Sequence record: ON529855.1
Length of the DNA: 64,000 nucleotides
Reading direction: 5' to 3' (one strand)
The position numbers and the translations under genes are program-made. Of the stretch, positions 1 to 64,000 are shown one piece after another; position 1 is the stretch's first letter; the number at the start of each line of letters is the position of its first letter. The notes beneath the pieces are model-generated. The model worked only from the letters and a program-made list of their open reading frames with translations. It had not been told where the DNA came from and did no database searches.

Positions 1-391
1 CGAGGAATTGTCCAAAGGCGTTGCAGTCATCGGTGAGCAGTCCGGGCACGTTTTCGAAGAAGAAGACATCAGGATCGATTTCGTCGATCAGCTTGATGCC
101 GGCGAGGGTGAGGAAGCCACGGCCGCCGTCGACACCGGCCTTCTTGCCGGCCTCGGAAAAATCCTGACAGGGGAAGGAGGCCCACAGGATGTTGACGGCC
201 TTGCGGAAGGCTTCGCCGTCGATCGTCAGCAGGTTGCCCAGGTTGGGCGTTTCGCCGTAGCGGTGATGCAGAAATCGGGTCGGGAAGGCGGCGTTGTCGG
301 CAAAGAATACCGGCTTCAGCTTGAGGTCCTTCCACGCCAGAGACACGGCTTCAATGCCGGAGCAGAGGGTGGCGAAGGTGGGTTGGGTCAT
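1..391 (-). CDS. DNA (cytosine-5)-methyltransferase, N-terminal 130 aa, runs off the window start
   Basis: Not in the ORF track. Manual translation from ATG at 391: MTQPTFATLCSGIEAV...ILWASFPCQDFSEAG...FFFENVPGLL, giving C5-MTase motifs I, IV (PC) and VI (ENV). Confidence 0.9.
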   Translation of the reverse strand, partial: MTQPTFATLCSGIEAVSLAWKDLKLKPVFFADNAAFPTRFLHHRYGETPNLGNLLTIDGEAFRKAVNILWASFPCQDFSEAGKKAGVDGGRGFLTLAGIKLIDEIDPDVFFFENVPGLLTDDCNAFGQFL

Positions 392-401
392 GGGTCCGGT
401 A

Positions 402-430
402 TGGTTAACGAATGCCGTAGATGGAGTCAA
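402..430 (-). promoter_or_regulatory. sigma70-type promoter for the C5 MTase
   Basis: TTGACT-N17-TAACCA just upstream of the ATG at 391. Confidence 0.5.
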
Positions 431-452
431 GGATTGACGGGAAAACTGACAA

Positions 453-1229
453 TCACTCCACCTGACCCGGCCAGACACGGTCCGCCAGCCGCAGCAGGGC
501 GCCGATGACCAGCTTCTTGTCCTTACCGTTGACGAAGGGGCTCATCGTCTCAGGCCAGCGCGGCGGCAGGCCCAGGAAGGGCAGGGTGCGCTCGGCCGCC
601 TCGAACTCCGAGGCGGCGAAGGCGGCGACCTGCTGAAGACCGACGGCGTAGGAATGCAGGCCGTACTGCTTCGCGTTGCCGCCGTCGTGGTAGCCCATGC
701 CCAGGCGGATTTTCTCGATCTCGCTGTCGTAGGCCATCCAGCAGAACCGGCCGTCGGGCAGGTCGAGGTGCTGGGTGTCCCAGTCCAGCGGATGGCCGAA
801 GGCGTCGATGCGGCAGCGGTCGACGGCCTGGGAGAAGGGCTCCAGGCGGCCGATCGCCTTGATGGTGGAGACCAGAGGCATGAAGCGGCCCGCCGCCAGT
901 TCCAGGCACGGGGTCTGGTCCAGCAGGGCGCGGTATTCCGCCACGGTTTGCCCGGCGCTCGACAGCGGATGGCGCTTGCCCTCGATCTGCTCGCGCAGCA
1001 GCAGGCCGTCGATCGGATCACGCGCCGCCAGCCATTCCACAAAGGCCGAGACGTGATACTCGTGCACCTGAGGCCCCAGAATGTGGGCGCGCTGGAGTTC
1101 GTTGACCGATTCCATGCCAAAGCCGATGTGCAGGCTGTTGTTCTCGTCCTGGTGCAGGGCGTAGAGGAACAGCCGACTGGCGCCGGTGGCCTTCAGCGGC
1201 GTGCGTTCATAGGCGTTGAGGAGGCTCAC
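453..1229 (-). CDS. hypothetical protein (258 aa)
   Basis: GTG start overlaps the upstream TGA (GTGA coupling); phage-like codon usage; no motif recognised. Confidence 0.7.
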   Translation of the reverse strand: MSLLNAYERTPLKATGASRLFLYALHQDENNSLHIGFGMESVNELQRAHILGPQVHEYHVSAFVEWLAARDPIDGLLLREQIEGKRHPLSSAGQTVAEYRALLDQTPCLELAAGRFMPLVSTIKAIGRLEPFSQAVDRCRIDAFGHPLDWDTQHLDLPDGRFCWMAYDSEIEKIRLGMGYHDGGNAKQYGLHSYAVGLQQVAAFAASEFEAAERTLPFLGLPPRWPETMSPFVNGKDKKLVIGALLRLADRVWPGQVE

Positions 1230-2938
1230 AGGCGCCACTTCGCTCCCTGCATGGTGATGATCTGGCGCTGGCCGTTGTGCAGGGTCACGACGTGGCTGTG
1301 CGACCACGACGAGAGGCCCTTGTTGTAGCCCATGTCCAGCTTGGAGGTGGTGCCTGACACGAAGGCCCCGTCGATGATCTGACACGAATGGGTGTGCCCG
1401 GTGGTCGACTTGGCGCCGGCGCGGGTGAACTGCCGGGGATTGCCGCGCGCGCCATTGGCGCCCAGGTGCCCGTGCATGCCCTTTTCGATGTCCATCACCT
1501 GGAAGGACTCGTCCTCGCGCAGGAAGCGCACGCCTTCGCAGGCGATGTCGTCGAAATAGTCCGTCAGGACATATTCGAACACCGAGAAGTCGCCGTCATG
1601 TTCGCGGATCGCCTGGTAGGCGCGCCGCTGGCAGGCCAGGAAGAACTCGGCGTTGCGCGGATCGTGGCGATAGTCGGCTTCCTTGAGCCAGCGCTTCAGC
1701 GCCAGGTCATGGTTGGACTCCACCACGACCGTCTTGCAGAAATCCCGTCGCGTGGATTCGATGAAGGACGCCACCTCGCGCAGTTCCGTCTCGACGGAGT
1801 CGGCGCCGGCCACGAACAGGGCGAACATGTGGTGGGGATCGCGCAGATTGTGGTGGTTGCGCGCCTGGAAGTCGCAGACGTCGTGATAGAACTGGTACGA
1901 CGGCCGCAGCGCGTCCAGGATCGGCATCGGATCGCTCTCGCCCGAGGTCGCCCAGCGCCGGCCGGACCCGCGCCCCTTGGCGTCAAGCGGGTAGAAGCCG
2001 AAGCAGGACTTCGCCACGATCGGGTCGATCTGGGCGACATGGAGGTCGCCCCAGTTGATCGCCGCCACGCGGTGACGGTGGGTGATCAGGGGCGTGTTGC
2101 CGCGCGCGGACTTGTCCGCGCGCGTCTGCACCCGGATGTCCAGGTCCATGAAGGAGCCGTCCGGCTCGGCGATCAGGTGGCGGCAGAAGAACTCGCCCTG
2201 GTCGTTCATCTCGACCAGCAAGGCCGCGACTTCGTGGTGGAAGGCCGCCTTGATGCCGGCCTTCTTCTTGACGTAGTTGGGCAGGGTGATCGAGCCGGTC
2301 GTCATGTTCTGCTTGGCCGGGGCGTGCTTCATCGTCGGGACCGACTGAAGCTGAACCTTGGCGTGCGGGAAGATGCCCCAACGATGCTTGGTGTAGGTTT
2401 CGAACCCGCTGAGCGGCGTGACCGCCGTCGGCAGGGTGTTCATCTCGCCGCAGTAGTCGATCTTGTCGCCCAGGCGGATGCGCTCGTTCGAGATGTAGGG
2501 CTCGATGCGGAAGTGGTAGTAGGGCTTCTGCTCGTTTCGACCCTTGTCATCGCCGTCTTTGGCGTGGCCCCGATACATCTTCTTGTTGTAGGTGTAGCCC
2601 GAGATCATGATCTGGCACGGGCCGTCCTTGGACAGATGATCGCGATAGGCTTCCAGGTTGGTCAGGAAGTCCTCATGGATCGACGTCTCGGACTGGGCCG
2701 AAGTCAGGATGAAGCGCTGCACGGTGCCGGGCGCGACCACGATCTTCTTCGGCTCGACCGGCGGGATGTAGCTGAACGGGTCGCGGTGCACCTTGTGCAG
2801 GCGCAGTTGCAAGGTCGAGCGCGCCACGCCGTAGTGACGGCTGAACTGACGCTGGCCGCCCATCTCGGTGACGATGCGGTCGAGTTCCTCGGGCGAGACG
2901 GAGTCGAGGTCGAAGGACCCCTTGGCTTCAGCCGGCAA
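1226..2938 (-). CDS. N-terminal HTH plus calcineurin-like metallophosphoesterase-fold protein (570 aa)
   Basis: HTH-like QFSRHYGVARSTLQ; metal motifs WGDLH, HDVCD, ESNHD, MHGH, GHTH. Confidence 0.7.
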   Translation of the reverse strand: MPAEAKGSFDLDSVSPEELDRIVTEMGGQRQFSRHYGVARSTLQLRLHKVHRDPFSYIPPVEPKKIVVAPGTVQRFILTSAQSETSIHEDFLTNLEAYRDHLSKDGPCQIMISGYTYNKKMYRGHAKDGDDKGRNEQKPYYHFRIEPYISNERIRLGDKIDYCGEMNTLPTAVTPLSGFETYTKHRWGIFPHAKVQLQSVPTMKHAPAKQNMTTGSITLPNYVKKKAGIKAAFHHEVAALLVEMNDQGEFFCRHLIAEPDGSFMDLDIRVQTRADKSARGNTPLITHRHRVAAINWGDLHVAQIDPIVAKSCFGFYPLDAKGRGSGRRWATSGESDPMPILDALRPSYQFYHDVCDFQARNHHNLRDPHHMFALFVAGADSVETELREVASFIESTRRDFCKTVVVESNHDLALKRWLKEADYRHDPRNAEFFLACQRRAYQAIREHDGDFSVFEYVLTDYFDDIACEGVRFLREDESFQVMDIEKGMHGHLGANGARGNPRQFTRAGAKSTTGHTHSCQIIDGAFVSGTTSKLDMGYNKGLSSWSHSHVVTLHNGQRQIITMQGAKWRL

Positions 2939-3662
2939 AATACATCTCCGCCTTGGCGTGGGGGGCGGTCAGGGCCTTGCGCCAGTCCCAGACGTACCAG
3001 GCGTAGGAGAAGCGCGGGCTCTTGGACTCCTCGCCCTCCTTCTTCTCGACCCAGACCGGGCGGAAGCGCAGGGTGATCTTGGCGATGAAGGCGGGGTGAT
3101 CGATCAGGTGGGCGCGGCCCTTGGCCGTGTCCCACTCATGGCGCATCAGCATGGCGACATAGCCCTGCTCCGCCTCCATCAACTCCAGCGCCTTCTCGAC
3201 CGCCAGAACGGCTTCCTTGCCGTAGGGCGGGTTGGTGATGATGCAGTCCGGACGGAAGCCCAGGGCCGCCTCGACCTCGGTCATGGAGATCGGACGGGGC
3301 GCTTCGTTTTTCGTGACTCCACCGTCCAGCGTCGCCTTGTCGATCGTGCGCTCCCAGGCCGCCACGGCGATCTCGTGGGCGTCGCCGTCGGCGTAGATGT
3401 TGAAGAAGTCCAGCATCGCCGTCGGGTCGAGGCCCTCGTAGCGATGGATGTCGCTGGTGGCTTCCAGCCGGCACAGCGGGCCGATCAATCGGGAAATGGC
3501 GCCGTTGCCCGCGAAGGGCTCCCAGAAGGCCATCTGCTCCAGGTCGTCCTCGACCACGGAGATGAAGGCTTCGGTCGCGCGGGCCGGGGTCGGGTAGAAG
3601 TCCAGGGCGTTGCGGGGATAGTTCGTACCCCCCAGCATGGAGGGGTCTTGACGCGTGGTCAT
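2928..3662 (-). CDS. DNA N6-adenine methyltransferase (small phage type)
   Basis: DFYPTP near the N-terminus, WEPFAGNG SAM-binding motif, ITNPPY catalytic motif. Confidence 0.85.
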   Translation of the reverse strand: MTTRQDPSMLGGTNYPRNALDFYPTPARATEAFISVVEDDLEQMAFWEPFAGNGAISRLIGPLCRLEATSDIHRYEGLDPTAMLDFFNIYADGDAHEIAVAAWERTIDKATLDGGVTKNEAPRPISMTEVEAALGFRPDCIITNPPYGKEAVLAVEKALELMEAEQGYVAMLMRHEWDTAKGRAHLIDHPAFIAKITLRFRPVWVEKKEGEESKSPRFSYAWYVWDWRKALTAPHAKAEMYFAG

Positions 3663-3739
3663 TCAGCAGGCCGTTTTGATGGAGGGGATGCGCGGTCGGA
3701 GCGCTTGCGGCCTTCTTGGTCTCACGATTAACCACGAAC

Positions 3740-3756
3740 GTCAAGATTTACGTCAA
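3740..3756 (-). promoter_or_regulatory. conserved phage promoter motif TTGAC-N7-TTGAC (copy 1)
   Basis: TTGACGTAAATCTTGAC upstream of the MTase; identical 17-mer at 20168-20184. No clear -10 at 17 nt spacing in this copy. Confidence 0.55.
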
Positions 3757-4216
3757 TGGGAGTCAGGTGCGTTGACACACTTGCATCCGGATCGACCTTG
3801 GATTATCGGTGATGCTTCGAGAAGACGACGAGGATCGTCGAGCGTCTCCTGGCCGCGCACGGGTCAGGATCAACGCCGTCGTCTCAGGGAGACGCGGACC
3901 TAAGGCGATAGGGCTCCGCGTCAATGGGTGAAGTGAGGAACGGACGGCGCATCCGTGTTGGAGCCATAGTCTAGGTGGGCGATTCACTGCCTTACCCGGA
4001 CCGAGTCGCGGTAATCGAATGCTGCCGCGTGACGTGACGCCGACCGACAGTAGAGGATGGCGTGACCTAAGGGGAGAGGCCCATGCAGGGCGGACCGCGT
4101 CGGACGCGGACGCCGACTAGCCGGAGGGGCTGCACACCCGATGGACAGGATCGCCCCGCCCGCGAAGAAGCGAATGGGGGATGACGCCGGCGCAGCCGAG
4201 ACAGACGATGCGCACG

Positions 4217-4248
4217 AAAAAGGCCCCGATCGCAAGATCGGGGCCTTT
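4217..4248. terminator. bidirectional intrinsic terminator
   Basis: AAAAA GGCCCCGATC GCAA GATCGGGGCC TTT: perfect 10-bp GC stem, U5 tail on minus strand, U3 on plus. Confidence 0.85.
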
Positions 4249-4836
4249 GACGTCGTGGCGGGGTCCTCGGTTTTCATCGTCGCGGCCGGCGTGCCTTTCG
4301 CTAAACGATCCCGCATCTCTTCGCACCGGGCGGACCCGGACTACTTTACCGCCGGCCCCCATACGGTGAACCTCGAAGGCAGAGCCTCTAGCGCATCCTA
4401 CCGGCGCCATAGCGGTGTGTGAGGAAGGGGTTCTCACCTCACGATCAGGGAAGTGGACGACCGGGGAAACGTCCCGCCGGCCCGATCGTCCGGGCATTGC
4501 GCCCTTGAAAGCGAAACGGCAGGAGGGGACTGGCCCGTCCTGCCGCTCTATGACCTGGGGAGTGGCGTACCTGTCCCGGCGGTCGGTGCGGTGGCGCATG
4601 GTCCGAAAGACCAGAGGAGCCGCGTGATCCGGGGTAACTCGAAGGTCCCGCGCCTCACCCGCTGCTGTTTATTCGCCCCGACATGCTGATCCGGGACTAC
4701 TAGAACTGGTTGCCCCGTCGTTCCAGCCGGGGACTGCGTGTGGCCGTCGCCAATACCGCCTTGGTCCGTTCCAGGAGCCACCCTGCCTGAGCAGTCGCCA
4801 GCGAAGCCGATACTGAAAGCGCCTCACTGAGAAGAG
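4217..4836 (-). ncRNA. candidate large structured ncRNA (about 620 nt)
   Basis: Bounded by a near-consensus promoter and a terminator; no credible ORF; many GC stems with GNRA/UUCG-type loops. Confidence 0.5.
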
Positions 4837-4841
4837 GGCGC

Positions 4842-4870
4842 ACTATAAGCAGGGTTTCGACTTTTGTCAA
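4842..4870 (-). promoter_or_regulatory. strong sigma70-type promoter
   Basis: TTGACA (4870-4865), 17 nt spacer, TATAGT (4847-4842). Confidence 0.85.
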
Positions 4871-4888
4871 TAACTACGGCAGAAAAAT

Positions 4889-5248
4889 CTAACGCCCGAA
4901 GCGGAAAAAGCGGCGCAGGGGGGATTCCGTCTCGCGCTTGTATTGCTCGGCGTAGTCGGCCTTGCGCTTCTTGGTCTCTCCGACCGTGTCATGGCAATCC
5001 GCCCAGGCGCCGTGAAGATCACGGTCGTAGGCGGCCTTGTCTTCGTCCAGGCGCGGCTGACCCGGCGCGGGGCGCGCGGGCACGACCGGCTCGTCCCGGC
5101 ACTCGGTGATCGAGTCCGGGTAGAGGCTGTCAGGGGACAACAACACCGTCGGGCTGCTTGCGCAGGCCGTCAGCAGCAGGCTGGTCGCCAGCAGGAGCGC
5201 CGCCAGTCGGGCGGGCTTGCGCTTCCGCGCGTCGGTCGAGGGCTTCAT
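4889..5248 (-). CDS. outer-membrane spanin (o-spanin, Rz1-like lipoprotein)
   Basis: Signal peptide with lipobox LLLTAC; Pro-rich mature part; overlaps the 3' end of the i-spanin in another frame. Confidence 0.85.
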   Translation of the reverse strand: MKPSTDARKRKPARLAALLLATSLLLTACASSPTVLLSPDSLYPDSITECRDEPVVPARPAPGQPRLDEDKAAYDRDLHGAWADCHDTVGETKKRKADYAEQYKRETESPLRRFFRFGR

Positions 5249-5663
5249 CTTGGGCTCCGTGATAATCGGGACGTTCGGCGGCGATGCCGTCGAGCGCGGC
5301 GTCGTGCTTGCGGCCCTGGGGGGCCTGTTCAATCCGCTCGGTGATGCGGTCGTTCTGGGAGCGGCGGACGTCGCGTTGCGCGGCGCGACGCGCTTGCGAC
5401 TTCTGGGCGTCCTGATCCGCCTGGGCCTGGCGGGCGGCGCCGGCGATCTGCGCCTCAAGGGCGTCCGCGCGCTTCTCCGAGTGTGCGAAGGCCAGGACCG
5501 CCAGCACCAGACCGAGAATGAACCAGGTCCGGATGTCGGAGGCGATCTTGATGACGAAGGCGGGTCCGACCGTGAACCACAATGCGACCACGGCGGCGCA
5601 GACCGCCGCGATCGTCCACAGGGTGGCGGGGTTCAGCAGAAGGGCCAGAAGGATGGAGAACAT
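5130..5663 (-). CDS. inner-membrane spanin (i-spanin, Rz-like)
   Basis: N-terminal hydrophobic segments then Ala/Gln/Arg coiled coil; position in the lysis cassette. Confidence 0.8.
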   Translation of the reverse strand: MFSILLALLLNPATLWTIAAVCAAVVALWFTVGPAFVIKIASDIRTWFILGLVLAVLAFAHSEKRADALEAQIAGAARQAQADQDAQKSQARRAAQRDVRRSQNDRITERIEQAPQGRKHDAALDGIAAERPDYHGAQDEALDRRAEAQARPTGGAPAGDQPAADGLRKQPDGVVVP

Positions 5664-6124
5664 CAGCGCTTGAACGTCACAGGATGGATGCCCTGACGAT
5701 ACCCCGAGCCGTTATAGGTCAGGTTCTGGCGACGCATCCGGGGATTGAAGGAGATGTGGACCCACCAGGAGCCGTTGGGCTTGCGCTCGTGGATCAACTG
5801 GTCGTAGTCCAGTTCCGAGGCGGCGATCTCGCGACAGATCGCCAGTGGATCACCAAAGCCGGGGCAGGTGAAGTCGACCGCCCAGCCCAGGGCGTGGTCG
5901 GAGTTGGGCACGCCGCCGACGGCGCGGTTGACGGCCGGATTGCGGTAGGCCGAGTTGACCCGGATGGCGTTGTCACCCAGCACCCAGCGCACCTGCTCCA
6001 TCCGCTGAGCGGTCTGGCGCATGTTCTCCAGGTGGGCTGGGGTCGGCATGTTGTCGTTGCGCAGACGAGCGGCGGTGTCTGACCGCACAAACTCTGCAAG
6101 CGTGAAATGGTCAGACAGACGCAT
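5663..6124 (-). CDS. peptidase M15A family endolysin
   Basis: NSAYRN...GGVPNSDHALGWAVDF and WWVHISF zinc motifs. Confidence 0.9.
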   Translation of the reverse strand: MRLSDHFTLAEFVRSDTAARLRNDNMPTPAHLENMRQTAQRMEQVRWVLGDNAIRVNSAYRNPAVNRAVGGVPNSDHALGWAVDFTCPGFGDPLAICREIAASELDYDQLIHERKPNGSWWVHISFNPRMRRQNLTYNGSGYRQGIHPVTFKR

Positions 6125-6645
6125 CAGTCCGTCACCCCCGTGTCCGAGGCCTTGTCGTCATCGACAGAGGGCATGGGGCGTCCGCCCCGGAAATCATTGC
6201 GGCCGCCGAACCCGCCGTAGCCGCCCCCGAAGCCGCCGCCGCTGTAATCGTCGTCCTTCTTGCCGCCGCCGAAGCCGTAGTCGACGTTGCGCGAGGTGGA
6301 CGGATCGACGTCCGGGTCATCGGCGGTGGTGACCAGGGTCAGACCGGCGCCGCCCGGCCCCTTCAGCGACAGGCCCTTGATCGTGCCCAGCATCGAGATG
6401 ATGACCAGGGCGAACAGGCCCAGGAAGATGTAGCCGTAGTTGATCAGGCCGGTGATGATCTGGGTCTGGAGGCCGTTGTATTCGGCCGTGTAGGTGACGG
6501 CGAACCAGACCAGCACGATGATCATGCCGACGAAGAGCGGGAACAGCGACATGCCCGACAGGATGATCGACACACGCTGGAGATGGTCCGGGCGATCGCA
6601 CAGGACGTCCATGGTGTCGCGCATCCAACGGAAGAAGCGGCTCAT
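6124..6645 (-). CDS. putative holin (2 TM helices, Gly/Asp-rich tail)
   Basis: Two long hydrophobic stretches, charged C-terminus, lies between the two endolysins. Confidence 0.6.
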   Translation of the reverse strand: MSRFFRWMRDTMDVLCDRPDHLQRVSIILSGMSLFPLFVGMIIVLVWFAVTYTAEYNGLQTQIITGLINYGYIFLGLFALVIISMLGTIKGLSLKGPGGAGLTLVTTADDPDVDPSTSRNVDYGFGGGKKDDDYSGGGFGGGYGGFGGRNDFRGGRPMPSVDDDKASDTGVTD

Positions 6646-6692
6646 GTTGTGTCGCAACCGAAGCGGCGACGGGGTCGTCGGCCAGCCGGGCA

Positions 6693-7301
6693 TTAGCGGT
6701 AGGACCAGGCGGTCTGGAGCGACTGGGCGGCGGGGTGGCCGCCGTAAACCATCAGTTCGGCCAGGCGGCGGCGATAGAGCCCCAGCGCCCACTTGCCGTT
6801 GGCGTTGGACCAGCGGGCGAAGGCGATCTGGATGTTGACAGGTTCGGCCTTGGCCTTGGACTGCGCCGCCAGGCCCGACATGGAGATGTTGCCGACCTTG
6901 CGCGCGCCCTGGGCGTGCAGTCGCGCCACGGCCGACGAGCGGAAGCCGGCGGTGCCGATGTTGAAGCACATGGAGACCATGGCGTCGAACTCGCCCTGGT
7001 AGGTGCGGGCGTCCGCGATCCGATTGACCTCGGCGACGTAGCGCTTGAGGTCGTCGGTCAGCAGGGCGTCGGCCTCGGCGACCGTGATTCGCTGCTTGCC
7101 GAACATCCGCTGCATGGCTTCGCGGGTCAGTTGGTCGGCGCGGGCGCGGCCGAAGATGTCGTAGTCGATGATCTGGCCCGACGGGGTCGTCAGGGCGTGG
7201 CCCCAGCCGATCGTGGAGACGTGGGCCGAGCAGTAGTAAGGCTCGGCCTCGAACTGCTCGGTGGACTGAATCAGCTTCAGCCCTTCCGAGGAAATTTGCA
7301 T
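6693..7301 (-). CDS. GH24 phage lysozyme (endolysin)
   Basis: MQISSEGLKLIQSTE start; catalytic E15-x8-C24-x5-T30 then IGWGH; FDAMVSMCFNIG; GLYRRRLAE. Confidence 0.9.
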   Translation of the reverse strand: MQISSEGLKLIQSTEQFEAEPYYCSAHVSTIGWGHALTTPSGQIIDYDIFGRARADQLTREAMQRMFGKQRITVAEADALLTDDLKRYVAEVNRIADARTYQGEFDAMVSMCFNIGTAGFRSSAVARLHAQGARKVGNISMSGLAAQSKAKAEPVNIQIAFARWSNANGKWALGLYRRRLAELMVYGGHPAAQSLQTAWSYR

Positions 7302-7337
7302 TGTAGTGGAGACACGGGCTGTCAAAAAGTCTGGCAG

Positions 7338-7366
7338 ATTGTGCCAGACTTATTGACATTCGTCAA
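7338..7366 (-). promoter_or_regulatory. promoter for the lysis cassette
   Basis: TTGACG-N17-CACAAT, preceded by GGATTC, resembling the AAATC-TTGAC motif. Confidence 0.55.
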
Positions 7367-7400
7367 GAATCCGCTAGGGTTCGCGCCCTTTGCGCCTCAC

Positions 7401-8522
7401 TCAGACGTCGGGCGGCATCAAAACGATGCCCGAAGGGACCGGCGAGAGGGGATTGAACCCCGCTTGAGACCATGCCCGATGCGGGATTTTGACGCCTTCC
7501 TCCTCCCGCGCGCGATCCAGCGCCTGGGTGAAGCGCGGCAGGGCCAGGCCGGTGCCGTAGGACCAGATGTGATCCCCGTGCCGTCGCAGGCCGTATGAGC
7601 CGATCTCAATGCCCGCCAACAGCAGGTCGCGGCCCTCGTCGGTCTTCTCCTGGGACAGGGCGGCCTTGGGCGCGCCAAGCCGCAGCGCCAGTTCATAGGC
7701 GTCAGCCAGCATCGCCTTCCAGCCCGTGTCGTCGGCGTAGGTGTTGTCGTAGAGTTCCACCTTCATGAAGGTCGGGAAATGCAGGTCGCCCTCGGCGTCG
7801 CCCAGGCGGAAACAGGGCGTGCAGGCGACCATGCGGCCGTGGCCGATGGCGCCGTCTTTGTCCAGATGAAGGAAGGATTGCTCAGACGATCCGACCAGGT
7901 AGCCCAAGCCGTCCACGCGCGCCGCGAACGCCGGGTTGGGGCAGGTGATGTCGATGGTGTCCTTGGACACCGCCCAAGGCGTCTCGACGTAGCGGTAGCC
8001 TTCCGCCTCGTAGAAGGCCACGGCGGCGCCCAGCAGGGCGTAGTCGATGCGCGGCATCGGGGGCAGGTCCTTGTGGACCGGCGCGACCGGGTAGCGCGCT
8101 TTCATCTGGCTGATCGCGTCGCGAATCGCGCCCACCCAACGCGACTGCTTGGGCGATCCCGTCTCGGCGTGGTCGATCGCCTCCAGCGGCTGGTCGTTCA
8201 GATGCGCCAGAGGCACGCTCAGGCCGTAGCGGGTATGAATTTGCGTGCGGACATGGTCCGCCCACTCCACGTCGCTCGCCCGATAGAAACGCCAGTCGGG
8301 CGGCGGCGGCGGGGTCGGCCGACGGGCTTGTTCGGCCGCGATCAGGACGCGCAGCCGCGCCTCCAGGGACGGCCCGGAAGACGACCCGAACCACGGCGAA
8401 GGCCGCGCCATCATGTCTCCCAGCGACACCGTGGGGTGGTACTCCGAGGTGAAGACCGCCTCCTCGAACCGCTCCAGGTCCAGATCGATCACATAGGTCG
8501 AGCGCCAGTCAGCGTCGTCCAT
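7401..8522 (-). CDS. class II aminoacyl-tRNA synthetase (SerRS-like) catalytic-core protein with unknown N-terminal domain
   Basis: FYEAEGYRYVETP (motif 1-like), ACTPCFR...FMKVEL (motif 2-like), GTGLALPR (motif 3-like); no tRNA-binding arm evident. Confidence 0.65.
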   Translation of the reverse strand: MDDADWRSTYVIDLDLERFEEAVFTSEYHPTVSLGDMMARPSPWFGSSSGPSLEARLRVLIAAEQARRPTPPPPPDWRFYRASDVEWADHVRTQIHTRYGLSVPLAHLNDQPLEAIDHAETGSPKQSRWVGAIRDAISQMKARYPVAPVHKDLPPMPRIDYALLGAAVAFYEAEGYRYVETPWAVSKDTIDITCPNPAFAARVDGLGYLVGSSEQSFLHLDKDGAIGHGRMVACTPCFRLGDAEGDLHFPTFMKVELYDNTYADDTGWKAMLADAYELALRLGAPKAALSQEKTDEGRDLLLAGIEIGSYGLRRHGDHIWSYGTGLALPRFTQALDRAREEEGVKIPHRAWSQAGFNPLSPVPSGIVLMPPDV

Positions 8523-8985
8523 TGAGGAAGGCCCTTTCGGTGATGGCGGACATGGTCTCCAGGTCGGCCAGAGTCAGATTATGCTTATGCAGGTAGGCCT
8601 TGACCGCGCCCATGAGGTCCGCCAGTTCGACCAGGCCCATGATGACCGAGCCCTGCTGGACCGCGTCGGCGAACTCGGCCGCCTCTTCGATGATCTTGGA
8701 GGGCTCGCCGAGCACGCCCTTGGCGATCGGGGTCAGGTGGTAGCCCGGTTTAACTTCCTCAGGCGCCTCGAATGGCCTCATCACCTGGGCGAACTCGTGG
8801 GCGGTCATTCCTCCGTAGTTCAGGCCGTCAAGGGCTGCGCTGGCATAGCGATCATATTGGTCTTTGTTCGGCCCTTCACGCGACGTATCGCCGAACTCGC
8901 GCAGGCTCTCGTAGTCATGGCCGTCCCGGCGCGCGAGATGCGTCACGATGGCTGTGAACTGGCGTTGGTAGAGGTCGTCGAGCAT
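8509..8985 (-). CDS. MazG-like NTP pyrophosphohydrolase-domain protein
   Basis: GYH..IAKGVLGEPSKIIEEAAEFADA...GLVELADLMGAV; EExxE...ExxD pattern. Confidence 0.55.
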   Translation of the reverse strand: MLDDLYQRQFTAIVTHLARRDGHDYESLREFGDTSREGPNKDQYDRYASAALDGLNYGGMTAHEFAQVMRPFEAPEEVKPGYHLTPIAKGVLGEPSKIIEEAAEFADAVQQGSVIMGLVELADLMGAVKAYLHKHNLTLADLETMSAITERAFLNGRR

Positions 8986-9016
8986 CCGCCACGGTTACGC
9001 CAGCGACCCGCAGGTG

Positions 9017-9646
9017 TCAAGCAACCTGACGATGATCGTCGTGAATCCTGTCATCCGCCAGCAGGTCCGCCAAGGGGCGCTCCGGGATATAGGTCAGCGA
9101 CGAGGGCGTCGCCCGCACGATCTCGATTCCCCTGGTCTGGAGCGCGGCGATCAGGGGCGGATAGAGGGGACCAAAGGCCTTGGTGTAGTTGGACTCCTTG
9201 GTCGGCACGGGATGACCGGCGTGCCAGTGCGACGCCGTCCCGCCCTGGAACCCCATGTCGTAGCCCAGGAGGACGATCCGGGCGACGCCCAGGTGCAGGC
9301 ACAGGTTCAGCGCCATATAGCCGCTGTCGTGTCCGGCGACATGGTCGGGATTGGTCGAAAGCGCCGGGCCGCCGGCCTCGAAGCGCATGTCGCGGTAGAG
9401 GCGTTCGACGCGCTGGTCCACGGTCGGGGACGGGGTGATAATGCGCCCGGAGAAATGCGCCGGCACGCGATCGCGATGCCAGTCCCACCAGCGGGCGTCG
9501 GCGAAGAACAGGATGTCGGGCTCGGGGACGATCTGATAGGCGTTGTTGAGCGCGATCGTGCGCCGGTCGCGCAGGCCGCTCAGGTCCATGCCCTTCAACG
9601 AAGGGCCGCCGCCAATGATGTATGCCGTCTCGCCGCGCCAGTGCAT
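9017..9646 (-). CDS. Maf/MptE-like (DUF115-type) nucleotide-sugar or diphosphate transferase
   Basis: YIIGGGPSL, IALNNAY, ILFFAD, DSGYMALNLCLHLGVARIVLLGYDM. Confidence 0.65.
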   Translation of the reverse strand: MHWRGETAYIIGGGPSLKGMDLSGLRDRRTIALNNAYQIVPEPDILFFADARWWDWHRDRVPAHFSGRIITPSPTVDQRVERLYRDMRFEAGGPALSTNPDHVAGHDSGYMALNLCLHLGVARIVLLGYDMGFQGGTASHWHAGHPVPTKESNYTKAFGPLYPPLIAALQTRGIEIVRATPSSLTYIPERPLADLLADDRIHDDHRQVA

Positions 9647-9728
9647 GGGTCCCCTCTGTCAACGATCGCCGTCCCGACCCGTTTAGAGGTCTGGACGGCG
9701 ATGTCAATGGGGACGGCAGTGAACGCCG

Positions 9729-10823
9729 TTACTGGGTGACCTTCCAGCCGAACTCGGCGGCGTCGACGTCGGCACGGGTCCAAGCCCCGCCGCCGGGTTT
9801 GGTGGCGAACGTATCCTGACTGAAACGGTAGTTCGCCGTCAGATCAAGAAGGACGTTCTGGGCAAGGCCTTCCTCCTCCACCCCGGCAAGCCGTGACAGG
9901 GTCTTGAACTGACGCGGGGACATGCCCTGCGACTGGGCCGCCGTCGTCACCACGACACCGTGAATCGTCGTGGGGGTCGTCGTCATATTGCTGTAGGCGT
10001 AGGTGTCCTTGTTCCCGACAGTGTCGATCGCCGTATAGGTGGTTTGTCCGTCGGACGCGATGTCATCCACCGCCTGCCACGCCGTGCCGGTATTCGGCGT
10101 CGACTGGGTGGTGGCGCCGGGGCCATTCGGCCGCTGGGTGTCGATGATGAGATCACCCAGAAAGCCGTTCATCGTCGATCCTCCGGACGACAGCACAAGG
10201 ATGTCATCGCCGCGATGGGTATTGGTGAAGTGGTAGGCAATCGCCTCGATCTGTCGCGACCCCGCTGCAAAGAGGTCGCCGGTGAACGAGATTTCGGTCA
10301 CGCCATTCACGCGAACCTCGGCGGTCGCGCCGGCATCGTCGATGTTGGCGACGCGAATCTCGATCCGCTTCCACTCACCCGCCACCATGGGGTTCGTGCC
10401 GGTCGCCAACAGCGTGCCGTTCAGCAACAGTTCCAGGCGACCGCTGGTGTTATAGGACACCGTGATCCAGGTTGACGTCGACGTCGTCGACGACCAGGGC
10501 GTCTGGGTGTTCTGTGAGACCGGCGGCAGGAAGTTGACCAGGGTCAGCAGAAGGCGTCGTGCGATAGGCGCGGAGATGTAATAGATCGAGGCCGAATAGA
10601 TCACAGCATCCTGCCCCAGCGCCGCCAGGGGTCGCGGCAACTGTTTGGCGCAGAGGGTGGTGACGTTACCGCCGCCGCCATTGGTGAGGGCCGTGCCGCC
10701 CGCTCGGCCCAGGGTCGTGCTGACATTGGCGTAGGTGGTGGACGTATCCACGGTGTCCCACCGTTGATTGAGGTGAGTGATCGTGGTGATCGTGTCGAGG
10801 CCGTCGCAGAATTCAACAGACAT
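9729..10823 (-). CDS. virion protein, lectin/ConA-like tail-fibre-associated
   Basis: Thr-rich beta-strand pattern; follows the tail fibre genes. Confidence 0.6.
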   Translation of the reverse strand: MSVEFCDGLDTITTITHLNQRWDTVDTSTTYANVSTTLGRAGGTALTNGGGGNVTTLCAKQLPRPLAALGQDAVIYSASIYYISAPIARRLLLTLVNFLPPVSQNTQTPWSSTTSTSTWITVSYNTSGRLELLLNGTLLATGTNPMVAGEWKRIEIRVANIDDAGATAEVRVNGVTEISFTGDLFAAGSRQIEAIAYHFTNTHRGDDILVLSSGGSTMNGFLGDLIIDTQRPNGPGATTQSTPNTGTAWQAVDDIASDGQTTYTAIDTVGNKDTYAYSNMTTTPTTIHGVVVTTAAQSQGMSPRQFKTLSRLAGVEEEGLAQNVLLDLTANYRFSQDTFATKPGGGAWTRADVDAAEFGWKVTQ

Positions 10824-10825
10824 GA

Positions 10826-11926
10826 TTAGGCGACCGACCGGATGATTTCGAGAGTTTGCATGGTAGTCCGCACGGGGGCTGAGGGGAGTACGAGGAGGGT
10901 TTCAAGGGTCTGCATGGTGGTCCGCACGGGGGCTGCGCCACGGTGGTTGACCACTTCCACCGTCTGCATGGTGTTTCGCACGGGTTTGCGATCCGAAGGA
11001 TAGGCATGGACGATCACATAGCCTGGGCCGCCGCGCGCGCCGTTGCCGTTGCTGCCGCCGGCGCCGCCTCCGCCTACCGCGCCGGGATAGTCCGTGTCGC
11101 TGGTCCCCGACGGCGAAGCGCCTGTGCCACCGCCGGCCGTGCCGTCCGCAAGCCGAAGCGATTCCCAGCGCGGGAAATAGGCCGATCCGCCGCCGCCTAG
11201 CACGATCTGGGTATTGGTGGTGAAGTTGGCCGCGCCGCCGCCATAGTAGCCCCCACCGCCGCCGCCGCCGCCCCTTGTGAACGTCTCCGACTGCACCGTG
11301 AAGCGATTGCCCGTTTTCCAGGCGCGGCCGCCGCGCAGGTAGCCGCCTTGAGATTCCGGGTTATTAGGGACCGAGGCGAGATCGCCCCGTCCACCCGTCG
11401 TCTGAGACCCACCGAGCGCGTTGTAGACCGTCAAATACTCAGAGCCGGCCACCAGTCCACCGCCGCGACCGGTCGCGCCCAGACCGCTGTATCCGCCGCC
11501 GCCGCCACCACCCGCCACGGCCCGCAACACACCATTGATGTAGACGCGCGACGAACCGCCGCCGCCGCCGCCGGCGTAAACGTTGGTGCCGGCGGCGCCG
11601 TCGCCCCCGTCCGGCCAGCCTCCGGCTCCGCCTTCACGCGGCGTCTGCAAACCGGGTCCGCCTGAACCGCCGACCTGGATGAGGACCACGTCACCCGGAA
11701 CGACTGGAAGGCTGATGGCGGTGAAGCCGCAGCCGCCGCCAGCGTTGAAGGACCCGCCGCCGCCGCCGCCGCCCCATAGCTTCAACCCCAACAGGTCGCA
11801 TCCCGCCGGAACGACGCGGGTGAGGTTGATCCCCGTGTAGGGATAGGCGTTGAGCCCCAGGGTCAGAGGCTCGCCCGCAGAGGCGCCGGACCGACGTGCG
11901 GCGGCGTAAAAACCGGGGATGATCAT
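10826..11926 (-). CDS. Gly-rich tail-fibre-associated protein with three C-terminal PVRxTMQT repeats
   Basis: LKLWGGGGGG...DGWPDGG...GGGGYYGGG module; PVRNTMQTVE, PVRTTMQTLE, PVRTTMQTLE. Confidence 0.75.
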   Translation of the reverse strand: MIIPGFYAAARRSGASAGEPLTLGLNAYPYTGINLTRVVPAGCDLLGLKLWGGGGGGGSFNAGGGCGFTAISLPVVPGDVVLIQVGGSGGPGLQTPREGGAGGWPDGGDGAAGTNVYAGGGGGGSSRVYINGVLRAVAGGGGGGGYSGLGATGRGGGLVAGSEYLTVYNALGGSQTTGGRGDLASVPNNPESQGGYLRGGRAWKTGNRFTVQSETFTRGGGGGGGGYYGGGAANFTTNTQIVLGGGGSAYFPRWESLRLADGTAGGGTGASPSGTSDTDYPGAVGGGGAGGSNGNGARGGPGYVIVHAYPSDRKPVRNTMQTVEVVNHRGAAPVRTTMQTLETLLVLPSAPVRTTMQTLEIIRSVA

Positions 11927-14900
11927 CAGACCGACCCCAGGTCGCCGAACAGGGTCCAGACATCGGTATCGGTCTTCAACAGAGACGCGACAGAATGCTT
12001 CTTGCGCAGGTCGGTCGTCACATCGTCAGGATACTCCAGCGTCACCCCGGAGCCAGCCAGGACGGTCACCGTGCCGTCGCCCGCACGTTGCAGGGACACA
12101 GAGGCTCCGATCGGGAAGGCCACGGCGCTGTTGGGCGGCACCGTCACGACGCTCGGCGAGGCCGAGTCGATCTTGCGGTGACCTTGACGATCCGCCAAGG
12201 TCAGGGTGTAGCTGGTGGTTGCGCTGACCGCGATCGTCAGCAAGTCCTGCCGCTGCGGCGCCTGGGACTCCCACATGCCGTTCTTGAACGTCAGCAGGTG
12301 GCCGTCGGCGGGCGTCATCCCCGTCTTGACGTTCGTCAACTCGGACAGCGCCAGGCCAGGATTGTAACGCGCCCAGTCCCCGGCGCCCGCCGCGCTCAGC
12401 ATGATCGCGGCGTAGCCCGCATGAGTCGGCGAGGTGAACGTGGCGTCCGGAGAGATCGCCGTGTTCGGCGCGACCACGGCGCTGGCGGTCGCATAGCTGC
12501 GGTTGGCGCTGGCCGAGGGCAGGCTGCCTTGAGCCAACTGGGTCCAGGGGGCGTCAGCCGTCGCCGCCGTGGTGGACTCTCGGCCGACGTACAGGGACAA
12601 GGCCAGGGCCGAAGCGGCGCCGCTGGTCATGGCGGCGCCCGTCCAGGACGGCGCGCTGGTGTAGGTGGGATCGCTGGCCCACGACACCGCGACAATACCG
12701 TCGATGCCGCTCGTCAATCCCGCGATCTCATAGACGGCAAGGGCGCCGGCGGCGATCACCGAGGGGGACGAAGCCGTCACGAACGGCGACAACGAAGCCG
12801 TGTCGCCCGACACCTGTCGATAGGCGATGGCGGGGCGGATGCGATCCCCGGTAGCGGGCGCGCCCGGCAGCATGGTCCAGCCCGTGTTGGCCGTCGGGGT
12901 CGTCTGGTCGCTCATCAAGGCGATCAGCCAGTTCCCTGCTTGAGGCGTGGCCGGCAGGGTGACGGACGGCACGAAGGCGGTCGCCGTGGAGTAGACCCCG
13001 ATCAAGGCCTGCTGGACGATCTCCGGCGCGGCGAGCGGGACACCCTGTTGATAGATTTTCCCCGTGCTCTCGTCGACATAGAGAGAGGAGGCCGGCTTGG
13101 CCGCCGTCGGGACCCCGGACCCCGAGCCGATTTGCGCCTGGTCCAGGAACAGACGTGCGTCACGCGACGGTTCGGACGTCCATTCGCCGTCCCGGTAGGT
13201 CAGCACCTCGCCTTGAGCCGGCGCGCCCAGGTTGACGTCCGTCAGTTCGCCCAGGGCCGGCACGCCGCCCGACGAGGCGGGCAGGTTATGGGCGCCCCAG
13301 ACCCCATCCTTATAGGTCAGGACCTGATCGGCGAGCGGCGCCGAGGCGAAGTCGACGTCGGTCAATTCATCCAGAACGACGGGCAGGGCGCGCCATTCAT
13401 CGCCCGTTCCCGGCGTTTCAGTCGTCCCCTCCAGCAGGCAGAGGTAGAGCACGCCATCGTGATAGACGGTGTCTCCCGACAGGTAGGGACGGGTCGAAAA
13501 GACGGTGTTGCAGCGAATATAACTGATCCGCACGTCGTCCGAACCGCCGACGAAGTTGCCGTCTTTCGAGTAGCGCAGCCGGATGGCGTGCGTGCCCGGC
13601 GACAACGTCGTCGTGAAGGTCTTGAACGGGTTCGCCGGTCCGCCGTCAGACAGCACCTGAGTGCCGTCAACGAAGACACGGAAGACGTCGGACGCCGTGC
13701 TCTCGCTTTGCACCCGATAGCGGATCACGAGATCGGGATGCGCGGCATCCGCCTCGACCGTGAAGGTGAACTCCGTCGCCCCATTGTGCGGAATGACCGG
13801 AGACTTCAGGACCTTGGTGTAGGGCGCGTCCTCCTGAGCGACGACCGCCCAGCCTGCCGAGTAGGCGTTGGCGAACAACGCCGGGGGCGTGGCCTCGAAA
13901 TCGTAGGTTACATAGTCGGAGGCGACGCCGAACTCGCCGCGATGCTGCGGCACCGAAGAGCCGCCGAAGGGCAGGAACTCCAGCCCCTGACCATCTTCGC
14001 GCACGCCGACGACCTTGCCGCCGTGCCCCGTATAGGTGTCCGGGGTGTCGATCAGGCGGTTGAACGCAATACGGTCGGTCGATCCGATGTTGAAGGTGGT
14101 GACGGCCGCCCAGCCGTTCGCCGTTCCGCCTGAGTAGGCGGTGGTCCAGGTCGTCCCGTCGTCGGAATACTGCACATCCCACGAAATCGCCCCCGTCCGC
14201 GTGCTCGACGTCGTCATGGCGACGTAGCCGATCTCGACCGGCTCGACGAAGTCATAGCGCAGCCATGATCCCTCGCTGGCGTTGAAGGTCGACTGCCAGG
14301 CGGTCGCGGGGTCGGCGTCGAAAGCCTTGTCGGCGGACCACGTACTGCCTCGGGACGAACTGGCGGACGCCGTTCCGCCCGTCGCCAACTGCGGGCCGCC
14401 CGCGACCTTGGTCATCACCACATCGCGCACGGTGATGTAGTCCGCCACCGCCGTGTGATAGAGGATGCGCCAGCGCGCGTGTGCGCCGAAAGACAGCATG
14501 GGCTTGATGCCGACCGGGGCCGCCTTCCAGGCGCCGCCTTGATAGGTCAGGACGTGTTCCGGCGGGGTGCCCGTGACGGTCAAATCGACGTCGGTAAGAT
14601 CGTCCAGTTGCTGCACCGGAGACACATATTCCAAGGCCGTGCCGGTGGCGTTGACCCGAACGGCCTTGCCCGGCTGAGCGCTCATAGGGCCAGGGCCGTC
14701 GCCCAGTCGAGCGAACAGTTCCGTCGACAGAGACGGCGCGAGTTCAAGAACCGCGCCGGCGGTCCACGGCGGTTGCACCGTCGTCCAGGCGGTCGTCCAG
14801 GTCGTGCCGTTGTCGTCCGAATACTGGACGGCGATCGTCGTCGGGGTCGTTCTCGCCGTATGCGGGGTCAGTGTCACATGACCCACGGCCACTGGCGCGG

Positions 14901-17900
14901 CGAAGGCGTAGCGCAGCCAGGAGCCTTCGTTCGCGCCCGAACCGTTCTGCCAGTAGGTCGCCGGATTGTTGTCGAAGGCGTTGGCCGCGTTGTTGCTCAG
15001 CCACGTCGTGGACGCAGTCGCCGTTCCGCCGACCGCCAACTGCGGACCCCCGATCGCGGCGCACATCACGACTTCGCGGGCCGTGATGAACTGACCGGCG
15101 GTCGTGGCGTAATAGACCAGGCGCCAGTCCTTGTGCGCGCCGTAGGTGGGCTTGGACGATTCGGAGGTCCAGGCCCCCCCGCGATACGTCAACCGGTCGC
15201 CCGCTTGCGGGGCTCCAGCAGAGAAATCGACGTCGTCCAGTTGCGCGAGGTTCTGTGCGCCGCCTTCCCCCTCAGTGAGGAAGCGTTTCCAGGTCGGCTC
15301 CAGGTTTTCACCGTAGAGATGCTCGGCGTCGAAGTAGATCACCGCATAGGCCCACAACGGAGACCCTGCGCCCAGGGACGCCGTCAGGGTGGCGTCGCTG
15401 CTCGGCGTGAACGCGCCCGCCCCCGCGACCGCCATCGCTTGAGCGGCGTCGCTGTCCGTGACCGTCGTCAGCCCGTATTCTCCCGAAAGGGAGCCGGCGG
15501 TCGTCCCGCCCTTCTCGAACAGGGCGCCGATGGCGAAGGTATAGGGGCTCGTCGCGGGGGCCGTATAGGCGGCGGCGGAGAAGGCGCCCGAGGCGGACCC
15601 TGCCATGAAGGCCGTCTGATAGAAGTCCCCCCAGGCGGCGCCCAGGCCGGACACCTCATGCACCGCGAAGGCGTCTTCGGGGCTGGCGGCGGCCGTGATC
15701 GGCAGCGGATGGGCCTCCGATCCGTCGATCTTCCGATAGGCGACCGTAACGTTGATGTCGGTCCCCGGCGCCGAATCAACGACCGTCCAGATCGAATCCA
15801 GCGTCACCGGACCAGCGGTGCCCGCCGCATAGAACAGGACCAGCCAGTTGTCGGTCTGGATTTGTTCGTAGTTCCAGGTCAACGGTCCCGCGTTGGGCGA
15901 GACAAAGCCCCAGGACTGTTCGAACTTGGGGGCCAGGCGCGGCGTGGCGCGCGACACGTAAAGGTCGCCGGGGTCGTGACGCATGTAGAGCGAACCGGAG
16001 GCTTCGCCCCAGTCCGGCGCCCCGGAGCCCGATTCAATCCGACGGCCATCATAGATATAGATGGGGTATTCGCCGCCGGGACCCGTGCCGCCGTCCGGCG
16101 TGCGGGCCTCCCAGTAACCGCTGCCCTCAACCCCGGTGTCGATCCAGGTCAAGACCTGGCCGTTGGAGGGATAGGGCGGCTGGCGCACGTCATCCAGCAT
16201 GCTCAGGCGCATCCGGCGCGAGCGCCACACGCCACCGACGTCGGGAACGTTGACGTAGGTCAGCACCTCGCCGAACACCGGCGAAGGCTCCGTCAGATCG
16301 ACATCGTCGAGGTCGTTCAGGGTCAGCGGGACCGCCGTGGGATTCTCCGCCTGCCAGACGCCGTCCTTGAAGGTCAGCAGTTGTCCCGCCGTCGGCGGCG
16401 TGTCGAACTCGACGTCCGTCAGGTCATTGAGGACCTGCGGCACCGTCGGCGGCGTGACGAACTCCAGTCCGCTGGCGTCGGCCTTGACCTGAACCTGCTT
16501 GCCGCCCTGGCCCACATAGGTGTCGGGGGTGTCGGCATCGTCAAGGAAGCTGGTGGTCAGTCCGGGCCGCGTATAGACTCGGGTCTGCGACGCCGTCCAG
16601 CCGGTCTGATTCGTCGCACCCCAGGCCTCGAACCACGACGCACCGTCGTCGGAATACTGGACCCGGAAGACTTCAGGCGAGTAGTTGGGCGCCCAGCCGG
16701 CGACGGACGAGGCGGTGAGGGTGATTTCCTGAAGCGAGACCGGAGCCGCGAAGTGATAACCGATCCAGGCGTCCGGCAGATAGGCGGTCCAGATGTCGCC
16801 GGTCGTGCCGTCGAAGGCGCCGTTGGTGTTGCCGCCCGTGCCGATCGCCGTCCCGCCGGTCGCCATCTGAGGCCCGCCCGGCACGCCGCGCATCACCACT
16901 TCGGCCACGACGACGGTGGTCGTGCCGGGGTAGGCGGCGGTGTCGTCCACCACCACGCGCCAGTAGGCGTGTCGACCGTAATCGCCCGGCGACGCCAGTG
17001 GCACCCATTTGCCGGCCCGACGGCCCAAGAGGTCTCCGTCTTGCTGTCCGGTGGTGTCGGCGTCCGTCAGGTCGTTCAGCGCCAGTTCGGTGTCGCCCGT
17101 CGCATCCTTGGCCGACCACTCCCCGTCGGTGTAGGTCAACACCTGGCCGTTGACCGGAGCCGGGTTCATGTTGACGTCGGAGAGTTCGCCCAGGGTCGAG
17201 GCCGGCGGCGTGAAGGGGACGTATTCCAGCTTGGTGCCGTCTTCGTTGACGCGCACGATCTTGCCGGCGTGGCTCGTCATGGCCCCCGGCGAATCCGAAA
17301 GCTGGGCGAACGAAAGCTTCGCCCGCGTCGGCACGGTCTCCATCACCTCCGCCGCCGTCCAGCCGAAGGAGCGTTCTTCGCTCCAGGCGGTGATCCAGGT
17401 CACCCCGGCGTCATCCGAGAACTGGACGTCCCAGGAGACCGGCAGTTGGCGCAGGGACGCCGGCGTCAGCGTGATCGCGTTGACTTCGACAGGATCAATG
17501 AAGGTGTATCGCAGCCAGGCCTTGTCGGCGGCGACAGCGGGCGCGCGCCAGTAGGTGGCGGGGTCGGCGTCGAAGGCCTTGTCAGCCGCCCAGTCGGGCA
17601 TGGTCTCGGCGTTGGAGGTCGGAATGCCGCCTTCCGCCAGTTGCGGCAGGCCCGCGCCAGCGCGCATGACCACTTCAGTGATTTCCATCACCTGGTCGGT
17701 CGAGGTCCGGAAGTAGAGCCGCCAGTCGCGGTGCTCGCCGAAGCGGAGGCCCTCGCCCGCGATGGGCTGGGCCGGGGCGTAAATCCAGGAGCCGTCCCAG
17801 TAGGTCAGCAGATCGCCGTTCAGCGGCGTTCCGGCCGAGAAGTCGACGTCGGTCAGATCATCCAGGGATTGCGGGATCGCGGCGGCCACCGAGGGCTGCG

Positions 17901-19590
17901 GCGTCCAGAACCCACCCTTGTAGGTCAGGACATAGTCCTCGGTCGGCGCCGGGGTCTCGTAGAGGACGTCCGTCAACTCTTCGAGGCGAGTCGCACCGCC
18001 GCCGGTCGCCGGCACAGGCTCCGAGCCCCAGACGCCGTCCCGATAGGTCAGCACCTCGCCCGGTGCCGGATCGACGATGGTGACGTCGGTCAGTTGGTCG
18101 AGGGTGGTCGCGCCGCCGCCGCCGCCCGAGGGGGCGGGCACGAAGATCAGTCCCGTGCCCGCCGGGTTGACGGCGACGAACTTGTTCTGGGCGTTCTGGT
18201 AATTGGCGGGAGTGTCGGTCAGACCGATAAAGGCGACGTCCACCGCGTTGAGGACGTATTCGAAGCCATCCTCGTTGCCGTTGACGCGAACGAAGCGTCC
18301 TCCGGCGCCGGCCATGGAGGCGACGCCGACCATTTCGGTGATCGAGGGCCGCACATACTCCAGCGCCGTGCCGTTGGCGTTGACGCGCAGATAGCGCAGG
18401 GCGGACGCCGCCGCCATGGCGCCGGGACCGTCCGAGAGGTCCGCCAACTTCAGGCGACCGAAAACCATGCCGCTCTGGGCCGAGTTGACCCGCAGCACCA
18501 TGCCCGCCGCGTCCGTGTAGACGTTGGGGGTGTCCGAGAGTTCAGTCAGACGCAGGGAGCCGAAGATCAGTCGGTCTTCATCCGGACCGACGCGCGCCAT
18601 TCTGCCGGCCTGGCCCGTGAAGCTGTTCGGCGTATCCAACAGTTCGGTGAAATTGACGGGGCCGCCGGTCCCCGGCGCATACTCCCAGCCCGTGCCGGCG
18701 GCGTTGACGCGCAGATAGGTGAGGGCGTCGCCGAAGTCGGGGGCGCCGGGTCCGTCCGTCAGATCAGCGACCTTCGGCATGCCGAACTGGACGCCGTTGT
18801 TGGTCGCGTTGACCTGGAGGTATTTTCCAGCCTGGCCGGCATAGGAGTTCGGGAAGTCCGAGTTCTCGCGCAGGTAGGGCGTGGCGTAGGTCAGGCCCGT
18901 GCCGTTGGCGTTGACCACGACGTGCCGGTTCGCGGCGCCGGTGTAGCTGTTGGGGGTGTCGTCCAGGTCGACGAACGAGTTGACGTTGGCGGCCGAGGAG
19001 ACGAACTCCAGGCGCGTACCGGCGGCGTTGACCGCCACCAGGCTGCCCGCGTTGCCCGCGAGCGTGCTCGGCGTGTCCGTCAACTGGGCGAACGACATCG
19101 CCAGCGTCCACGGATTCCAGGTATTGGTGGCGGCGCTGTAGCGCAGCAGTTGGCCGTCAGTCGGCAGGCCCGAGACGTCCGACAGATCGCGCAGCAGTCC
19201 CATGCCCGAAATCGGGTCCGGCACCACGAACCGCACATCGGTGCCATCCGACACCACCAGGCCGATCCGGTTGGCGGGCAGTTCCGCCGACAGGCCGGTT
19301 CCGGCGACCTTGACCACTACCGAGGCCGTGCCCTGGTTTTCGATGGCGAACCAGCGCGGCGTCGCCGGAACCGTCACCGTCCGCGCCGCCGTATGTCCGG
19401 CGAACTGAAGCAGGAAATACTTGGTGAACTGATCGGTATTGAGGGTGACGTCGCCCGCCGCCAACGACACCGACAGCGTATCGTTCATCGCCGCTTCGAG
19501 AATGGCGATCGCGGTGTTGATCGTCGCCTCCTTCTGCTCCTGGTTGGCGGCGACCTGGGGCAGGTGGAGAATCGGGGTGTAGTCGGTCAT
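11926..19590 (-). CDS. giant tail fibre protein (2554 aa): DUF2793-like N-terminus, LxxLxDV repeats, four F5/8-type-C-like domains
   Basis: Repeated L.[DE]L.DV spacers; four H..WR-initiated domains with AFD...T.W and VQYSDDG..W. Confidence 0.9.
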   Translation of the reverse strand: MTDYTPILHLPQVAANQEQKEATINTAIAILEAAMNDTLSVSLAAGDVTLNTDQFTKYFLLQFAGHTAARTVTVPATPRWFAIENQGTASVVVKVAGTGLSAELPANRIGLVVSDGTDVRFVVPDPISGMGLLRDLSDVSGLPTDGQLLRYSAATNTWNPWTLAMSFAQLTDTPSTLAGNAGSLVAVNAAGTRLEFVSSAANVNSFVDLDDTPNSYTGAANRHVVVNANGTGLTYATPYLRENSDFPNSYAGQAGKYLQVNATNNGVQFGMPKVADLTDGPGAPDFGDALTYLRVNAAGTGWEYAPGTGGPVNFTELLDTPNSFTGQAGRMARVGPDEDRLIFGSLRLTELSDTPNVYTDAAGMVLRVNSAQSGMVFGRLKLADLSDGPGAMAAASALRYLRVNANGTALEYVRPSITEMVGVASMAGAGGRFVRVNGNEDGFEYVLNAVDVAFIGLTDTPANYQNAQNKFVAVNPAGTGLIFVPAPSGGGGGATTLDQLTDVTIVDPAPGEVLTYRDGVWGSEPVPATGGGATRLEELTDVLYETPAPTEDYVLTYKGGFWTPQPSVAAAIPQSLDDLTDVDFSAGTPLNGDLLTYWDGSWIYAPAQPIAGEGLRFGEHRDWRLYFRTSTDQVMEITEVVMRAGAGLPQLAEGGIPTSNAETMPDWAADKAFDADPATYWRAPAVAADKAWLRYTFIDPVEVNAITLTPASLRQLPVSWDVQFSDDAGVTWITAWSEERSFGWTAAEVMETVPTRAKLSFAQLSDSPGAMTSHAGKIVRVNEDGTKLEYVPFTPPASTLGELSDVNMNPAPVNGQVLTYTDGEWSAKDATGDTELALNDLTDADTTGQQDGDLLGRRAGKWVPLASPGDYGRHAYWRVVVDDTAAYPGTTTVVVAEVVMRGVPGGPQMATGGTAIGTGGNTNGAFDGTTGDIWTAYLPDAWIGYHFAAPVSLQEITLTASSVAGWAPNYSPEVFRVQYSDDGASWFEAWGATNQTGWTASQTRVYTRPGLTTSFLDDADTPDTYVGQGGKQVQVKADASGLEFVTPPTVPQVLNDLTDVEFDTPPTAGQLLTFKDGVWQAENPTAVPLTLNDLDDVDLTEPSPVFGEVLTYVNVPDVGGVWRSRRMRLSMLDDVRQPPYPSNGQVLTWIDTGVEGSGYWEARTPDGGTGPGGEYPIYIYDGRRIESGSGAPDWGEASGSLYMRHDPGDLYVSRATPRLAPKFEQSWGFVSPNAGPLTWNYEQIQTDNWLVLFYAAGTAGPVTLDSIWTVVDSAPGTDINVTVAYRKIDGSEAHPLPITAAASPEDAFAVHEVSGLGAAWGDFYQTAFMAGSASGAFSAAAYTAPATSPYTFAIGALFEKGGTTAGSLSGEYGLTTVTDSDAAQAMAVAGAGAFTPSSDATLTASLGAGSPLWAYAVIYFDAEHLYGENLEPTWKRFLTEGEGGAQNLAQLDDVDFSAGAPQAGDRLTYRGGAWTSESSKPTYGAHKDWRLVYYATTAGQFITAREVVMCAAIGGPQLAVGGTATASTTWLSNNAANAFDNNPATYWQNGSGANEGSWLRYAFAAPVAVGHVTLTPHTARTTPTTIAVQYSDDNGTTWTTAWTTVQPPWTAGAVLELAPSLSTELFARLGDGPGPMSAQPGKAVRVNATGTALEYVSPVQQLDDLTDVDLTVTGTPPEHVLTYQGGAWKAAPVGIKPMLSFGAHARWRILYHTAVADYITVRDVVMTKVAGGPQLATGGTASASSSRGSTWSADKAFDADPATAWQSTFNASEGSWLRYDFVEPVEIGYVAMTTSSTRTGAISWDVQYSDDGTTWTTAYSGGTANGWAAVTTFNIGSTDRIAFNRLIDTPDTYTGHGGKVVGVREDGQGLEFLPFGGSSVPQHRGEFGVASDYVTYDFEATPPALFANAYSAGWAVVAQEDAPYTKVLKSPVIPHNGATEFTFTVEADAAHPDLVIRYRVQSESTASDVFRVFVDGTQVLSDGGPANPFKTFTTTLSPGTHAIRLRYSKDGNFVGGSDDVRISYIRCNTVFSTRPYLSGDTVYHDGVLYLCLLEGTTETPGTGDEWRALPVVLDELTDVDFASAPLADQVLTYKDGVWGAHNLPASSGGVPALGELTDVNLGAPAQGEVLTYRDGEWTSEPSRDARLFLDQAQIGSGSGVPTAAKPASSLYVDESTGKIYQQGVPLAAPEIVQQALIGVYSTATAFVPSVTLPATPQAGNWLIALMSDQTTPTANTGWTMLPGAPATGDRIRPAIAYRQVSGDTASLSPFVTASSPSVIAAGALAVYEIAGLTSGIDGIVAVSWASDPTYTSAPSWTGAAMTSGAASALALSLYVGRESTTAATADAPWTQLAQGSLPSASANRSYATASAVVAPNTAISPDATFTSPTHAGYAAIMLSAAGAGDWARYNPGLALSELTNVKTGMTPADGHLLTFKNGMWESQAPQRQDLLTIAVSATTSYTLTLADRQGHRKIDSASPSVVTVPPNSAVAFPIGASVSLQRAGDGTVTVLAGSGVTLEYPDDVTTDLRKKHSVASLLKTDTDVWTLFGDLGSV

Positions 19591-19624
19591 TGAGGCGTCG
19601 CCGGTGAGCAGGCTGGAAGAGGGG

Positions 19625-19996
19625 TCAGGCGGTCAGCAGGAAGACGTCGACGCCGTCCGAGACCACGAGACGGCGTGCGCCGGCCGGGAGAGCGACCGAC
19701 GCGCCCGTCGGCGAGCATTGCAGGGTCAGCGCCCCCGTTCCCTCGTTGGAGGCGGCGAAAAAGCGGGGCGTCGCCGGAAGGGTGACGACGAGCGGGACGG
19801 CGTGACCGCTGAAGCGCAGATGGAAGGCGCGCGTGAACTCCGCCTTGGTGAGGGTCTTGGCAACCGTCGTCAGGGCGATGACGCGCTGCGCGTTGGCGGC
19901 CTGCTCCAACACCGCCACCGCCGTGTTGATCGTCGTCTCTTTTTGGTTCTGGTTGGGGCTGACCTGGATGATGTCCAGGATCGGGGAGTTCGCCAT
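19625..19996 (-). CDS. stand-alone paralogue of the tail fibre N-terminal (DUF2793-like) domain
   Basis: SPILDIIQVSPNQNQKETTINTAVAVLEQA vs TPILHLPQVAANQEQKEATINTAIAILEAA. Confidence 0.8.
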   Translation of the reverse strand: MANSPILDIIQVSPNQNQKETTINTAVAVLEQAANAQRVIALTTVAKTLTKAEFTRAFHLRFSGHAVPLVVTLPATPRFFAASNEGTGALTLQCSPTGASVALPAGARRLVVSDGVDVFLLTA

Positions 19997-20077
19997 CTAT
20001 CGTCCATGCCGAATCCGGCCGTCGTGACTGGACAGCGCGGGGCGCCGGTCGATCCCGGCGCGATTACAGAAGGGGTC

Positions 20078-23000
20078 TTAAAAGTCCTGCCAGGGCTCGA
20101 TCGAACGAACACCGGGGAAACCACGGCCAACCGCAGTAGACAGTTGATAGATCAGAACGTGGATCGAGTCAAGATTTACGTCAAAGGGCGCCGTAAATCC
20201 TGACACATCGACGGTCAGTTCGGGACGGTCCGTTTCGACCCGGTAGAGGACCTGGGCCTCGGCCGGGACTTCGTCGCTGCGCGACAGATCACCCGTGAAC
20301 CCTGCCTTGAGGATGAAGACCTCATAACGCTCACGCCCTTCATTGAGCGGCACCGATCCCGTCAGGTCTTGCATGTTGCCGCCCATGCGGGTCCGACGTT
20401 TCCACGTCAGGGTCACCGTCGTGTCAAGCACAGTCCGTCGAATGTCCTTGGGCGCATAGGGCATCAGGTCGCGCGGCTCGTAGCGCGTGATGGTGGAGGG
20501 CGACAACTCAGGCTTGACCCCGTCGCCGACGGCCCGGTGCCAGCGGGTCTTGGCCCTTTGGTCGAGCAGTTCAGCGCCCGGTTCGAGCGTGCTGGGGGAG
20601 AGGACGACGAACATCTCGCCCAGGGCATGCGACGCGCAGGCGTATTCGGTGCCCCGGCGTCCGCGCAGGAGGTTCCAGATGGTCCACGAGCCGTCCGCGT
20701 TCTCGACGCAATCGCGGAACTGGATCAGTTCAGCCCCGAGCGCGCACATGTTGGCCCCGGACCACAGTTCGTCATCCGTGATCGATTCCAGTTCGAACCA
20801 GTCGATCGTCGGCCACAGGGTGATCCGCGTCTCCCAGTCAAGGCCGTGCGCGCCGTGACGCGGCGGCGGGACGACGCCGGACACCTGCGCCCACTCCGTA
20901 TCCTGATCCGTCAGGTAGACCAGGTCATAGTTGACCCCGTCCTCGGAACGCCACATGCCCGCGCCGTCGAACGGGGTCTGTCCGCCATGCGCCACACCGA
21001 GGTAGTGCAAGGAGTAGGCGCCGCCCGTGTCGTCCGCGTCGCGCATCAGCGGCGTGTTCAGCACGATGGCCTTGGCGGCGCGCGGCGGGATGAAGGGTAG
21101 AGGATCGATGACGCCGGAGCCGCCGTCGGCCACGGCGTCGCTCTCATAGGCCATGGAGTCCTGGCTGAAGGTCTCCAGGGCGTAGGTCCAGTTGGCGCCG
21201 AACTCGGTCTGATGCAGGCGTTCACGGTAGCGGCGGCCGTCAGGGAAGCGCACGTCGACAATGTCCGCCGGATCGAGATCGATGTAGGCCCAGGGCAGGC
21301 TGGTCTCATGCTGGGTGCGCTCAGCCCATTGCGCCCAGAGCATGCGATTGACCTGATCCTTGGCCTCTTTGGCCGTCATGACGACGCCCATCTCCATCGA
21401 GACCTGCTGATAGGAGAACATCGCCGGGATCGGGTTGGAGATGCGGCGGGTCTGGGCGGTCGAGGTCTCGAAGTCCTGATCCCAGTTCATGTAGGACAGG
21501 TGGACGCGGCGCGGCAGATCGGCGTCCTGGAGACGGTTTTCCTTCCAGAAATCGACGCCCTCGCCGTCGCCGGTCGTCCCCAGAAGCTTGGACGTGATCC
21601 GACGCACGGGTTTTCCCGCCTGGGATTCGTTCGATCCGGCGCCGCGCATGACGCCGACCATGACGCCGTTCCGCTCGACCAGATCGAACAGATAGAGCAT
21701 GCGCAACTGGGCCAGGACGGATCGTAGGTCCGACAGGGAAGCCCAGCCGTAGCCTCGCACGGGCTGCGATTGCAAGGCCGTCAGATCGTACTGCGCCGGG
21801 GTCAGTCCTGCGCGGTTCAACAGGGTCGCCACAAGCCCCGCCAGCGTGGTGGACTCCGGCTTCACGGTGAGGCCCTTGCGAATGACCTGGATGCCCTGAG
21901 AGCCATAGGTCACGATCTGCCCATTGCCCGGATCAGCGTACTGCGAGACGCTGGAAGGGAAGGTGACGGTGTTCCCGGTCGGGCCATAGAGGGGCTGCCC
22001 CCGATAGAGCAGATTGGACGTCGACTCGTTCACGGCGGCCTGGGACATCCAGTCCGGGTCGAGCGCCGCGTAAGGATCGTGAATCTCGACGATGTAGTCG
22101 CCGGTCGCCGCGTTCATCTTGTAGAGGCGCGAGCCGGAGACCCACCAGAACTCGCCGGTGGTCAGCACGGAGGATTGCACGCCGCCCACGCCGGCGTTGA
22201 GCGCCGTCTTGCGCCAGGCCCAGCGGGACTGTTCCGGGAGGTATTTGCCGATATAGTGCCGTTGGGCGTTGCGCCAAACCAGCAGGACGCCCTTATCGGC
22301 CGGGTCATAGTGGCAGCCGAGCGTCTGGAAGTTGCTGATCGCGCCTTCATTCTCGATGGCGACGACCTCGGACTTCGCCCAGCCTCCGGCCTGGGACACG
22401 CGATACAGATGCAGGTTCGTCACCGCGCTTCCCGAGCGGTCTCCGCCTTCGAAGATGTAGAAGGTCGCGCTGGGTTCGCCCGACACGCCGACATAGAAGC
22501 TGTCGCCGTAGACGCCGCGACTTTGAGACCCGAGATCAGCCAGGCCTCCCAAACCAAACGCCGAGGTGCACAGGGCGCGCTGGTAGCCCAGCACGCTGGT
22601 ATACATGCACCACTCACGGCCTTCCCGATCCACGCTGAAAGCGCCAGCCCGGTTGCCGACGGGGAACTCGGAGGTGGAGTTGGAGGAGGTCCCGAAGCGC
22701 CCGATGGTTTCGAACGTCACCGGATCATAGAGGATGAAGGGCTCGGAATTGGAGAAGCCGCCGTCGCCCTGGGTGACCAGAGCGCCAGTGGTGGGCGATA
22801 CCCCCAGCAGGGCGGCGAGGCCCGGCGTGGCGCCGCGCCCCTCTTCCCGGCTGCTGGACGGACGCAAGGCCGCGATGCCGCCGTTCGTCAGGCCGACGGC
22901 GATCAGGTCCATGTCGCCGTTGTAGGCGACTTCGGTCGTCTGATAGCTGGTGATGCGCGAGAAGGTGACCGGCGTGGCGCGGCCGATGATCTCGCCCTCG

Positions 23001-23545
23001 CCGTCGCCCTGGGCGAACACCTCGACGCTGATCTGAGGGATCGAGTTGCCGAAGTCCTCCAGAGGCATGTCCTGGAACAGGATATAGGCCAGGCCGCGAT
23101 AGGCCGGCGTATTGCCCTCGCCCACGATCTTCTCGATGGTCGGGTCCGGCATCTGGTTCTCTCCGCCATCGTAGACCTTGAACTTGAAGGTCTTCTTGAT
23201 GGCGAGTTTTCCGGTTCCCGTGGCGTCGTAGATCAGCTTGTGGTTGGCCCAGATTTTCCGGACGTTGGTGATCGGTCCTCGGCAGATCGCCATCGCGAAC
23301 GTACCCGTGTAGAGGTAGTATTTGTAACGCTTGAGCGCGACGGTCTTCTTCTTCTTGATCTCCTTGATCTTGTCCGTCCAAATCATGTTGCCGGCCACCC
23401 GCACGATCCCGTAAGCATTCGGGATCGCCGCGCCATAGGTGGAGGCGGAGATTTTCAGGTCCTTCAGGCGGGGGCCTTCGGCCGGGAACAGGAAACCGAT
23501 CCCGATCTGGGCCACCGCCATGACGGCGAACGAAAACGGGTCCAT
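20078..23545 (-). CDS. tail-tip/host-specificity protein (GTA-type Phage-tail_3), paralogue 2
   Basis: STYGAAIP..YG..RVAGNMIW, PAYRGLAYILFQDMPLEDFGNSIPQIS, NLLRGRRGTE. Confidence 0.85.
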   Translation of the reverse strand: MDPFSFAVMAVAQIGIGFLFPAEGPRLKDLKISASTYGAAIPNAYGIVRVAGNMIWTDKIKEIKKKKTVALKRYKYYLYTGTFAMAICRGPITNVRKIWANHKLIYDATGTGKLAIKKTFKFKVYDGGENQMPDPTIEKIVGEGNTPAYRGLAYILFQDMPLEDFGNSIPQISVEVFAQGDGEGEIIGRATPVTFSRITSYQTTEVAYNGDMDLIAVGLTNGGIAALRPSSSREEGRGATPGLAALLGVSPTTGALVTQGDGGFSNSEPFILYDPVTFETIGRFGTSSNSTSEFPVGNRAGAFSVDREGREWCMYTSVLGYQRALCTSAFGLGGLADLGSQSRGVYGDSFYVGVSGEPSATFYIFEGGDRSGSAVTNLHLYRVSQAGGWAKSEVVAIENEGAISNFQTLGCHYDPADKGVLLVWRNAQRHYIGKYLPEQSRWAWRKTALNAGVGGVQSSVLTTGEFWWVSGSRLYKMNAATGDYIVEIHDPYAALDPDWMSQAAVNESTSNLLYRGQPLYGPTGNTVTFPSSVSQYADPGNGQIVTYGSQGIQVIRKGLTVKPESTTLAGLVATLLNRAGLTPAQYDLTALQSQPVRGYGWASLSDLRSVLAQLRMLYLFDLVERNGVMVGVMRGAGSNESQAGKPVRRITSKLLGTTGDGEGVDFWKENRLQDADLPRRVHLSYMNWDQDFETSTAQTRRISNPIPAMFSYQQVSMEMGVVMTAKEAKDQVNRMLWAQWAERTQHETSLPWAYIDLDPADIVDVRFPDGRRYRERLHQTEFGANWTYALETFSQDSMAYESDAVADGGSGVIDPLPFIPPRAAKAIVLNTPLMRDADDTGGAYSLHYLGVAHGGQTPFDGAGMWRSEDGVNYDLVYLTDQDTEWAQVSGVVPPPRHGAHGLDWETRITLWPTIDWFELESITDDELWSGANMCALGAELIQFRDCVENADGSWTIWNLLRGRRGTEYACASHALGEMFVVLSPSTLEPGAELLDQRAKTRWHRAVGDGVKPELSPSTITRYEPRDLMPYAPKDIRRTVLDTTVTLTWKRRTRMGGNMQDLTGSVPLNEGRERYEVFILKAGFTGDLSRSDEVPAEAQVLYRVETDRPELTVDVSGFTAPFDVNLDSIHVLIYQLSTAVGRGFPGVRSIEPWQDF
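20144..20184 (-). promoter_or_regulatory. intragenic promoter with TTGAC-N7-TTGAC motif (copy 2), upstream of tail fibre genes
   Basis: TTGACGTAAATC-TTGACT-N17-TATCAA inside the CDS, using AT-rich codons (GTA AAT CTT) atypical of this gene. Confidence 0.6.
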
Positions 23546-26500
23546 CAGAAGGCCTCGTCGGGCGCGACGGAGCGCAGCGCCGGGAAGCCCCGGCCCACGG
23601 CGTCGGAAAGCTGGTAAATCACCAGATGCAGCGTGTCGGTGTTCGGGGCGAAGCCGTCTTCAGCCTGGGCGGCGGCGTCGTAGACGAACTGCGGCGTCGC
23701 GCTCTCGAAGCGCCGGCGGTACGCTTCCGGCCCGCGCCCGCGCGAGCGGTCGCCGTCAAAGGGCGCATCCAGGATGAAGGCTTCATAGCGCTCGATGCGC
23801 TCCGCCAGCGGCACTTCTCCGGTGCCGTCCTGCATGTTGCCGCCGAAGCGGGTGCATCGGCTCCAGGACACGGTGAAGTCGCTCGACGTTTCGGCCTTGA
23901 CCCGCCGCACATCCGCAGGGGCGTAGGGCATGAGGTCTCGCGGCTCATAGGCGAGGCTCAACACGCCCTGGGTCGCCAGAGAGCCGCCGGACGCGACCGC
24001 CTTGAAGAAGCGCGCCTGGCCGCGCGCGCTGGTCTGCTCCACAGCAAAGCCGACCGTATCGGACGAGAGGAAGACGAACCGCTCCCCCGCGCCATGACGG
24101 TCGCAGCCATATTCCGTGCCGCGCCGCGCGCGCAGGAGGTTCCAGATGCTCCAGGTGCCATCTTCATTCTCGACGCAGTCCCGGAACTGGATGATCTCGT
24201 CGCCGACCAGGGCCAGATTGGCACCGGCCCACAGTTCATCATCGGTGACGGATTCGATCGCGAACCAGTCCACCGCCGGGCGGATCGTCAGTCGGCTGGT
24301 CCAGTCCAGAGCAAAGGCCCCGAACGGCGGAGGCGGCAACACATCGCCGATCACCGTCCCCCATTCCAGATCGGAGTCCGGCGACGGGATGATTTCGTAG
24401 TCCAGGTTGTTGACCGAGCGGAGCAGGGCTCCTCCCGTCCAGGCCTGCTCCATGCCGTTGCCGAGCCCGACATAGTAGATGCTGGCCGAACCGCCCTGAT
24501 CGTCCATGTCGCGCATCAGAGGCGTGTTGAACACGAACGGCAGCGCCAGTCCCGGCGGCAGGATGCCGGACGATCCGCCCGACCCCGCGCCGCCGTCCGC
24601 CTCCAGTTCATCCCAGCCGTCATAGGCGCCGGAATCCTGGGCGTAGCATTCGGTGCCCATGATGAAGTCGGCGCCGATCTCGGTGCGGTCGATGCGGTCT
24701 TCATAAAGGCGGCCGTCGTCCATCTTGACGTTGATGGTGTCGCCAGGATCAAGCATCAGATAGGCCCACGGCAGATAGGTCTGGTGACGCACGCGCTCCG
24801 CCCACTGGGCGTAGAGCATCTTGTGGACCTGAGCCTTGGCCTCTTTCGCCGCCATGACGATGTTGATCTCCATCGAGACCTGCTGGCGCGAGAACATGGT
24901 CGGGACAGGCGAGGCGATACGCACGGAATGGGCGGTCGAGGTCTCGAAGTCGCGGTCGACGTTCATGTAGGACACGGTGACGCGCGACGGCAGGTCCGCT
25001 TCCTGCATGCGGGTCTCGCTCCAGAAGTCCGAGGCTTCCGGAGAAGACGATCCAAGGGCCGCCTGAGGGATGATCTCAACCGGAACGCCCATGCCGTTGG
25101 TGTCGTCGGCGCGCATGGTCGCCACCAGCAGACCTTCCCGCTCGACCAGGTCAAACAGGAACAGACGGCGCAGTTCGTCAAGCACGCCCTTGATGTCGGT
25201 GGCCGAGGCCCAGCCATAGCCCCGGATCGGGATGGCGTAGAGCGCCGAAAGATCGGTGCGCATCAGCGGCATGCCGCCTTCTTCGAGAAGGCGGGCCACG
25301 ATGGTGCCGACGCTGACCCCGGTGGCGATATTGGTGGCCTTGACGACGCCGTCGACGCCGTCCAGGGCGATCAACAGTCCGCGCTGGGCGTCGATCGCCT
25401 GAAGCGCCGCCACACCGCCCTCGTAGGGGGCTTTGAGCGGAATGCCGGTCCCTTGGGTGCTGACGATCATGTTGACCGTGCGCCCCGCCGCCTGGCCGCC
25501 CGACATGTAGTCATGCTGAGCGTAGGATTCCGGACTGTCGGCGTAGGCCCATCCGAACTCGTAATAGTCCGCCAGCACCTGCGGGTAGCGCACCAGGTAA
25601 TCCGCCCAGTCGGGCGTGCCGGTGGCTTCTCCGGCGTCTTCACCGTCGATGGGCGTGCCCGTGGCGGTATCCAGCAGATAGACGCGCCCGCCGACGAGCC
25701 AGGCGATCTGGGATTCCAGCGTGCGGCTCTCAGGCGCGATTTCCGGCGGATAGCCGGGGATGGCGCGGGTCCAGGCGACCGCGCCCGTATCCTCGTTCCA
25801 CTTGGTCAGGTAGGCCTGGCCGGCGCGCTTCATGAAAATCAGCACGCCCGGCATGCCGGCGTCCCACAGGATGGGTCCGATCTCGGTCCCGTCGACCTCG
25901 GCGAGGTCTTCAACCCCGTCGACGGTCACCCGCGACAGGCGCAAGGTCGCGCCGTTCGGGCGGACGACATAGAAGATCGCCGACGCGGCGATGTCGGTGG
26001 GGTCGCGACCCACCACGCGAGCGCCCGCGCCGAGCGTGCCGGACCACAGCACGTCCAGGGTCGACGCGTCATGCAGGCAGGCGGAACCCGAGGCGTCCAC
26101 CGCCAGCACCCGCATGGCCCCGTTGCTGGCCGATGCGGGCGCCGCGCGGACATACTGGAGCGACGGGGCGTGCGTGGCGACCCGTTGCAGCGAGAAGGGA
26201 TCGAGCCGCCCCAGGGCGTTCGGCCCCGCCTCAGGTCCGAAAAGGGTGAACAGCGAACCGTCGACGCCGCCGCACAACAGGCGATTGAGCCGCTCTCCCT
26301 CGGGGTAGCCCAGGGTGTCCGCCGGGTAGAGGGCGCGGGCCTTGCCGTCACGAAGGCTGACGGATTTGATGGCGTCGTCATAACGCAGGTAGAAGACGGC
26401 GCGGGGGAAGTCGAAGACGGCTTCTCCGGGCGCGCGGTCGCGATCGAGGTCCGTCAGGCCATCCTGCTCGGTCAGCGGGGTCACCGTCACCGTCGTGGAC

Positions 26501-27102
26501 TGTTCCCCGACCATCACCTCGGCGGTGATCTGGGGAATGCGGTTCCCGAAGTCCTCCAGCGGCATGTCGTCGAACAGGATGTAGGCCAGGCCCCGGAAGG
26601 CCGGCGCATTACCCTCGCCCAGGTTGGTCTCGATGGCGGAATCCGGCAACTGGTCCTCATCGCCGCGATAGAAGCGCATGCGATATTTGGAGACGCCCTG
26701 ACCCGTGATGCGCTGGGTGATCGCTTCCTTGACCGAGTTGGGTTGGGTCGCCTGGGTCGGGCTGATCCCGCCCGTGGCGTCGTAGATCAGCTTGTTGTCC
26801 GCCCAGATGCGACGGATTTCCCGAACGGGACCCTGGCACAGGCCCATGGCGAAGGTGCAGTAGTAGGTATACTGGTTGTAGGCGCCGCCCTTGCCCGACT
26901 TCTTCTTCTTGTTTTCGCGGATCGGCATCGACCAGATCATGTTGCCGGGCACGCGCGTCAGGCCGAACACCCAGGGGATGGCCGCGCCATAGGTCGAGGC
27001 GCTGATCTTGAGGTCTTTCAGGCGCGGGCCTTCCGACGGGAACAGATAGCTGATCCCGACCTGGGCCACCGCCATCATCGCCATGCTGAACGGATCAGCC
27101 AT
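23545..27102 (-). CDS. tail-tip/host-specificity protein (GTA-type Phage-tail_3), paralogue 1
   Basis: Same N- and C-terminal motifs as 20078-23545 with a divergent central region. Confidence 0.85.
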   Translation of the reverse strand: MADPFSMAMMAVAQVGISYLFPSEGPRLKDLKISASTYGAAIPWVFGLTRVPGNMIWSMPIRENKKKKSGKGGAYNQYTYYCTFAMGLCQGPVREIRRIWADNKLIYDATGGISPTQATQPNSVKEAITQRITGQGVSKYRMRFYRGDEDQLPDSAIETNLGEGNAPAFRGLAYILFDDMPLEDFGNRIPQITAEVMVGEQSTTVTVTPLTEQDGLTDLDRDRAPGEAVFDFPRAVFYLRYDDAIKSVSLRDGKARALYPADTLGYPEGERLNRLLCGGVDGSLFTLFGPEAGPNALGRLDPFSLQRVATHAPSLQYVRAAPASASNGAMRVLAVDASGSACLHDASTLDVLWSGTLGAGARVVGRDPTDIAASAIFYVVRPNGATLRLSRVTVDGVEDLAEVDGTEIGPILWDAGMPGVLIFMKRAGQAYLTKWNEDTGAVAWTRAIPGYPPEIAPESRTLESQIAWLVGGRVYLLDTATGTPIDGEDAGEATGTPDWADYLVRYPQVLADYYEFGWAYADSPESYAQHDYMSGGQAAGRTVNMIVSTQGTGIPLKAPYEGGVAALQAIDAQRGLLIALDGVDGVVKATNIATGVSVGTIVARLLEEGGMPLMRTDLSALYAIPIRGYGWASATDIKGVLDELRRLFLFDLVEREGLLVATMRADDTNGMGVPVEIIPQAALGSSSPEASDFWSETRMQEADLPSRVTVSYMNVDRDFETSTAHSVRIASPVPTMFSRQQVSMEINIVMAAKEAKAQVHKMLYAQWAERVRHQTYLPWAYLMLDPGDTINVKMDDGRLYEDRIDRTEIGADFIMGTECYAQDSGAYDGWDELEADGGAGSGGSSGILPPGLALPFVFNTPLMRDMDDQGGSASIYYVGLGNGMEQAWTGGALLRSVNNLDYEIIPSPDSDLEWGTVIGDVLPPPPFGAFALDWTSRLTIRPAVDWFAIESVTDDELWAGANLALVGDEIIQFRDCVENEDGTWSIWNLLRARRGTEYGCDRHGAGERFVFLSSDTVGFAVEQTSARGQARFFKAVASGGSLATQGVLSLAYEPRDLMPYAPADVRRVKAETSSDFTVSWSRCTRFGGNMQDGTGEVPLAERIERYEAFILDAPFDGDRSRGRGPEAYRRRFESATPQFVYDAAAQAEDGFAPNTDTLHLVIYQLSDAVGRGFPALRSVAPDEAF

Positions 27103-27106
27103 TTCG

Positions 27107-27523
27107 TTAGTCCTCCACGCCGGGGAAATCGAGCACGCAGCGCAGGCGGGTCGACCAGTAACCGTCCCACTCCTCTTCGATCACGCTGCGCTTGGAGAGC
27201 GAGGCGTGCAGGAGGTAGGGACGGTCGTATTTTTCAGTGATGATGCCGATGTGGCAGGGCTGGTGCTGATCCCGCAGGATCACCGCCGTTCCGGGGGCGA
27301 TGACCTGGGGATCGCGATAGATCATGAAGCGTTTGACATGATCGACGAAGCGGCCGTCGGGATTGCGGGAATAGCCGTTGATGTCCTCGTAAGGCACGTC
27401 AAAGGCCGCACCCACGACGCAGACGAGCCCGATGCAGTCGACACCGGTCGAGGTGCGCCCGCGATGCCGCCAGGGCACGCCGAGCAAACGGCGGCCTTCG
27501 TTGATGATGTCTTGACGCAGCAT
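27107..27523 (-). CDS. NlpC/P60 family tail-associated peptidase
   Basis: GVPWRHRGRTSTGVDCIGL; HIGII; LLHAS. Confidence 0.9.
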   Translation of the reverse strand: MLRQDIINEGRRLLGVPWRHRGRTSTGVDCIGLVCVVGAAFDVPYEDINGYSRNPDGRFVDHVKRFMIYRDPQVIAPGTAVILRDQHQPCHIGIITEKYDRPYLLHASLSKRSVIEEEWDGYWSTRLRCVLDFPGVED

Positions 27524-27527
27524 GGAG

Positions 27528-29201
27528 TTACATCGCCGGGGCGTTGGGGGTCTGGTAGTATTTGTCCTGCCCAGGCACGTCCGGTTCGCCCCGGAAGTTC
27601 AGGATATTGGCGAACTTGTCCTTGCAGGAGGCGCGGGTCTTGTCGCAGCCCGGATGGATGACGAAACGATCGCCGGCGCGGGGGATGTGATAGGGGCGTT
27701 GGAACAGCGTCACCGAGGCGGCGGCGGACACCTTGATTTCCTGGGCGCGGCCGGCGTTCGGCCCCGTCTCCCAGATCATGAGGCCGCCGTCGTAATAGCC
27801 GACCGCATCGCCCAGCGCCGAGGTCACAACCGTGCGGCCGCCGTCCGAGGTGCCGATGACGGTCATCGACTTCTTGTAGGACTTGACGGCCTTCCAGGTG
27901 ACGGCGCCGTCCTGGATGGTGTCGCCCAGCAGGTTCGACCAGGCCGGTTCTTCGGCGCCGGAGGTGCCGGCAGTGATGCACTGGAAGGCGACGTCGCCAT
28001 ACTGGGAGGAAGAGCCCAGGGTGCCGTCCGGGAAGTTGACAGCGAGCGTGACCGTATCGAAGGCGGCGCCTTCCGAATAACGGCTGCGCTTGTGGGCGAA
28101 CAGGTCGACACGCAGGCGACGGGTGCCCGCCGGGATCAGGATGTCGCGCACGATCTCCTGGAACCAGCGATCTTCCGCCGTCTTCTTCAGGCCCGTGTCA
28201 TAGATCGCCGAGGCGCCGATCTGCACCCCCGCGCCGTCAAGGGCGAAGACGCGGAACCGGGCGCCGGCCTCTTTCGGGTTGATGCAGGCGTACCAGACCG
28301 TGGCGAACAGGCGGCACAGGCCCGTATCGAGTTGCACGGCGTCCCCGCCCTGGGCGATCAGGTCCACGTCCTGATACATGCCGATGTCCGCGACCGTGTG
28401 TCCGTCGCCGTCGTTGTTGGTCACGTCGGAGAGCGTCCAGCCGTCGTCCGTGCCGAAGGCGGCGTAGGAGTCCTTGCCGCCCAGGCCGAAGAACGGCGTC
28501 TGCCGCACCGTCCAGCGCCCGCGAGGGTCGCCGTAGCTGGTCCAGCCTTCGATGTCGCGCACCGTCACCGGCAGGGTTGCGGCGTCGTTGTCGAACGAGG
28601 GGTTTTGCAGCGACAGGTTCAGGTAGCCGGTCGCCACATTGATGATGCCCCGCACGACGTCTCCCCGCCGGTAGTAGCCGCCCGGTCGCCAGTCCGCCGG
28701 GCTGATCGCCACGCGGCAGCGCCGGTCGCCGAGGTCGGCGCGGCACTCCGGCGCATAGCCCTCGCCGATGCGATAGGTATAGACCTGGGTCAGCCCGCGC
28801 AGTTCGGCGATGAAGGTCGAATCTTCGTTCATCGTCACTTCGCCGAGCCAGCCGGTGCGCAGCGTCGTGGAGCCGGAGTCGGGCTCCATCCAGTTGACGA
28901 TGAAGACGCGGACTTCAGCGAAGTCGAACAGGCCGCTCGCCACGTCGGCGCGCGCAATGTGCTTGGAGTTCAAGATGCCGCGCACTTCCATCTGGTCGAC
29001 TTCAAGATCGAGGCCGGTGGTGATGGAGGTGCGGGCGAACGAGGAATAGGGCACGTATTCCGACGAGCCGATCCGCAGGACCTGGTCATGATCGGTGAAC
29101 CGGAACGACCGACCATCCTTGCGGATGATCTCCAGGCAGGTGCACAGCGTGGTGACGCCTTGGCGGATGTGGCTCTTCAGGGCGGGAGTGAGGTCTTTCA
29201 T
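27528..29201 (-). CDS. baseplate hub protein (DUF2163 / BR0599-type) with inserted beta-sandwich domain
   Basis: FRFTDHD, CRADLGDRRC, C-terminal GCDKTRASCKDKFANILNFRGEP. Confidence 0.9.
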   Translation of the reverse strand: MKDLTPALKSHIRQGVTTLCTCLEIIRKDGRSFRFTDHDQVLRIGSSEYVPYSSFARTSITTGLDLEVDQMEVRGILNSKHIARADVASGLFDFAEVRVFIVNWMEPDSGSTTLRTGWLGEVTMNEDSTFIAELRGLTQVYTYRIGEGYAPECRADLGDRRCRVAISPADWRPGGYYRRGDVVRGIINVATGYLNLSLQNPSFDNDAATLPVTVRDIEGWTSYGDPRGRWTVRQTPFFGLGGKDSYAAFGTDDGWTLSDVTNNDGDGHTVADIGMYQDVDLIAQGGDAVQLDTGLCRLFATVWYACINPKEAGARFRVFALDGAGVQIGASAIYDTGLKKTAEDRWFQEIVRDILIPAGTRRLRVDLFAHKRSRYSEGAAFDTVTLAVNFPDGTLGSSSQYGDVAFQCITAGTSGAEEPAWSNLLGDTIQDGAVTWKAVKSYKKSMTVIGTSDGGRTVVTSALGDAVGYYDGGLMIWETGPNAGRAQEIKVSAAASVTLFQRPYHIPRAGDRFVIHPGCDKTRASCKDKFANILNFRGEPDVPGQDKYYQTPNAPAM

Positions 29202-29204
29202 GGA

Positions 29205-29855
29205 TCAGCCCTGGAACAGGTCGTTCCAGTCGCGGACTTCGACCAGAGGGATCGAGGCCCAGGACTGGGTCAGCCAGAACTCGTGCGTGGCGTCGAGGTG
29301 ATCGGTGTCGAAGCGGACGGGAACATGGAACTCGGCCGCACCGATCATGATCGGCGCGGTGTTGAGCGGCGGGACGGCGAAGATGATCTTGCCGGTGTCG
29401 TGGTCGATCGTGTAGTCGACGCCCTGGACCTGCACCGCCGCGCCCATCTTGACGCCGGCCACCGTGTCCCAGGCGATTTTGTAAAGCTTGCGCTGATAGA
29501 CGTAGTTCTGCGCGGTCGCCGGGTTCTGATCGTTGTAGGTCTTGATGATCTGGAACTCGGTCTGAACGCCGTCGCCGAGCGCGATCACTTGCTGCTTCAG
29601 GCGGAAATCGTTGTAGTCCTTGAAGCGGAACCCGAAGGCGCGGCCGCGCCGGGCGTAGAAGAACGCCGTCAGTTCATCCATCTGGACCTGGCTCTTGATC
29701 CCGTGGCTGACGTCATACTCGGCGCGCGTCATCGACCAGTCGATGTTGCGCTGCTCGTAGCCGGAATCGGCCGTGAAGATCGTGGTCTTGAATTTCGGGC
29801 CGCCCGACGAGCCGTAGGAAATCTCCGTCGGGAAAAGCACCTCGTGAAAGGCCAT
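29205..29855 (-). CDS. distal tail protein (DUF2460)
   Basis: FHEVLFP..ISYGSSGGP.FKT, FFYARRGRAFGFRFKD, EFHVPVRFDTD. Confidence 0.9.
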   Translation of the reverse strand: MAFHEVLFPTEISYGSSGGPKFKTTIFTADSGYEQRNIDWSMTRAEYDVSHGIKSQVQMDELTAFFYARRGRAFGFRFKDYNDFRLKQQVIALGDGVQTEFQIIKTYNDQNPATAQNYVYQRKLYKIAWDTVAGVKMGAAVQVQGVDYTIDHDTGKIIFAVPPLNTAPIMIGAAEFHVPVRFDTDHLDATHEFWLTQSWASIPLVEVRDWNDLFQG

Positions 29856-29857
29856 GG

Positions 29858-31645
29858 TTAGTCCAACTCCAGTTCGGACCAATCCCGCACTTCAACGAGG
29901 GGGATGGAGTCCCAGGACCGATAGGTCCAAAAATCATGCTTCATGTTGAGGTGATCGGTGTCGAAGCGGACCCCGATGTGGAACTCAGCGCTGTCCATCG
30001 TCAGCACTTCCGGCGGGGTGAACGCCACGCCGTCGAAGTCCGTGGAATAGACGGAGGACGGGTCGATGACGGCGATGCCGCCAAAGGCGCCGACGTATTT
30101 CCGGTCAGGGTCGTAAACCTGGTATTCGCCGCCGGATTCAGGGGTCCGCCGGGAGACCAGGACGCCGGACTCGGTATTGATGCTCCACATCCGGTCGCCG
30201 AACGGCGTGCCGGTGCCGCGCACCCAGCACAGTTCGCCGTTCAGCACCGTCTGGCCGTTGGTCAGGGCGTGGAAGGGCGTCAGGGACGGCGGCATACGCC
30301 GCGTCCAAGCCCATTTCCCTTCCTCAGGCAGAAACAGGCCGCACCAGTAGTCGTAGCTGTAGGACGAATTGTTGATCCCCTCCTCGCCATTCCAGAAGAT
30401 CAGGAGCCCTTCGGTCTTCTTGTCGTAGAAGACGGCGTCGGGGCGGGCCGTGCTCGCCCCCCATTCGATCGCCGTCCACATCGTGCCGCCGAACCAGATC
30501 GACAGGGCGCATCCGTGACCCGGAGAGGAGTCGGGGAGGAAGTGCACGAAGGCGAAACCGTTCAGCTTGTAAGGGCACGCGCCACGATACCGCTGCGAGA
30601 TCAGGCTGCCGCCGAACCGCCCCAGATCGGCGACCATGGTCAAGGTCTCCGTCGAGTAGATGCGCACATAGCCGAAGCTGTCGCCGTTGAGCAGGAACTG
30701 CTCATTGGAGGACACGCATCCCGGTACGATCGGTTCCTGGATGACGGGGTTCCAAATGGTCGCCGGAGGACCCTTGGCGACGTATTGCATCGTCCGCCCG
30801 TCCACCTTCACCAGGGTGTTCGCCATTGTCAGGTAGACCATGCCGGCCGGGCTGACGCCGACGATGTGGTCGAAGGCCTCGCCGCCAGGCACCTGCATCG
30901 TCAGGTGGGTGGCCTGGGCGTCTTCCTTGGCCGTCGGCAGGTGGAACCGACGCAGAACGAAATAGCCCAGACCCGTGCCCGCCCAGCCTCGGACAAAAGC
31001 ATGCCCGGACTCCGAGGCGTAGAACAGGACCGGTCGGGTCACCGAGCCGCTGGCGTAGCTGTTGCCGAGCAGGGCGCCGGGATCGAACGGAGGCAGGAAG
31101 GTCACGCGCTGATAAGGCGTCGTCGCCGCGTAACGACCGCCCCACATCGGCGTGTTCAGGGTCAGCTTGCCGGTGTTGTAGTCCAGCTTGTAGTGGCGGG
31201 ACGCCGAGATCGACTTCGTCAGGGTCGATCCGTCGATCTGAACGCCCTTTTCGGAGTTCCACTCCACCTTCTCGATCCGGCGCGTCGTCAGGAACTCCTG
31301 ACCCGTCGCCGACGTGTTCCGATATTCCTTGTGAAGCTGGTAGACGTGCGTGGCGTAGTCGCCCTGACCGAGGGTGACGTTCTCCAGCCTATAGTCGTTG
31401 AAGTCCTTGAACCGAAAGCCGTAGGCCCGGCCGCACCGGTTCATGAAGAAGGTCGTCAGGGCTTCGGCCTGGGCCTGGGATTTGACGCCGTGACTGACGT
31501 CGTATTCCGCGCGCGTTTCAGGCCAATGATCGACCCGCGCTTCGAAGCCGGAATCCGCTTCCCAGACCGAGGTCTTGAACTTCGGTCCGCCCGACGATCC
31601 ATAGGAAATGTCCGGCGGGAAGAGGATGTCGTGGAAATCGGACAT
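29858..31645 (-). CDS. second DUF2460 protein with a large (about 400 aa) insertion
   Basis: Same N-terminus and C-terminal EFHIGVRFDTD, split by a propeller-like insert. Confidence 0.85.
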   Translation of the reverse strand: MSDFHDILFPPDISYGSSGGPKFKTSVWEADSGFEARVDHWPETRAEYDVSHGVKSQAQAEALTTFFMNRCGRAYGFRFKDFNDYRLENVTLGQGDYATHVYQLHKEYRNTSATGQEFLTTRRIEKVEWNSEKGVQIDGSTLTKSISASRHYKLDYNTGKLTLNTPMWGGRYAATTPYQRVTFLPPFDPGALLGNSYASGSVTRPVLFYASESGHAFVRGWAGTGLGYFVLRRFHLPTAKEDAQATHLTMQVPGGEAFDHIVGVSPAGMVYLTMANTLVKVDGRTMQYVAKGPPATIWNPVIQEPIVPGCVSSNEQFLLNGDSFGYVRIYSTETLTMVADLGRFGGSLISQRYRGACPYKLNGFAFVHFLPDSSPGHGCALSIWFGGTMWTAIEWGASTARPDAVFYDKKTEGLLIFWNGEEGINNSSYSYDYWCGLFLPEEGKWAWTRRMPPSLTPFHALTNGQTVLNGELCWVRGTGTPFGDRMWSINTESGVLVSRRTPESGGEYQVYDPDRKYVGAFGGIAVIDPSSVYSTDFDGVAFTPPEVLTMDSAEFHIGVRFDTDHLNMKHDFWTYRSWDSIPLVEVRDWSELELD

Positions 31646-31675
31646 GGTCAGGGGGCGGCTCGGGAGAGAACAGCC

Positions 31676-31716
31676 TTGATGCCACGTCGGGACCTGTTCG
31701 TCAAGATTTCCGGCAA
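31676..31716 (-). promoter_or_regulatory. promoter with TTGCC-N7-TTGAC motif (copy 3)
   Basis: TTGCCGGAAATC-TTGACG-N17-CATCAA upstream of the tail-tip genes. Confidence 0.6.
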
Positions 31717-31747
31717 TGGGCGCCGTGAATCACGGCACCCATTACGC

Positions 31748-34700
31748 TTAGCTGAGGTTCCGGGTCGAGGCCCGCTTGAGGTCCCGGTTCTGCTGACGCT
31801 GGATCGAGCCCTGCGACTTGCGGAAGGCGTCCGGGTTGGGCGCGATGACCGTGATGTTCGACGTCACGTTGGCGCCGCCCGAGGGAACATTGCCCATGTC
31901 GACCGGAACCGCCCGACCGTTCGGCAGGGGGATGATGGCTTCGTTCGGGTGAACGATCGCCGGCATGCCGCCGTTGGAGGTGTTGGCGGTGCCCACGTCG
32001 TAGTGCGGCGCCTTGCCCCAGTCCATGCCGGCGTTCGAGACATAGCCGCCGTCGGCGAACTGTTTCATGACGCCGGACGCCATTTCCATGTAGGTCCCCA
32101 CCTTACCCCAGGTGCCGCCGGTCAAAATGTTGGCCCCGAAGTTGATCACATCCGCGATCGGGTTGGAATGAGCGGCGATGGCGGTGGCGTCCACGGTCAC
32201 GCCACGATGCTCGCCGATGACGCCCTTGACGGCCTCGGGGTCCTTCTCAGGAGCCTTTTCCTTCTTGAACAGGTCCGCCAGGGTGCTGATCAGGGCCGCG
32301 CCTTGCATGAAGCCTGCGCCCCGCTCTTCCATGGTCCGCCCCTTGCCGAACATCTCACCGACGAACGACAGCGGACTATCCGCCTTGCCGTTCTTGCCGC
32401 GTCCGAAGACGTTCGACATGGTCGGCTTGGTGAACTTCTCGCCGAAGTTGGTCTTGGCCGAGGAGAGCATGTCGGAGAACCAACCGCCGCCCGCGAAGCC
32501 AGGGAGGCCGTCGACCAGGCCGCCGTTGGCGTAGGCCTTGCCGTTGTTGATCGCTTCCAGGAGGGCGCGGTTTTGCGACGTCGCGGCCGCGTTGATGACG
32601 AACTCGCCGTTGGACAGGCGGGCGTTGATGTCGTCCGAGCGCGGGCCGCCGCGTCCCGAGACGTAACCGCCGTCGGCGTAGAGACCGGTCAGGTCCGGAG
32701 CAAAAGCCTTGCCCTCGAAGGTGAACCCTTCGGTGGCGTCGCCCAGGCTCGGCTTGGCGCTAGGCTTAGCGTCGCCCTTGCCGCCGCCTTTCGCCATTAC
32801 AGCCGCTGCTTTTTCCAGCTTTTTGACGGCTTCCCCAAAGGCTTCGACCTGGGTCTTGAAACCTTCGGCCGCCGTGTTGAAGGTCGTGGGGACCTGCATC
32901 AACATCTGCGCCGCCGTATACAGCGCCGTCGCGGCTTGATCGTAACCGGCGCCGGCGTCGTCTCCGGACAGCATGACAGGGCCAGCGGAAGGAGCCGTCC
33001 CCATGGAGGACGTCGTGGACATCCGCTTCGTGGTTTCGCTCGTGGGGCTGGTCTCGCCGCCGATGAGATTGAAGGCCTTGCGCCAGAGCGGAGTCGTATC
33101 GCGCTCTGCCCCGAGACCGTGCGGCGTGGCGGGGGCGTGCCCCTGAACGGCGCGGGCCGGAGTCATGCGGCCGAGCGACGACATGATCGGGCGCAAGCTG
33201 ACCGGCGCCATCGGGTCCATGACCTCGCCGCCCAGCGCCGGCGACTTCAGGCCGAGCGACGTCATCGTGCGGTCCATCAGGCCCTGCACGTAATCCAGGG
33301 GTCCTGCGGGCGCCGCCGCAACAGCGGGGGCGGGCTTGTTGAGCAGGCCCGTCGAGATGGCGCCCGAACGCACGCCGCCGGCGTGATTCAGGGTGCTCTC
33401 AGCGGTGGTGTTCAACACGCGAGAGATGGCGCCGTCGGGATCGAAATAGGCGGCGATCGTCTTCAGCGCATTCGCTGCGTCGGTCAGGGCCTTGACCTCG
33501 GCGTTGATCGCATCCTGCTGATTCTTCTGAGCGTCGACCAACGCTTGCTGGGCCGCCAGGTCCGACTGCGCGTCTGCCTTGGTCTTGTCGATCATCGCCA
33601 CGGCGGCGTTATACTGAGCCGTCGCCGCCTCCAGCCCGGCTTGCGCCTCCGAGCCAGGCTTCTTGACGCCCATGACGCCGAGCATGCCGCTGAGCGCGTC
33701 ATCCACCGTCGCCTTCACGATCTGACGACGGATGTTCTTGAACATCGCCTGCCAATCGACGTCTTCGCCCATCAGTTCATCGGTGATGCCGTCCGAGAGG
33801 CCTTCCATGAAGGCGCCCTTGATGTTTTCCATGCGTCGGGCGAACGGCTCCAGGCCGTCGACCCAGGCTGCGAATCCGGGCGGGTTCTCGATGGTGTGGC
33901 GGGCTTCAGCCAGGGTCTTCGCCAGCTTCGCCATGACAGGCTCCGCCGCTTCAAGCTGCGCCAGGGTCGCGTTCGGCATGTTCGTCAGATCGCGCAGGAT
34001 GTCGCGATACGAGGCGCGGTATCCGCGCATCGTCTTGTCCGTCGCCGAGTCGATGCCGTCGCTCAGTTCGACGATGATCGAACGCAGGGACTCAGCCTGA
34101 TCCGACATGGCCTGCACGTCGGCCGTGCGGGACAGCGCCGTCAACAGAGCCGGGTTGGCCTCGACCTGGGCGCGCTTCTGATCGAAAGTGCCGCCTTGGA
34201 CCGACTGGTTGATCAGGTCGTTCAGGTAGGTGTCGCGATTGGACACGACGCCGCTGGCCTTGCCGACGCGCATCTGCGCTTCGTTCAAAGTGTCCATCAG
34301 GCGAACCTGGGCTTCCAGGGCCTTGGTGCGGTCGCGCTCCATTTCCCACTGCTGGCGCGCCGTGTTCAGGCTTTCGACCTGAATGTCCTTGCCGGTCAGT
34401 CTCAGGCCGTTGACGTGTTCCGTCCACTTGGCCTCGTCCTGCATCAACTCGATCGGGTAGCCCTGCTCCTTCATCTCATTGATGCGCTCCTGCCACTCGG
34501 CCTCCTTGCCCATGCCTTGCAGGGTCTTGAGCGTCAGGTCGTTGGTTTCGCGCGCCAGGCGGTTCGCCTTGGAGACGGGGTTCATCGCGTCTTGCAGTTC
34601 CTTCGCCTGACGGGCGATGGCGGCCGAGATTTGGTCGCGAATCGGCGAGGTCACGAGCGCGGCGTTCGGACCGTTCTTCTTGCGCAGTTCCTCATCCGCA

Positions 34701-37700
34701 GCGGCGATGTCGTTCAGCTTCTCCAACATGGCGTCGAAGGAGGCGTTCGCCTGCGAGGCCGGGTCCGGCAAGGCGAGAATCGACTGCATCGCCTTCCAGG
34801 TGTTGAGGTGCTTGTTCTGATCCTTTTCGATGTCGTCGGCTGCGGCGGCGGCCACGCCCGTGACCCCCGACGTGTCGAAGCCCTGCCCGCTCTGACCGAC
34901 CTTGCGTTGTCCCCAGTTGTAAAGTTCCTGGAGGGTCGTGGAGCCGTTCTTGAACACCGGGTTCTTGTTGTATTGGTCCTGGTTGCCGACGCGGGCCTGG
35001 GCCACGGTCTGCGTGGGGTCCTGCGCATACTTCGCCAGCATGTTCTTGGCGCCGCTCGTTCCCAGGAAGTGGGCCAGATACTGCTCACCGGCGTTGGCGT
35101 CGCGCTTCAGCACGTCGCGCAGCGCCGCCTGGTTCTCCGCCATGTAGCGCGCCGTGGCTTCCATGTTCAGGTTGGCGTTGCGGCGCGGGTCGGCGGCACC
35201 CATGGTGCGGCTGGTCACTTGCGGACCATCCTTCATGACGCGGTTCCACGTCCCCATGGTGAACTGGCCGAGGCCGACGGCGTCGCCGCCCGTCCCTGCA
35301 ACGTCCTTGTTCCAGGTGCTTTCAGCCGCGATCAGGCGCGCCATGACAGCGGGATCGACGCCGTTTTTGGTCGCCGACGCCGTCATAGCGGCGCGGTATT
35401 GCGCAGGGACGGCCACGCCGCCCATGGCGGCGCGCTGATCCGCGTAGTCGTTGGTCATGGCGACAGTCCGCGCAGCGGTGTGCGCGGCGTAGTCGCGGTT
35501 CCAGGCCGCGCGCGTCTCTTGAGTCAGCGGCGTCGAGGACTGCGGCGCGATCATGTTGGTCGCCAGACCCAGGGCCGGGTTCATCGCGCCGGCGACGCGC
35601 AGGCCGCCGCGCACCAGAGGGTTCTGCATCAGGGCGTTGACGGAGCCCGGACGCGCCGGCGCTTCCGCGCCAGGCGGGCGCGTGCGGGTGCCGAAGTTCG
35701 GCGCCAGGGCGTTCGGCCCAGCGGCCTGATAGTGATCGAAGATCGCCTTGGCGAGGTCTTCCTGCGAACCCGCCGTCAGGCGCTTGCCGCCGATGACTTG
35801 GGTGTAGGTCTGACGCGAGCCGGCGGCGGCCGCCGTCGGCGCGGCGGCCGGCGCAGCGGCCTGGGCCGCGCGCGCAGTCTCCACGTTCTGGGCGGTGCGC
35901 TGTTCAGCGGTCATGCTGGGGTTGGCGCGATCGAACGAGCCGTTCGCCAGGGCGTTGATGCGCTCCATGACCGAGTTCACGGTCGGAACCTTGAAGTTGT
36001 CCTTCAGCTTGTTGGCGGCTTCCAGTTGCAGGTTCGCGGCGCGCAGTTGATCGTCCGCCGCTTTCTGGGCCTGAAGCTGACGCTCGGCTTCGCGCAGACG
36101 CTCGGCGGCGGCTTCGTTGCTGCGCTCGCCTTCGCGACGCTTGTTTGCAGCCGTCAAGGTCGCGGTGATGCCGTCCGTCATCCGCTTCTGGATCGAGTCC
36201 ATGCCGTTGTCGGACCAGTCCTGGGCCATCGCGCCCATTTCCGCCTTGGCCCCGGCGACGTCGCCCGTGGCGGTCTTGTAGGCCGCCACCCCGAGGTGAA
36301 CCAGGACGCCGATGGTGTCGCCCAGGACTTCGCCCAGGTAGGAGAGCAGCACCGTCGTGGATTGGAAGGCCATCCCCATGGCGTCCAGCGATTCTTGTAC
36401 GCTGCCCGTGCCCAGCATCCGGCCGAACAGGTCCTGGAACCAGGTGCCCATCTTATCGCCGATGCCCGACAGCCATCCCTTCATGATGTCGCCGTACTTG
36501 ACGGTGTTGTTGCCCAGCTTGGTCGTCTCGTCCGACAGGATCGCCAGGGCCGCGCCCACGCCGACGGCGGCGACGCCCAGGGCGCCGAAGGTCACGCCAA
36601 GCGCCATCGCGCCCGTCTTGAGCGCGCCCAACGCGGCCGTCGGCGCGGCGCGCGCAGCGGTCATCGCGCCCGCGCCCAGGGTGGACATGAGCGGCGTGCG
36701 TGCGGTCTGGGTCGCCAGTCCGGCGCTGCGCATGGCGAGCACGTCGGCGGTCGCGCCCGTCGGACGGGCGATGTTGGAGAATCGCGCGCGGCGGCCGAAC
36801 CCGGACATCGGCGGGACGGCGGGCGCGGCGTTCATCTGCGCCAGGCGGCCGCCGCCAGGGGCGTGGCCGCGCGCGTTGCGCCAGTTCTGGATGTCGACCA
36901 TGGTGGCGCCGCTCAGGGCCGCATCAGCGGCGAGCGCGGGTCCGTTGGTCTTGACCCGGCCGCGCGCCGCCGGAATCAGATCGCCGGCGATGTCGGAACC
37001 CTCGACGGCCTTCTTGGCGATCGCAAGCCCGGTGATGGCCTTGGTCAATTGCGTGATGGAGCCCATCGCCGTCATGGCGGACTGGCCCCAGGACAGGAAG
37101 GTCTTAGCGACGAACAGGGTCGCGATCGCCTTACCGGCGAACATGACCTTGTCGAAGTTCTCCGCCAGCCAGGCGGCCGCGTCCGCCGCCTTGCGCGTCA
37201 TCGACGCTAGGTTCTGCCCCAGTTGCTTGGCGAGGTCCTGGAACTTCGGCTTCAGCTTGAAGACGCCGTTTTCGGTGGTGCCGAACATCTCGGCCAGGCG
37301 GCTGAACTGGACGCCGAGTTCAGCGATGAAGCCGGACTTGCCGATTTCCTGTTGGAAGACGGTGAAGGCCGTCTTGAGTCGGTTCAACGCAACGTCAGGA
37401 CGGTCCTTGACCAGGCCCATCAGTCCGCCGAACATAGTATTCAGTTCTTCAGCCCAAAGCTTAGTGAACTCGGGAGACATGATCTTACCAAGACTCATCT
37501 CCTTGAAGAACTGGGCCGTGGAGACAGCTTCCCCCTTCATGCGCTCCAACGCGCGACGGCCTGCTTCAGCGTTACCGGGGATTTGCTCGCCGATCTGACG
37601 CGAAAACTCTTCGGACGACACTTTTCCTTTCTGAATCATCTGGGTAAGCCCGTACATGGCGTAACCAGTTTGCTCAGCGGAGGCGCCGACAACTTGCAGA

Positions 37701-39073
37701 GTTTGAGTAACGGAGCGGAAGATCGCCGACGAATCTTGCGCGCTCATGCCCGCCGCGCCCGCCGAGATGGTGAAGCGGCCGAAGGGCTCGGCGACCTGAT
37801 CCAGGGCCAGACCCATGTCGAAGACCGTGCCGATGAACTCCTGCGTCGCGCGCTTGGAGCCTTCAGCCGATTTCGTGGAGAAGAGCATCGCCTTCTCCAG
37901 CTTCTGGAGTTCGATGTTGGCGTCGTAGACGCCCTTGATCAGTCCGCCGATGGTGAAGGCGCCGAAGGCGTGCGTGAACAGGGTCGAGGCCTGATAGGCC
38001 AGGTCGAACCGGTGGTTCAGGCCGCGCAGGCGCTCGCCCAGGGTGTAGGAGGACTTGCCGGCCTTGTCGGCCTGGGCCGAGTAATCGCCCAGCGATCCGC
38101 CGGCCTTGCCGGCGCCCGAGGCGGTGCTGTTCAAGGTCGGGCCGTGGTCGCCGCCTCCACCGCCCGCCGCCGCTGCACCGCGCCGGCGCCCGCCGCCGCC
38201 CAGGTTGAACCGGCCGCCCGGCATGGCGGAGAGGGCCGCCGCCGCGCGGGTGGCGGAGGCGGCGATCATGTCGAGGTCATGCGCGACCGCGCGCGCGTTG
38301 GGGATGGGCTTGGCCGAAGCCAGCACCTTGAACATCTTGTCGAGGCGGTCGATCGAGCCCTTGCCCGGCGCCTTGAAGCCCTCCATGGCGCGACCGAACT
38401 CCAGCAGGGAGCGGGCGGTGGCGGGGTCGAACTTCAGGCGCTGCGAGCGGGCGGCGACCTCAATGAAGTCGACCCAGGACTTCAGCTTGGACTGGCTGAT
38501 GGCGCGGGTCTTGGCCGCGTTGTCCATCGCCTGGGCGAACATGTTGAAGCCCACCATAGCGGCAGCGCCGCCGCCGCGCAGTTGCGCGGCGCGGGCGCCG
38601 ACTTCGATGAACTTGACCCAGGAGGCCAGTTTGGAGGAGGAAATATCGCGGGTCTTGGCGGCGCGATCCATCACGCCGATGAAGGAACCCATGGCGGCGA
38701 CCGCGCCGCCGTCCATTTTCAGACGCGACGTCTGCGCGCCGATCTGGATGAACTTGGCCCAGGAATCGATCTTGCCCTTTTCGATTTCCTTGGTGCGCGC
38801 AACGGCGTTCATCACCTGCGCGAACTCGGCGACGGCCTTGGTGCCGTCCGAGTTGATCTTGATCTTGTTGATCGCCGCAGCGACCTGGGCGAACCGCTCC
38901 ATGTTCGCCATGGAGCCCTTGATCGCCCGATCGGCGCCGGACATGCCTTGCGACATGCCGGCCGCCATCCGGTTCGCAGCCGCTCCCGTTTCGTCGAGCG
39001 CACGCGCCAGGGCGTGCAGGTCAGCTTGCGCCGAACCCGAGTCGATTTTTACGTTAAGCGGTTGAGTATCCAT
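31748..39073 (-). CDS. tape measure protein with lytic transglycosylase (SLT-like) domain (2441 aa)
   Basis: Long Ala-rich helical protein after the chaperones; TMP core (GLTQMIQKGKVSSEEFSRQIGEQIPG); SLT motifs AAESTWN, GLGQF, YLAHFLG. Confidence 0.95.
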   Translation of the reverse strand: MDTQPLNVKIDSGSAQADLHALARALDETGAAANRMAAGMSQGMSGADRAIKGSMANMERFAQVAAAINKIKINSDGTKAVAEFAQVMNAVARTKEIEKGKIDSWAKFIQIGAQTSRLKMDGGAVAAMGSFIGVMDRAAKTRDISSSKLASWVKFIEVGARAAQLRGGGAAAMVGFNMFAQAMDNAAKTRAISQSKLKSWVDFIEVAARSQRLKFDPATARSLLEFGRAMEGFKAPGKGSIDRLDKMFKVLASAKPIPNARAVAHDLDMIAASATRAAAALSAMPGGRFNLGGGGRRRGAAAAGGGGGDHGPTLNSTASGAGKAGGSLGDYSAQADKAGKSSYTLGERLRGLNHRFDLAYQASTLFTHAFGAFTIGGLIKGVYDANIELQKLEKAMLFSTKSAEGSKRATQEFIGTVFDMGLALDQVAEPFGRFTISAGAAGMSAQDSSAIFRSVTQTLQVVGASAEQTGYAMYGLTQMIQKGKVSSEEFSRQIGEQIPGNAEAGRRALERMKGEAVSTAQFFKEMSLGKIMSPEFTKLWAEELNTMFGGLMGLVKDRPDVALNRLKTAFTVFQQEIGKSGFIAELGVQFSRLAEMFGTTENGVFKLKPKFQDLAKQLGQNLASMTRKAADAAAWLAENFDKVMFAGKAIATLFVAKTFLSWGQSAMTAMGSITQLTKAITGLAIAKKAVEGSDIAGDLIPAARGRVKTNGPALAADAALSGATMVDIQNWRNARGHAPGGGRLAQMNAAPAVPPMSGFGRRARFSNIARPTGATADVLAMRSAGLATQTARTPLMSTLGAGAMTAARAAPTAALGALKTGAMALGVTFGALGVAAVGVGAALAILSDETTKLGNNTVKYGDIMKGWLSGIGDKMGTWFQDLFGRMLGTGSVQESLDAMGMAFQSTTVLLSYLGEVLGDTIGVLVHLGVAAYKTATGDVAGAKAEMGAMAQDWSDNGMDSIQKRMTDGITATLTAANKRREGERSNEAAAERLREAERQLQAQKAADDQLRAANLQLEAANKLKDNFKVPTVNSVMERINALANGSFDRANPSMTAEQRTAQNVETARAAQAAAPAAAPTAAAAGSRQTYTQVIGGKRLTAGSQEDLAKAIFDHYQAAGPNALAPNFGTRTRPPGAEAPARPGSVNALMQNPLVRGGLRVAGAMNPALGLATNMIAPQSSTPLTQETRAAWNRDYAAHTAARTVAMTNDYADQRAAMGGVAVPAQYRAAMTASATKNGVDPAVMARLIAAESTWNKDVAGTGGDAVGLGQFTMGTWNRVMKDGPQVTSRTMGAADPRRNANLNMEATARYMAENQAALRDVLKRDANAGEQYLAHFLGTSGAKNMLAKYAQDPTQTVAQARVGNQDQYNKNPVFKNGSTTLQELYNWGQRKVGQSGQGFDTSGVTGVAAAAADDIEKDQNKHLNTWKAMQSILALPDPASQANASFDAMLEKLNDIAAADEELRKKNGPNAALVTSPIRDQISAAIARQAKELQDAMNPVSKANRLARETNDLTLKTLQGMGKEAEWQERINEMKEQGYPIELMQDEAKWTEHVNGLRLTGKDIQVESLNTARQQWEMERDRTKALEAQVRLMDTLNEAQMRVGKASGVVSNRDTYLNDLINQSVQGGTFDQKRAQVEANPALLTALSRTADVQAMSDQAESLRSIIVELSDGIDSATDKTMRGYRASYRDILRDLTNMPNATLAQLEAAEPVMAKLAKTLAEARHTIENPPGFAAWVDGLEPFARRMENIKGAFMEGLSDGITDELMGEDVDWQAMFKNIRRQIVKATVDDALSGMLGVMGVKKPGSEAQAGLEAATAQYNAAVAMIDKTKADAQSDLAAQQALVDAQKNQQDAINAEVKALTDAANALKTIAAYFDPDGAISRVLNTTAESTLNHAGGVRSGAISTGLLNKPAPAVAAAPAGPLDYVQGLMDRTMTSLGLKSPALGGEVMDPMAPVSLRPIMSSLGRMTPARAVQGHAPATPHGLGAERDTTPLWRKAFNLIGGETSPTSETTKRMSTTSSMGTAPSAGPVMLSGDDAGAGYDQAATALYTAAQMLMQVPTTFNTAAEGFKTQVEAFGEAVKKLEKAAAVMAKGGGKGDAKPSAKPSLGDATEGFTFEGKAFAPDLTGLYADGGYVSGRGGPRSDDINARLSNGEFVINAAATSQNRALLEAINNGKAYANGGLVDGLPGFAGGGWFSDMLSSAKTNFGEKFTKPTMSNVFGRGKNGKADSPLSFVGEMFGKGRTMEERGAGFMQGAALISTLADLFKKEKAPEKDPEAVKGVIGEHRGVTVDATAIAAHSNPIADVINFGANILTGGTWGKVGTYMEMASGVMKQFADGGYVSNAGMDWGKAPHYDVGTANTSNGGMPAIVHPNEAIIPLPNGRAVPVDMGNVPSGGANVTSNITVIAPNPDAFRKSQGSIQRQQNRDLKRASTRNLS

Positions 39074-39094
39074 TGGCCCTAAAGGGGATCACCC

Positions 39095-39517
39095 CTAGTG
39101 AGGGTTACCCAAAGCGTTGGTGCGCTGTTTAGAAGGTGGGGGCTTGTTGCCGTGTTTCTGCGCTTCCTTTTCTTGGGACTCCTTGACGAAGCCCATATAC
39201 TTCTCGTCAAGACGCTCGACGTAGAAGAGGAAATCTTGAGACTGCTCGTAGCTGAACCGGCGGAGACGGCAGTAAGCTTCGACTTCAGTGATCGGGATGC
39301 GCTGCGGGCCGGAAAAGCCAATGGGCCGCACGTTCGAGAGCCGCCAGAAGCCGTCCATTGCCCAGCGAAGGTCGTCGTAGACCGGAACCGGGGGAGGACC
39401 CTCGGGCTCAAGGGGTGGGAGCCCCTTGAGCGCGCGAGCCTCGTTTTTGAACGCCAGGGCCTTGAGGTCCTGGGGGGTGGACTTCAGCGTGCTTTCGAGC
39501 GCGCTTAGGAGTTTCCC
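39095..39517 (-). CDS. tail assembly chaperone -1 frameshift extension (gpT-like)
   Basis: Slippery G GGA AAC at 39517-39511; the -1 frame stays open (KLLSALEST...WAMDGFWRLSNVRPIGFSG..RIPITEVEAY) to 39095. Confidence 0.8.
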   Translation of the reverse strand, partial: GKLLSALESTLKSTPQDLKALAFKNEARALKGLPPLEPEGPPPVPVYDDLRWAMDGFWRLSNVRPIGFSGPQRIPITEVEAYCRLRRFSYEQSQDFLFYVERLDEKYMGFVKESQEKEAQKHGNKPPPSKQRTNALGNPH

Positions 39518-39921
39518 ACCCCGCCCTCGCGGGCCTCGTCCTTGAAGTTCTGCGCTTCGAGCGAGAACTGGATGACGAAGTTCGCCATCTTGGGCAGGGC
39601 CTTCAGAATGGCGTAGGCTTCATCGGCGGTGTAGGGGACGATGACGCCGTCGGCGTTCTTCACGTTCTTCCAGTCGGCGATGACGGCGCCGGCCAGGACC
39701 CGCAGGCCGATTTCTTCGTTCTTGTCTTCGGGAATCTTGGAGCCGACGCGCACCAGTTGCGCGTAGGGCTTCATCAGGTCGTCGCGCAGATCGGACACGA
39801 CCTTGGCGCCGAAGGCCCGAATCTTGAAGGCGGTGCCGGAGCCGAGTTCGACCCAGCGGCCGTGCTCTTCGCTCTCCTTGTTGGAGGCGAAGATGTCGAA
39901 GAGGTTCAGAGCGTCGCTCAT
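39505..39921 (-). CDS. tail assembly chaperone (gpG-like)
   Basis: Between major tail and tape measure genes; AAGGA SD before ATG 39921; ends at the slippery site. Confidence 0.85.
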   Translation of the reverse strand: MSDALNLFDIFASNKESEEHGRWVELGSGTAFKIRAFGAKVVSDLRDDLMKPYAQLVRVGSKIPEDKNEEIGLRVLAGAVIADWKNVKNADGVIVPYTADEAYAILKALPKMANFVIQFSLEAQNFKDEAREGGVGNS

Positions 39922-40127
39922 GAGGTTTTCCTTAAAGTCAGGGAGAGGAAAAGAGGGGCGCGTCCCTGGGGTACAGCGGGCAGCCGGGACGCGAAGCTGG
40001 CCGTGATCTTGTTCGAGCACCCTCGGGGAAGGGTGGGCGGTGCTGGCCCCGACTCCTGCACCGCCCTGCTCACGCGTGAGACTTTCGATGCCCGAAGGCG
40101 ATCTCTGGTCTGTCGGGGAAAGAGGGG

Positions 40128-40158
40128 AGAGTCACGTTAGCCTGGCTAACGTGACTCT
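40128..40158. repeat. 13-bp perfect inverted repeat just after the major tail gene stop
   Basis: AGAGTCACGTTAG CCTGG CTAACGTGACTCT. Confidence 0.8.
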
Positions 40159-40162
40159 AAGA

Positions 40163-41998
40163 TTACGCCGTGGTCGCCAGGATCGACGAGTAGCGGTCGA
40201 TCTGGATTTCGCAGCCGGTGACCGCGTCACGCTTGGCGCCGAACTCCATGTTCTCCATGACGTCCTGGTTGCCGCCGGGCGGGTTCACGGTGTCGGTGGT
40301 GAAGTTCGCGGCCGGCACGGTGTATTCGTAGTGGTTGCCCAGAACGTCTTCGATCGAGAACTCGATCGACACGGTGCGGTGCTCGATGAACTTGTCCCAC
40401 AGCGAGCCGTCGGCGAAGTAGGCCACCAGGTTGCCCGTGATTTCCATGCGGCCCGCGCCGATGCCGGCGGGGAACTTGTAGGAAACCGCGTTCTGGTCAC
40501 GCAGGTTGTTGTTGCCGTTCATCGTGATCGACTGGATCGCGGTGGACAGTTCTTCACCGTTGATGATGATGGCGCCGACGTTGACGGTCGCGTTGGCGAC
40601 CGGGGTCGAGGTCGTCTCCAGGACGGTGTAGGGGGCGGCGCCCAGCTTGGTGGTGCCCTGACGCTTGGTCTGGCGGCCGTTGAAGCCGAACGAGCCGGTC
40701 AGGATCGAGTTCGACGCGATGTTGTAGCTGAAGGTGCCGACGCGCAGGCCGTCGGTGATCCAGTATTGGTCGACGTCTTCGAAGCCGGTCTCGATGGTGA
40801 ACGACTGCGGCGTGATCTCGTCGGCGTCCGACGGGTTGCGCAGCATCGAGCCCTTGATCGTGACCTTCAGTTCGGCGGCGTTGTCGAACGTCGCCGGCGA
40901 CGGCGTGACCGTGATCTTGTCGTCGGTCATGGTGTCGATCTTGAAGACGCCGTGCAGGGTGGCGTCGCCGCCCGCGAAGTCGACGACCGCGATGGCGTTG
41001 CCCGAATCCAGGGTCTCCAGCATCTGACCGCCGGTGCGCAGCAGGTTCTTGATGGTCACGACGCCCAGGGCGACCGTGGCCGAGACTTGCAGTTCGCCGC
41101 GCACGCGCTTGGCGTTCAGTTCCGCAGCGAACAGAGCCGCTTGCGTGGCGGCGTCCGTGCCCAGGCCGACGGCTTCAGCCGAGGGCGGGACCGATCCGCC
41201 GAACTGGAAGACCAGGGTCTTGTCGCCGTCCGAGACCGTAACGCGCGAACCCACGGCGGGGACCGCCGAGAAGGTGATCGTGCCGGTTTCGATGCCCAGG
41301 CCGTCGATGAACAGCTTCTGGCCGACGTGCAGTTGACCCGCAGCGATGGCGCCGGCGAAGGCGTTGGTGCCGTTGGAGTCGAAGGCCGATTCGCCGGCCG
41401 TGCCTGCACGAATGTCGGTGTTGTTCAGCACGATGACGTCGTTGGCGTCGATCATGGCGGTGTAGGCGGAGCCGTTCTCGGCCTCACCGGTCGTTTCGGC
41501 GACCGTGATCTCGGTGCGGTTGGCGCCGGCGTTCCAGGTGATCGCGTCGATCTGCCAGTAGGCGTTGTTCGCCGACTTCAGGAAGCCCGAGGTCTTGATG
41601 CGGCGGCCCGTGAAGAAGTAGTTGGTGACGTCCACGCCCTTGACGTGCAGCATCGACGCCGAGGCCCAGGCCAGGGCGGTGCCCTTGACCGAGTCGAAGG
41701 TCATCGGGCGCGTCCAGGCGCCGTAGACGAAGGCTTCCATCAGGTCGTCGTGCGAGCCGGCCGAATATTCGATGTTGATTTCACCGGCCGAGCGCGCGCC
41801 CGTTTCGATGTAGTCAGCCACCATGCGGTCAGCCCGGATTTCTTCCGAGGTCGCGGTCTCTTTGTTGGCGTTGATGGTCGAGCCGGTGTAGCGCACTTCA
41901 CGAGTGCGGCCGGCAGCGGGAGTGGTGCCCCAGGCGTTGTCGTCTTCCTTCAGCATGCGAAGACGGGCGCGGTTGGAGTCAGCGAAGATTTGGACCAT
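40163..41998 (-). CDS. major tail tube protein with internal accessory domain (611 aa)
   Basis: EVRYTGSTI...SEEIRADR, GEINIEYS, SFTIETGF, EITGNLVAYF; located before the chaperones. Confidence 0.9.
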   Translation of the reverse strand: MVQIFADSNRARLRMLKEDDNAWGTTPAAGRTREVRYTGSTINANKETATSEEIRADRMVADYIETGARSAGEINIEYSAGSHDDLMEAFVYGAWTRPMTFDSVKGTALAWASASMLHVKGVDVTNYFFTGRRIKTSGFLKSANNAYWQIDAITWNAGANRTEITVAETTGEAENGSAYTAMIDANDVIVLNNTDIRAGTAGESAFDSNGTNAFAGAIAAGQLHVGQKLFIDGLGIETGTITFSAVPAVGSRVTVSDGDKTLVFQFGGSVPPSAEAVGLGTDAATQAALFAAELNAKRVRGELQVSATVALGVVTIKNLLRTGGQMLETLDSGNAIAVVDFAGGDATLHGVFKIDTMTDDKITVTPSPATFDNAAELKVTIKGSMLRNPSDADEITPQSFTIETGFEDVDQYWITDGLRVGTFSYNIASNSILTGSFGFNGRQTKRQGTTKLGAAPYTVLETTSTPVANATVNVGAIIINGEELSTAIQSITMNGNNNLRDQNAVSYKFPAGIGAGRMEITGNLVAYFADGSLWDKFIEHRTVSIEFSIEDVLGNHYEYTVPAANFTTDTVNPPGGNQDVMENMEFGAKRDAVTGCEIQIDRYSSILATTA

Positions 41999-42069
41999 AG
42001 GTCGAAAGGTTCCACGAGGTTGGAGACAGGCGGGCAGCGACCGCCCCGGTCTACGCCTCGAATGCGTGG

Positions 42070-42110
42070 ACCCTACTCGAAAAGACCTTCAATGTCAAGA
42101 TTTCAGGCAT
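42070..42110 (-). promoter_or_regulatory. promoter with ATGCC-N7-TTGAC motif (copy 4)
   Basis: ATGCCTGAAATC-TTGACA-N17-TAGGGT upstream of the major tail gene. Confidence 0.65.
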
Positions 42111-42137
42111 TGACTGCCGCGTTTCGCGGCAGTAGCC

Positions 42138-42617
42138 TTAGGCGCGGAAGTCGCTTGCCTGCGGATCGCGATGGTAGAAGTGGAACGTGCCGTCGCAGAT
42201 GATCTGGAAGTAGCCGTTCTTGGCCCCCGTGAACGGGGTCTTCACATTCGACACCAGCAGCTTCAAGTGGCCGTCGGGAGCCACCTCTTTCTCGCGCCGG
42301 TTCATCTCACGGCGGATGGCGTCGGCGATGGTGATGCCAGGGCCGGACCCGATCGCCTCGGGCACCATGATGTCGAACTGGTAGATGCCGACGGTCATTT
42401 CGAAGCCGCGCCGGCCGCCGAGTTCGGCCTGGCGGGACCCGCCGGTGCGGAACCAGAAGGAGGCGTAGATCGCCGCCTTCTCGCTGCCCTTCTTCACCGG
42501 AGGCTTGGTGAAGGGCTCGTTCATCAACTCCACGCGCGTGCCGTCGAGGCCGCCTTTGAGGGCGGCCTGAAGAGCGGCTTTATCGAGCACGCGGCGCAGG
42601 CTGTTGAAGACGTCCAT
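42138..42617 (-). CDS. tail terminator/completion protein
   Basis: Synteny; VGIYQFDIMVPEAIGSG motif typical of tail terminators. Confidence 0.65.
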   Translation of the reverse strand: MDVFNSLRRVLDKAALQAALKGGLDGTRVELMNEPFTKPPVKKGSEKAAIYASFWFRTGGSRQAELGGRRGFEMTVGIYQFDIMVPEAIGSGPGITIADAIRREMNRREKEVAPDGHLKLLVSNVKTPFTGAKNGYFQIICDGTFHFYHRDPQASDFRA

Positions 42618-42645
42618 GAGAGTTCCTTGACTGCAAGTTCCGGGC

Positions 42646-43137
42646 CTAGAAGACCCCGGCCTGCACCTCTGCGATCGCCAGCCGCACAATGCCCTTTTTC
42701 GAGCGGGACAGTTCCGGGGTCGGCAGTTGGCCGTACTCCAGCCCGACGGCGCTGTCGGAGGTGTTGGTGAGATAGATGTCGACCGGCGTCTTGGCCTTCA
42801 GCGCCGCCGCCAACGAGCGCCGGGGGCGCTGTTCGTTGACCTTGCGGCGCGGTTCGTCGCCCAGGGCCATGGAGTTGGTCGGTCCAGGATCGATGCCGCC
42901 GCCGCGCGGCGCTTCGTGGGCGGTGTCCGGACGCAGGGTCGACCAGCGCCAGTTCAGGATCGTGTCGCCCTCCCAGACCGGGGTGTTCGCCAGGATGCGC
43001 TCGTTCAGCGCCACCAGGATGGCGTCCGCCTTGCGATCATAGGTGGTCTCGACGTGGTCGAAGAACTTCTCGAACGTGTGGGCGAAGGGATTGTTGATCT
43101 GGACCCCGACCTTGGTCCCGCTCCGGGAAAAGGACAC
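42646..43137 (-). CDS. neck / tail completion protein (HK97 gp10-like)
   Basis: TPVWEG...NWRWS; IYLTN...YGQL pattern; synteny. Confidence 0.6.
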   Translation of the reverse strand: MSFSRSGTKVGVQINNPFAHTFEKFFDHVETTYDRKADAILVALNERILANTPVWEGDTILNWRWSTLRPDTAHEAPRGGGIDPGPTNSMALGDEPRRKVNEQRPRRSLAAALKAKTPVDIYLTNTSDSAVGLEYGQLPTPELSRSKKGIVRLAIAEVQAGVF

Positions 43138-43512
43138 CTAGCTGGCCCGGCACTGAAGTTTCGCCAGAAGCGAGGCCGGATCGGTGAGGACCCGGATGAT
43201 CTGCCACTTCAAGCCATTGTCGTCGGTGAGGATGTCGGTGTCCTTGGGGAAGACGCCCAGTTCGTCCATGGGGAACAGGACCTTGGTGTCGGTCACGACG
43301 ATCAAGGGGTCGGCCTCCTTCTCTTTCGAGGAGAAGGAGGTGAAGACGACCATGTTCAGGGTCTTGTCGGTATAGCCCTGGGTCACCTCTCCGGCGTCCA
43401 GGTCCCGCACCGGCGAGGCGCCGGCGATATGATAGGTCGCCTTACGCGGGACGTCGTCCAACGCAAGGAAGGCTTGCCGCACGGCGCGGCGAAGGGTCGC
43501 CTTCAACGCCAT
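43138..43512 (-). CDS. head closure protein
   Basis: Size, synteny, C-terminal WQIIRVLTDPA..KLQCR pattern. Confidence 0.6.
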   Translation of the reverse strand: MALKATLRRAVRQAFLALDDVPRKATYHIAGASPVRDLDAGEVTQGYTDKTLNMVVFTSFSSKEKEADPLIVVTDTKVLFPMDELGVFPKDTDILTDDNGLKWQIIRVLTDPASLLAKLQCRAS

Positions 43513-43517
43513 GGCGG

Positions 43518-44048
43518 TTAGGTCCGGACAATGCGCTTGAAGCCGGGACGACGGCCGGTCTTGGCGCCGCCCAGGTCCTCCAGCATCGCCAGCAGGAACT
43601 CCGGCATGACGCCTTCACGCTCGCCGCTGTCCTTGAACTTGACCTGGATGACGTCGACCTTGATTTCGCTGAACTCACCCGAGCCGCCGTCGGCGTTGGC
43701 GCGGGTCCAGTCCGAGGTCATCAGATAGGCGGCGAACTCCGCCGTCGCTTCCTTGAGCAGACGAGGGATCACATTGTCCGGGATCATCACCCCGTCCAGG
43801 GTGACGCCGGCGCGCGGCCAGGCCAGACCGGAGTCCGGCTCGACGCGCGTGCCGTGCCATTTGAAACGGATGTCCAGCACCTTGGAGGCGCGGACGAGGA
43901 GGCGCTGCTTGTCCTCCTCTTCCTGATCGAGCCACTCGGCCGAGATGTGGCCGTTCGCCTCGATGTAGTCGTCGGCGAATTCAACCGTGCAGTAGGAGTT
44001 GGCCTGGGGGTCGCCTTGACCCTCCTCGACCACAAAGTTGAATGCCAT
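43518..44048 (-). CDS. head-tail adaptor (DnaT-like domain)
   Basis: VEEGQG...ANSYCTVEFADDY, LAWPRAG, IPRLLKEATAEFA. Confidence 0.75.
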   Translation of the reverse strand: MAFNFVVEEGQGDPQANSYCTVEFADDYIEANGHISAEWLDQEEEDKQRLLVRASKVLDIRFKWHGTRVEPDSGLAWPRAGVTLDGVMIPDNVIPRLLKEATAEFAAYLMTSDWTRANADGGSGEFSEIKVDVIQVKFKDSGEREGVMPEFLLAMLEDLGGAKTGRRPGFKRIVRT

Positions 44049-44069
44049 TCTGGGAAAGTGCTCCGATTA

Positions 44070-44098
44070 GAGTCACGCTTCGTAGGGAAACGTGACTC
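44070..44098. repeat. inverted repeat GAGTCACG-N13-CGTGACTC just after the PhoH stop
   Basis: Same 8-bp arms and spacing as the 40129-40157 element. Confidence 0.7.
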
Positions 44099-44099
44099 C

Positions 44100-44927
44100 T
44101 TAACGCGCCGCAGAGTGCACGAAACCGGGCAAACTGTCAAGGTTTCCGTGGCCCGCCGCCTGGGCTTCCTGAGCCGCCTTGCGCACGCGGTTGCGGTGCG
44201 AGATGGCCTTGACCCACTTCTTCGCCATTTCCGAACGGACCACGTCGTCCTCGGTGAACTCGACGATGTCCATGATCTCCCAGTCGTCGGAGATGTTGAC
44301 GATCTCTTCCAGGCCGGAGTTGTGGATGTCGACCTGCGAGTGGTCGCCGGCGACGACGACCTGGGTGCCGTTGCCCGTGCGGGTCAGCAGCAGGTAGAGG
44401 TCGTCGAACTCGGCGTTCTGGGCTTCGTCCAGGATGACGCAGGCGTTGTCGAAGGTGCGGCCGCGCATGTATTCGAACGGCACGATCTCGAACTTGCCCT
44501 CCGACTTCCACATTTCCAGTTGGGTCTTGGAGACCTCGGCGCGGATGCCCTCGATGACCGGCGTCAGCCAGGGCGCCATCTTGGCCTCGATGTTGCCCGG
44601 CAGGAAGCCGATCTGGTGTCCCTTCTTGGAGGCGGTCACCCGGCTGATGATGATCTTTTCGATGTCGCCCTTGAGCATGCGCTGGGCGGCGATCCGGGCG
44701 GCGAGGTAGGTCTTGCCCGTGCCCGCCGGGCCGATGGCGAAGACCGAATCGCCTTCCTTCAGCACTTCCAGGTAGTCCGCCTGGTTCTCGGTCTTGGGGA
44801 CCAACGGCTTGGCCGTGTGCTTGGTCTGCTTGGCGGAGCGTTCTGCGCGGCGAGCGGCGCGTGCCTGAGCCTTGGTGAGGGGCCGTTCGTGCATCGGTTC
44901 GAACGGGGTGTAGGCGGGTTCAGTCAA
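44100..44927 (-). CDS. phoH: PhoH-family ATPase
   Basis: GPAGTGKT, GFLPG, YMRGRTFDNACVILDEAQN, GDHSQVD. Confidence 0.95.
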   Translation of the reverse strand: MTEPAYTPFEPMHERPLTKAQARAARRAERSAKQTKHTAKPLVPKTENQADYLEVLKEGDSVFAIGPAGTGKTYLAARIAAQRMLKGDIEKIIISRVTASKKGHQIGFLPGNIEAKMAPWLTPVIEGIRAEVSKTQLEMWKSEGKFEIVPFEYMRGRTFDNACVILDEAQNAEFDDLYLLLTRTGNGTQVVVAGDHSQVDIHNSGLEEIVNISDDWEIMDIVEFTEDDVVRSEMAKKWVKAISHRNRVRKAAQEAQAAGHGNLDSLPGFVHSAAR

Positions 44928-44954
44928 GCAACTGTCCTGGGCTATGGCTGGGTC

Positions 44955-45206
44955 TCAGCCGGATGTGGCCTCCAGACGGATCGCGCTGGCGGCCTGACAG
45001 TGGAGAAGGTTGGAGCGGAAATGCTCCACCAGTTCTCCGAGGATCGCCATGCTTTCGGGAGTGAGGTCCTCCAGGAGCATGTCGTTCATCGCGGCGGCGC
45101 CGCGAATCATGTCCATGTGCCGGGCTTCGATGTCCGCGCTGGGCGACTCCACCGCCTGGACGAATGCCGCCACGGGCGGGAACGTAGGAGCGAGTGCGGC
45201 GTTCAT
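44955..45206 (-). CDS. hypothetical protein (83 aa)
   Basis: Own promoter (TTGCGC-N18-TAGGTT) and GAGGG SD. Confidence 0.6.
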   Translation of the reverse strand: MNAALAPTFPPVAAFVQAVESPSADIEARHMDMIRGAAAMNDMLLEDLTPESMAILGELVEHFRSNLLHCQAASAIRLEATSG

Positions 45207-45308
45207 CGGGGTTCCCTCAGAGGAAATGCTTAACTGAGGGGAACCTAACCCGACCTTAGGGTGTTGCGCAAGGACGGTCTGGGAACAATCCCCTACCGCG
45301 TGAGTGGT

Positions 45309-45749
45309 TTAGCCCGCTCCCGTAACCATTGTTACAATGGCTCCGACGACGGCCGCCAGCAGGGCCGAGCCCCCGGCGGTCAACGGACCGATGATGATTT
45401 CCATCCGCGTCAGGCGCTTTTCCAGCGCCAGCTTGTCGGCGGTGAACTCACGCTCCAGGCGGTCCAGTTCGTCCGCCGCCTCTTTTTCGACGCGGGCCGT
45501 TTCCTGGGCGGCGGCCTTGAGATCGCGTTCCAGGTTGGCGATTTTCTGCGGCTGATCCTGAGCCTCAATGCGCGTCAGGCGATCGCGCACGTCCTTCATG
45601 TCTTCGCGGAAGCCGTCGAAACGGGTGTCGACCTTGTCGACAAGCCGATCCATCTTGTCGTTGAGCGTCGTGAAGAGACGGTCCACGGCGTCGCGGAACC
45701 GGTCTTCGGGCGTCATGCCCACGGCCGGAATGGGAATGTTACCGGCCAT
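45309..45749 (-). CDS. coiled-coil protein with C-terminal TM helix
   Basis: GAGGAGG SD; heptad-rich body; hydrophobic C-terminus. Confidence 0.75.
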   Translation of the reverse strand: MAGNIPIPAVGMTPEDRFRDAVDRLFTTLNDKMDRLVDKVDTRFDGFREDMKDVRDRLTRIEAQDQPQKIANLERDLKAAAQETARVEKEAADELDRLEREFTADKLALEKRLTRMEIIIGPLTAGGSALLAAVVGAIVTMVTGAG

Positions 45750-46239
45750 CGACACAGACCTCCTCGATCTGAGCAATGCCGCACACCGCGACCACGTCCC
45801 CGTTCACCATGATGGGCCACTTCCACCCCGCGAATCGCAGCAGAGCGCCGCTGGAGGCATGCGGAACGACGCCGTCGACCTGGATCGTGCGGCGCTCGAT
45901 GACGCATTGGAGGTCTTCGTCCTCAAAGGCGCTGGCGTCGCCGTTGTCCCAGATGGCGTGATCCGGCTGCGCCAGGTAGTCGAGCGCGGTCACGCCCGTC
46001 ATGGCGGTATAGGGTCGGTTGACGTGAACCATCACGAACGATCCGTCCGCTTGCAAGGCCTTGATCCAGGCCGGCAGGGGCATGTGTTCGAAGAAGCCCG
46101 TCATCAGGAGGCAAGGGTCCTCCGAACGGCACTCTTCGGCGGCGTCACGCAAAATGTTGAGCAGGGCTTCCACGTCTTGACGCGGTTTCTGCGGGATACC
46201 CGTCGGTTGGGCCGAAGGGCTGCTGTCGTTGTTCGACAC
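45739..46239 (-). CDS. stand-alone PAS-domain protein
   Basis: FFEHMPLPAWIK...VHVNRPYTAMTG...LAQPDHAIW...FEDEDLQCV pattern. Confidence 0.7.
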   Translation of the reverse strand: MSNNDSSPSAQPTGIPQKPRQDVEALLNILRDAAEECRSEDPCLLMTGFFEHMPLPAWIKALQADGSFVMVHVNRPYTAMTGVTALDYLAQPDHAIWDNGDASAFEDEDLQCVIERRTIQVDGVVPHASSGALLRFAGWKWPIMVNGDVVAVCGIAQIEEVCVDGR

Positions 46240-46280
46240 GGCCTTCGTCCCCGACGGTTAGCGCGTTGATATTGACGCGG

Positions 46281-46321
46281 AGGCTACGCGCAAACCCCTT
46301 GAAAGTCAAGATTTTTGGCAA
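46281..46321 (-). promoter_or_regulatory. promoter with TTGCC-N7-TTGAC motif (copy 5)
   Basis: TTGCCAAAAATC-TTGACT-N17-TAGCCT. Confidence 0.65.
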
Positions 46322-46364
46322 CGATTGCCAGCCAATAAATTCCTTGACGAAGCGCAGCGCCGGA

Positions 46365-46463
46365 ATCACAACGCCCCGCACCGGACGGGGGCCAGTGCGG
46401 GGCGCTGCTTGACGACGGAGGACCGCGTCAGCCGGACAAAGCCCCGTGGCTGACTGCGACGCT
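46365..46463 (-). ncRNA. candidate small RNA (about 100 nt) with its own promoter and terminator-like hairpin
   Basis: TTGACA-N17-TACATC (46498-46470); GTCAGCC/GGCTGAC hairpin; 13-bp hairpin at 46372-46404 with a weak U tail. Confidence 0.4.
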
Positions 46464-46515
46464 GTGCGGGATGTAGAGGACTGCGCGGTGCGTGTCAACC
46501 CTCTCGGTCAGATAA

Positions 46516-46596
46516 TGGCGGGGACGGAGGGAATCGAACCCCCTGGATGACGCCTTCGGAGGGCGTTGCCTACATTCCGGTCGGCACTTCGCCCCC
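46516..46596 (-). tRNA. tRNA-Arg(CCG), atypical D arm
   Basis: GGGGGCG/CGTCCCC acceptor, ACGCC-CTCCGAA-GGCGT anticodon arm, TTCGATT loop, CCA encoded. Confidence 0.85.
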
Positions 46597-46629
46597 GAGG
46601 CGGTGGGCCGGACAGGCCGGCAGAAAGAG

Positions 46630-46711
46630 TGGCGCCCAAGGCAGGATTTGAACCTGCGTTTGCAACTCCGCTACGGATAAGGCCTTCGTAGGACCCCTCG
46701 GTTACTTGGGC
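46630..46711 (-). tRNA. atypical tRNA, probably Arg(ACG): no D arm, double-hairpin variable region
   Basis: Perfect GCCCAAG/CTTGGGC acceptor, canonical T arm, GGGTC-CTACGAA-GGCCT anticodon arm, CCA. Confidence 0.55.
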
Positions 46712-46714
46712 ATT

Positions 46715-46798
46715 TGGCTCCTATGAGAGGACTCGAACCTCTAAGTCTTGCGACGGTCGATTAACAGTCGACTGCGTTTACCATTCCGCCACATAGGA
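46715..46798 (-). tRNA. tRNA-Asn(GTT) with long variable arm
   Basis: GTCGA-CTGTTAA-TCGAC; variable hairpin GTC-GCAA-GAC; CCA. Confidence 0.9.
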
Positions 46799-46823
46799 AC
46801 AAACTGAATACTGATATTTTACC

Positions 46824-46897
46824 TGGTTCTGGCTCTAGGAATCGAACCTAAATCTCGGAGACCAAAACTCCGCGTGATACCGTTACACTAAGCCAGA
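46824..46897 (-). tRNA. tRNA-Gln(TTG)
   Basis: CGGAG-TTTTGGT-CTCCG; TCTGGCT/AGCCAGA acceptor; CCA. Confidence 0.9.
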
Positions 46898-46908
46898 TCA
46901 GGAAAACT

Positions 46909-46986
46909 TGGTAGGAGGTACTGGATTCGAACCAGTGAAATGTCGGTATGTGAAACCGATGCCTTGGGCCGCTTGGCGAACCTCCC
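46909..46986 (-). tRNA. tRNA-Val(CAC)
   Basis: TCGGT-TTCACAT-ACCGA; A73; CCA. Confidence 0.9.
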
Positions 46987-47030
46987 ATGCAAGAGCAGCG
47001 AATCTCCACTGCTCAGGGACAAAGTAAAGT

Positions 47031-47107
47031 TGGTCCTAGCACCAGGATTTGAACCTGGGACCGAGCGGTTATCGACCGCGCGCTCTACCAAACTGAGCTA
47101 TGCTAGG
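47031..47107 (-). tRNA. tRNA-Ile(GAT), C at position 33
   Basis: GCGG-TCGATAA-CCGC; canonical D and T arms; CCA. Confidence 0.9.
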
Positions 47108-47111
47108 GCTG

Positions 47112-47186
47112 TGGTAGCGGATACAGGAATCGCACCTGTGCATGTCGGCGTGTCATACCGATGCCTTTCTACTTGGCTAATCCGCC
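47112..47186 (-). tRNA. tRNA-Val(GAC)
   Basis: TCGGT-ATGACAC-GCCGA; T loop TGCGATT; CCA. Confidence 0.85.
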
Positions 47187-47199
47187 ACACAGAAAAGTG

Positions 47200-47274
47200 T
47201 GGCCCACCCAGGAGCGCTCGCATCTCCGTCTCGGGGATTTCACTCCCGCGCTAATCTGTCTCAGCTATGAGTGG
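47200..47274 (-). tRNA. tRNA-Phe(GAA), divergent
   Basis: CGGGA-GTGAAAT-CCCCG; CCACTCA/TGGGTGG acceptor; T loop TGCGAGC; CCA. Confidence 0.7.
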
Positions 47275-47275
47275 A

Positions 47276-47359
47276 TGGTGGGAAGGGAGAGAATTCGCAC
47301 TCTCACAGCTTGCGCGGGGGATTTACAGTCCCCTGGGCTCACTCGTGCCCAGCCTGCCC
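47276..47359 (-). tRNA. tRNA-Tyr(GTA)
   Basis: GGGGA-CTGTAAA-TCCCC; long variable arm; CCA. Confidence 0.9.
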
Positions 47360-47372
47360 AAAATGTTACGGC

Positions 47373-47390
47373 TCAGTCGCCGCCGGTCAT
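47373..47390 (-). CDS. mini-ORF MTGGD
   Basis: AGGAG SD 6 nt before ATG ACC GGC GGC GAC TGA, between the terminator and tRNA-Tyr. Confidence 0.35.
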   Translation of the reverse strand: MTGGD

Positions 47391-47419
47391 GGTGATCTCC
47401 TGGATCAGATGAAGGTGTT

Positions 47420-47460
47420 GAAACGGAAAAGGCCCGCCTGGCGGAAACCAGGCGGGCCTT
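47420..47460 (-). terminator. attenuator terminator in front of tRNA array A
   Basis: AAGGCCCGCCTGG-TTTCCG-CCAGGCGGGCCTT followed by TTCCGTTTC. Confidence 0.9.
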
Positions 47461-47491
47461 CGAAACTTGGGAGTTCTAAGTGGGTATCAGA

Positions 47492-47587
47492 TTAAATCTG
47501 CGTCCCACCATCGCCCATGCACGAATGGCCCGCCCGGTTAAACCGGACGACCTGAATCTGCTGCACGTTGTTGCGATAGGTGAACAT
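47492..47587 (-). CDS. attenuator leader peptide A (MFTYRNNVQQIQVVRFNRAGHSCMGDGGTQI), probably leaderless
   Basis: ATG lies 7 nt after the -10 box; codons 2-18 match the downstream tRNA identities. Confidence 0.8.
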   Translation of the reverse strand: MFTYRNNVQQIQVVRFNRAGHSCMGDGGTQI

Positions 47588-47594
47588 GAGAAGA

Positions 47595-47623
47595 CGTTTA
47601 CTACAGGCGACGACCAGTGTCAA
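47595..47623 (-). promoter_or_regulatory. promoter of leader A / tRNA array A
   Basis: TTGACA (47623-47618)-N17-TAAACG (47600-47595). Confidence 0.75.
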
Positions 47624-47625
47624 CA

Positions 47626-47841
47626 TTATTGTCGTCTATGGACCCAAGTTTTTTCGAGGGCGCTGTCCCAGGTCCCCCAGTTGCAGGGATCAGGGTAGTC
47701 CCGATAGCGCCAGCCGCCGCAGTAACGGCACATGGCTTCGGTCTGGTCAGCCTCAGCGGGATGCGGCTCGCAGTCCCCCGAGACGTCGCACAAAGGCCAC
47801 CCGTCCGGCCCCAGGGTGGGGTCGTCGTCCGGGTCCGTCAC
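47626..47841 (-). CDS. hypothetical Cys-containing protein (71 aa)
   Basis: GTG overlapping the upstream TGA; CxxC (CRYC). Confidence 0.5.
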   Translation of the reverse strand: MTDPDDDPTLGPDGWPLCDVSGDCEPHPAEADQTEAMCRYCGGWRYRDYPDPCNWGTWDSALEKTWVHRRQ

Positions 47842-48134
47842 AGGGTGTAATCGACGGTCGGGTCGGGAAGCCAGACCTCTTCCAGCAGACGTTCCTGCCA
47901 CTGGGCCTCGTGGTCCCAGGACAGGATCACGCCGGACCGCGTTTCGCTGCCGTCGATCAGCGTCGCGCAGCCGTAGACGTCAAAGGGCGGCGCGCCATCA
48001 TAGGAATGGTGGCGCAAGGTATAGAGATGGGGACCGTTGCCGCCGCACCAGCGCACCAGGACTTTCGCCCCGTCAGGCAGGGCGCGGATTTCGGCCGGGG
48101 TCAGCCTCGGGGTATCGGGGACGGCGTGGGTCAT
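47838..48134 (-). CDS. hypothetical protein (98 aa)
   Basis: Translationally coupled (TGATG) in a small-gene operon. Confidence 0.65.
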   Translation of the reverse strand: MTHAVPDTPRLTPAEIRALPDGAKVLVRWCGGNGPHLYTLRHHSYDGAPPFDVYGCATLIDGSETRSGVILSWDHEAQWQERLLEEVWLPDPTVDYTL

Positions 48135-48397
48135 CAGGCGGGGTTCGGCGGCGTATACGGCATGGGGCGCAGACGGGGCTCGGCGCGCGGATGACTGATT
48201 CCGGTCGGCATGATGTTCAATTGCAGCCCGGCGCCCCGACGCAGCAGCATCATGAGATCATGGGCGCGCACCGCCTCGGCCGGCGCGGCGAATGTCAGTT
48301 CGATCAGCACGCGATTGCTGTCGGTGCTGCACGCGGTCGCGATCTGGTCAGGCTCCAGGTCCAGAGCCTGCGTGGGACTGATGTTGAGCCGGCTCAT
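48134..48397 (-). CDS. hypothetical protein (87 aa)
   Basis: ATGA overlap with the def stop. Confidence 0.6.
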   Translation of the reverse strand: MSRLNISPTQALDLEPDQIATACSTDSNRVLIELTFAAPAEAVRAHDLMMLLRRGAGLQLNIMPTGISHPRAEPRLRPMPYTPPNPA

Positions 48398-48936
48398 GCG
48401 CGTGTCATCCGACGCACGTTGTCCTGGTGCTTCTTCAGCAGCATCGCCCGCTTCAGCGACGAGACCCGGTCGATGTTGCGCACCCCGTCCAGGTGGTCCA
48501 TCTCGTGCTGAAGACAGATGGCCTTGTAACCCTTGCCCGACACGGTCTGCATACGGCCGTGAATGTCCTGGTATTCGACCGTCACTTCCCGATGCCGGCG
48601 CACGCGGAAAAAGACGCCCGGCATGGACAGGCATCCCTCCGGCATCTCGATCATGTCCTCGGACTTGTCGATGAACGTGGGGTTGATCAGGATCAGTTTG
48701 GGGCGATCGACCATGACGTCTTGCACCGGAAGTCCGGTGTCGGGCAGGTCGATCATGGTGAAGATGCGCAAGGGCACGCCGACCTGAACGGCGGCGAGCC
48801 CCGCGCCCTCGGCCATCAACATGGTGTCGACCATGTCGAAGCAAAGCGCCCGCACCTCGTCGGTGATCTCGAAGACCGTATCGGAGGGCTTCGTCATCAG
48901 GGCGTCGGTGCAGGGGATGATCTGGCGTAGCGCCAT
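48394..48936 (-). CDS. def: peptide deformylase
   Basis: GAGLAAVQVG, EGCLSMPG, QHEMDHLDG. Confidence 0.95.
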   Translation of the reverse strand: MALRQIIPCTDALMTKPSDTVFEITDEVRALCFDMVDTMLMAEGAGLAAVQVGVPLRIFTMIDLPDTGLPVQDVMVDRPKLILINPTFIDKSEDMIEMPEGCLSMPGVFFRVRRHREVTVEYQDIHGRMQTVSGKGYKAICLQHEMDHLDGVRNIDRVSSLKRAMLLKKHQDNVRRMTRA

Positions 48937-49157
48937 TATGCGGGGGTCTCCGAAGGACGCCCGGCGCGCCACAACTCCACAGAATTCTGTCCCGCCTGGA
49001 GAACCTCACTGAGGTCCTCCAGGTGGTCCATCTGCTGTTTCAGCGCCATGCGGGCGTCTTCCAGCCCGATGTCCTGAAGCTTGACGACGCGCCCGCCCAC
49101 CATGACCTGGTAGTCCTGATAGGGCGGCCAATCATCGGGGGGCGTGACGGCCGTCAT
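48936..49157 (-). CDS. hypothetical protein (73 aa)
   Basis: Coupled to neighbours by TGATG and TAATG overlaps. Confidence 0.65.
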   Translation of the reverse strand: MTAVTPPDDWPPYQDYQVMVGGRVVKLQDIGLEDARMALKQQMDHLEDLSEVLQAGQNSVELWRAGRPSETPA

Positions 49158-49453
49158 CAGATTTCTCCGAGCGCGCTCAGGTACAGGTCCAGGATGGCGT
49201 CTTCTTCCTGGCGCTTGGCCTTGTCCTGCTTGCGCAGGCGCAGCACCTTGCGCAGAATCTTCACGTCGTATCCCTCGCCCTTGGCTTCGGCGAAGACTTC
49301 CTTCATGTCGACCATGACGGCCTGCTTGTCCTCTTCGAGGCGCTCCAGCCGCTCGATGATCGAGCGCAGGCGGCCCTGGGCGGAGGCGGTCAGGGCGTCG
49401 TCGGCCGACATGGCGTTGGCGGGCTCGACGCCGGTGATGGTGGTCTCGGTCAT
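49157..49453 (-). CDS. gapR: GapR-like nucleoid-associated protein (DUF2312)
   Basis: AQGRLRSIIERLERLEEDK...KEVFAEAKGEGYDVKILRKVLRLRKQDKAKRQEEDAILDLYLSALGEI, closely matching Caulobacterales GapR as I recall it. Confidence 0.95.
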   Translation of the reverse strand: MTETTITGVEPANAMSADDALTASAQGRLRSIIERLERLEEDKQAVMVDMKEVFAEAKGEGYDVKILRKVLRLRKQDKAKRQEEDAILDLYLSALGEI

Positions 49454-49481
49454 AGGTCTCTCGGGGGGGGTTGGTCGCCGG

Positions 49482-49727
49482 TTATCCGGTGACGAGGTAG
49501 CGAAGGATCGCGAGAAGTTCGCGGTCCGCATCAGGCTGTTGGGCCTTCTGGTCGATGAGGCGCAGGGCGGCGTTCTTGCGCGCCCGCTGTTTGGCGGCGT
49601 GAACGCCGAGAGTCTGCGCCAAGTCGCGCATCTCTGTCTCGTCCACATAGGCGCCGAGCGCATCCCCATACCGTCGGTTGGCGGGGTAGGTGGCGTAGTC
49701 CGGGGCCAGCGGCGGGAGGCCGTCCAT
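49482..49727 (-). CDS. hypothetical protein (81 aa)
   Basis: GGAG SD; coupled to the upstream ORF. Confidence 0.6.
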   Translation of the reverse strand: MDGLPPLAPDYATYPANRRYGDALGAYVDETEMRDLAQTLGVHAAKQRARKNAALRLIDQKAQQPDADRELLAILRYLVTG

Positions 49728-49903
49728 CACATGTCTCCACAAGGATCGTGCAGGGTGTCGCCCTGGTCGAGGTCCTCGACGAAGCGGCCGTTCAGGAAGC
49801 GCCCCGTGGTGGTCTGGCCGTTGAGCCGACGCACGACCCGCAACTGATGGTCCAGCCAGTAGTAGGGCACGCCCCACGCCTCGCGATAGACCGGCTCGGT
49901 CAC
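49727..49903 (-). CDS. hypothetical protein (58 aa, not in ORF track)
   Basis: GTG overlapping the DUF4170 TGA; MTEPVYREAWGVPYYWLDH... Confidence 0.5.
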   Translation of the reverse strand: MTEPVYREAWGVPYYWLDHQLRVVRRLNGQTTTGRFLNGRFVEDLDQGDTLHDPCGDM

Positions 49904-50160
49904 GAGTAGGTCGCGCCCGAAGCCCGGACCACCAGGTCGGCGACGGGTTTGCCATGAGCGACGATCATTTCGTCGTAGGTGTTGATGTGGAAGCGCATCA
50001 GGGCGTTGTCGACCGTCTGCCAGGCATAGGCCTTCCAGGCGTCTCGGGCGTCTTCGCGGCGGGAGAAGGACCCCACGAAGATGATTTTGCGCGGATCGCG
50101 GAAGGCTTCCTCGCGGGGGTGGGGATGCTCGCCCCCATAGACGTAATAGGTGTCAGGCAT
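49900..50160 (-). CDS. DUF4170-family protein
   Basis: YVYGGE...F.DP..I..VGSF....A..AW...AWQTVDNALMRFHI. Confidence 0.75.
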   Translation of the reverse strand: MPDTYYVYGGEHPHPREEAFRDPRKIIFVGSFSRREDARDAWKAYAWQTVDNALMRFHINTYDEMIVAHGKPVADLVVRASGATYS

Positions 50161-50162
50161 GC

Positions 50163-51050
50163 TTACAAAGTCACGATCAGGCGGGGATTGAAGTTCGGGT
50201 TCAGTTCATGCCCGACATAGCCGCGAGGATTGCAGATCACGCGGGTCTCGCCGATCTGGTAGTCGCTGCTGTCATGCATGTGACCATGGACCCACAAGGC
50301 GGGCTCCCACTCCAACATCAGCGGCTCCAGCCGCGACGCATAGGCGGGGTTCAGCGGCGATCCCCGATAACGAGGATGGCTCGACTGCTCCGACGGCGCA
50401 TGGTGGGAGATCACCACGGTCGGGCCGTCATGAGGAACCCGCAGCGTTTCCGTCAGGAAGAAGCGGCTTTCCAGATGAAGGCGCCGCGTGTCGTCCGCCG
50501 TCAGGCGCTGCTGCTGCTTCAATTCGATCTGCCGATAGTCGTTCATGTCCGACTGGGCGTGCCGGATCGACAAGGGCCAGGTCCCATAGAGGTCGAAATC
50601 GGTCCACAGGGTGGCGCCGAGGAAACGCACGTCGCCCACATGGACCTGCTCGTTATCCATGACGAAGACGCGGGCGGGCGCCAGTTCGTCAGCCTTGGCC
50701 TTCATCTTCTCGATGTGGCGGTGGTAGCGCCGCTTGCCGTAGAACTCGTGATTGCCCGGAACATAGAGGCAGGGGACGTCAGGGAAATGCCGCGCCAGCC
50801 AGATCACGCCGACGACGCCCGTCGCCAGGTCGCCGGCGGCGATGACCACGTCGATCTCGTCAGCCGTGGGCGCCGTCCAGGTGCGACGGTCCATTCCGCC
50901 GAACTCCAGATGGAGGTCCGACAGGATCAGGGCGCGCAACGGCCGTCGTCCAGGAGTCCGCCGCGCCAGGCCGGCTTCGATGTCAGCCTGCATGTCGGCC
51001 GCAGCCGCCACAGTGAACTCCATCTCAGCCTTGCTCCACTTGGTCTCCAT
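50163..51050 (-). CDS. calcineurin-like metallophosphoesterase
   Basis: SDLHLE, AAGDL, VPGNHEFY, VISHHAP, WVHGHMH, VICNPRGY. Confidence 0.95.
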   Translation of the reverse strand: METKWSKAEMEFTVAAAADMQADIEAGLARRTPGRRPLRALILSDLHLEFGGMDRRTWTAPTADEIDVVIAAGDLATGVVGVIWLARHFPDVPCLYVPGNHEFYGKRRYHRHIEKMKAKADELAPARVFVMDNEQVHVGDVRFLGATLWTDFDLYGTWPLSIRHAQSDMNDYRQIELKQQQRLTADDTRRLHLESRFFLTETLRVPHDGPTVVISHHAPSEQSSHPRYRGSPLNPAYASRLEPLMLEWEPALWVHGHMHDSSDYQIGETRVICNPRGYVGHELNPNFNPRLIVTL

Positions 51051-51070
51051 CGTGGAGCATCCTTGAAATC

Positions 51071-51189
51071 TGGAGCGGGTGGACAGACTCGAACTGCCGC
51101 CTCCGGGTTAGCCACCCGGCGCTCCTGGGTCCACGCGAACCCCCGACGATGATTCGCGTGATCATCGTCGGCCCTAGAGCCTCACCCGC
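51071..51189 (-). ncRNA. 119-nt tRNA-like RNA with two hairpins inserted in the D loop
   Basis: GCGGGTG/CACCCGC acceptor, U73, CCA; GCTC/GAGC D stem enclosing 52 nt; CCGGG-TGGCTAA-CCCGG; GGCAG-TTCGAGT-CTGTC. Confidence 0.8.
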
Positions 51190-51426
51190 ATAAGTTGGCA
51201 GGAGTTTTCAGATATGGCGAACCATACCCAGGGCGACCCTCCTGCCAGGAACCCCCGTCTCGGTTTCTTTCACTGGCCCCGACACGAGCACCTGTCAAAG
51301 CCTATCTAGCCGCCAGGCTTGCGGAACGTCTCGGGCGATTAGGCGCCTCGGGATGAACAGCGTTGCGGACGGCGTAGCATCGGCTTGCCGTGATTACTGA
51401 CAGACGGCGCCGGTGGTGTCAACAAT

Positions 51427-51460
51427 GAAAAACGCCCCGACCTTTCGATCGGGGCGTTCT
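51427..51460 (-). terminator. intrinsic terminator
   Basis: AACGCCCCGATC-GAAA-GGTCGGGGCGTT followed by TTT. Confidence 0.85.
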
Positions 51461-51772
51461 TCAGAGGTTCGCCATCCACTGCTTACGGCAGCGGGTGTGA
51501 TCCTTCCAGGACTTGCCGCCGGGGCGCGACGCCATGAGGTCGTCGTAGGACGAGGGAAGGACCATGCGTCGGCCACGGGCGCGGTAGAGGCGATCGTGGG
51601 CTTCGCCGATGTTGCGCCGCCGCTCCTGCATGGTGCGGGGGCAGCGGTGCATGTAGCGCCAGCGGTGGCGGAAGCGCCGGCAGCGGTAGGGCTCGCCGGG
51701 CTCCAGGTAGAGGACGCGCCAGCCCACGAAGTAGAAGCCGGAGTGGGTGACGCGCTCGAATTGGGGCTTCAT
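51461..51772 (-). CDS. basic hypothetical protein (103 aa), LPxxYDD...SWK...RKQW type
   Basis: AGGAGG SD; very Arg-rich; at the end of tRNA array B. Confidence 0.8.
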   Translation of the reverse strand: MKPQFERVTHSGFYFVGWRVLYLEPGEPYRCRRFRHRWRYMHRCPRTMQERRRNIGEAHDRLYRARGRRMVLPSSYDDLMASRPGGKSWKDHTRCRKQWMANL

Positions 51773-51872
51773 GTCAGCCTCCTGCTAGGTTGAGTACCTA
51801 GCGGGTGCTGTATTCCAGGTAGAACTTGATCATGGGATCATCCTAGCCCAAGCGGGGCTGTTCGTCTAGGAA

Positions 51873-51961
51873 TGGCGGATGGGGCAGGGATCGAACCCGC
51901 GTAACCCTCTCGGGTGTCGACCGCTTAGCAAGCGGCTGCCTTACCTCTCGGCCACCCATCC
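51873..51961 (-). tRNA. tRNA-Ser(GCT)
   Basis: GCCGC-TTGCTAA-GCGGT; long variable arm; G73; CCA. Confidence 0.95.
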
Positions 51962-51968
51962 GGGGTGT

Positions 51969-52053
51969 TGGCGGTGCGCCAGGGAATCGAACCCTCAACC
52001 TTGCGGTCGGCGACGGTTTTCAAGACCGCTTGTCCCCATGGACGCTGCGCACC
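51969..52053 (-). tRNA. tRNA-Ser(TGA)
   Basis: GCGGT-CTTGAAA-ACCGT; D arm GTCC-ATGG-GGAC; long variable arm; CCA. Confidence 0.9.
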
Positions 52054-52058
52054 GAAGG

Positions 52059-52149
52059 TGGCGGACGGCACGCGATTCGAACGCGTGGGACCCAGGGGGT
52101 CCGCCTGCCTTCCAAGCAGGTGCCTTAAGCCGGGCTCAGCCAGCCGTCC
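52059..52149 (-). tRNA. tRNA-Ser(GGA)
   Basis: CCTGC-TTGGAAG-GCAGG; long variable arm; CCA. Confidence 0.95.
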
Positions 52150-52154
52150 GGTGT

Positions 52155-52372
52155 TGGTGGAGGCGAGGGGATTCGAACCCCCGTAGACGCCGAACCCTCG
52201 CATTACCAAGGGCCGATCTCAGGTTTAGAACGCGTGTGCCGCCCTGACCATCTTCCGCAGGCCAGGGGGTCTATCGTAACGACCCCGTCGATCGGTTGCC
52301 TCTGCGTCCCGGATTTACCCGGACCGTTGCTCTGTTCCACGGTGCTCATGCCGAAACCCGAGCGACGCCCCC
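52155..52372 (-). ncRNA. 218-nt tRNA-like RNA with Ala-type acceptor (G3.U70, A73, CCA)
   Basis: 5' GGGGGCG pairs with 3' CGCCTCC-ACCA; T arm GGGGG-TTCGAAT-CCCCT; about 140 extra nt in several hairpins; flanked by short spacers like its tRNA neighbours. Confidence 0.75.
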
Positions 52373-52381
52373 GTGAAGAAA

Positions 52382-52469
52382 TGGAGGATGGTGTGGGATT
52401 CGAACCCACGGAACCTTGCGGTCCACCGGTTTTCGAAACCGGCGCGATCGGCCTCTCCGCCAACCATCC
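52382..52469 (-). tRNA. tRNA-Ser(CGA)
   Basis: CCGGT-TTCGAAA-ACCGG; long variable arm; U73; CCA. Confidence 0.95.
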
Positions 52470-52476
52470 AGAACAG

Positions 52477-52665
52477 TCAGGCCGAGGCCGGACTGTAGTT
52501 GTCGATGTCGTCGACCCGGATCGCCGTGCCCGCCGCAATCTGGCGGTCGGCGCTCAACAGTTCGGCGACCAGGTCGTCGGCCGTGACGGCGGCGCCGGAG
52601 GTGGCGAACTTCACGTTCACCAGGCGGCCGTCAGCGAACATCTCGTCGATCGCGGCGCGATCCAT
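52477..52665 (-). CDS. hypothetical protein (62 aa) embedded in the tRNA array
   Basis: GAAAGG SD; MDRAAIDEMFADGRLVNVKF... Confidence 0.6.
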   Translation of the reverse strand: MDRAAIDEMFADGRLVNVKFATSGAAVTADDLVAELLSADRQIAAGTAIRVDDIDNYSPASA

Positions 52666-52698
52666 GATAGACCTTTCTGCCGGCCTCGCCGGCGGTGA

Positions 52699-52769
52699 TG
52701 GTGGAGACAGTGGGGCTCGAACCCACCAAGGCTTCCTTGCAAAGGATGCCTGCGCCCTGCGCTGTCCCC
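52699..52769 (-). tRNA. tRNA-Ala(TGC), shortened D arm
   Basis: GGGGACA/TGTCTCC with G3.U70; loop TTTGCAA; A73; CCA. Confidence 0.85.
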
Positions 52770-52806
52770 GTAGGGGTTGAGTGTCAGCCATGCCGACAAT
52801 AAGTGT

Positions 52807-52882
52807 TGGTCCTGGCACTCAGATTCGAACTGAGCCATCGTGCTCCACAAACACGCGCCTCCACCGCAGAGGCTTTACCAGG
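52807..52882 (-). tRNA. tRNA-His(GTG), no G-1, A73
   Basis: CGTGT-TTGTGGA-GCACG; only a 2-nt spacer (AC) after the preceding CCA. Confidence 0.9.
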
Positions 52883-52884
52883 GT

Positions 52885-52972
52885 TGGTCGCGACGACAGG
52901 GGTCGAACCTGCCCGGCCTTTCGGCCACTACCACCTCAAGGTAGCGCGTCTACCAGACTCCGCCACGTCGCG
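52885..52972 (-). tRNA. tRNA-Leu(GAG)
   Basis: CTACC-TTGAGGT-GGTAG; long variable arm; CCA. Confidence 0.95.
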
Positions 52973-52981
52973 ATCGAAAGT

Positions 52982-53067
52982 TGGTGCCCGTCCCCGGACT
53001 CGAACCGGGACGCCACGAGGGCCACGCCTTTTGAGGGCGCTGCGTCTACCTTTCCGTCCAGACGGGC
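52982..53067 (-). tRNA. tRNA-Leu(CAA)
   Basis: GCGCC-CTCAAAA-GGCGT; long variable arm; CCA. Confidence 0.95.
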
Positions 53068-53077
53068 AGTTGAAAAA

Positions 53078-53164
53078 TGGTGCGGGCGAGAGGATTCGAA
53101 CCTCCCCGGCACAAAGGCCACGAGTACCTGAGACTCGCGCGGCTACCAACTTCGCCACGCCCGC
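53078..53164 (-). tRNA. tRNA-Leu(CAG)
   Basis: CGAGT-CTCAGGT-ACTCG; long variable arm; CCA. Confidence 0.95.
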
Positions 53165-53169
53165 ATTTT

Positions 53170-53251
53170 TGGAGAACCCTGGTGGAGTCGAACCACTTGC
53201 GCCTGGATTAAAAGCCCAATCCCGGCCACCCGGATTTAACGCTCAAGGTCC
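53170..53251 (-). tRNA. tRNA-Lys(TTT), atypical D region
   Basis: TTGGG-CTTTTAA-TCCAG; GGACCTT/AGGGTTC acceptor; CCA. Confidence 0.75.
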
Positions 53252-53264
53252 CCTAAAGTTATGT

Positions 53265-53355
53265 TGGTGAACGTGGTCGGACTCGCACCGACGATGAAGG
53301 TTGTAACCTAACGGGATTAAGAGCCCCGGCCTCTCGCTACTGAGGTGACACGTCC
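53265..53355 (-). tRNA. tRNA-Lys(CTT) with long variable arm
   Basis: CGGGG-CTCTTAA-TCCCG; variable hairpin AGGT-TACA-ACCT; T loop TGCGAGT; CCA. Confidence 0.85.
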
Positions 53356-53390
53356 AAAACTGTTGTTCTTCTCTCCTGAAGACTTGAAAA

Positions 53391-53461
53391 TGGAGCCGGC
53401 GGACGGTGTCGAACCGTCCCATGTCCACTACGAAAGGTCAGCCCTGCCACCAGGCGCCGGC
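53391..53461 (-). tRNA. tRNA-Thr(CGT), degenerate anticodon stem, mini D arm
   Basis: Perfect GCCGGCG/CGCCGGC acceptor (G1-C72, C2-G71); GACCT-TTCGTAG-TGGAC; next to Thr(GGT); CCA. Confidence 0.6.
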
Positions 53462-53467
53462 GTTGTT

Positions 53468-53538
53468 TGGTGCCAAGGGAGGGAGTCAAACCCTCGCTGA
53501 ACCCATACCAAGGGCTCGACCGATCACCCGGCCTTGGC
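53468..53538 (-). tRNA. tRNA-Thr(GGT), short D arm
   Basis: AGCCC-TTGGTAT-GGGTT; GCCAAGG/CCTTGGC acceptor; CCA. Confidence 0.8.
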
Positions 53539-53546
53539 GTTGATGT

Positions 53547-53621
53547 TGGTCGGAACACCAGGATTCGAACCTGGGACCCCTAGCTTCCCGAGCCAGTGCG
53601 CTACCGCTGCGCTACATTCCG
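53547..53621 (-). tRNA. tRNA-Pro(GGG), C at position 33
   Basis: CTGGC-TCGGGAA-GCTAG; C1-G72; CCA. Confidence 0.9.
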
Positions 53622-53630
53622 AGTTGATGA

Positions 53631-53707
53631 TGGTCGGCGAGGGAGGATTCGAACCTCCGATCCCTCCGACCCGAACGGAGTGACTTACCAGACTTGCCCA
53701 CACGCCG
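53631..53707 (-). tRNA. tRNA-Pro(CGG)
   Basis: CTCCG-TTCGGGT-CGGAG; C1-G72; CCA. Confidence 0.9.
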
Positions 53708-53710
53708 ATG

Positions 53711-53749
53711 GAAACGAAAAAGGCCCCGGAGGCTTTGCGCCTGGGGCCT
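53711..53749 (-). terminator. attenuator terminator in front of tRNA array B
   Basis: AGGCCCC...GGGGCCT stem followed by TTTTCGTTTC, ending 3 nt before tRNA-Pro. Confidence 0.85.
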
Positions 53750-53821
53750 GAAACATCTGCTGTTTTGGGGTTCAGCAGGTGATCGGCCCCTTAGGGCGCC
53801 TCACCTGCTTGGTGCCTGTTG

Positions 53822-53953
53822 TTACAGGAAACCTTCCAGGGAGACGCCACCGGTGGTGGGGGACTTCGTCGACAGTTTCGGCGCATGCGCGAGCGTCGAC
53901 AGCGCCGTGGCGGCGGTCGAAAGCGGGCTCAGCTTGTGCGACAAGGTGGTCAC
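53822..53953 (-). CDS. attenuator leader peptide B (MTTLSHKLSPLSTAATALSTLAHAPKLSTKSPTTGGVSLEGFL)
   Basis: GTG start with weak GGA SD; codons 2-34 use only T/L/S/H/K/P/A, the identities of array B. Confidence 0.8.
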   Translation of the reverse strand: MTTLSHKLSPLSTAATALSTLAHAPKLSTKSPTTGGVSLEGFL

Positions 53954-54005
53954 GATGAAGGTCCAGTCCGAAGAAGGAGCGCAAATGCGCTGTGATGAAG
54001 TCTGA

Positions 54006-54034
54006 TCTCTACAGGAAGCTTGAGCGTATGTCAA
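54006..54034 (-). promoter_or_regulatory. promoter of leader B / tRNA array B
   Basis: TTGACA (54034-54029)-N17-TAGAGA (54011-54006). Confidence 0.7.
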
Positions 54035-54217
54035 GAACTTCAGAAGAAAAAAGTTGAGGAGCGATGTGTGCGTCCCGCTCGAAACGTCTTGTGCCAGGAT
54101 CAACGGCAGACGTCAACAGGAAAATGCACGCGCGCGGCCGAGGGGGAGCGGAAGACCGCGCGCGTGCCGGCAGACCGTCGGGGGACGGGGCCTGGGGTCG
54201 TCGGGGGACGGGGAGGG

Positions 54218-54454
54218 TCAGCCGGCGCGGCGCTTGAGCGTCTCGTGCAGCGGCGGATAGGGGACCGGGGCGTAGATCACCTCGACCAGGCGAGGGCGGC
54301 GGCCGGTGCGGATTTTGGCAGGCAGGGGCACGTTGCGGCGCCGCAGTTCGGCGGCGGCGGCGGCGCTCGCCAGGGAGCCCGACAGGTAGACGCCGATCAG
54401 TTCGGCGACCGTCAGGGTCATCATGCGCTGGGCGCGGGTGGTGTTGTGAGCCAC
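54218..54454 (-). CDS. hypothetical protein (78 aa)
   Basis: GGAGAG SD before GTG. Confidence 0.55.
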   Translation of the reverse strand: MAHNTTRAQRMMTLTVAELIGVYLSGSLASAAAAAELRRRNVPLPAKIRTGRRPRLVEVIYAPVPYPPLHETLKRRAG

Positions 54455-54553
54455 GAGGGTCTCTCCATCTGGATGTGATCCAGGCGAGAGACACGGGCGC
54501 GCGCTAGGCGGCCGCGAAGGGTCTCCGTCCTGGAAGTTACCAGATGCGAGAGA

Positions 54554-54745
54554 TTAGTCGGAGGGCTTGGCCCCGAAGACCGAGGCGATCGCCGTCAAAG
54601 CCTTCTTGACCCGGTTGGGTCGTTGGGTCAGCGCCGAGGCGCAGACCTTCTTGATTTCGTCAAGGGTGAGCGAGGCCGGGTCACGCAGGCCGCGCGCGGC
54701 GATCGAGCCGACGCTGGCGGAGGTGACTTCGGTGGTGGTGCTCAT
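54554..54745 (-). CDS. small hypothetical protein (63 aa)
   Basis: GAGG SD; TSASVGSIAARGL...EIKKVCASALTQ resembles small alphaproteobacterial/phage proteins. Confidence 0.7.
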   Translation of the reverse strand: MSTTTEVTSASVGSIAARGLRDPASLTLDEIKKVCASALTQRPNRVKKALTAIASVFGAKPSD

Positions 54746-54755
54746 GGGAAACCTC

Positions 54756-54830
54756 TGGCGAGTCCAAGGGGAGTTGAACCCCTCTCTCCACCGTGACAGG
54801 GTGGTGTCCTAACCGATAGACGATGGACCC
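54756..54830 (-). tRNA. tRNA-Asp(GTC)
   Basis: CCACC-CTGTCAC-GGTGG; G73; CCA. Confidence 0.95.
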
Positions 54831-54861
54831 GTATCAGAGGGTCGATCCGCAGGAAGATGCT

Positions 54862-54939
54862 TGGAAGGGCGCCGGAGACTCGAACTCCGCTCACTTGGTT
54901 GAAAGCCAAGTATCCTGCAAACCGCTAGACGAGCGCCCC
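54862..54939 (-). tRNA. tRNA-Glu(TTC)
   Basis: CTTGG-CTTTCAA-CCAAG; CCA. Confidence 0.9.
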
Positions 54940-54973
54940 ATAAAGCACAGGGCGTCGAACACGAGAGCCGCGA

Positions 54974-55039
54974 TTAGGCGGCGGTCGTATCTCGGCCCTG
55001 GAAGGCCTCTCGTTCGTAGCTGGTCAGACGGTAGGTCAT
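54974..55039 (-). CDS. putative leaderless 21-aa peptide (MTYRLTSYEREAFQGRDTTAA)
   Basis: ATG 6 nt after TTGACA-N17-TACAAG (55074-55046); precedes tRNA-Glu/Asp. Confidence 0.4.
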   Translation of the reverse strand: MTYRLTSYEREAFQGRDTTAA

Positions 55040-55070
55040 TTGTCGCTTGTATCAGAACTGTCGGTGGGTG

Positions 55071-55250
55071 TCAAGAAGGACGGCGAATCTTTTTGGACCT
55101 TGCATGGGGTCGGTCTTCCTCGGCCTCAGGCTCGGCCGCGTCCCAGGCCATCCACAGGGCCGCGAGAAAAGCAGGCGGACCCATCAAGTCTTCCAACCGC
55201 TTCAAGGCCCGGTCGTTGGCCGCCAGGAAGGCGTCGCCGTATTCAAGCAT
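55071..55250 (-). CDS. hypothetical protein (59 aa, not in ORF track)
   Basis: GAGGT SD; MLEYGDAFLAANDRALKRLEDLM... Confidence 0.55.
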   Translation of the reverse strand: MLEYGDAFLAANDRALKRLEDLMGPPAFLAALWMAWDAAEPEAEEDRPHARSKKIRRPS

Positions 55251-55264
55251 CGTGACCTCGGGAG

Positions 55265-55695
55265 ATTTCAGGGGGCCGGCTTTGGCGCGCGGCGTTTAAC
55301 CGCCGGCGCCTAGACGGAGGCAGCGTGCCAGCCCTGCTCGACTGGCCCAGCCCCCTCAAGGCGATGAGTGCCAGGAAAGGCGGCAATGGTCAAGGGGAAA
55401 TGCGGTGGGTACAGCTTCAACCGGCCTTGCGGCCTGCGGGTCTTTCGGGCGTCCTGCCCACCGCGCCTACTACGACGCCTTTTTCGGCCCCGGCGCGCCG
55501 GAGAGAAAAAATCGACGGGTGACCGCTACCGGCCTCGCCTGCTGGCCCGTCCCAGCGCCTGACCTTCTCTTCGCGACGCCCTTGTGGGCGTTATGGCCTT
55601 CCCGTCCGAAGACAGACGCCGTGAAGGGTCAGCGGGACCGCATGATCGTCAGCCGCACGGCCAGCGCGGCGAGCGGATCAGAGGCCTGTCCCGGA
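55265..55695 (-). ncRNA. candidate structured ncRNA downstream of tRNA-Gly
   Basis: No credible ORF; nested stems with cUUCGg and GNRA loops. Confidence 0.4.
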
Positions 55696-55700
55696 AAGAA

Positions 55701-55774
55701 TGGAGCGACTGGTCGGAATCGAACCGACGTCCCCAGGGTGGAAACCTAGTGCTAAGCCTCTCAGCTACAGCCGC
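55701..55774 (-). tRNA. tRNA-Gly(TCC)
   Basis: CTAGG-TTTCCAC-CCTGG; U73; CCA. Confidence 0.95.
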
Positions 55775-55788
55775 AGTATAAAAGAGGG

Positions 55789-55864
55789 TGGAGCGACTCT
55801 CGGGACTCGAACCCGACCCTGCGCGTTGGCAACGCGTTGTACCCACCCATAATACGTGAGTCGC
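55789..55864 (-). tRNA. tRNA-Gly(GCC)
   Basis: ACGCG-TTGCCAA-CGCGC; U73; CCA. Confidence 0.9.
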
Positions 55865-55877
55865 AGTGGTTAATAAA

Positions 55878-55959
55878 TGGCACGGGTGGAGGGATTCGAA
55901 CCCCCGACGTATGCTGGTTTTGGAGACCAGTGCCTTGAGCCAGACTTGGCGACACCCGT
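55878..55959 (-). tRNA. tRNA-Trp(CCA)
   Basis: CTGGT-CTCCAAA-ACCAG; G73; CCA. Confidence 0.95.
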
Positions 55960-55972
55960 GTAAACTTGAAAG

Positions 55973-56497
55973 CTACTTATAACGCTCTTGAATGAACTTG
56001 ACAACCCGCTGCGGCGTACTTTCGTCGGCGGTGGTGCGAAAATCGATCCGATCCCCCAGCAGGGCCAGCAGCTTCTGATCCACCTCCAGGGCTTCCGCCT
56101 CGTTGTGGTGGCGGCCGTAGGTCTGATAGGCGGACGCCGGGCGATCGAGCCAGACGTTGACGTTCTCGTAGGAATCGAAAAGGTCGAAGACCTCCTGATG
56201 GAACTCCGGCTGGGCGTAGTCGCCCTGGCCGTAGACGCAGCCCAACAGCAGGGGACTGTCGGTCAAAATCCAATCGACGTGACCGAGGAATCGTTTCAGC
56301 CGGGACGCCTGTTTCCAGGTGACGCGGCGCTGATCGGCCAAGGTCGCCCAGTCCTGACTGACGGAGCGCTCGGTGGCGTACTCCTCGACCTGGGCGGCGC
56401 GGTATCCGCCGATCTTCAGGTGAAAGAAGGTCCCGGCCTTGACCGTCGACTTACCGCCGCACGGGCCAGACCAGAAGTTCAGGACACGCGTCGTCAT
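55973..56497 (-). CDS. NadR/AAA_28-type P-loop kinase/ATPase
   Basis: NFWSGPCGGKST Walker A; VEEYATE; ILTDSPLL. Confidence 0.8.
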   Translation of the reverse strand: MTTRVLNFWSGPCGGKSTVKAGTFFHLKIGGYRAAQVEEYATERSVSQDWATLADQRRVTWKQASRLKRFLGHVDWILTDSPLLLGCVYGQGDYAQPEFHQEVFDLFDSYENVNVWLDRPASAYQTYGRHHNEAEALEVDQKLLALLGDRIDFRTTADESTPQRVVKFIQERYK

Positions 56498-56565
56498 GCA
56501 GCAAACGGACTTTCAACCGGCTGTAGGGATTCAGATTGTGGGGGTGGCGCATTGCGCCGGCAGGT

Positions 56566-56865
56566 TTAGCTGCGCCAGCTTCCGTCGGCGTCGTCAACGA
56601 CGTCCGGGGCATCCAGATCGGCTTCGACCGTCCGGCGCTGTCGACCTCGACCTCGTCCGCGCGGCGCCTCTTGGGCGTCTTCGGGCTCAGCCTGCACGAT
56701 CAGGGCCTCGACGGCATCGACGACGATCTCAACCGGAGGGGCGACTTCGACACGGGTCCAGGGCGTGCGCGACCATCCGTGCTGAAGCACGAGGGAGCCG
56801 GCCTTCGCCGAGGGAACGTCGAAGGGCTCGCAAGTTTCCGGATGATAAACGCGCTCGGTAGCCAT
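56566..56865 (-). CDS. hypothetical protein (99 aa)
   Basis: Own promoter TTGACA-N17-TAAGGT (56902-56874); ATG 8 nt after the -10 box, so leaderless or nearly so. Confidence 0.7.
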   Translation of the reverse strand: MATERVYHPETCEPFDVPSAKAGSLVLQHGWSRTPWTRVEVAPPVEIVVDAVEALIVQAEPEDAQEAPRGRGRGRQRRTVEADLDAPDVVDDADGSWRS

Positions 56866-56914
56866 AAGGAGGGACCTTATACGAACTCTGCGCGATTGTC
56901 AATTATTACGGCAG

Positions 56915-57700
56915 TCAGTCGAGCGCCCAGTTGAACCACACCGCCTTTTTCTCGCCCGGCGCCTCAGCGTATTCGGGCTCCAGCGGCGTGACGAAGTCGT
57001 TGAGGAAGACGCCGTTCAAGAAGTCGCCGGTTGCGCGGTGGCCGTGAATGAAGCGCGGCTCCCCGCCGGCACCATAGGCGTCAAACCCCTGGCCGAGTCG
57101 CCAGCCGTTGATACGGCGAACCGTCCGCGCCTCCTGGGTCCACAGGTAAGCGCGATAGGCCCCGCGCCGCAGGCGCGTGTTGAGCGCGAGCCGCAGCATG
57201 ACGCCGTTAAGCGGGGCCTCCTCGATATGCGAGAAGACGAGATGGTCGGCGGAATCGTAGAGACCGATCCGCACGGCGCCTGCGCCCGCGCTCAGCCATA
57301 CCCCCGCCTCGGTCAGCCGAATCGTGTCCGAGGCGACGTGGAAGGTCTCGAACAGGATCGTCTCGGCCGGCAAGTCGGCTTCTTCCGGTGCGCCATCGAA
57401 CGCCAGTCCCGGCACCGCAAATCCCCCAGGAGGAGCGTCCACCGCCACGACCCCATCGACGACAGCCAGGGGCGCCAGGTCGGGGTCCCAGGTCAGGACG
57501 CCGGCTTTGCGCGACAGCGGCGCGCTTTGCGGCCCCGTCGCGGGGGCCACGCCGGAGGCGGCTGACGGCAGATGGATGGATTCAGGACGGCCGTCGACGC
57601 GCAGGTGCAGCCTGCGGTCCGCCGTATTGTGCCCGACCTGCCCCGGCAGCAGGTGAGGTCGGGCGTTCGGCGTGGCCGAGTGTTTGTTCTGGATCGCCAT
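56915..57700 (-). CDS. virion fibre-associated protein (261 aa)
   Basis: N-terminal collar-like motif (LLPGQVGHNTADRRLH); coupled to the upstream genes. Confidence 0.65.
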   Translation of the reverse strand: MAIQNKHSATPNARPHLLPGQVGHNTADRRLHLRVDGRPESIHLPSAASGVAPATGPQSAPLSRKAGVLTWDPDLAPLAVVDGVVAVDAPPGGFAVPGLAFDGAPEEADLPAETILFETFHVASDTIRLTEAGVWLSAGAGAVRIGLYDSADHLVFSHIEEAPLNGVMLRLALNTRLRRGAYRAYLWTQEARTVRRINGWRLGQGFDAYGAGGEPRFIHGHRATGDFLNGVFLNDFVTPLEPEYAEAPGEKKAVWFNWALD

Positions 57701-58311
57701 CAGAGGAACCGCAGGGAAACAACGTGGTGTTGAGGAATGGACGACCAGGGCGACATGGTCTGGACATGCTCCACAATCAGGTTCGACGTCGTGGGCGTCG
57801 TCTCGATCGTATAATGCCCCGGCTCCAGCCAGCGGTCGAAACCTGGCTCCAGGGTCATGGCGCCGTTGATCGCGAAGTCGTGCGTTTCGAGCAGGAGCCC
57901 TTTCACATCGAACAGACGCGCAGTGAGCGTGCCCGTGCCGCCGTTGCTGCGCAGCCGCATCGCGATCAGTCGAGCCGGCTCGGCCAGAGCGATCGTCGTC
58001 GTGCGGACAATGCCGCCGAAGGGCAGGAAGCCGACCGCCACCGGCGCGCAGCCCGGCAGCACCCAGACCTTGCGGTCCATGGGACGCCCGCCGCCGCCTG
58101 CCTGAAGCGGGCCATGCTCGACGCCTTCGGGCGTCATCAGGCGGACGTCGTCGCCCCCCAGGGCGCGTTCCGGCAGAAGCGGCACGCTCATGTCAAAGGA
58201 GTCCTGACCGACGCCCAGGATGCGCGCTTCTCGGTCAATCGTCAGTTCGCCCGGCGCGCGAGGCTCGACCGGGCTCACCTCGAACGGCGTGAGGTAGATG
58301 GTATCAGGCAT
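57700..58311 (-). CDS. virion fibre-associated protein (203 aa)
   Basis: TGATG coupling on both sides; beta-rich C-terminus. Confidence 0.65.
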   Translation of the reverse strand: MPDTIYLTPFEVSPVEPRAPGELTIDREARILGVGQDSFDMSVPLLPERALGGDDVRLMTPEGVEHGPLQAGGGGRPMDRKVWVLPGCAPVAVGFLPFGGIVRTTTIALAEPARLIAMRLRSNGGTGTLTARLFDVKGLLLETHDFAINGAMTLEPGFDRWLEPGHYTIETTPTTSNLIVEHVQTMSPWSSIPQHHVVSLRFL

Positions 58312-61300
58312 CAGGCGGTCGCCCACACATAGGCCAGAGCCGACGCCTCGCGGGAGGTCGGCGTCGGCGCGTCCAACAAGGAGCCCGTATCGGGCGCGGC
58401 GGGATCACCCACCATCGTCATATCAGCGGCGAAGGCCGTCGGGCCGCGTCGGGCCGACAGCGTGGGAGCGGCGCCGGTGACGGCGATCATGGCGGCGTGC
58501 CACCCTGCTTCCAGCACCACGTCCTGGTCCACGGACTTCGGTCCGGTAGGTCCGGAGGCCGACACCTGCACGCTCACGGCGACATCGCCGGGCATTTGAA
58601 GCGCCTGGTCCCAACGACAGACGCCGAACCGGATCGTGCCGGCCGACGCCGCAGTGATCGTGACGCCGAAACGGGTGAACCGGGTCGTGCGCGGCAGGAA
58701 GAACGGACGATAGACCACCTTGCCGACGGGCGGCTGGTTGGCCGAAGCGTCCATGCCGAAGTCGGTCAGATAGCGATCGCCCGCGCGCGCTGGCAACAGC
58801 ACCGGCGCATCGTAGACGGGGTCCGGCGCGCGCCAGGTTCCGTCCGCATAGAGGATGTCCCCAGGCTCGCCGCCCTCGGGAGCCACGCCGCCCAACGCGA
58901 TACGGCCCAGGGGCCGCGCCTGCATGACGCCGTAACCGTCGGTCGCGAAGAGGAGACCATCCGTCTCGTTCAGCGCAATTTCCAGCGGCTCAAGCGCGAT
59001 GGGGACATTGCCGCGCACCAGGGTGCGTTTGTAGCGGATGACCACGCCGCCCGACCCCGAGACGTGCACCCCGTCGCCATCTTCGACATAGCCTTCGACC
59101 GGTTGGAGATAGACCGTCGGCAAGGGCGCCGACGCCGAGGTTCCGCCCGCGCCTTCCGATTCCGGCGGAGAGACGAGGATGACGGAATCACTCAGGTCGC
59201 CGTCGACGACCGCCGCCGTCAGTTCGGCGGCGAAACCGCGCGGCGGCGTCACGTAGATGCGGTCGAAGTAGTTGATGCGGACGGTGGCGCTGCGGCTGAA
59301 CGAGGCCAGCGGCGTGCCGACCAGGATCAGGCCGAGGTCGCGAGACACGCTCGCGGTCACTTCGACCAGGGGGTCTCCGTTCATGCCGACCGCGATCGTG
59401 ACGAGAGGACCGCCCTGAGGCCCCGCACTGACGATGGCGTTGGCCGCGCCCGTCGCTCCGCCCGTGGCGAAGGCGATCGTGATGTCGTTCTCGAACGGCT
59501 CGGTGGTGTAAGGAATGGGCAGTTCGCCCAACCCTGCCAGCGGCACGATCTGAACCGGCGCGCCGAAATCGCCGTCGGCCGTTTCATCGGGACCGCTCAG
59601 GTCGCCCTGGGGCGCCTGGAGCGTGACCACGCCCAGGAACTGACCCGGCTGCGGAGCCCAACCGGCATTGCCCTCGGCGGAGCCTTCAGGCGCCGTCAGC
59701 GGGATGACGCTGTCGATCTCACCGATCCACATGTCGGCGACGCCCATCTCGCCCTCGATCTCGGAGAGAGCGATCACCAGAGGGTCGAACATCTCGAAGC
59801 CGTTGCCGAGAATGTAGTTCATCGGCTGGAGCGTGACCGTCAGGGTCTGGTCCAGTTTGAGATCGACGCCGGCCTCCAGGCCCACGGACGGCGGGAAGGG
59901 ATAGGCGAGGTCCTCGCCGATCCCCGTCACCACCAGGGCGTCGTTCTGAGGCTGACCGCCCAGATCACCCGAGACGTAGATGGTCGGCAAATAGGCGCCG
60001 ATGCCGCCTGCGGCCTTGGCCTGCGGGTCCATCATCAGGATGGATTCGCCCAGGTCACCCGAACCTTGAGCGCCCATGGCGATGGCGCCGACCGGCGGAA
60101 CGACGGTGACAACCGGCAAGGAACCGACCGCGTCTCCGGCTTTCGATCCCTCGCCCGATCCCGACGCCGAGGTCACCAGAACCGTGCCGATCTGCGTGAC
60201 GTTGAACGTCACCGGGATGGACAGTTCACCCTCGAACACCGACAGAGCGGCCAGGCCAGGCCCGCCCGCCATGCCGGGCACGATGGCGAAGTTGGGCACC
60301 CCGCCCAGGCCGACGCCGGACTGATACACCGGATTGGTGGTCCCAGCAGGCGTGCCCGTCGCGGACGTCTCCGTGACCCCCTCCAGGAGGAGGTCGCCCA
60401 GGAAGCCGGAGCCGCCGCCGGCTGATCCCGACGTCGATCCGCTGTTGAGCGCGCCGCCGCCGCCGCCGTAGTAGCCGCCGCCGCCGCCTGCGCCGGTCGC
60501 ACCCACGCCGCTCGCGCCCACGACGCTTTCGCTGCCGTCGATCTGGAACCCGTCGCCGCCGCGAAGATAGGCTCCGTTGCCGTTGCCGCTGGTGTTCGAC
60601 GCGCCTACGCCGCCCGCTGACTGCGTGCCGCCCGTGCCCATGCCTTGCGCCGTTCCGACGCCGTTGCCGCCGGACAGACCGCCACCGAACCCGCCGCGAC
60701 GGGCCGCCGTCGCCGCCCCCGCGCCGCCTCCGCCGACGACCGCCACCAAGACGCCATTACGCCAGACGCGGGTCGAGCCGCCGCCCGCACCGCCGCCGTA
60801 GGTTCCCGGTCCGCCGCCGCCGCCGTCGGGCCAACCGCCCATGCTGCCCGTGAAGTTGCCCGGCGAAGAGCCGCCTTGGCCCACTTCAATGCGAATGAGG
60901 TCGCCCGGCTGGAACATGACGACGCCGGTCAAGTGACCGCCCGCGCCGCCGATCGAGTCCTGGGCGATCGTGTTGGTGTAAAGCTGCGAGCCTGCGCCGC
61001 CGCCGCCCCACAGGTTCAGATTGACGCCGCCGCTGAAGGTGGTGATGAAATCTCGGGGACCATAAACGTCGCCCAGCAGCGAGAGCGCGCCTTCCGGCAA
61101 CGGCGCGATCGACGCGCCGGGCGTAAAGTCGAGAACCGCCCGGCCGTCGCCGCCGGGAAGGATCGCCGCCTTCGTCGCCTGGACGCCGCCCACGCCCACG
61201 CCCGCCGCATAATCCGCGTCGCCCGTCGCCGGGGGATTGGCCCCGACACCGCCCGCGAGGCGGTAGTTGAGCGCCAAGGGGCCGCCGTAGCTGGAACCGC

Positions 61301-64000
61301 CGCCGGCGCCCCCGGCTGAGGTCGCCGCCAGATTGGTGCCAGCGGCTCCGCCGTAATAGCCGCCGCCGCCGCCCGGACCCGCGTTAAGGCCTGCGGCCGT
61401 ATCAGGGGTCGACCCATCCGGATAGCCCTGCCCGCCCGACAGATATGCGCCGGACGAAATCGAGCCCACCGCCCGCCCGCGCAGAAGCCCGCCACGATAA
61501 TCTCGGCCGCCGTTGCCGACGGTGGTCGCCGGACCCGCGCCGGGAAGGCCGATACGACCGCCGGCCGCACCGCCGTCGCCCGGCACAGCAGCCGAATACC
61601 AGCTATTGGCTCCGCCGCCGCCGCCTGCGACGAGTTGCAGCACGCCGTTGATCCAGACCCGCGAGGAGCCGCCGCCCGAGCCCGCCAGGCTGGTGCCGGC
61701 GGCTTCATACTTGCCGCCCCGTCCGCCGTCGGGCCAGCCGCCAAGGCCAGAGACCGTATCCGTGGGCGCCGGGACGCCGCCGCCCGAGGCGACATCCACA
61801 CGGACCACGTCGCCCGGCTTGACCAGGAACTCCGCGAGGCTGAAGGCGCCCGCACCGGCGACCGAGGGCGTGGTCACCGAGGGGCGAACGGCGGCGGAGC
61901 CGCCAGCGCCCCACAGCTTGACCTTGAGGAGACCGGCGGTGGTGACGTTGAACAGGCGTTCAGAACGGTTCGAACCATACGCGGTCTTGCCGGTCGGCAG
62001 ATCGACCGGAACCAGGTAGTTGAGGATCGCGAGACCGTCGCCGCCAGGCGCGGGGTTCTGCGCCAGCGTGGACGTTCCGGCGGAGCCCTGGGCCGTGCCC
62101 AGCACGAAGCCCGGCACGGCGGTTCCGCCCAGGCCGACGACGCTTTCGCCGTTGGCGGGCGTCAGGTGAGAGCCGCCCCCAGCCGAGCCGGCGGCCGTCG
62201 CCGCATTCAAGGAGGAGCCGCCGCCGCCGCCGTAGTAGCCGCCGCCGCCGCCCGGACCCATGCCCAGGCCGATGCCGTTAGAGCCGAGGCTGTATCGGGC
62301 GTTGCCGACGCCGAAGCCGTTGCCGCCCCGGAGGCTGGAGCCTGCGTAGGTGGTGTCGGTCGGATAACCCGTGTTGACGCCGCCGGAGACCTGAGTGCCG
62401 CCGGTTCCGGGCTTCAGATTGGCGTTGCTCGCCGGTCCGCCGTCCGCGCCGCCGCCGGCGCCGCCAGCCACTGCGACACTGGAGCCGCCGCCACCGCCGC
62501 CACCGCCGCCGGCCACCATGACCAGGACGTCGTTCTTGTAAAGCCGCGTGGAGCCGCCGCCGCCGCCGTAACCCGTCAGGGCGGAGATGCGCGCGCCGTC
62601 GCCGCCGTCGGGCCAACCGCCTTGACCGCCGCCCGCCGTCGCGAAGGGACGACCGCCTTGTCCGACTTCAACCCGCAGCGTGTCGCCGGGCACGACTTCA
62701 ATGGCGGCGCGCGTGTAGCCTCCGTCGCCGCCAGGGCGGAAGGTGCCGACCGTCGCGCCGGAGCCGGCGCCGCCCCACAGGTTGACGTTGACCGTCCCCT
62801 TCTGGGAGATGGTGATGGTCCGGGCCGTCGCCGTGTGGCCGAAGACGTTGTTGCCCAGAACCAGGGTCGTCGGCTGGAGCGGGATCGCCGCCGGGGTCTC
62901 ATCAAAGCGGATGAAGACCTGACCATCGCCGCCCTCAGTCACCCAGGGCTGGGTCAGCGTCGCCGATGCGCTGGCCGGACGCGCAACGCCCGAGACGTAT
63001 TCCGGCAGGTCCGCGCTGGGAGGGGTGAACCCGCTGCCGGCCGCATTGGTGCCGTTGAGCGGGGTCAGCGACGAGCCGCCGCCCGCACCGCCCGCACCCG
63101 TGACGGCGCCTGCGACCGTGTCGCAGCCGCCGGCTCCGCCGTAATAGCCGCCGCCGCCGCCGGGGCCGGTGCCCTCGCCGACCGAAGCGTTGGAGCCCCC
63201 GACCGGATAGCCGTGACCGCCCTTCAGGTAGTCGCCGGCGTAGGAGGCGTCCGTCGTGTAAAGCTTGTTGACGCCGCCCGCCGTCTGCGTGCCGCCGCCA
63301 CCGACGGCGAAGTTGGCGTTGGAGGCCGGAGCACCATCCTGACCCGTCTCGCCGCCGCCTGCGCCGCCCTGGGCCGTATTGATGCCCGCGCCGCCCGCAC
63401 CGCCGCCGGCGGCGACCGCCAGCAGACTGCTGTTGAGATAGACGCGGGTCGAGCCGCCGCCGCCGCCCCAACCGATCGCCGCCGAGCCCATGCCGCCGTT
63501 GCCGCCGTCGGGCCAGCCGCCCAGGCCGCCGGTCGTTGCCGTGGGGCCTCGACCGCCCTGCGCCACCTGGAAGCTGAGCGTGTCGCCGGGCACGACGTCG
63601 CGCGTGAACGAGACCATGCCGGCCGCGCCGCCGTTGGCGAGCGTTCCCGTGCCCGCGACGCCGCCGGCGCCGCCGCCCCAGGCGCGGACCGTCACCTTGC
63701 CAGGCTTGGTGGCGACCCAGGTCTGATTGACGGCACCGGCGTAAAGCAGGGTCCGTTCGGGCGCGACCGTTTGTTGGGCGACCAGAGCCAGGACCGCAAG
63801 ACCATTGCCGCCGTGCGTCGTCGACGAGAGGTTGGACGTGCCGTTGCCGCTGGCCGCGACGCCGGCGACGTAGTCGGGGTCCGAAGCGTTCGGAACGCCG
63901 TTGGAGCCGGTGTTGTTCGCGCCGCCGGCCTCGGTTCCACCGGTCTTGCCGTTGTTCCAGCGTCGCGTGTAGCCGTCGTAGCCCGCATGGATGTAACTGG
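58311..64000 (-). CDS. giant Gly-rich repeat virion protein (5' end outside the window, >1890 aa)
   Basis: Frame is open to the window edge; four complete WGG..GGWPDGG..GGGSTR..GGGGYYGG modules plus the tail of a fifth; Pro/Gly spacers; collar motif and beta-sandwich C-terminus. Confidence 0.9.
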   Translation of the reverse strand, partial: SYIHAGYDGYTRRWNNGKTGGTEAGGANNTGSNGVPNASDPDYVAGVAASGNGTSNLSSTTHGGNGLAVLALVAQQTVAPERTLLYAGAVNQTWVATKPGKVTVRAWGGGAGGVAGTGTLANGGAAGMVSFTRDVVPGDTLSFQVAQGGRGPTATTGGLGGWPDGGNGGMGSAAIGWGGGGGSTRVYLNSSLLAVAAGGGAGGAGINTAQGGAGGGETGQDGAPASNANFAVGGGGTQTAGGVNKLYTTDASYAGDYLKGGHGYPVGGSNASVGEGTGPGGGGGYYGGAGGCDTVAGAVTGAGGAGGGSSLTPLNGTNAAGSGFTPPSADLPEYVSGVARPASASATLTQPWVTEGGDGQVFIRFDETPAAIPLQPTTLVLGNNVFGHTATARTITISQKGTVNVNLWGGAGSGATVGTFRPGGDGGYTRAAIEVVPGDTLRVEVGQGGRPFATAGGGQGGWPDGGDGARISALTGYGGGGGSTRLYKNDVLVMVAGGGGGGGGGSSVAVAGGAGGGADGGPASNANLKPGTGGTQVSGGVNTGYPTDTTYAGSSLRGGNGFGVGNARYSLGSNGIGLGMGPGGGGGYYGGGGGSSLNAATAAGSAGGGSHLTPANGESVVGLGGTAVPGFVLGTAQGSAGTSTLAQNPAPGGDGLAILNYLVPVDLPTGKTAYGSNRSERLFNVTTAGLLKVKLWGAGGSAAVRPSVTTPSVAGAGAFSLAEFLVKPGDVVRVDVASGGGVPAPTDTVSGLGGWPDGGRGGKYEAAGTSLAGSGGGSSRVWINGVLQLVAGGGGGANSWYSAAVPGDGGAAGGRIGLPGAGPATTVGNGGRDYRGGLLRGRAVGSISSGAYLSGGQGYPDGSTPDTAAGLNAGPGGGGGYYGGAAGTNLAATSAGGAGGGSSYGGPLALNYRLAGGVGANPPATGDADYAAGVGVGGVQATKAAILPGGDGRAVLDFTPGASIAPLPEGALSLLGDVYGPRDFITTFSGGVNLNLWGGGGAGSQLYTNTIAQDSIGGAGGHLTGVVMFQPGDLIRIEVGQGGSSPGNFTGSMGGWPDGGGGGPGTYGGGAGGGSTRVWRNGVLVAVVGGGGAGAATAARRGGFGGGLSGGNGVGTAQGMGTGGTQSAGGVGASNTSGNGNGAYLRGGDGFQIDGSESVVGASGVGATGAGGGGGYYGGGGGALNSGSTSGSAGGGSGFLGDLLLEGVTETSATGTPAGTTNPVYQSGVGLGGVPNFAIVPGMAGGPGLAALSVFEGELSIPVTFNVTQIGTVLVTSASGSGEGSKAGDAVGSLPVVTVVPPVGAIAMGAQGSGDLGESILMMDPQAKAAGGIGAYLPTIYVSGDLGGQPQNDALVVTGIGEDLAYPFPPSVGLEAGVDLKLDQTLTVTLQPMNYILGNGFEMFDPLVIALSEIEGEMGVADMWIGEIDSVIPLTAPEGSAEGNAGWAPQPGQFLGVVTLQAPQGDLSGPDETADGDFGAPVQIVPLAGLGELPIPYTTEPFENDITIAFATGGATGAANAIVSAGPQGGPLVTIAVGMNGDPLVEVTASVSRDLGLILVGTPLASFSRSATVRINYFDRIYVTPPRGFAAELTAAVVDGDLSDSVILVSPPESEGAGGTSASAPLPTVYLQPVEGYVEDGDGVHVSGSGGVVIRYKRTLVRGNVPIALEPLEIALNETDGLLFATDGYGVMQARPLGRIALGGVAPEGGEPGDILYADGTWRAPDPVYDAPVLLPARAGDRYLTDFGMDASANQPPVGKVVYRPFFLPRTTRFTRFGVTITAASAGTIRFGVCRWDQALQMPGDVAVSVQVSASGPTGPKSVDQDVVLEAGWHAAMIAVTGAAPTLSARRGPTAFAADMTMVGDPAAPDTGSLLDAPTPTSREASALAYVWATA

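What the first reader, a model, noticed from the sequence alone, without database searches (positions are those of the whole stretch)
52155..52372. 218-nt giant tRNA-like RNA with an alanine acceptor
It sits inside array B with 9-nt and 5-nt spacers like a normal tRNA. It has G3.U70, A73, encoded CCA and a canonical T arm (AlaRS identity, shared with tmRNA) but about 140 extra nt. Hairpins include GTCCCGG/CCGGGAC, GGGGTC/GACCCC, CTGGCC/GGTCAG and CCCTTG/CGAGGG. Two registers are possible near the 5' end (GCTC/GAGC D stem, or CTCGGGTTT/AAACCTGAG long-range helix). There is no canonical anticodon loop and no obvious tmRNA tag. It could be a mini-tmRNA-like rescue RNA, an aminoacylated decoy for nucleases, or a scaffold RNA.
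Basis: partly seen in the sequence, partly recalled or inferred. Interest (0 to 1): 0.75.

Follow-up and report, generated by a model that had tools for sequence, protein, structure and literature searches.

The report
Giant alanine-type tRNA-like phage RNA
This is a real, conserved gene for a 218-nucleotide RNA shaped like the top half of an alanine tRNA (or of tmRNA) with a knotted extra domain in place of the anticodon; it belongs to an apparently undescribed RNA family found in the tRNA gene clusters of very large phages, and its job is still unknown.

Summary
Window 52155-52372 (- strand) encodes a 218-nt RNA with a 7-bp acceptor stem (G1-C72, G2-C71, G3.U70), A73, encoded CCA and a canonical T arm. 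It lies 9 and 5 nt from the neighbouring tRNA-Ser genes.

The window is Brevundimonas jumbo phage vB_BpoS-Domovoi. The element is unannotated in Domovoi and its six relatives. It is 95-100% identical among them, while the array as a whole is about 86% identical.

I found diverged homologues in tRNA arrays of uncultivated phage contigs of 136-607 kb. A covariance model built only from the short forms recovers the window element with exact ends (68 bits, E 8e-15). Covariation supports eight helices, a closing helix P2 and a pseudoknot that sequesters the loop of the would-be anticodon arm.

It is not a decoding tRNA, an intron-containing tRNA or a pseudogene. It is not a tmRNA by membership: no reading frame is conserved, Rfam tmRNA scores 32 bits against a cut-off of 47, and Domovoi carries a genuine, unannotated two-piece tmRNA elsewhere.

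My best reading is a tRNA-processed, probably alanylated, non-decoding mimic related to coding-sequence-less tmRNA forms. Function is unproven. One relative has a non-alanine acceptor.

The parts
52155..52372 (-). Whole gene of the 218-nt tRNA-like RNA (5' end at 52372, 3' CCA at 52155-52157)
   Evidence: Sequence. Covariance model R1, built from distant short forms only, matches 52155-52372 end to end at 68 bits, E 7.6e-15. It is 95-100% identical in 7 phages.
52366..52372 (-). Acceptor stem, 5' strand GGGGGCG. It pairs with 52159-52165.
   Evidence: 7/7 pairs in all members. G1-C72, G2-C71 and G3.U70 are invariant in 11/11 sequences, while pairs 4-6 covary.
52155..52165 (-). Acceptor stem 3' strand CGCCUCC (52159-52165), discriminator A73 (52158) and encoded CCA (52155-52157)
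   Evidence: CCA is encoded in the Domovoi group, L011 and L036, but not in L037, L039, L119 or L040 (ACAA/ACUA/ACAG).
52344..52363 (-). D arm: stem GCUC/GAGC with the 12-nt loop GGGUUUCGGCAU (tmRNA-like GGnUUCGRC motif)
   Evidence: The stem covaries: GCUC/GAGC, GCCU/AGGC, GCCA/UGGC. Two of 4 pairs show changes on both sides and 100% of cells are paired. RNAalifold predicts it independently on the short forms.
52324..52342 (-). H2: a 4-bp helix (CCGU/ACGG) at the anticodon-arm position, with the 11-nt purine-rich loop GGAACAGAGCA
   Evidence: The helix covaries: CCGU/ACGG, CCGG/CCGG, GUCGC/GCGAU, ACGC/GCGU. Loop length varies from 9 to 13 nt, so it is not an anticodon loop.
52334..52338 (-). 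Pseudoknot, 5' strand: the first five loop bases of H2 (GGAAC)
   Evidence: It pairs in a conserved register with the strand just 5' of RAACC. The pairs are GGAAC/GUUCU, AGAACAG/CUGUUCU, AAAGAC/GUCUUU, AAAAC/GUUUU, AGGAA/UUCCU, and AAACG/CGUUU in L208.
52227..52231 (-). Pseudoknot, 3' strand GUUCU, followed by the conserved AAACC
   Evidence: By my reading of those sequences, 4 of 5 register positions show compensatory changes. The cross-lineage control is only weakly discriminating (mean 5.5 native against 4.8 cross), because the strands are purine- and pyrimidine-rich.
52309..52322 (-). H3: hairpin CCGG-GUAAAU-CCGG (hexaloop GUAAAA, GUAAAU or GUAACA in the family)
   Evidence: The stem covaries: CCGG, UCGG/CCGG, CCAG/CUGG, UCGGA/UCCGA, UCAGG/CCUGA. 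96% of cells are paired.
52304..52308 (-). P2, 5' strand GACGC. It pairs with 52186-52190 (GCGUC) and closes the accessory domain at the variable-arm position.
   Evidence: Pairing is kept with different sequences in every lineage: GACGC/GCGUC, GGCGC/GCGUC, GACGCAU/AUGCGGUC, CAGC/GCUG, CGAGCUG/CAGCGCG, AAGGUUG/CAGCUUU, GCGCA/UGCGC. It is not part of model R1.
52186..52190 (-). P2, 3' strand GCGUC, 3 nt before the T arm
52290..52295 (-). P4, 5' strand CCGAUC. It pairs with 52213-52218 (GAUCGG).
   Evidence: Strongest covariation of all helices: CCGAUC/GAUCGG, UGGAUU/AGUCCA, UGGAA/UUUCA, UGGUGUG/CACACCA, GGUUGA/UCAACC. Native pairing averages 6.2 against 3.3 across lineages. Six of 7 pairs change on both sides.
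52219..52289 (-). Variable interior of P4 (71 nt here, 31-39 nt in short forms). It includes the hairpin at 52239-52269 (CCCCCUGGCC...GGUCAGGG) and the pseudoknot 3' strand.
   Evidence: The hairpin's end pair covaries within the Domovoi group (C-G, U-A, U-G; broken in Gurke).
52213..52218 (-). P4, 3' strand GAUCGG
52195..52212 (-). P5 hairpin CCC-UUGGUAAUGCGA-GGG, the most conserved internal element (GGUAAUGC is invariant in all members)
   Evidence: Invariant in all lineages. The inner positions covary within the Domovoi group (U-A, U-G, C-G). This motif was the probe that retrieved the homologues.
52166..52182 (-). T arm GGGGG-UUCGAAU-CCCCU
   Evidence: 100% of cells are paired and 2 pairs covary. 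The loop GGUUCGAAUCC is invariant in the Ala-type members.

Best explanation
What it is (shown). It is a gene for a stable, structured RNA of about 218 nt. It belongs to a family I could not find described, which I call 'giant tRNA-like RNAs', found in the tRNA arrays of jumbo and huge phages.

Anatomy (shown by covariation):
- It has a tRNA/tmRNA-type upper body: acceptor stem, T arm and a true D arm, carrying the alanine identity set G1-C72, G2-C71, G3.U70 and A73.
- The anticodon arm is replaced by a short helix, H2. Its loop is tied by a pseudoknot to an accessory domain.
- That domain is 100-140 nt (H3, then P2 enclosing P4 and P5). It leaves the body at the variable-arm position. This is the same direction in which the connector helix leaves the tRNA-like domain (TLD) of tmRNA.

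How it most likely works (inferred):
1. It is transcribed with the neighbouring tRNAs.
2. RNase P and the tRNA 3'-end machinery cut it out. CCA is encoded here and would have to be added in relatives that lack it.
3. The host AlaRS charges it with alanine. AlaRS needs only the G3.U70 acceptor helix.
4. It cannot read codons.

My favoured role is a tmRNA relative without a coding sequence. It would engage the machinery that handles Ala-tRNA and tmRNA (AlaRS, EF-Tu, the ribosomal A site, possibly SmpB) and so modulate translation or ribosome rescue during infection. It would not tag proteins.
For: - Real and conserved: 95-100% identity in 7 phages whose tRNA-array region is about 86% identical overall.
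- Homologues sit in tRNA arrays of uncultivated phage contigs of 136-607 kb. Model R1, built from the short forms alone, finds the long forms with exact ends.
- Structure: 92.7% of cells are paired against 78.2% in shuffles. 21 pairs change on both sides. 0 of 500 shuffles reach the observed values, and slid controls give 34-55%.
- P2 and the pseudoknot were checked by hand and by script.
- Alanine identity: G1-C72, G2-C71 and G3.U70 are invariant in 11/11 sequences while pairs 4-6 covary. A wobble pair kept through that much divergence implies selection.
- tRNA-type processing: the element always abuts tRNA genes by 0-20 nt.
- tmRNA kinship: Rfam's only hit is tmRNA, with my exact ends, at 21-32 bits. 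The 3' 28 nt and the 5' GGGGGCGU...GGnUUCGRC match bona fide tmRNAs.
- Precedent: mycobacteriophage DS6A carries a tmRNA that is little more than the tRNA-like domain. A similar molecule inhibits tmRNA in E. coli (PMC4131195, PMC11915505).
Against: - There is no evidence of expression, RNA ends or charging. The public RNA libraries hold only low-depth contigs of relatives, which also cover a neighbouring coding region and so may be DNA carry-over.
- L208 has the same architecture but the acceptor GCCCCUG/CAGGGGC with G73, which is not alanine identity.
- The D stem and H2 occupy the place SmpB takes on tmRNA, so canonical SmpB binding is doubtful. This is an inference from PMC3985003.
- Domovoi already has a complete two-piece tmRNA and a tRNA-Ala(UGC). 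The need for a third alanine acceptor is unexplained.
- No phage SmpB was found in any Brevundimonas or Caulobacter phage.
Confidence: 0.4

Rival explanations
1. tRNA-scaffolded effector RNA. The conserved accessory domain (H2 pseudoknot, H3, P2, P4, P5 with the invariant GGUAAUGC loop) is the working part. It might be a protein-binding RNA, an anti-defence decoy or a sensor. The tRNA-like body would mainly provide RNase P and 3'-end processing, stability, and perhaps docking to tRNA-binding proteins. Aminoacylation would be incidental.
For: - L208 keeps the whole domain but has a different, non-alanine acceptor stem.
- The P5 loop is the most invariant internal element of the family.
- Other ornate phage RNAs are physically tied to tRNAs. 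One example is the GOLLD RNA with an embedded tRNA-Lys in Caulobacter phage Magneto.
- In the short forms the pseudoknot strand and hairpin P4.1 are mutually exclusive, and both keep pairing. This hints at a conformational switch.
Against: - G3.U70 with G1, G2 and A73 is strictly kept in all 11 Ala-type sequences while the rest of the stem drifts. That is hard to explain if charging or AlaRS recognition did not matter.
- No partner protein gene is consistently adjacent; the neighbours are tRNAs.
- No Rfam aptamer or ribozyme family matches.
Confidence: 0.3
2. A true miniature one-piece tmRNA that tags proteins. Translation would resume just after the pseudoknot and run 7-8 codons (Domovoi: KPEIGPW) to the invariant UAA in the P5 loop. 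Alternatively, it would run from GCA after H3 (AEATDRRGRYDRPPGLRKMVRAAHAF) to the UAA at GUUCUAAACC.
For: - A pseudoknot lies directly upstream of a short frame whose stop sits in a hairpin loop, as in tmRNA.
- The spacing from pseudoknot to UAA is 21 nt in the Domovoi group, L011, L036, L119 and L040, and 24 nt in L208.
- The base after AACC varies freely (U/G/C/A) and would be a synonymous third position.
- Tags of only 2 aa exist in real tmRNAs (PMC11915505).
Against: - The spacing is 22 nt in L037, L039 and L055, which is out of frame.
- AGCCCUUGGUAA is invariant, including at synonymous sites.
- The last codon changes UGG to CGG (W to R) in three Domovoi-group phages, together with its pairing partner. 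That is an RNA-structure constraint.
- The long frame ends differently in every lineage and has a premature UAG in L119.
- Rfam tmRNA scores 32.1 against a cut-off of 47. ARAGORN finds no tmRNA even at a relaxed threshold.
- The phage has a genuine tmRNA with a classic ...LLAA tag.
Confidence: 0.05
3. A non-ribosomal alanine donor. The charged RNA would supply alanine to a transferase that depends on aminoacyl-tRNA (Fem/MurM-like, aminoacyl-lipid synthase-like or peptide ligase-like). It would be kept away from the ribosome because it lacks an anticodon.
For: The alanine identity set is kept while decoding capacity is lost. From general knowledge, specialised non-proteinogenic tRNA isoacceptors are known in bacteria.
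Against: - No candidate transferase was identified.
- L208 is not alanine-type.
- The large conserved domain would be superfluous for a mere donor.
Confidence: 0.07
4. A degenerate gene: a tRNA-Ala or tmRNA pseudogene disrupted by an insertion, or a tRNA with a large intron that is spliced into a normal tRNA.
For: ARAGORN and Rfam's tRNA model do not call it. The first impression is of a tRNA with about 140 extra nucleotides.
Against: - The interior is under stronger purifying selection than the array as a whole.
- Compensatory changes run through the whole insert.
- No 5-bp stem with a 7-nt anticodon loop can be produced by removing any segment.
- ARAGORN with introns allowed does not call it, and no group I intron or other ribozyme family matches.
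Confidence: 0.02

Closest known systems
tmRNA (SsrA), especially coding-sequence-less forms that are little more than the tRNA-like domain (mycobacteriophage DS6A; jakobid mitochondria; some plastids)
   Same: - G1-G2-G3.U70 acceptor, A73-CCA and T arm.
- No anticodon.
- The long forms share GGGGGCGU...GGnUUCGRC at the 5' end and 28 identical nt at the 3' end with real tmRNAs.
- The accessory domain leaves the body at the variable-arm position, like the tmRNA connector helix (PMC3985003).
- It is phage-encoded, and no tag is present, as in DS6A (PMC4131195, PMC11915505).
   Different: - It has a covarying 4-bp D stem and an anticodon-stem-like helix H2 where SmpB sits on tmRNA.
- It carries a conserved 100-140 nt pseudoknotted domain, instead of nothing (DS6A, about 65-nt forms) or a pseudoknot ring plus tag (full tmRNA).
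- It scores below Rfam's tmRNA threshold (21-32 against 47 bits).
- It coexists with a genuine two-piece tmRNA in the same genome.
tRNA-Ala (and class II tRNAs with long variable arms)
   Same: Acceptor, D arm, T arm and the alanine identity elements. It sits in a tRNA array with tRNA-like spacing. The extra arm emerges between the anticodon-arm position and the T arm, as in class II tRNAs.
   Different: - There is no 7-nt anticodon loop. The 9-13 nt loop of H2 is base-paired in a pseudoknot.
- The 'variable region' is two arms totalling 110-150 nt.
- Rfam's tRNA model and ARAGORN do not call it.
Phage T4 stable RNAs 'species 1' and 'species 2' (rnaD, rnaC) of the T4 tRNA cluster. This is recalled from memory and was not checked here.
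   Same: They are small stable RNAs of unknown function, encoded inside a phage tRNA cluster and matured by the tRNA-processing machinery.
   Different: The papers were not in the searchable library. Nothing is known to me about G3.U70 in those RNAs.
GOLLD and ROOL large ornate RNAs, and the bacterial Y-RNA-like YrlA
   Same: They are structured non-coding RNAs of phages and bacteria that are physically or structurally tied to tRNAs. GOLLD in phage Magneto embeds a tRNA-Lys. YrlA contains a tRNA-like module (PMC4201824 title and abstract).
   Different: There is no Rfam match to any of them. Here the 5' and 3' ends of the RNA themselves form the acceptor stem with a CCA end. In YrlA the ends form a Ro-binding stem. 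GOLLD and ROOL are over 400 nt.

Membership tests
tmRNA (Rfam RF00023 / clan CL00001) | tRNA-like domain: 7-bp acceptor with G3.U70, A73-CCA and a T arm | tested here: met
   The 3' 28 nt are identical to bona fide tmRNAs L010 and L014.
tmRNA (Rfam RF00023 / clan CL00001) | mRNA-like domain: a resume codon and a conserved in-frame tag ending at a stop codon | tested here: not met
   No frame is conserved across 9 lineages. C-termini differ (AAHAF, SSPW, AAS, AA...), L119 has a premature UAG, and the spacing is out of frame in L037, L039 and L055. ARAGORN reports no tag.
tmRNA (Rfam RF00023 / clan CL00001) | D-loop analogue without a D stem, followed directly by the long connector helix P2 and pseudoknot PK1 | tested here: not met
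   A covarying 4-bp D stem, then H2 and H3, precede a short (4-9 bp) P2. The one pseudoknot has a different topology: H2 loop to P4 interior.
tmRNA (Rfam RF00023 / clan CL00001) | Score at or above the curated gathering threshold of the family model | tested here: not met
   32.1 bits in the window and 20.9-31.9 bits in homologues, against a gathering score of 47.
tmRNA (Rfam RF00023 / clan CL00001) | Works with SmpB | not testable with these tools
   No SmpB gene was detected by tblastn in any Brevundimonas or Caulobacter phage. Binding to host SmpB cannot be tested in silico.
tRNA (RF00005), tRNA-Ala | Cloverleaf with a 5-bp anticodon stem and a 7-nt anticodon loop | tested here: not met
   H2 has a 4-5 bp stem and a 9-13 nt loop of variable sequence that pairs elsewhere. 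There is no hit to RF00005 and no ARAGORN call.
tRNA (RF00005), tRNA-Ala | Alanine identity set (G3.U70, A73, G2-C71) and actual charging by AlaRS | tested here: inconclusive
   The sequence determinants are present and invariant in 11/11 Ala-type members. Charging itself is not testable here. L208 lacks the determinants.
Intron-containing tRNA (group I or other) | Removal of one contiguous segment restores a canonical tRNA; intron core motifs are present | tested here: not met
   ARAGORN with introns allowed gives no call on 52155-52372. No group I or ribozyme family appears in Rfam at E up to 10. No complementary strand for an anticodon stem exists near the T arm.
Coding-sequence-less tmRNA that is little more than the tRNA-like domain (phage DS6A type) | Little more than the tmRNA tRNA-like domain, with no tag | tested here: inconclusive
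   The 'no tag' part is met. The 'little more than the tRNA-like domain' part is not met, because a conserved 100-140 nt domain is present. No DS6A sequence was compared here.
YrlA / Y RNA | Ro-binding stem formed by the RNA's 5' and 3' ends, plus an internal tRNA-like module | tested here: not met
   Here the ends form an acceptor stem with a free ACCA. There is no RF02553 match on the element.

The most novel reading that the evidence does not exclude
This would be a third functional class of alanine-accepting RNA, beside tRNA-Ala and tmRNA. It would be a self-contained, SmpB-independent RNA that acts on ribosomes. Its own rod of D stem, H2 and pseudoknot would play the part that SmpB or the anticodon arm plays. 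The P2/P4/P5 domain, attached where the tmRNA connector helix attaches, would follow it onto the small subunit. Huge phages could then add alanine to, or release, nascent chains on stalled ribosomes without a tag. Alternatively, it could block host rescue while the phage's own tmRNA works.
Probability: 0.1. Interest if true: 0.9.

Novelty: new variant of a known kind. Interest (0 to 1): 0.66.

Why it matters
G3.U70 acceptors are known in tRNA-Ala and tmRNA. A conserved, elaborately folded, non-decoding RNA with the same identity set would be a new way for viruses to plug into the tRNA and tmRNA machinery. It appears independently in the tRNA arrays of a cultivated jumbo phage group and of several uncultivated huge phages.

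It is directly testable, because Domovoi and its host Brevundimonas pondensis are in culture. The tests are northern blots, charging assays, G3.U70 mutants and deletion phages.

It also shows that standard annotation (ARAGORN, tRNAscan, Rfam thresholds) misses RNA genes in huge-phage tRNA arrays. In this same genome it missed a genuine two-piece tmRNA that the describing paper reported as absent.

Tried and rejected
- Decoding tRNA: rejected. There is no anticodon loop, and the H2 loop varies in length and is paired.
- Intron-containing tRNA: rejected.
- Pseudogene: rejected by conservation and covariation.
It is broken in Gurke and Kikimora.
- Tag reading frames in all three frames, including a 7-codon frame from the pseudoknot to the P5-loop UAA: not conserved.
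- 'This element replaces a missing tmRNA': rejected. A real permuted tmRNA lies at about 224 kb of the Domovoi record and in all six relatives.
- Phage-encoded SmpB: none found.
- H3 loop or linker pairing with the U-rich 5' side of the P4 interior: no support. The cross-lineage control is as good as the native pairing.
- Similarity of the H2 loop and H3 to RNase P S-domain sequences, and of the P5 loop to T-loop or T-box elbow-docking motifs: recalled from memory only. There is no Rfam support. Left as speculation.
- Homologues in other Dolichocephalovirinae: blastn finds only the T-arm/acceptor of their tmRNAs. Model R1 finds nothing in the held loci of CcrColossus (L003) and Magneto (L009).
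- RNA-seq evidence: only low-depth contigs of relatives in RNA-virome and wastewater libraries. These also cover a neighbouring coding region, so they cannot show transcription or ends.
- Literature: searches for tmRNA-like or tRNA-like RNAs in jumbo and huge phages found no description of this family.
- The first attempt to fetch E. coli ssrA by blastn with a viral tmRNA found nothing. smpB was taken from NC_000913.3 by coordinates instead.
Full report
**Where we are.** The window is Brevundimonas phage vB_BpoS-Domovoi (ON529855.1, 352.7 kb, Dolichocephalovirinae). Window position = record position minus 248,000. The finding lies on the - strand inside a tRNA array: Ser(GCU), Ser(UGA), Ser(GGA), [element], Ser(CGA), a 62-aa ORF, Ala(UGC), His, then three Leu. 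The 218 nt are unannotated in Domovoi and in its six relatives: Kabachok, Papperlapapp, Marchewka, Bambus, Gurke and Kikimora.

**The observation.**
- Read on the - strand, the RNA starts with GGGGGCG and ends with CGCCUCC-ACCA.
- That gives a 7-bp acceptor stem with G3.U70, A73 and an encoded CCA.
- It is preceded by a canonical T arm, GGGGG-UUCGAAU-CCCCU.
- The spacers to the flanking tRNA-Ser genes are 9 and 5 nt.
- ARAGORN calls neither a tRNA nor a tmRNA, even with introns allowed or at a relaxed score.
- Rfam at gathering thresholds finds nothing. In E-value mode the only hit is tmRNA RF00023 at 32.1 bits (cut-off 47), with a wrong, interior 5' end.
- The single-sequence fold is not exceptional (z = -1.26). 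The case therefore rests on comparative evidence.

**Conservation.** Among the seven Brevundimonas jumbo phages the element is 95.0-100% identical. The 1.4-kb array around it is only 85.8-86.8% identical in Gurke and Kikimora. The few substitutions are informative:
- P5 shows U-A, U-G and C-G at one pair.
- The hairpin CCCCCUGGCC/GGUCAGGG shows C-G, U-A and U-G at its end pair.
- P2 shows A-U changing to G-U.

**Distant homologues.** Exact-pattern scans with the 3' end and with the most conserved internal motif (CCCUUGGUAAUGC) retrieved homologues from uncultivated phage contigs:

| Locus | Coordinates (strand) | Contig size |
|---|---|---|
| L011 | 3022-3240 (-) | 543 kb |
| L036 | 9668-9882 (-) | 607 kb |
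| L037 | 9569-9757 (-) | 277 kb |
| L039 | 1474-1665 (-) | 435 kb |
| L040 | 121-299 (+) | 455 kb (also binned as a gammaproteobacterial MAG, L176) |
| L119 | 448-635 (+) | metagenome contig |
| L055 | fragment | truncated contig |
| L208 | about 7551-7791 (-) | 136 kb |

- All sit directly beside tRNA genes.
- There are long forms (212-219 nt: the Domovoi group, L011, L036) and short forms (179-192 nt).
- CCA is encoded only in the long forms.

**Independent confirmation of homology.** A covariance model (R1) built only from the four short forms, using RNAalifold's own consensus structure, finds the long forms end to end:
- L011 at 96.9 bits.
- L036 at 81.4 bits.
- The window element at exactly 52155-52372, 68 bits, E 7.6e-15.
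- L208 at 40.5 bits, E 4e-8.
- Nothing in the held loci of Caulobacter phages CcrColossus and Magneto.

**Structure.** My manual segmentation, RNAalifold on the short forms and the model-based alignment A5 agree. In order from 5' to 3':
1. Acceptor stem (7 bp).
2. D arm (4 bp).
3. One A, at the position of tRNA nucleotide 26.
4. H2: a 4-5 bp stem with a purine-rich loop of 9-13 nt.
5. H3: a 3-5 bp stem with the hexaloop GUAAAA, GUAAAU or GUAACA.
6. P2, 5' strand.
7. A linker of 7-9 nt.
8. P4 (5-7 bp), enclosing a variable interior.
9. P5: CCC..G-GUAAUG-C..GGG, invariant.
10. P2, 3' strand.
11. T arm, then the acceptor 3' strand.

On alignment A5:
- 92.7% of cells are paired, against 78.2% in shuffles.
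- 21 of 45 pairs show changes on both sides.
- 0 of 500 shuffles reach the observed values.
- Sliding the partners by 1-3 columns drops pairing to 34-55%.
- Caveat: A5 is fitted to the model's structure, and the shuffle count is not a probability.

P2 is not in the model, but it pairs in every lineage with a different sequence.

**The pseudoknot.** The first bases of the H2 loop are complementary, in a fixed register, to the strand immediately 5' of a conserved RAACC motif on the 3' side of the P4 interior:

| Lineage | H2 loop / partner strand |
|---|---|
| Domovoi, L011 | GGAAC / GUUCU |
| L036 | AGAACAG / CUGUUCU |
| L037, L039 | AAAGAC / GUCUUU |
| L119 | AAAAC / GUUUU |
| L040 | AGGAA / UUCCU |
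| L208 | AAACG / CGUUU |

- By my reading of these, four of the five register positions show compensatory changes.
- The cross-lineage control is weak (5.5 against 4.8), because purine-rich loops pair promiscuously with pyrimidine-rich strands.
- I rate the pseudoknot as well supported but not proven.
- In the short forms the pseudoknot strand overlaps the 3' strand of the inner hairpin P4.1 by 2-5 nt. Both pairings are maintained between L037 and L119. This remains unexplained.

**What it is not.**
- It is not a decoding tRNA. The loop at the anticodon position has variable length and sequence, and it is paired.
- It is not an intron-containing tRNA.
- It is not a pseudogene, given the conservation and covariation.
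- It is not a tmRNA by membership:
  - No reading frame is conserved. The long frame from GCA ends AAHAF* in Domovoi, ...SSPW* in L011, AAS* in L036 and AA* in L037, and it has a premature UAG in L119.
  - A 7-codon frame from the pseudoknot to the invariant UAA in the P5 loop is in frame in six lineages (21 or 24 nt). It is out of frame (22 nt) in L037, L039 and L055.
  - The supposed last codons are invariant at synonymous sites. UGG changes to CGG together with its pairing partner in three Domovoi-group phages.
  - It has a real D stem, and Rfam scores are 21-32 bits against a cut-off of 47.

**A decisive side result.** Blastn with the permuted tmRNA of Caulobacter phage Magneto hit a different, unannotated place in all seven Brevundimonas jumbo phages.
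- In Domovoi this is record position about 224.0-224.3 kb (L224:1490-1745).
- It scores 60.2 bits with Rfam tmRNA_permuted (cut-off 47).
- It encodes ASNDNFAAGERVLLAA*, a classic alphaproteobacterial-type tag.
- ARAGORN misses it. This explains why the paper describing these phages reported no tmRNA (PMC10070969).
- So the 218-nt element is an additional alanine-type acceptor. The phage also has a full tmRNA and a tRNA-Ala(UGC).

**What it resembles.**
- The 3' 28 nt are identical to bona fide tmRNAs. The 5' GGGGGCGU...GGnUUCGRC of the long forms resembles them (L010, L014).
- The accessory domain is attached between the anticodon-arm position and the T arm. This is the variable-arm position, which is the direction in which the tmRNA connector helix leaves its tRNA-like domain (PMC3985003, citing Bessho 2007).
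- tmRNA relatives without a coding sequence are known. They occur in jakobid mitochondria, in some plastids and in mycobacteriophage DS6A ('TLD only', i.e. tRNA-like domain only).
- A similar molecule inhibits tmRNA in E. coli whether or not it can be charged, perhaps by titrating SmpB (PMC4131195, PMC11915505).
- Unlike those, this family carries a large conserved pseudoknotted domain and its own D stem and H2. These occupy the space SmpB takes on tmRNA (my inference).

**Mechanism.**
- Shown: it is a conserved, structured, tRNA-flanked gene. It has a tRNA-type upper body whose first three acceptor pairs and discriminator are frozen in the alanine configuration in 11/11 sequences, while the rest of the stem drifts.
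- Inferred from established knowledge: RNase P and tRNA 3'-end processing release it. AlaRS, which needs only the G3.U70 acceptor helix, charges it. It cannot decode.
- Favoured role (confidence about 0.4 for the whole statement): a non-decoding alanyl-tRNA/tmRNA mimic that engages the translation or ribosome-rescue apparatus during infection.
- Main rival (about 0.3): the domain is the effector and the tRNA body is a processing and stability scaffold. This is supported by L208, which has the same domain on a non-alanine acceptor (GCCCCUG/CAGGGGC, G73).
- A true mini-tagging tmRNA (0.05), a non-ribosomal alanine donor (0.07) and a degenerate gene (0.02) are less likely.

**Missing evidence.**
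- Expression, ends and charging are untested.
- Public RNA libraries hold only low-depth contigs of relatives, which also cover a neighbouring coding region.
- No SmpB gene was found in Brevundimonas or Caulobacter phages.
- No paper describing this family was found. One large catalogue of candidate viral structured RNAs (PMC10690425) could contain it unnamed.

**Verdict.** Calling it 'tRNA-like with an alanine acceptor' is correct. Calling it 'mini-tmRNA' is right only for the tRNA-like domain. I file it as a new variant of the tRNA-like/tmRNA kind. The family appears undescribed and is readily testable in a cultivated phage-host pair.

Noticed in passing
Outside the window: ON529855.1 about 224,036-224,291 (= L224:1490-1745, + strand of the locus): A genuine two-piece (permuted) tmRNA, unannotated in Domovoi. 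Rfam tmRNA_permuted scores 60.2 bits (cut-off 47) and the tag is ASNDNFAAGERVLLAA*. It lies next to tRNA-Cys and two tRNA-Met, as in phiCbK-like phages. ARAGORN misses it, and the paper describing these phages reported no tmRNA. The same 52-nt match occurs in all 7 Brevundimonas jumbo phages.
   Followed up: yes
window 51071-51256 (- strand): Another unannotated oversized tRNA-like gene upstream of the array. It has the acceptor GCGGGUG/CACCCGC, the T arm GGCAG-UUCGAGU-CUGUC and a 40-nt hairpin insertion. The 123-nt core folds with z = -2.8.
   Followed up: partly
window 53165-53546 (- strand): This 380-nt 'gap' between tRNA-Leu and tRNA-Pro holds degenerate tRNA genes seen only at a relaxed ARAGORN score: tRNA-Lys(CUU) at 53265-53355 and tRNA-Thr(CGU) at 53391-53461. 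Gurke and Kikimora have an annotated tRNA-Lys and a fourth tRNA-Leu here.
   Followed up: partly
L009:473-959 (- strand), Caulobacter phage Magneto JX100812.1: An unannotated GOLLD RNA (Rfam RF02032, 169 bits, cut-off 150) with tRNA-Lys(CUU) embedded in it. It lies next to an unannotated permuted tmRNA with tag VADNDNDVVAFASAREAIAA.
   Followed up: partly
L208:7540-7810: The non-alanine family member is flanked on both sides by the direct repeat ATCCGGTGTAGA. This could be a processing signal or the trace of an insertion.
   Followed up: no
L037:3479-3604; L039:483-621; L119:1117-1240 and 2710-2862: These are other sub-threshold tRNA-like or small-RNA hits inside the huge-phage tRNA arrays: YrlA 31.7 bits, ar35 34-35 bits, and model R1 22 bits. 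They suggest further unannotated non-coding RNAs in these arrays.
   Followed up: no
window 52699-52769 (- strand): The phage's tRNA-Ala(UGC) is only 71 nt, with a shortened D arm (anticodon at position 29). Rfam's tRNA model does not reach threshold on it in the Domovoi group, whereas Gurke and Kikimora have a 76-nt version.
   Followed up: no
Short-form homologues (L037, L039, L119, L040), interior of P4: The pseudoknot 3' strand overlaps the 3' strand of hairpin P4.1 by 2-5 nt, so the two pairings exclude each other. Both remain complementary after a G-C to A-U change between L037 and L119. This may be a conformational switch.
   Followed up: partly

Follow-up and report, generated by a model that had tools for sequence, protein, structure and literature searches.

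A leader open reading frame with a matching codon composition and mutually exclusive hairpins precedes a 15-tRNA array in Brevundimonas phage Domovoi: computational evidence for a probable transcription attenuator

A leader, here called leader B, was identified in front of a 15-tRNA array of Brevundimonas phage vB_BpoS-Domovoi, and is probably a ribosome-mediated (leader-peptide) transcription attenuator which gates and autoregulates the array; the case for this is entirely in silico. The window analyzed was a 64,000-nt part of the 352-kb phage genome. On its minus strand, to which all coordinates of leader B and its array refer, a promoter-like site is followed by a 43-codon ORF, overlapping hairpins, a terminator and then the 15 tRNA genes. 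What rests on sequence or computation is the ORF and its composition, the helices and the way they exclude each other, a switch in the folding model that depends on ribosome position, and conservation throughout the subfamily. Domovoi probably makes more of the array tRNAs when ribosomes run short of them.

The promoter-like site (54006-54034) is composed of TTGACA (54034-54029), a 17-nt spacer and TAGAGA (54011-54006). Its function is inferred, as is the transcription start, tentatively placed near 53999. A generic sigma-70 scan did not report this site because its -10 element agrees with TATAAT at only three of six positions. The motif TTGACA-N12-15-TGTAG occurs twice in the window, before leader B and before a second leader (leader A), against 0.02 occurrences expected. 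The site was kept in seven of eight Brevundimonas phages, the sequence of Bajun being unalignable here. The 5' untranslated leader (53954-54005) carries a small hairpin (AGCGCAUUUGCGCU) and an SD-like GGA (53964-53962) located 8 nt 5' of the GTG; a purine-rich GGA or AGGA was present at the equivalent place upstream of the leader ORF in all Brevundimonas lineages. When the sequence was read from the inferred transcript start to the GTG, no in-frame start codon was found.

Leader ORF B (53822-53953), which begins approximately 45 nt after the inferred transcription start, extends from the GTG at 53953 to the TAA at 53824-53822 and specifies, in 43 codons, the product MTTLSHKLSPLSTAATALSTLAHAPKLSTKSPTTGGVSLEGFL. 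It has no annotation in the Domovoi GenBank record. The open frame alone says little, since in DNA of 65% GC other frames on both strands are also open here. The signs of translation are a start codon kept as GTG or ATG, in-frame indels and the SD-like GGA; the SD is weak and the start codon of Domovoi is GTG. Translation is inferred, without translation data. Kabachok and Papperlapapp are annotated with a gene on the other strand, a possibility that was rejected here: antisense frames are open in some lineages, as GC-rich DNA predicts, and are short in Gurke, Kikimora, Colossus and BL9.

The proposed sensing codons are codons 2-34 (53852-53950), which specify solely the seven amino acids of the downstream tRNAs. 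An earlier note, made from the sequence alone, had given the coordinates and sequence of this ORF and listed the 33 codons, all of which were found again at 53950-53852. All 33 encode Thr, Leu, Ser, His, Lys, Pro or Ala, exactly the amino acids of the array, and 31 are read by array anticodons under strict wobble rules, the two GCC codons being the sole exceptions, as had been claimed. Every one of the 15 array anticodons is sampled. Based on the composition of 39 long ORFs of the window, the chance of a residue falling within the set is 0.422, giving P = 4e-13 for 33 of 33; at the codon level the chance is 0.343, which makes P = 9e-13 for at least 31 of 33. Of the 582 ORFs with 25 or more codons in the six frames of the window, leader B has the longest run in the array's amino-acid set (33), the runner-up having 16.

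The array (51873-53707) contains, in its first part, genes for tRNA-Pro (cgg and ggg), Thr (ggt and cgt) and Lys (ctt and ttt), followed in transcription order by Leu (cag, caa and gag), His (gtg) and Ala (tgc). Its last part consists of a 62-aa CDS, Ser (cga), a tmRNA-like gene, and Ser (gga, tga and gct). The earlier count of 15 tRNAs held with a reservation: 11 were called by ARAGORN at default settings, while Thr(ggt), Thr(cgt), Lys(ctt) and Lys(ttt) are non-canonical and need relaxed criteria or homology. Thr(cgt) and the two tRNA-Lys genes appeared only with relaxed ARAGORN thresholds, and Thr(ggt) was assigned by homology with ARAGORN-called genes of Bajun and phiCbK. Lys(ctt) is supported by an Rfam score of 38.6 bits; in the same database Thr(ggt), Thr(cgt) and Lys(ttt) were below threshold or unmatched, and Ala(tgc) scored only 20 bits. 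The terminator U tract ends 9 nt before tRNA-Pro, the first gene of the array, so that at least the first tRNAs could be obtained solely through read-through.

A leader ORF with a GTG or ATG start was present at the homologous position in all 14 phages examined (Domovoi and 13 other Dolichocephalovirinae), and is annotated as a hypothetical CDS in Bajun, phiCbK (gp083, phrog_12742), S2L, BL9, SC and RB23. The four indels within the ORF are all multiples of 3, the flanking ones mostly 1-2 nt. A protein homology search with the 43-aa leader B gave no candidate, and a Pfam search with the leaders gave no match. In the PHROGs search the sole match of the leaders was that of phiCbK gp083 to its own PHROG, of unknown function, which the Domovoi peptide did not match; the short motifs LSHK and LAHAP persist across clades. 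In the sensing part, 17 of 18 residue states among Brevundimonas phages and 56 of 64 over all lineages lie within the set of the array, compared with an expected share of 47% for random single-nucleotide replacements. In 10 of 11 lineages the leader samples all anticodons of its array. In the Bertelyvirus phages the array has gained a tRNA-Trp and the leader carries a TGG codon. Selection on leader composition rather than on sequence, as these comparisons would suggest, is counted as support for attenuation; the lineages share ancestry and are therefore not independent trials of the composition match. Scans of IMG/VR with a conserved ORF word and with the pattern of one leader hairpin (2:3, below) returned only chance matches inside unrelated genes, and an IMG/VR search anchored on the neighbouring metallophosphatase returned 51 loci, all from distant low-GC phages without the leader locus. 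The metagenome pattern TGTCGCAYAA-N1-4-CTGAGC, which was too loose, gave no leader-like ORF among the 120 matches listed.

Leader A, located at 47587-47492, is not homologous to leader B; its peptide begins MFTYRNNVQQIQVVRFNR. Of 17 codons compared, 16 specify amino acids carried by the tRNAs of its own array (Tyr, Phe, Val, Ile, Gln, Asn and Arg; P = 1e-7), a set disjoint from that of leader B. In the folding model it is a classical four-segment attenuator, as in biosynthesis operons, opened solely by stalls at Ile, Gln or Val codons. Leader A is listed among the support as an independent replicate of the match between leader and array. There is perhaps also a leader C of 21 codons before a Glu/Asp array.

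The RNA of leader B was resolved into five, perhaps six, segments. Segment 1 (53825-53851, GGUGGCGUCUCCCUGGAAGGUUUCCUG) is the 3' end of the ORF, codons 35-43. Segment 2 (53795-53821, CAACAGGCACCAAGCAGGUGAGGCGCC) is the strand following the stop codon, and is the partner of either segment 1 or segment 3 (53773-53794, CUAAGGGGCCGAUCACCUGCUG), which in turn is the partner of segment 2 or segment 4 (53739-53772, CAGCAGAUG...GGCCCCAGGC). Segment 4 includes the 5' arm of the intrinsic terminator (53717-53748), which reads GGCCCCAGGC-GCAAA-GCCU-CC-GGGGCC (53748-53722) followed by UUUUU (53721-53717). A possible segment 0 (53852-53870, GACGAAGUCCCCCACCACC; codons 28-34) can pair with the start of segment 1 in constrained MFE structures, and its role is inferred.

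Three pairings proposed by eye in the earlier note (1:2, 2:3 and 3:4) were reproduced with ViennaRNA. In Domovoi, helix 1:2 has 20 bp and -30.7 kcal/mol (z -4.4 versus shuffles), with the stop codon (53824-53822) in its apical loop; helix 2:3 (AGCAGGUGA/UCACCUGCU) has -25.0 kcal/mol (z -4.3), its 5' arm beginning 12 nt past the stop, just beyond the footprint of a terminating ribosome; and helix 3:4, GGGGCC...GGCCCC with CACCUGCUG/CAGCAGAUG, has -24.2 kcal/mol (z -3.7). The terminator (4:5) has a 10-bp GC-rich stem, U5 and -20.7 kcal/mol (z -3.3). These z-scores were computed for segments picked after the structures had been seen. A generic terminator scan did not list the terminator at 53748-53717, probably because its stem is bulged; that it works as a terminator is inferred, with no experimental evidence. 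The MFE structure of segments 1-5 was 1:2 plus 3:4 in all five Brevundimonas lineages. With segments 1-3 only, the 1:2 and 2:3 states are nearly iso-energetic because 2:3 can form alongside the apical part of 1:2. An estimate in which 1:2 was more stable than 2:3 by 5-9 kcal/mol was discarded as misleading, since 2:3 coexists with the apical stop-codon hairpin. At equilibrium the terminator 5' arm was always paired in transcripts ending before the 3' arm, and this comparison was uninformative.

Attenuation would proceed as follows. A host-type promoter would start the transcript, in which the 43-codon ORF comes first, and 33 of its codons would be decoded by the 15 tRNAs encoded immediately downstream. 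When the cognate aminoacyl-tRNAs are scarce, a ribosome slowed or stalled within the matched codons would leave segment 1 free to pair with segment 2; segment 3 would then pair with 4, no terminator would form, and RNA polymerase would enter the array and supply more of the limiting tRNAs. With fast decoding the ribosome would cover segment 1 and the stop codon, so that 2:3 and 4:5, the latter joining the two terminator arms, would form and transcription would end, leaving an attenuated RNA of roughly 280 nt. The array would in this way exert negative feedback on its own expression. The physiological signal is inferred to be the supply of tRNA rather than of amino acid.

This dependence on ribosome position was supported by constrained equilibrium folding of the Domovoi leader with a ribosome footprint. 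The probability of the terminator was at most 0.17 with the P-site at codons 1-33, 0.68 at codon 34 and at least 0.9 at codons 35-43, in agreement with the earlier proposal that stalling upstream leads to read-through and arrival at the end of the ORF to termination. A terminator dominant at all ribosome positions would have refuted that proposal; it was not dominant for stalls at codons 1-33, and the refutation therefore did not materialize. The model changes state at codon 34, just where the matched codons run out. With a barrier of 9 kcal/mol, a crude heuristic for co-transcriptional folding formed the terminator with the ribosome at codons 34-43 and not at codons 2-32 or without a ribosome; it is noisy, and its outcome varies with the barrier threshold. 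The switch was placed at codons 33-38 in Bambus, Gurke, Kikimora, phiCbK, Rogue, Ccr10, Colossus and PW, and had no clear place in Bajun and BL9. The equilibrium and heuristic kinetic models rarely or never favoured termination in Gurke, Kikimora and, above all, Bajun. Under a pairing-span limit of 90 nt, the terminator still formed (P 0.6-0.9) after early stalls in Domovoi, Bambus and Ccr10, except at P-site codons 29-32; in Domovoi only stalls at about these codons prevented it robustly, which pairing of segment 0 with the beginning of segment 1 would explain. It depends on the model whether each of the 33 codons is a sensing position. That stalling causes read-through in vivo is inferred, without experimental evidence.

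The same calculations leave room for an attenuator that is real and reads general translation status (e.g., ribosome availability or coupling to RNA polymerase), codon composition being secondary. The ribosome-free models also read through (P of the terminator 0.004-0.30), so that any loss of translation would open the gate, and the robust structural window is just a few codons when long-range pairs are forbidden. This explanation is nevertheless unlikely, for it accounts neither for the confinement of 33 codons to the seven amino acids of the array and the within-set replacements, nor for the use by the second leader of its own array's disjoint set, nor for the joint gain of tRNA-Trp and the TGG codon in Bertelyvirus.

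The structural features were examined across the subfamily. The ORF, its composition and the alternative pairings of the five-segment scheme recur in all 13 other phages, and four groups can be told apart whose stems are unrelated in sequence. Despite their unrelated stems, the phiCbK/Rogue/Ccr10, Colossus/PW and BL9 groups fall into the same two states when equal constraints are imposed, and most of their helices are significant (z -2.4 to -5.6); the terminator of Colossus is weak (-8.5 kcal/mol, z -1.3, with a poor U tract). The stop codon lies within the apical loop of 1:2 in 10 of 11 folded lineages, and in Colossus/PW just 5' of the apical hairpin. C-terminal residues of the leader vary freely, yet their pairing with the post-stop strand is retained. 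The terminator is conserved in all eight Brevundimonas phages, and a rho-independent terminator is annotated at the homologous site in the phiCbK record (JX100813, 49,745-49,769). Helices 2:3, 3:4 and 4:5 are nearly invariant among Brevundimonas phages and formal covariation is thin: the RNAalifold covariation term was +0.87, with a compensatory change in 3 of 29 pairs, all in the apical stem (the stop-codon hairpin), on a MAFFT alignment in which Bajun is misaligned. All Brevundimonas lineages share the site of a mismatch in the pairing CACCUGCUG/CAGCAG[A/U/C]UG, where G never occurs.

These observations bear on whether the ORF is an ordinary gene for a small, low-complexity protein rich in Ser, Thr, Ala, Pro and Leu, followed by a leaky terminator, with the array match and the alternative hairpins incidental. 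Homologues are annotated as hypothetical proteins, phiCbK gp083 has a PHROG of its own (phrog_12742, unknown function), the LSHK and LAHAP motifs persist across clades, and GC-rich RNA folds readily. The peptide has, however, diverged past HMM recognition while its composition was retained, and it has no Pfam match; its C-terminal residues are free to vary while the pairing is kept, with the stop codon in or beside the apical loop. Most of the overlapping helices beat shuffles in four sequence families, and the composition has P of about 1e-12 and a second independent case, all of which makes an ordinary small gene quite improbable. Very improbable is a terminator overcome by an antiterminator protein or RNA of phage or host, or hairpins serving as processing or stability elements of the tRNA precursor, with the ORF untranslated: antitermination by dedicated factors is common in phages, the structured region lies directly against the first tRNA, a place of necessary RNase P/E processing, and evidence of translation is absent, but the frame-specific composition, the in-frame indels, the conserved start and the coincidence of the model switch with the end of the matched run remain unexplained, and no Rfam element matches.

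Attenuation by leader translation, the reading preferred here, has well-known counterparts. Leader B shares with trpL, hisL, leuL, thrL, ilvL and pheL of Enterobacteria and with Sinorhizobium trpL a short promoter-proximal ORF rich in regulatory codons, and with such biosynthesis-operon attenuators the mutually exclusive hairpins ending in an intrinsic terminator and the rule that a stall at regulatory codons gives the antiterminator and a ribosome at the end gives the terminator. Classical attenuators precede genes for biosynthesis or aminoacyl-tRNA synthetases, whereas leader B precedes 15 tRNA genes, a tmRNA-like gene and a 62-aa CDS; the molecule sensed would be the molecule made, because the regulated genes are tRNA genes and not enzymes. 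A classical leader has a stretch of codons for a single amino acid or a pair of them; those of leader B stand for seven amino acids and sample 15 anticodons. Its segments number five (perhaps six), unlike those of classical attenuators, and in its models the absence of translation therefore yields read-through. Unlike the biosynthesis-operon attenuators, it is found in the genome of a virulent phage.

In the pheM leader of E. coli pheST, the decoding speed of cognate codons sets the expression of phenylalanyl-tRNA synthetase. In both cases a component of the translation apparatus would be under a leader with cognate codons; the target of pheM is a synthetase and its signal a single amino acid or tRNA, whereas leader B would control tRNA genes and sense 15 tRNAs. 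T-box elements likewise couple tRNA status to terminator read-through by an antiterminator/terminator choice before translation-related genes. They recognize uncharged tRNA by direct contact, using a specifier codon and the T-box bulge, with no need of translation, while leader B has a conserved ORF and no T-box match. Searching Rfam over 44000-58000 (E up to 1) revealed no T-box, no Thr, His, Leu, Trp or Phe leader and no other cis-regulatory family, and a T-box riboswitch or an Rfam amino-acid leader family was ruled out on this basis.

In the reports on phiCbK-like phages (Gill et al. 2012, PMC3556154) and Brevundimonas phages (Friedrich et al. 2023, PMC10070969), which cover these very genomes and arrays, the tRNAs were treated as codon-usage helpers, and neither mentions leaders, attenuation or a codon match. 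In the phiCbK record the Glu, Pro and Phe arrays are preceded by annotated terminators, and gp083 is entered as a 45-aa hypothetical gene. No leader or attenuator before tRNA genes, of phages or of bacteria, was found in the literature searched, and as far as that literature shows no tRNA genes before these would have been seen under the control of leader-peptide attenuation.

Large phages may carry tens of tRNA genes, and the reason for this and their control are debated; codon-usage matching, offsetting the decay of host tRNAs and evasion of tRNA-cleaving defences have been proposed as roles. A broader and doubtful possibility is that every promoter-bearing array of the subfamily has its own leader ORF as a roll-call of its tRNAs. 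The phage would then measure decoding capacity codon by codon and induce replacement tRNAs only when those of the host fall, for example through host shut-off, tRNA decay or anticodon-nuclease defences, and the arrays would be an inducible, self-sensing supply or counter-defence rather than constitutive helpers of codon usage. If leader B is an attenuator, it is a natural multi-codon sensor of translation speed and lets decoding capacity feed back directly on tRNA synthesis. The idea of supply on demand becomes testable in two harmless and tractable systems, phiCbK with Caulobacter crescentus and Domovoi with Brevundimonas pondensis, and small ORFs beside phage tRNA arrays, whether annotated as hypothetical or not annotated at all, may be regulatory.

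The window aligns with 100% identity to the genome of Brevundimonas phage vB_BpoS-Domovoi (ON529855, 352,705 bp), a member of the Dolichocephalovirinae. Leader B, a unit comprising a promoter-like site, a short ORF, overlapping hairpins and a terminator in front of a tRNA array, lies on the minus strand of the Domovoi genome within a 510-nt stretch, unannotated in the record, between DOMOVOI_04990 and the first tRNA-Pro gene. As read from the sequence, a promoter-like TTGACA (54034-54029) is separated by a 17-nt spacer from TAGAGA (54011-54006) and is followed by a 5' leader of about 45 nt, with an SD-like GGA located 8 nt 5' of a GTG at 53953. The ORF of 43 codons extends from this GTG to a TAA at 53824-53822 and specifies the peptide MTTLSHKLSPLSTAATALSTLAHAPKLSTKSPTTGGVSLEGFL. 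Two conserved hairpin regions lie between it and the terminator GGCCCCAGGC-GCAAA-GCCU-CC-GGGGCC-UUUUU (53748-53717), and tRNA-Pro(cgg) begins at 53707, nine nucleotides past the latter. Further upstream, 3' of DOMOVOI_04990 in the region 54100-54170 (minus strand), a GC-rich hairpin (GCACGCGCGCGG...CCGCGCGCGUGC) is followed by AUUUUCC and by a second promoter-like site, TTGACG, approximately 90 nt upstream of the leader B promoter on the same strand; the leader unit thus seems insulated from upstream transcription. In Papperlapapp an insertion of roughly 120 bp lies close upstream of the leader B promoter (L005, its leader B locus, ~3620-3740, minus strand); Domovoi and Kabachok, elsewhere 99% identical to it, lack this insertion. 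A 50-aa hypothetical CDS is annotated on the plus strand, antisense to the leader ORF, in Kabachok (L004, 3460-3612) and Papperlapapp (L005, 3456-3608). Judged from sequence, this is probably a spurious GC-rich call, since Gurke, Kikimora, Colossus and BL9 have only short frames on that strand.

The array behind leader B encodes tRNAs for Pro, Thr, Lys, Leu, His, Ala and Ser. ARAGORN at default settings called 11 tRNAs within 53707-51873, and a lowered threshold added Thr(cgt), Lys(ctt) and Lys(ttt); a further gene at ~53538-53465, with the anticodon loop UUGGUAU, is homologous to the ARAGORN-called Thr(ggt) of Bajun and phiCbK. Lys(ctt) has Rfam support (38.6 bits), while Thr(ggt), Thr(cgt) and Lys(ttt) were below threshold or without a match in Rfam. 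The 15 tRNAs claimed in the earlier note were therefore recovered by ARAGORN, Rfam and homology, but four of them are non-canonical. Two other genes lie inside the array on the minus strand. DOMOVOI_04910, a 62-aa CDS (52477-52665) between Ala(tgc) and Ser(cga), is conserved in relatives and, being embedded in the array, would share the transcript of the tRNAs and the proposed attenuator. A 218-nt tmRNA-like gene (52155-52372) separates Ser(cga) from Ser(gga). Its acceptor stem, GGGGGCG...CGCCUCCACCA, includes a G3:U70 pair, its T arm is canonical and it ends in CCA. It scored 32 bits in Rfam tmRNA (gathering score 47) and was not called by ARAGORN; the Domovoi genome paper reports no tmRNA (PMC10070969).

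Codons 2-34 of the ORF, read on the minus strand, agree exactly with the list in the earlier note, and all 33 specify residues of the array. Based on the codon usage of 39 long ORFs of the window, where these seven residues account for 42.2% of codons, the probability of such a match is 4e-13. Under strict wobble 31 of the 33 codons are read by the array, the two GCC codons being the only exceptions as had been claimed; the background share of the 22 codons that the array anticodons decode is 34.3% (P = 9e-13 for at least 31 of 33). Every one of the 15 anticodons finds one or more of its codons in the run, an outcome with P = 0.05 even when the composition is taken as given. No other among the window's 582 six-frame ORFs (25 codons or more) has a run of array residues as long as these 33, the runner-up reaching 16.

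The locus was found in seven more Brevundimonas phages (Kabachok, Papperlapapp, Bambus, Marchewka, Gurke, Kikimora and Bajun) and in the Caulobacter phages phiCbK/S2L, Ccr10, Rogue, Colossus, PW, BL9, SC and RB23. In all of these an ORF of 39-48 codons with a GTG or ATG start lies upstream of an array with tRNA-Pro first, which encodes the same seven amino acids when relaxed ARAGORN calls and the conserved Thr genes are counted. Several of the homologues carry a hypothetical-protein annotation; that of phiCbK, gp083, belongs to phrog_12742, of unknown function, a profile to which the Domovoi peptide gave no match. Indels within the ORF are all multiples of three, those in the flanks mostly 1-2 nt. 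At variable columns before segment 1 (the last nine ORF codons), 17 of 18 residue states in Brevundimonas phages and 56 of 64 in all lineages fall within the seven-residue set, compared with 47% of random single-nucleotide replacements, indicating that composition is conserved while sequence drifts. All array anticodons are sampled by the leader in 10 of 11 lineages. Bertelyvirus (BL9, SC, RB23) has an extra tRNA-Trp in the array and a TGG codon in the leader; Trp is absent from the part of the leader before segment 1 in all other lineages.

Segment 1 of the RNA is thus the ORF end, and the strand after the stop codon is segment 2; segment 3 supplies the 3' arm of helix 2:3, and the terminator arms are segments 4 and 5. 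In Domovoi the predicted energies of helices 1:2, 2:3, 3:4 and 4:5 (the terminator) were -30.7, -25.0, -24.2 and -20.7 kcal/mol, with z-scores of -4.4, -4.3, -3.7 and -3.3, respectively, against 200 dinucleotide shuffles; the apical loop of helix 1:2 holds the leader stop codon. The combination of 1:2 and 3:4 was the MFE structure of segments 1-5 in five of five Brevundimonas lineages. RNAalifold on a MAFFT alignment returned the opposite state (stop-codon hairpin, 2:3 and terminator), with compensatory changes confined to the stop-codon hairpin. A ribosome was then modeled by masking P-12 to P+14 and folding the RNA 3' of it as far as the terminator stem. For P-site codons 1-33 of Domovoi the terminator probability was at most 0.17 (mostly below 0.03), rising to 0.68 at codon 34 and 0.90-0.97 at codons 35-43, so that the switch point coincides with the end of the array-matched run. 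The switch codon was 34-35 in Bambus, Gurke, Kikimora, phiCbK and Rogue, 38 in Ccr10 and 33 in Colossus and PW. The three groups of Caulobacter phages have unrelated stems (CGGGUGC.., CAGAAGCGGC.., CGGGUGCCGC..), with helices mostly significant, and adopt the same two states under constraints. A crude co-transcriptional heuristic (9 kcal/mol barrier) gave read-through in Domovoi without a ribosome and at codons 2-32, and termination at codons 34-43.

These models have limits. With segments 1-3 only, the 1:2 and 2:3 states are nearly iso-energetic because 2:3 is compatible with the apical portion of 1:2, and a figure of 5-9 kcal/mol for the advantage of 1:2 is overstated. The low terminator probability at early stalls in Domovoi, Bambus and Ccr10 depends on long-range pairs; under a span limit of 90 nt it was kept only at P-site codons 29-32, where the ribosome covers "segment 0" (codons 28-34), otherwise a competitor for segment 1. 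In Gurke, Kikimora and Bajun a nested rival to the terminated state pairs GGCGCC of segment 2 with GGCGC of the terminator, and the models formed the terminator rarely or never. Interconversion barriers were estimated at 9-17 kcal/mol, comparable to transcription times.

A second such unit, leader A, precedes the other large array of the window, which has the order Tyr, Phe, Val, Ile, Val, Gln, Asn, Arg, Arg. On the minus strand it comprises a promoter of the leader B type (47623-47601), the ORF MFTYRNNVQQIQVVRFNRAGHSCMGDGGTQI (47587-47492) and the terminator GGCCCGCCUGG-UUUCCG-CCAGGCGGGCC-UUUU (47458-47431). The motif TTGACA-N12-15-TGTAG occurs at only two sites in the 64 kb, upstream of leaders A and B, versus 0.02 expected. 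Sixteen of codons 2-18 belong to the set of leader A's own array (P = 1e-7), which is disjoint from that of leader B. It folds as a classical four-segment attenuator, open only at P-site codons 10-13, where the A-site residues are Ile, Gln, Val and Val; ORF and terminator also occur in phiCbK-like phages. Leader C is a candidate (54940-55073, minus strand) in which a TTGACA promoter-like site is followed by the 21-codon ORF MTYRLTSYEREAFQGRDTTAA. As read from sequence, the loop of a hairpin contains its stop codon, and a further, long hairpin with UGCUUUAU adjoins tRNA-Glu/tRNA-Asp. The ORF, 20-21 codons across lineages, keeps Glu and Asp codons in every one, with no enrichment by count, and a terminator is annotated in phiCbK at the homologous site.

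The tRNA genes of 46516-55959 (minus strand) are sorted by amino acid into the disjoint arrays {Y,F,V,I,Q,N,R}, {P,T,K,L,H,A,S}, {E,D} and {W,G}, jointly covering 18 amino acids (Met and Cys are missing), an order maintained from Brevundimonas to Caulobacter phages. GenBank omits no fewer than eight tRNA-like genes at 53170-53538 and 46516-47359 (minus strand): two for Thr (ggt and cgt), two for Lys (ctt, which has a long variable arm, and ttt), Tyr(gta), Phe(gaa) and two for Arg (cct and ccg). Most of them deviate in structure yet are kept across the subfamily, and several encode the CCA end. Homologous Thr and Tyr genes appear to be present in phiCbK-like phages, contrary to Gill et al. (2012), who state that these tRNAs are absent (PMC3556154).

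The codon-matched leader described in the earlier note is thus borne out by sequence and composition statistics, and its attenuator interpretation is supported in silico only. Leader B is quite probably a ribosome-mediated transcription attenuator gating the tRNA array and decoded by the gated tRNAs, translation and read-through being inferred; slow decoding would open the gate and fast decoding would close it. Less probably, the leader could serve as a general translation sensor, or encode an ordinary small protein followed by a leaky terminator; both leave unexplained the frame-specific composition and its upkeep when residues are replaced, and account for neither leader A nor the Trp co-variation. 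Factor-dependent antitermination or processing leaves these four points unexplained too. Leader B is not a T-box or a member of another Rfam family, Rfam giving no match for it at E up to 1.

As an attenuator, leader B would act like the trp, his, thr, ilv, leu and phe leaders and the pheM-pheST attenuator, from which it differs in being phage-encoded, in its number of segments, in sensing seven amino acids through 15 anticodons and in having tRNA genes as its target. The genome papers for these phages mention no leader or attenuator (PMC3556154, PMC10070969), and full-text searches turned up nothing on tRNA genes controlled by a leader peptide; prior description elsewhere is not excluded. The best-supported reading is that leader B represents a variation on a known attenuation mechanism, with a target, tRNA genes, that is new as far as the literature found.
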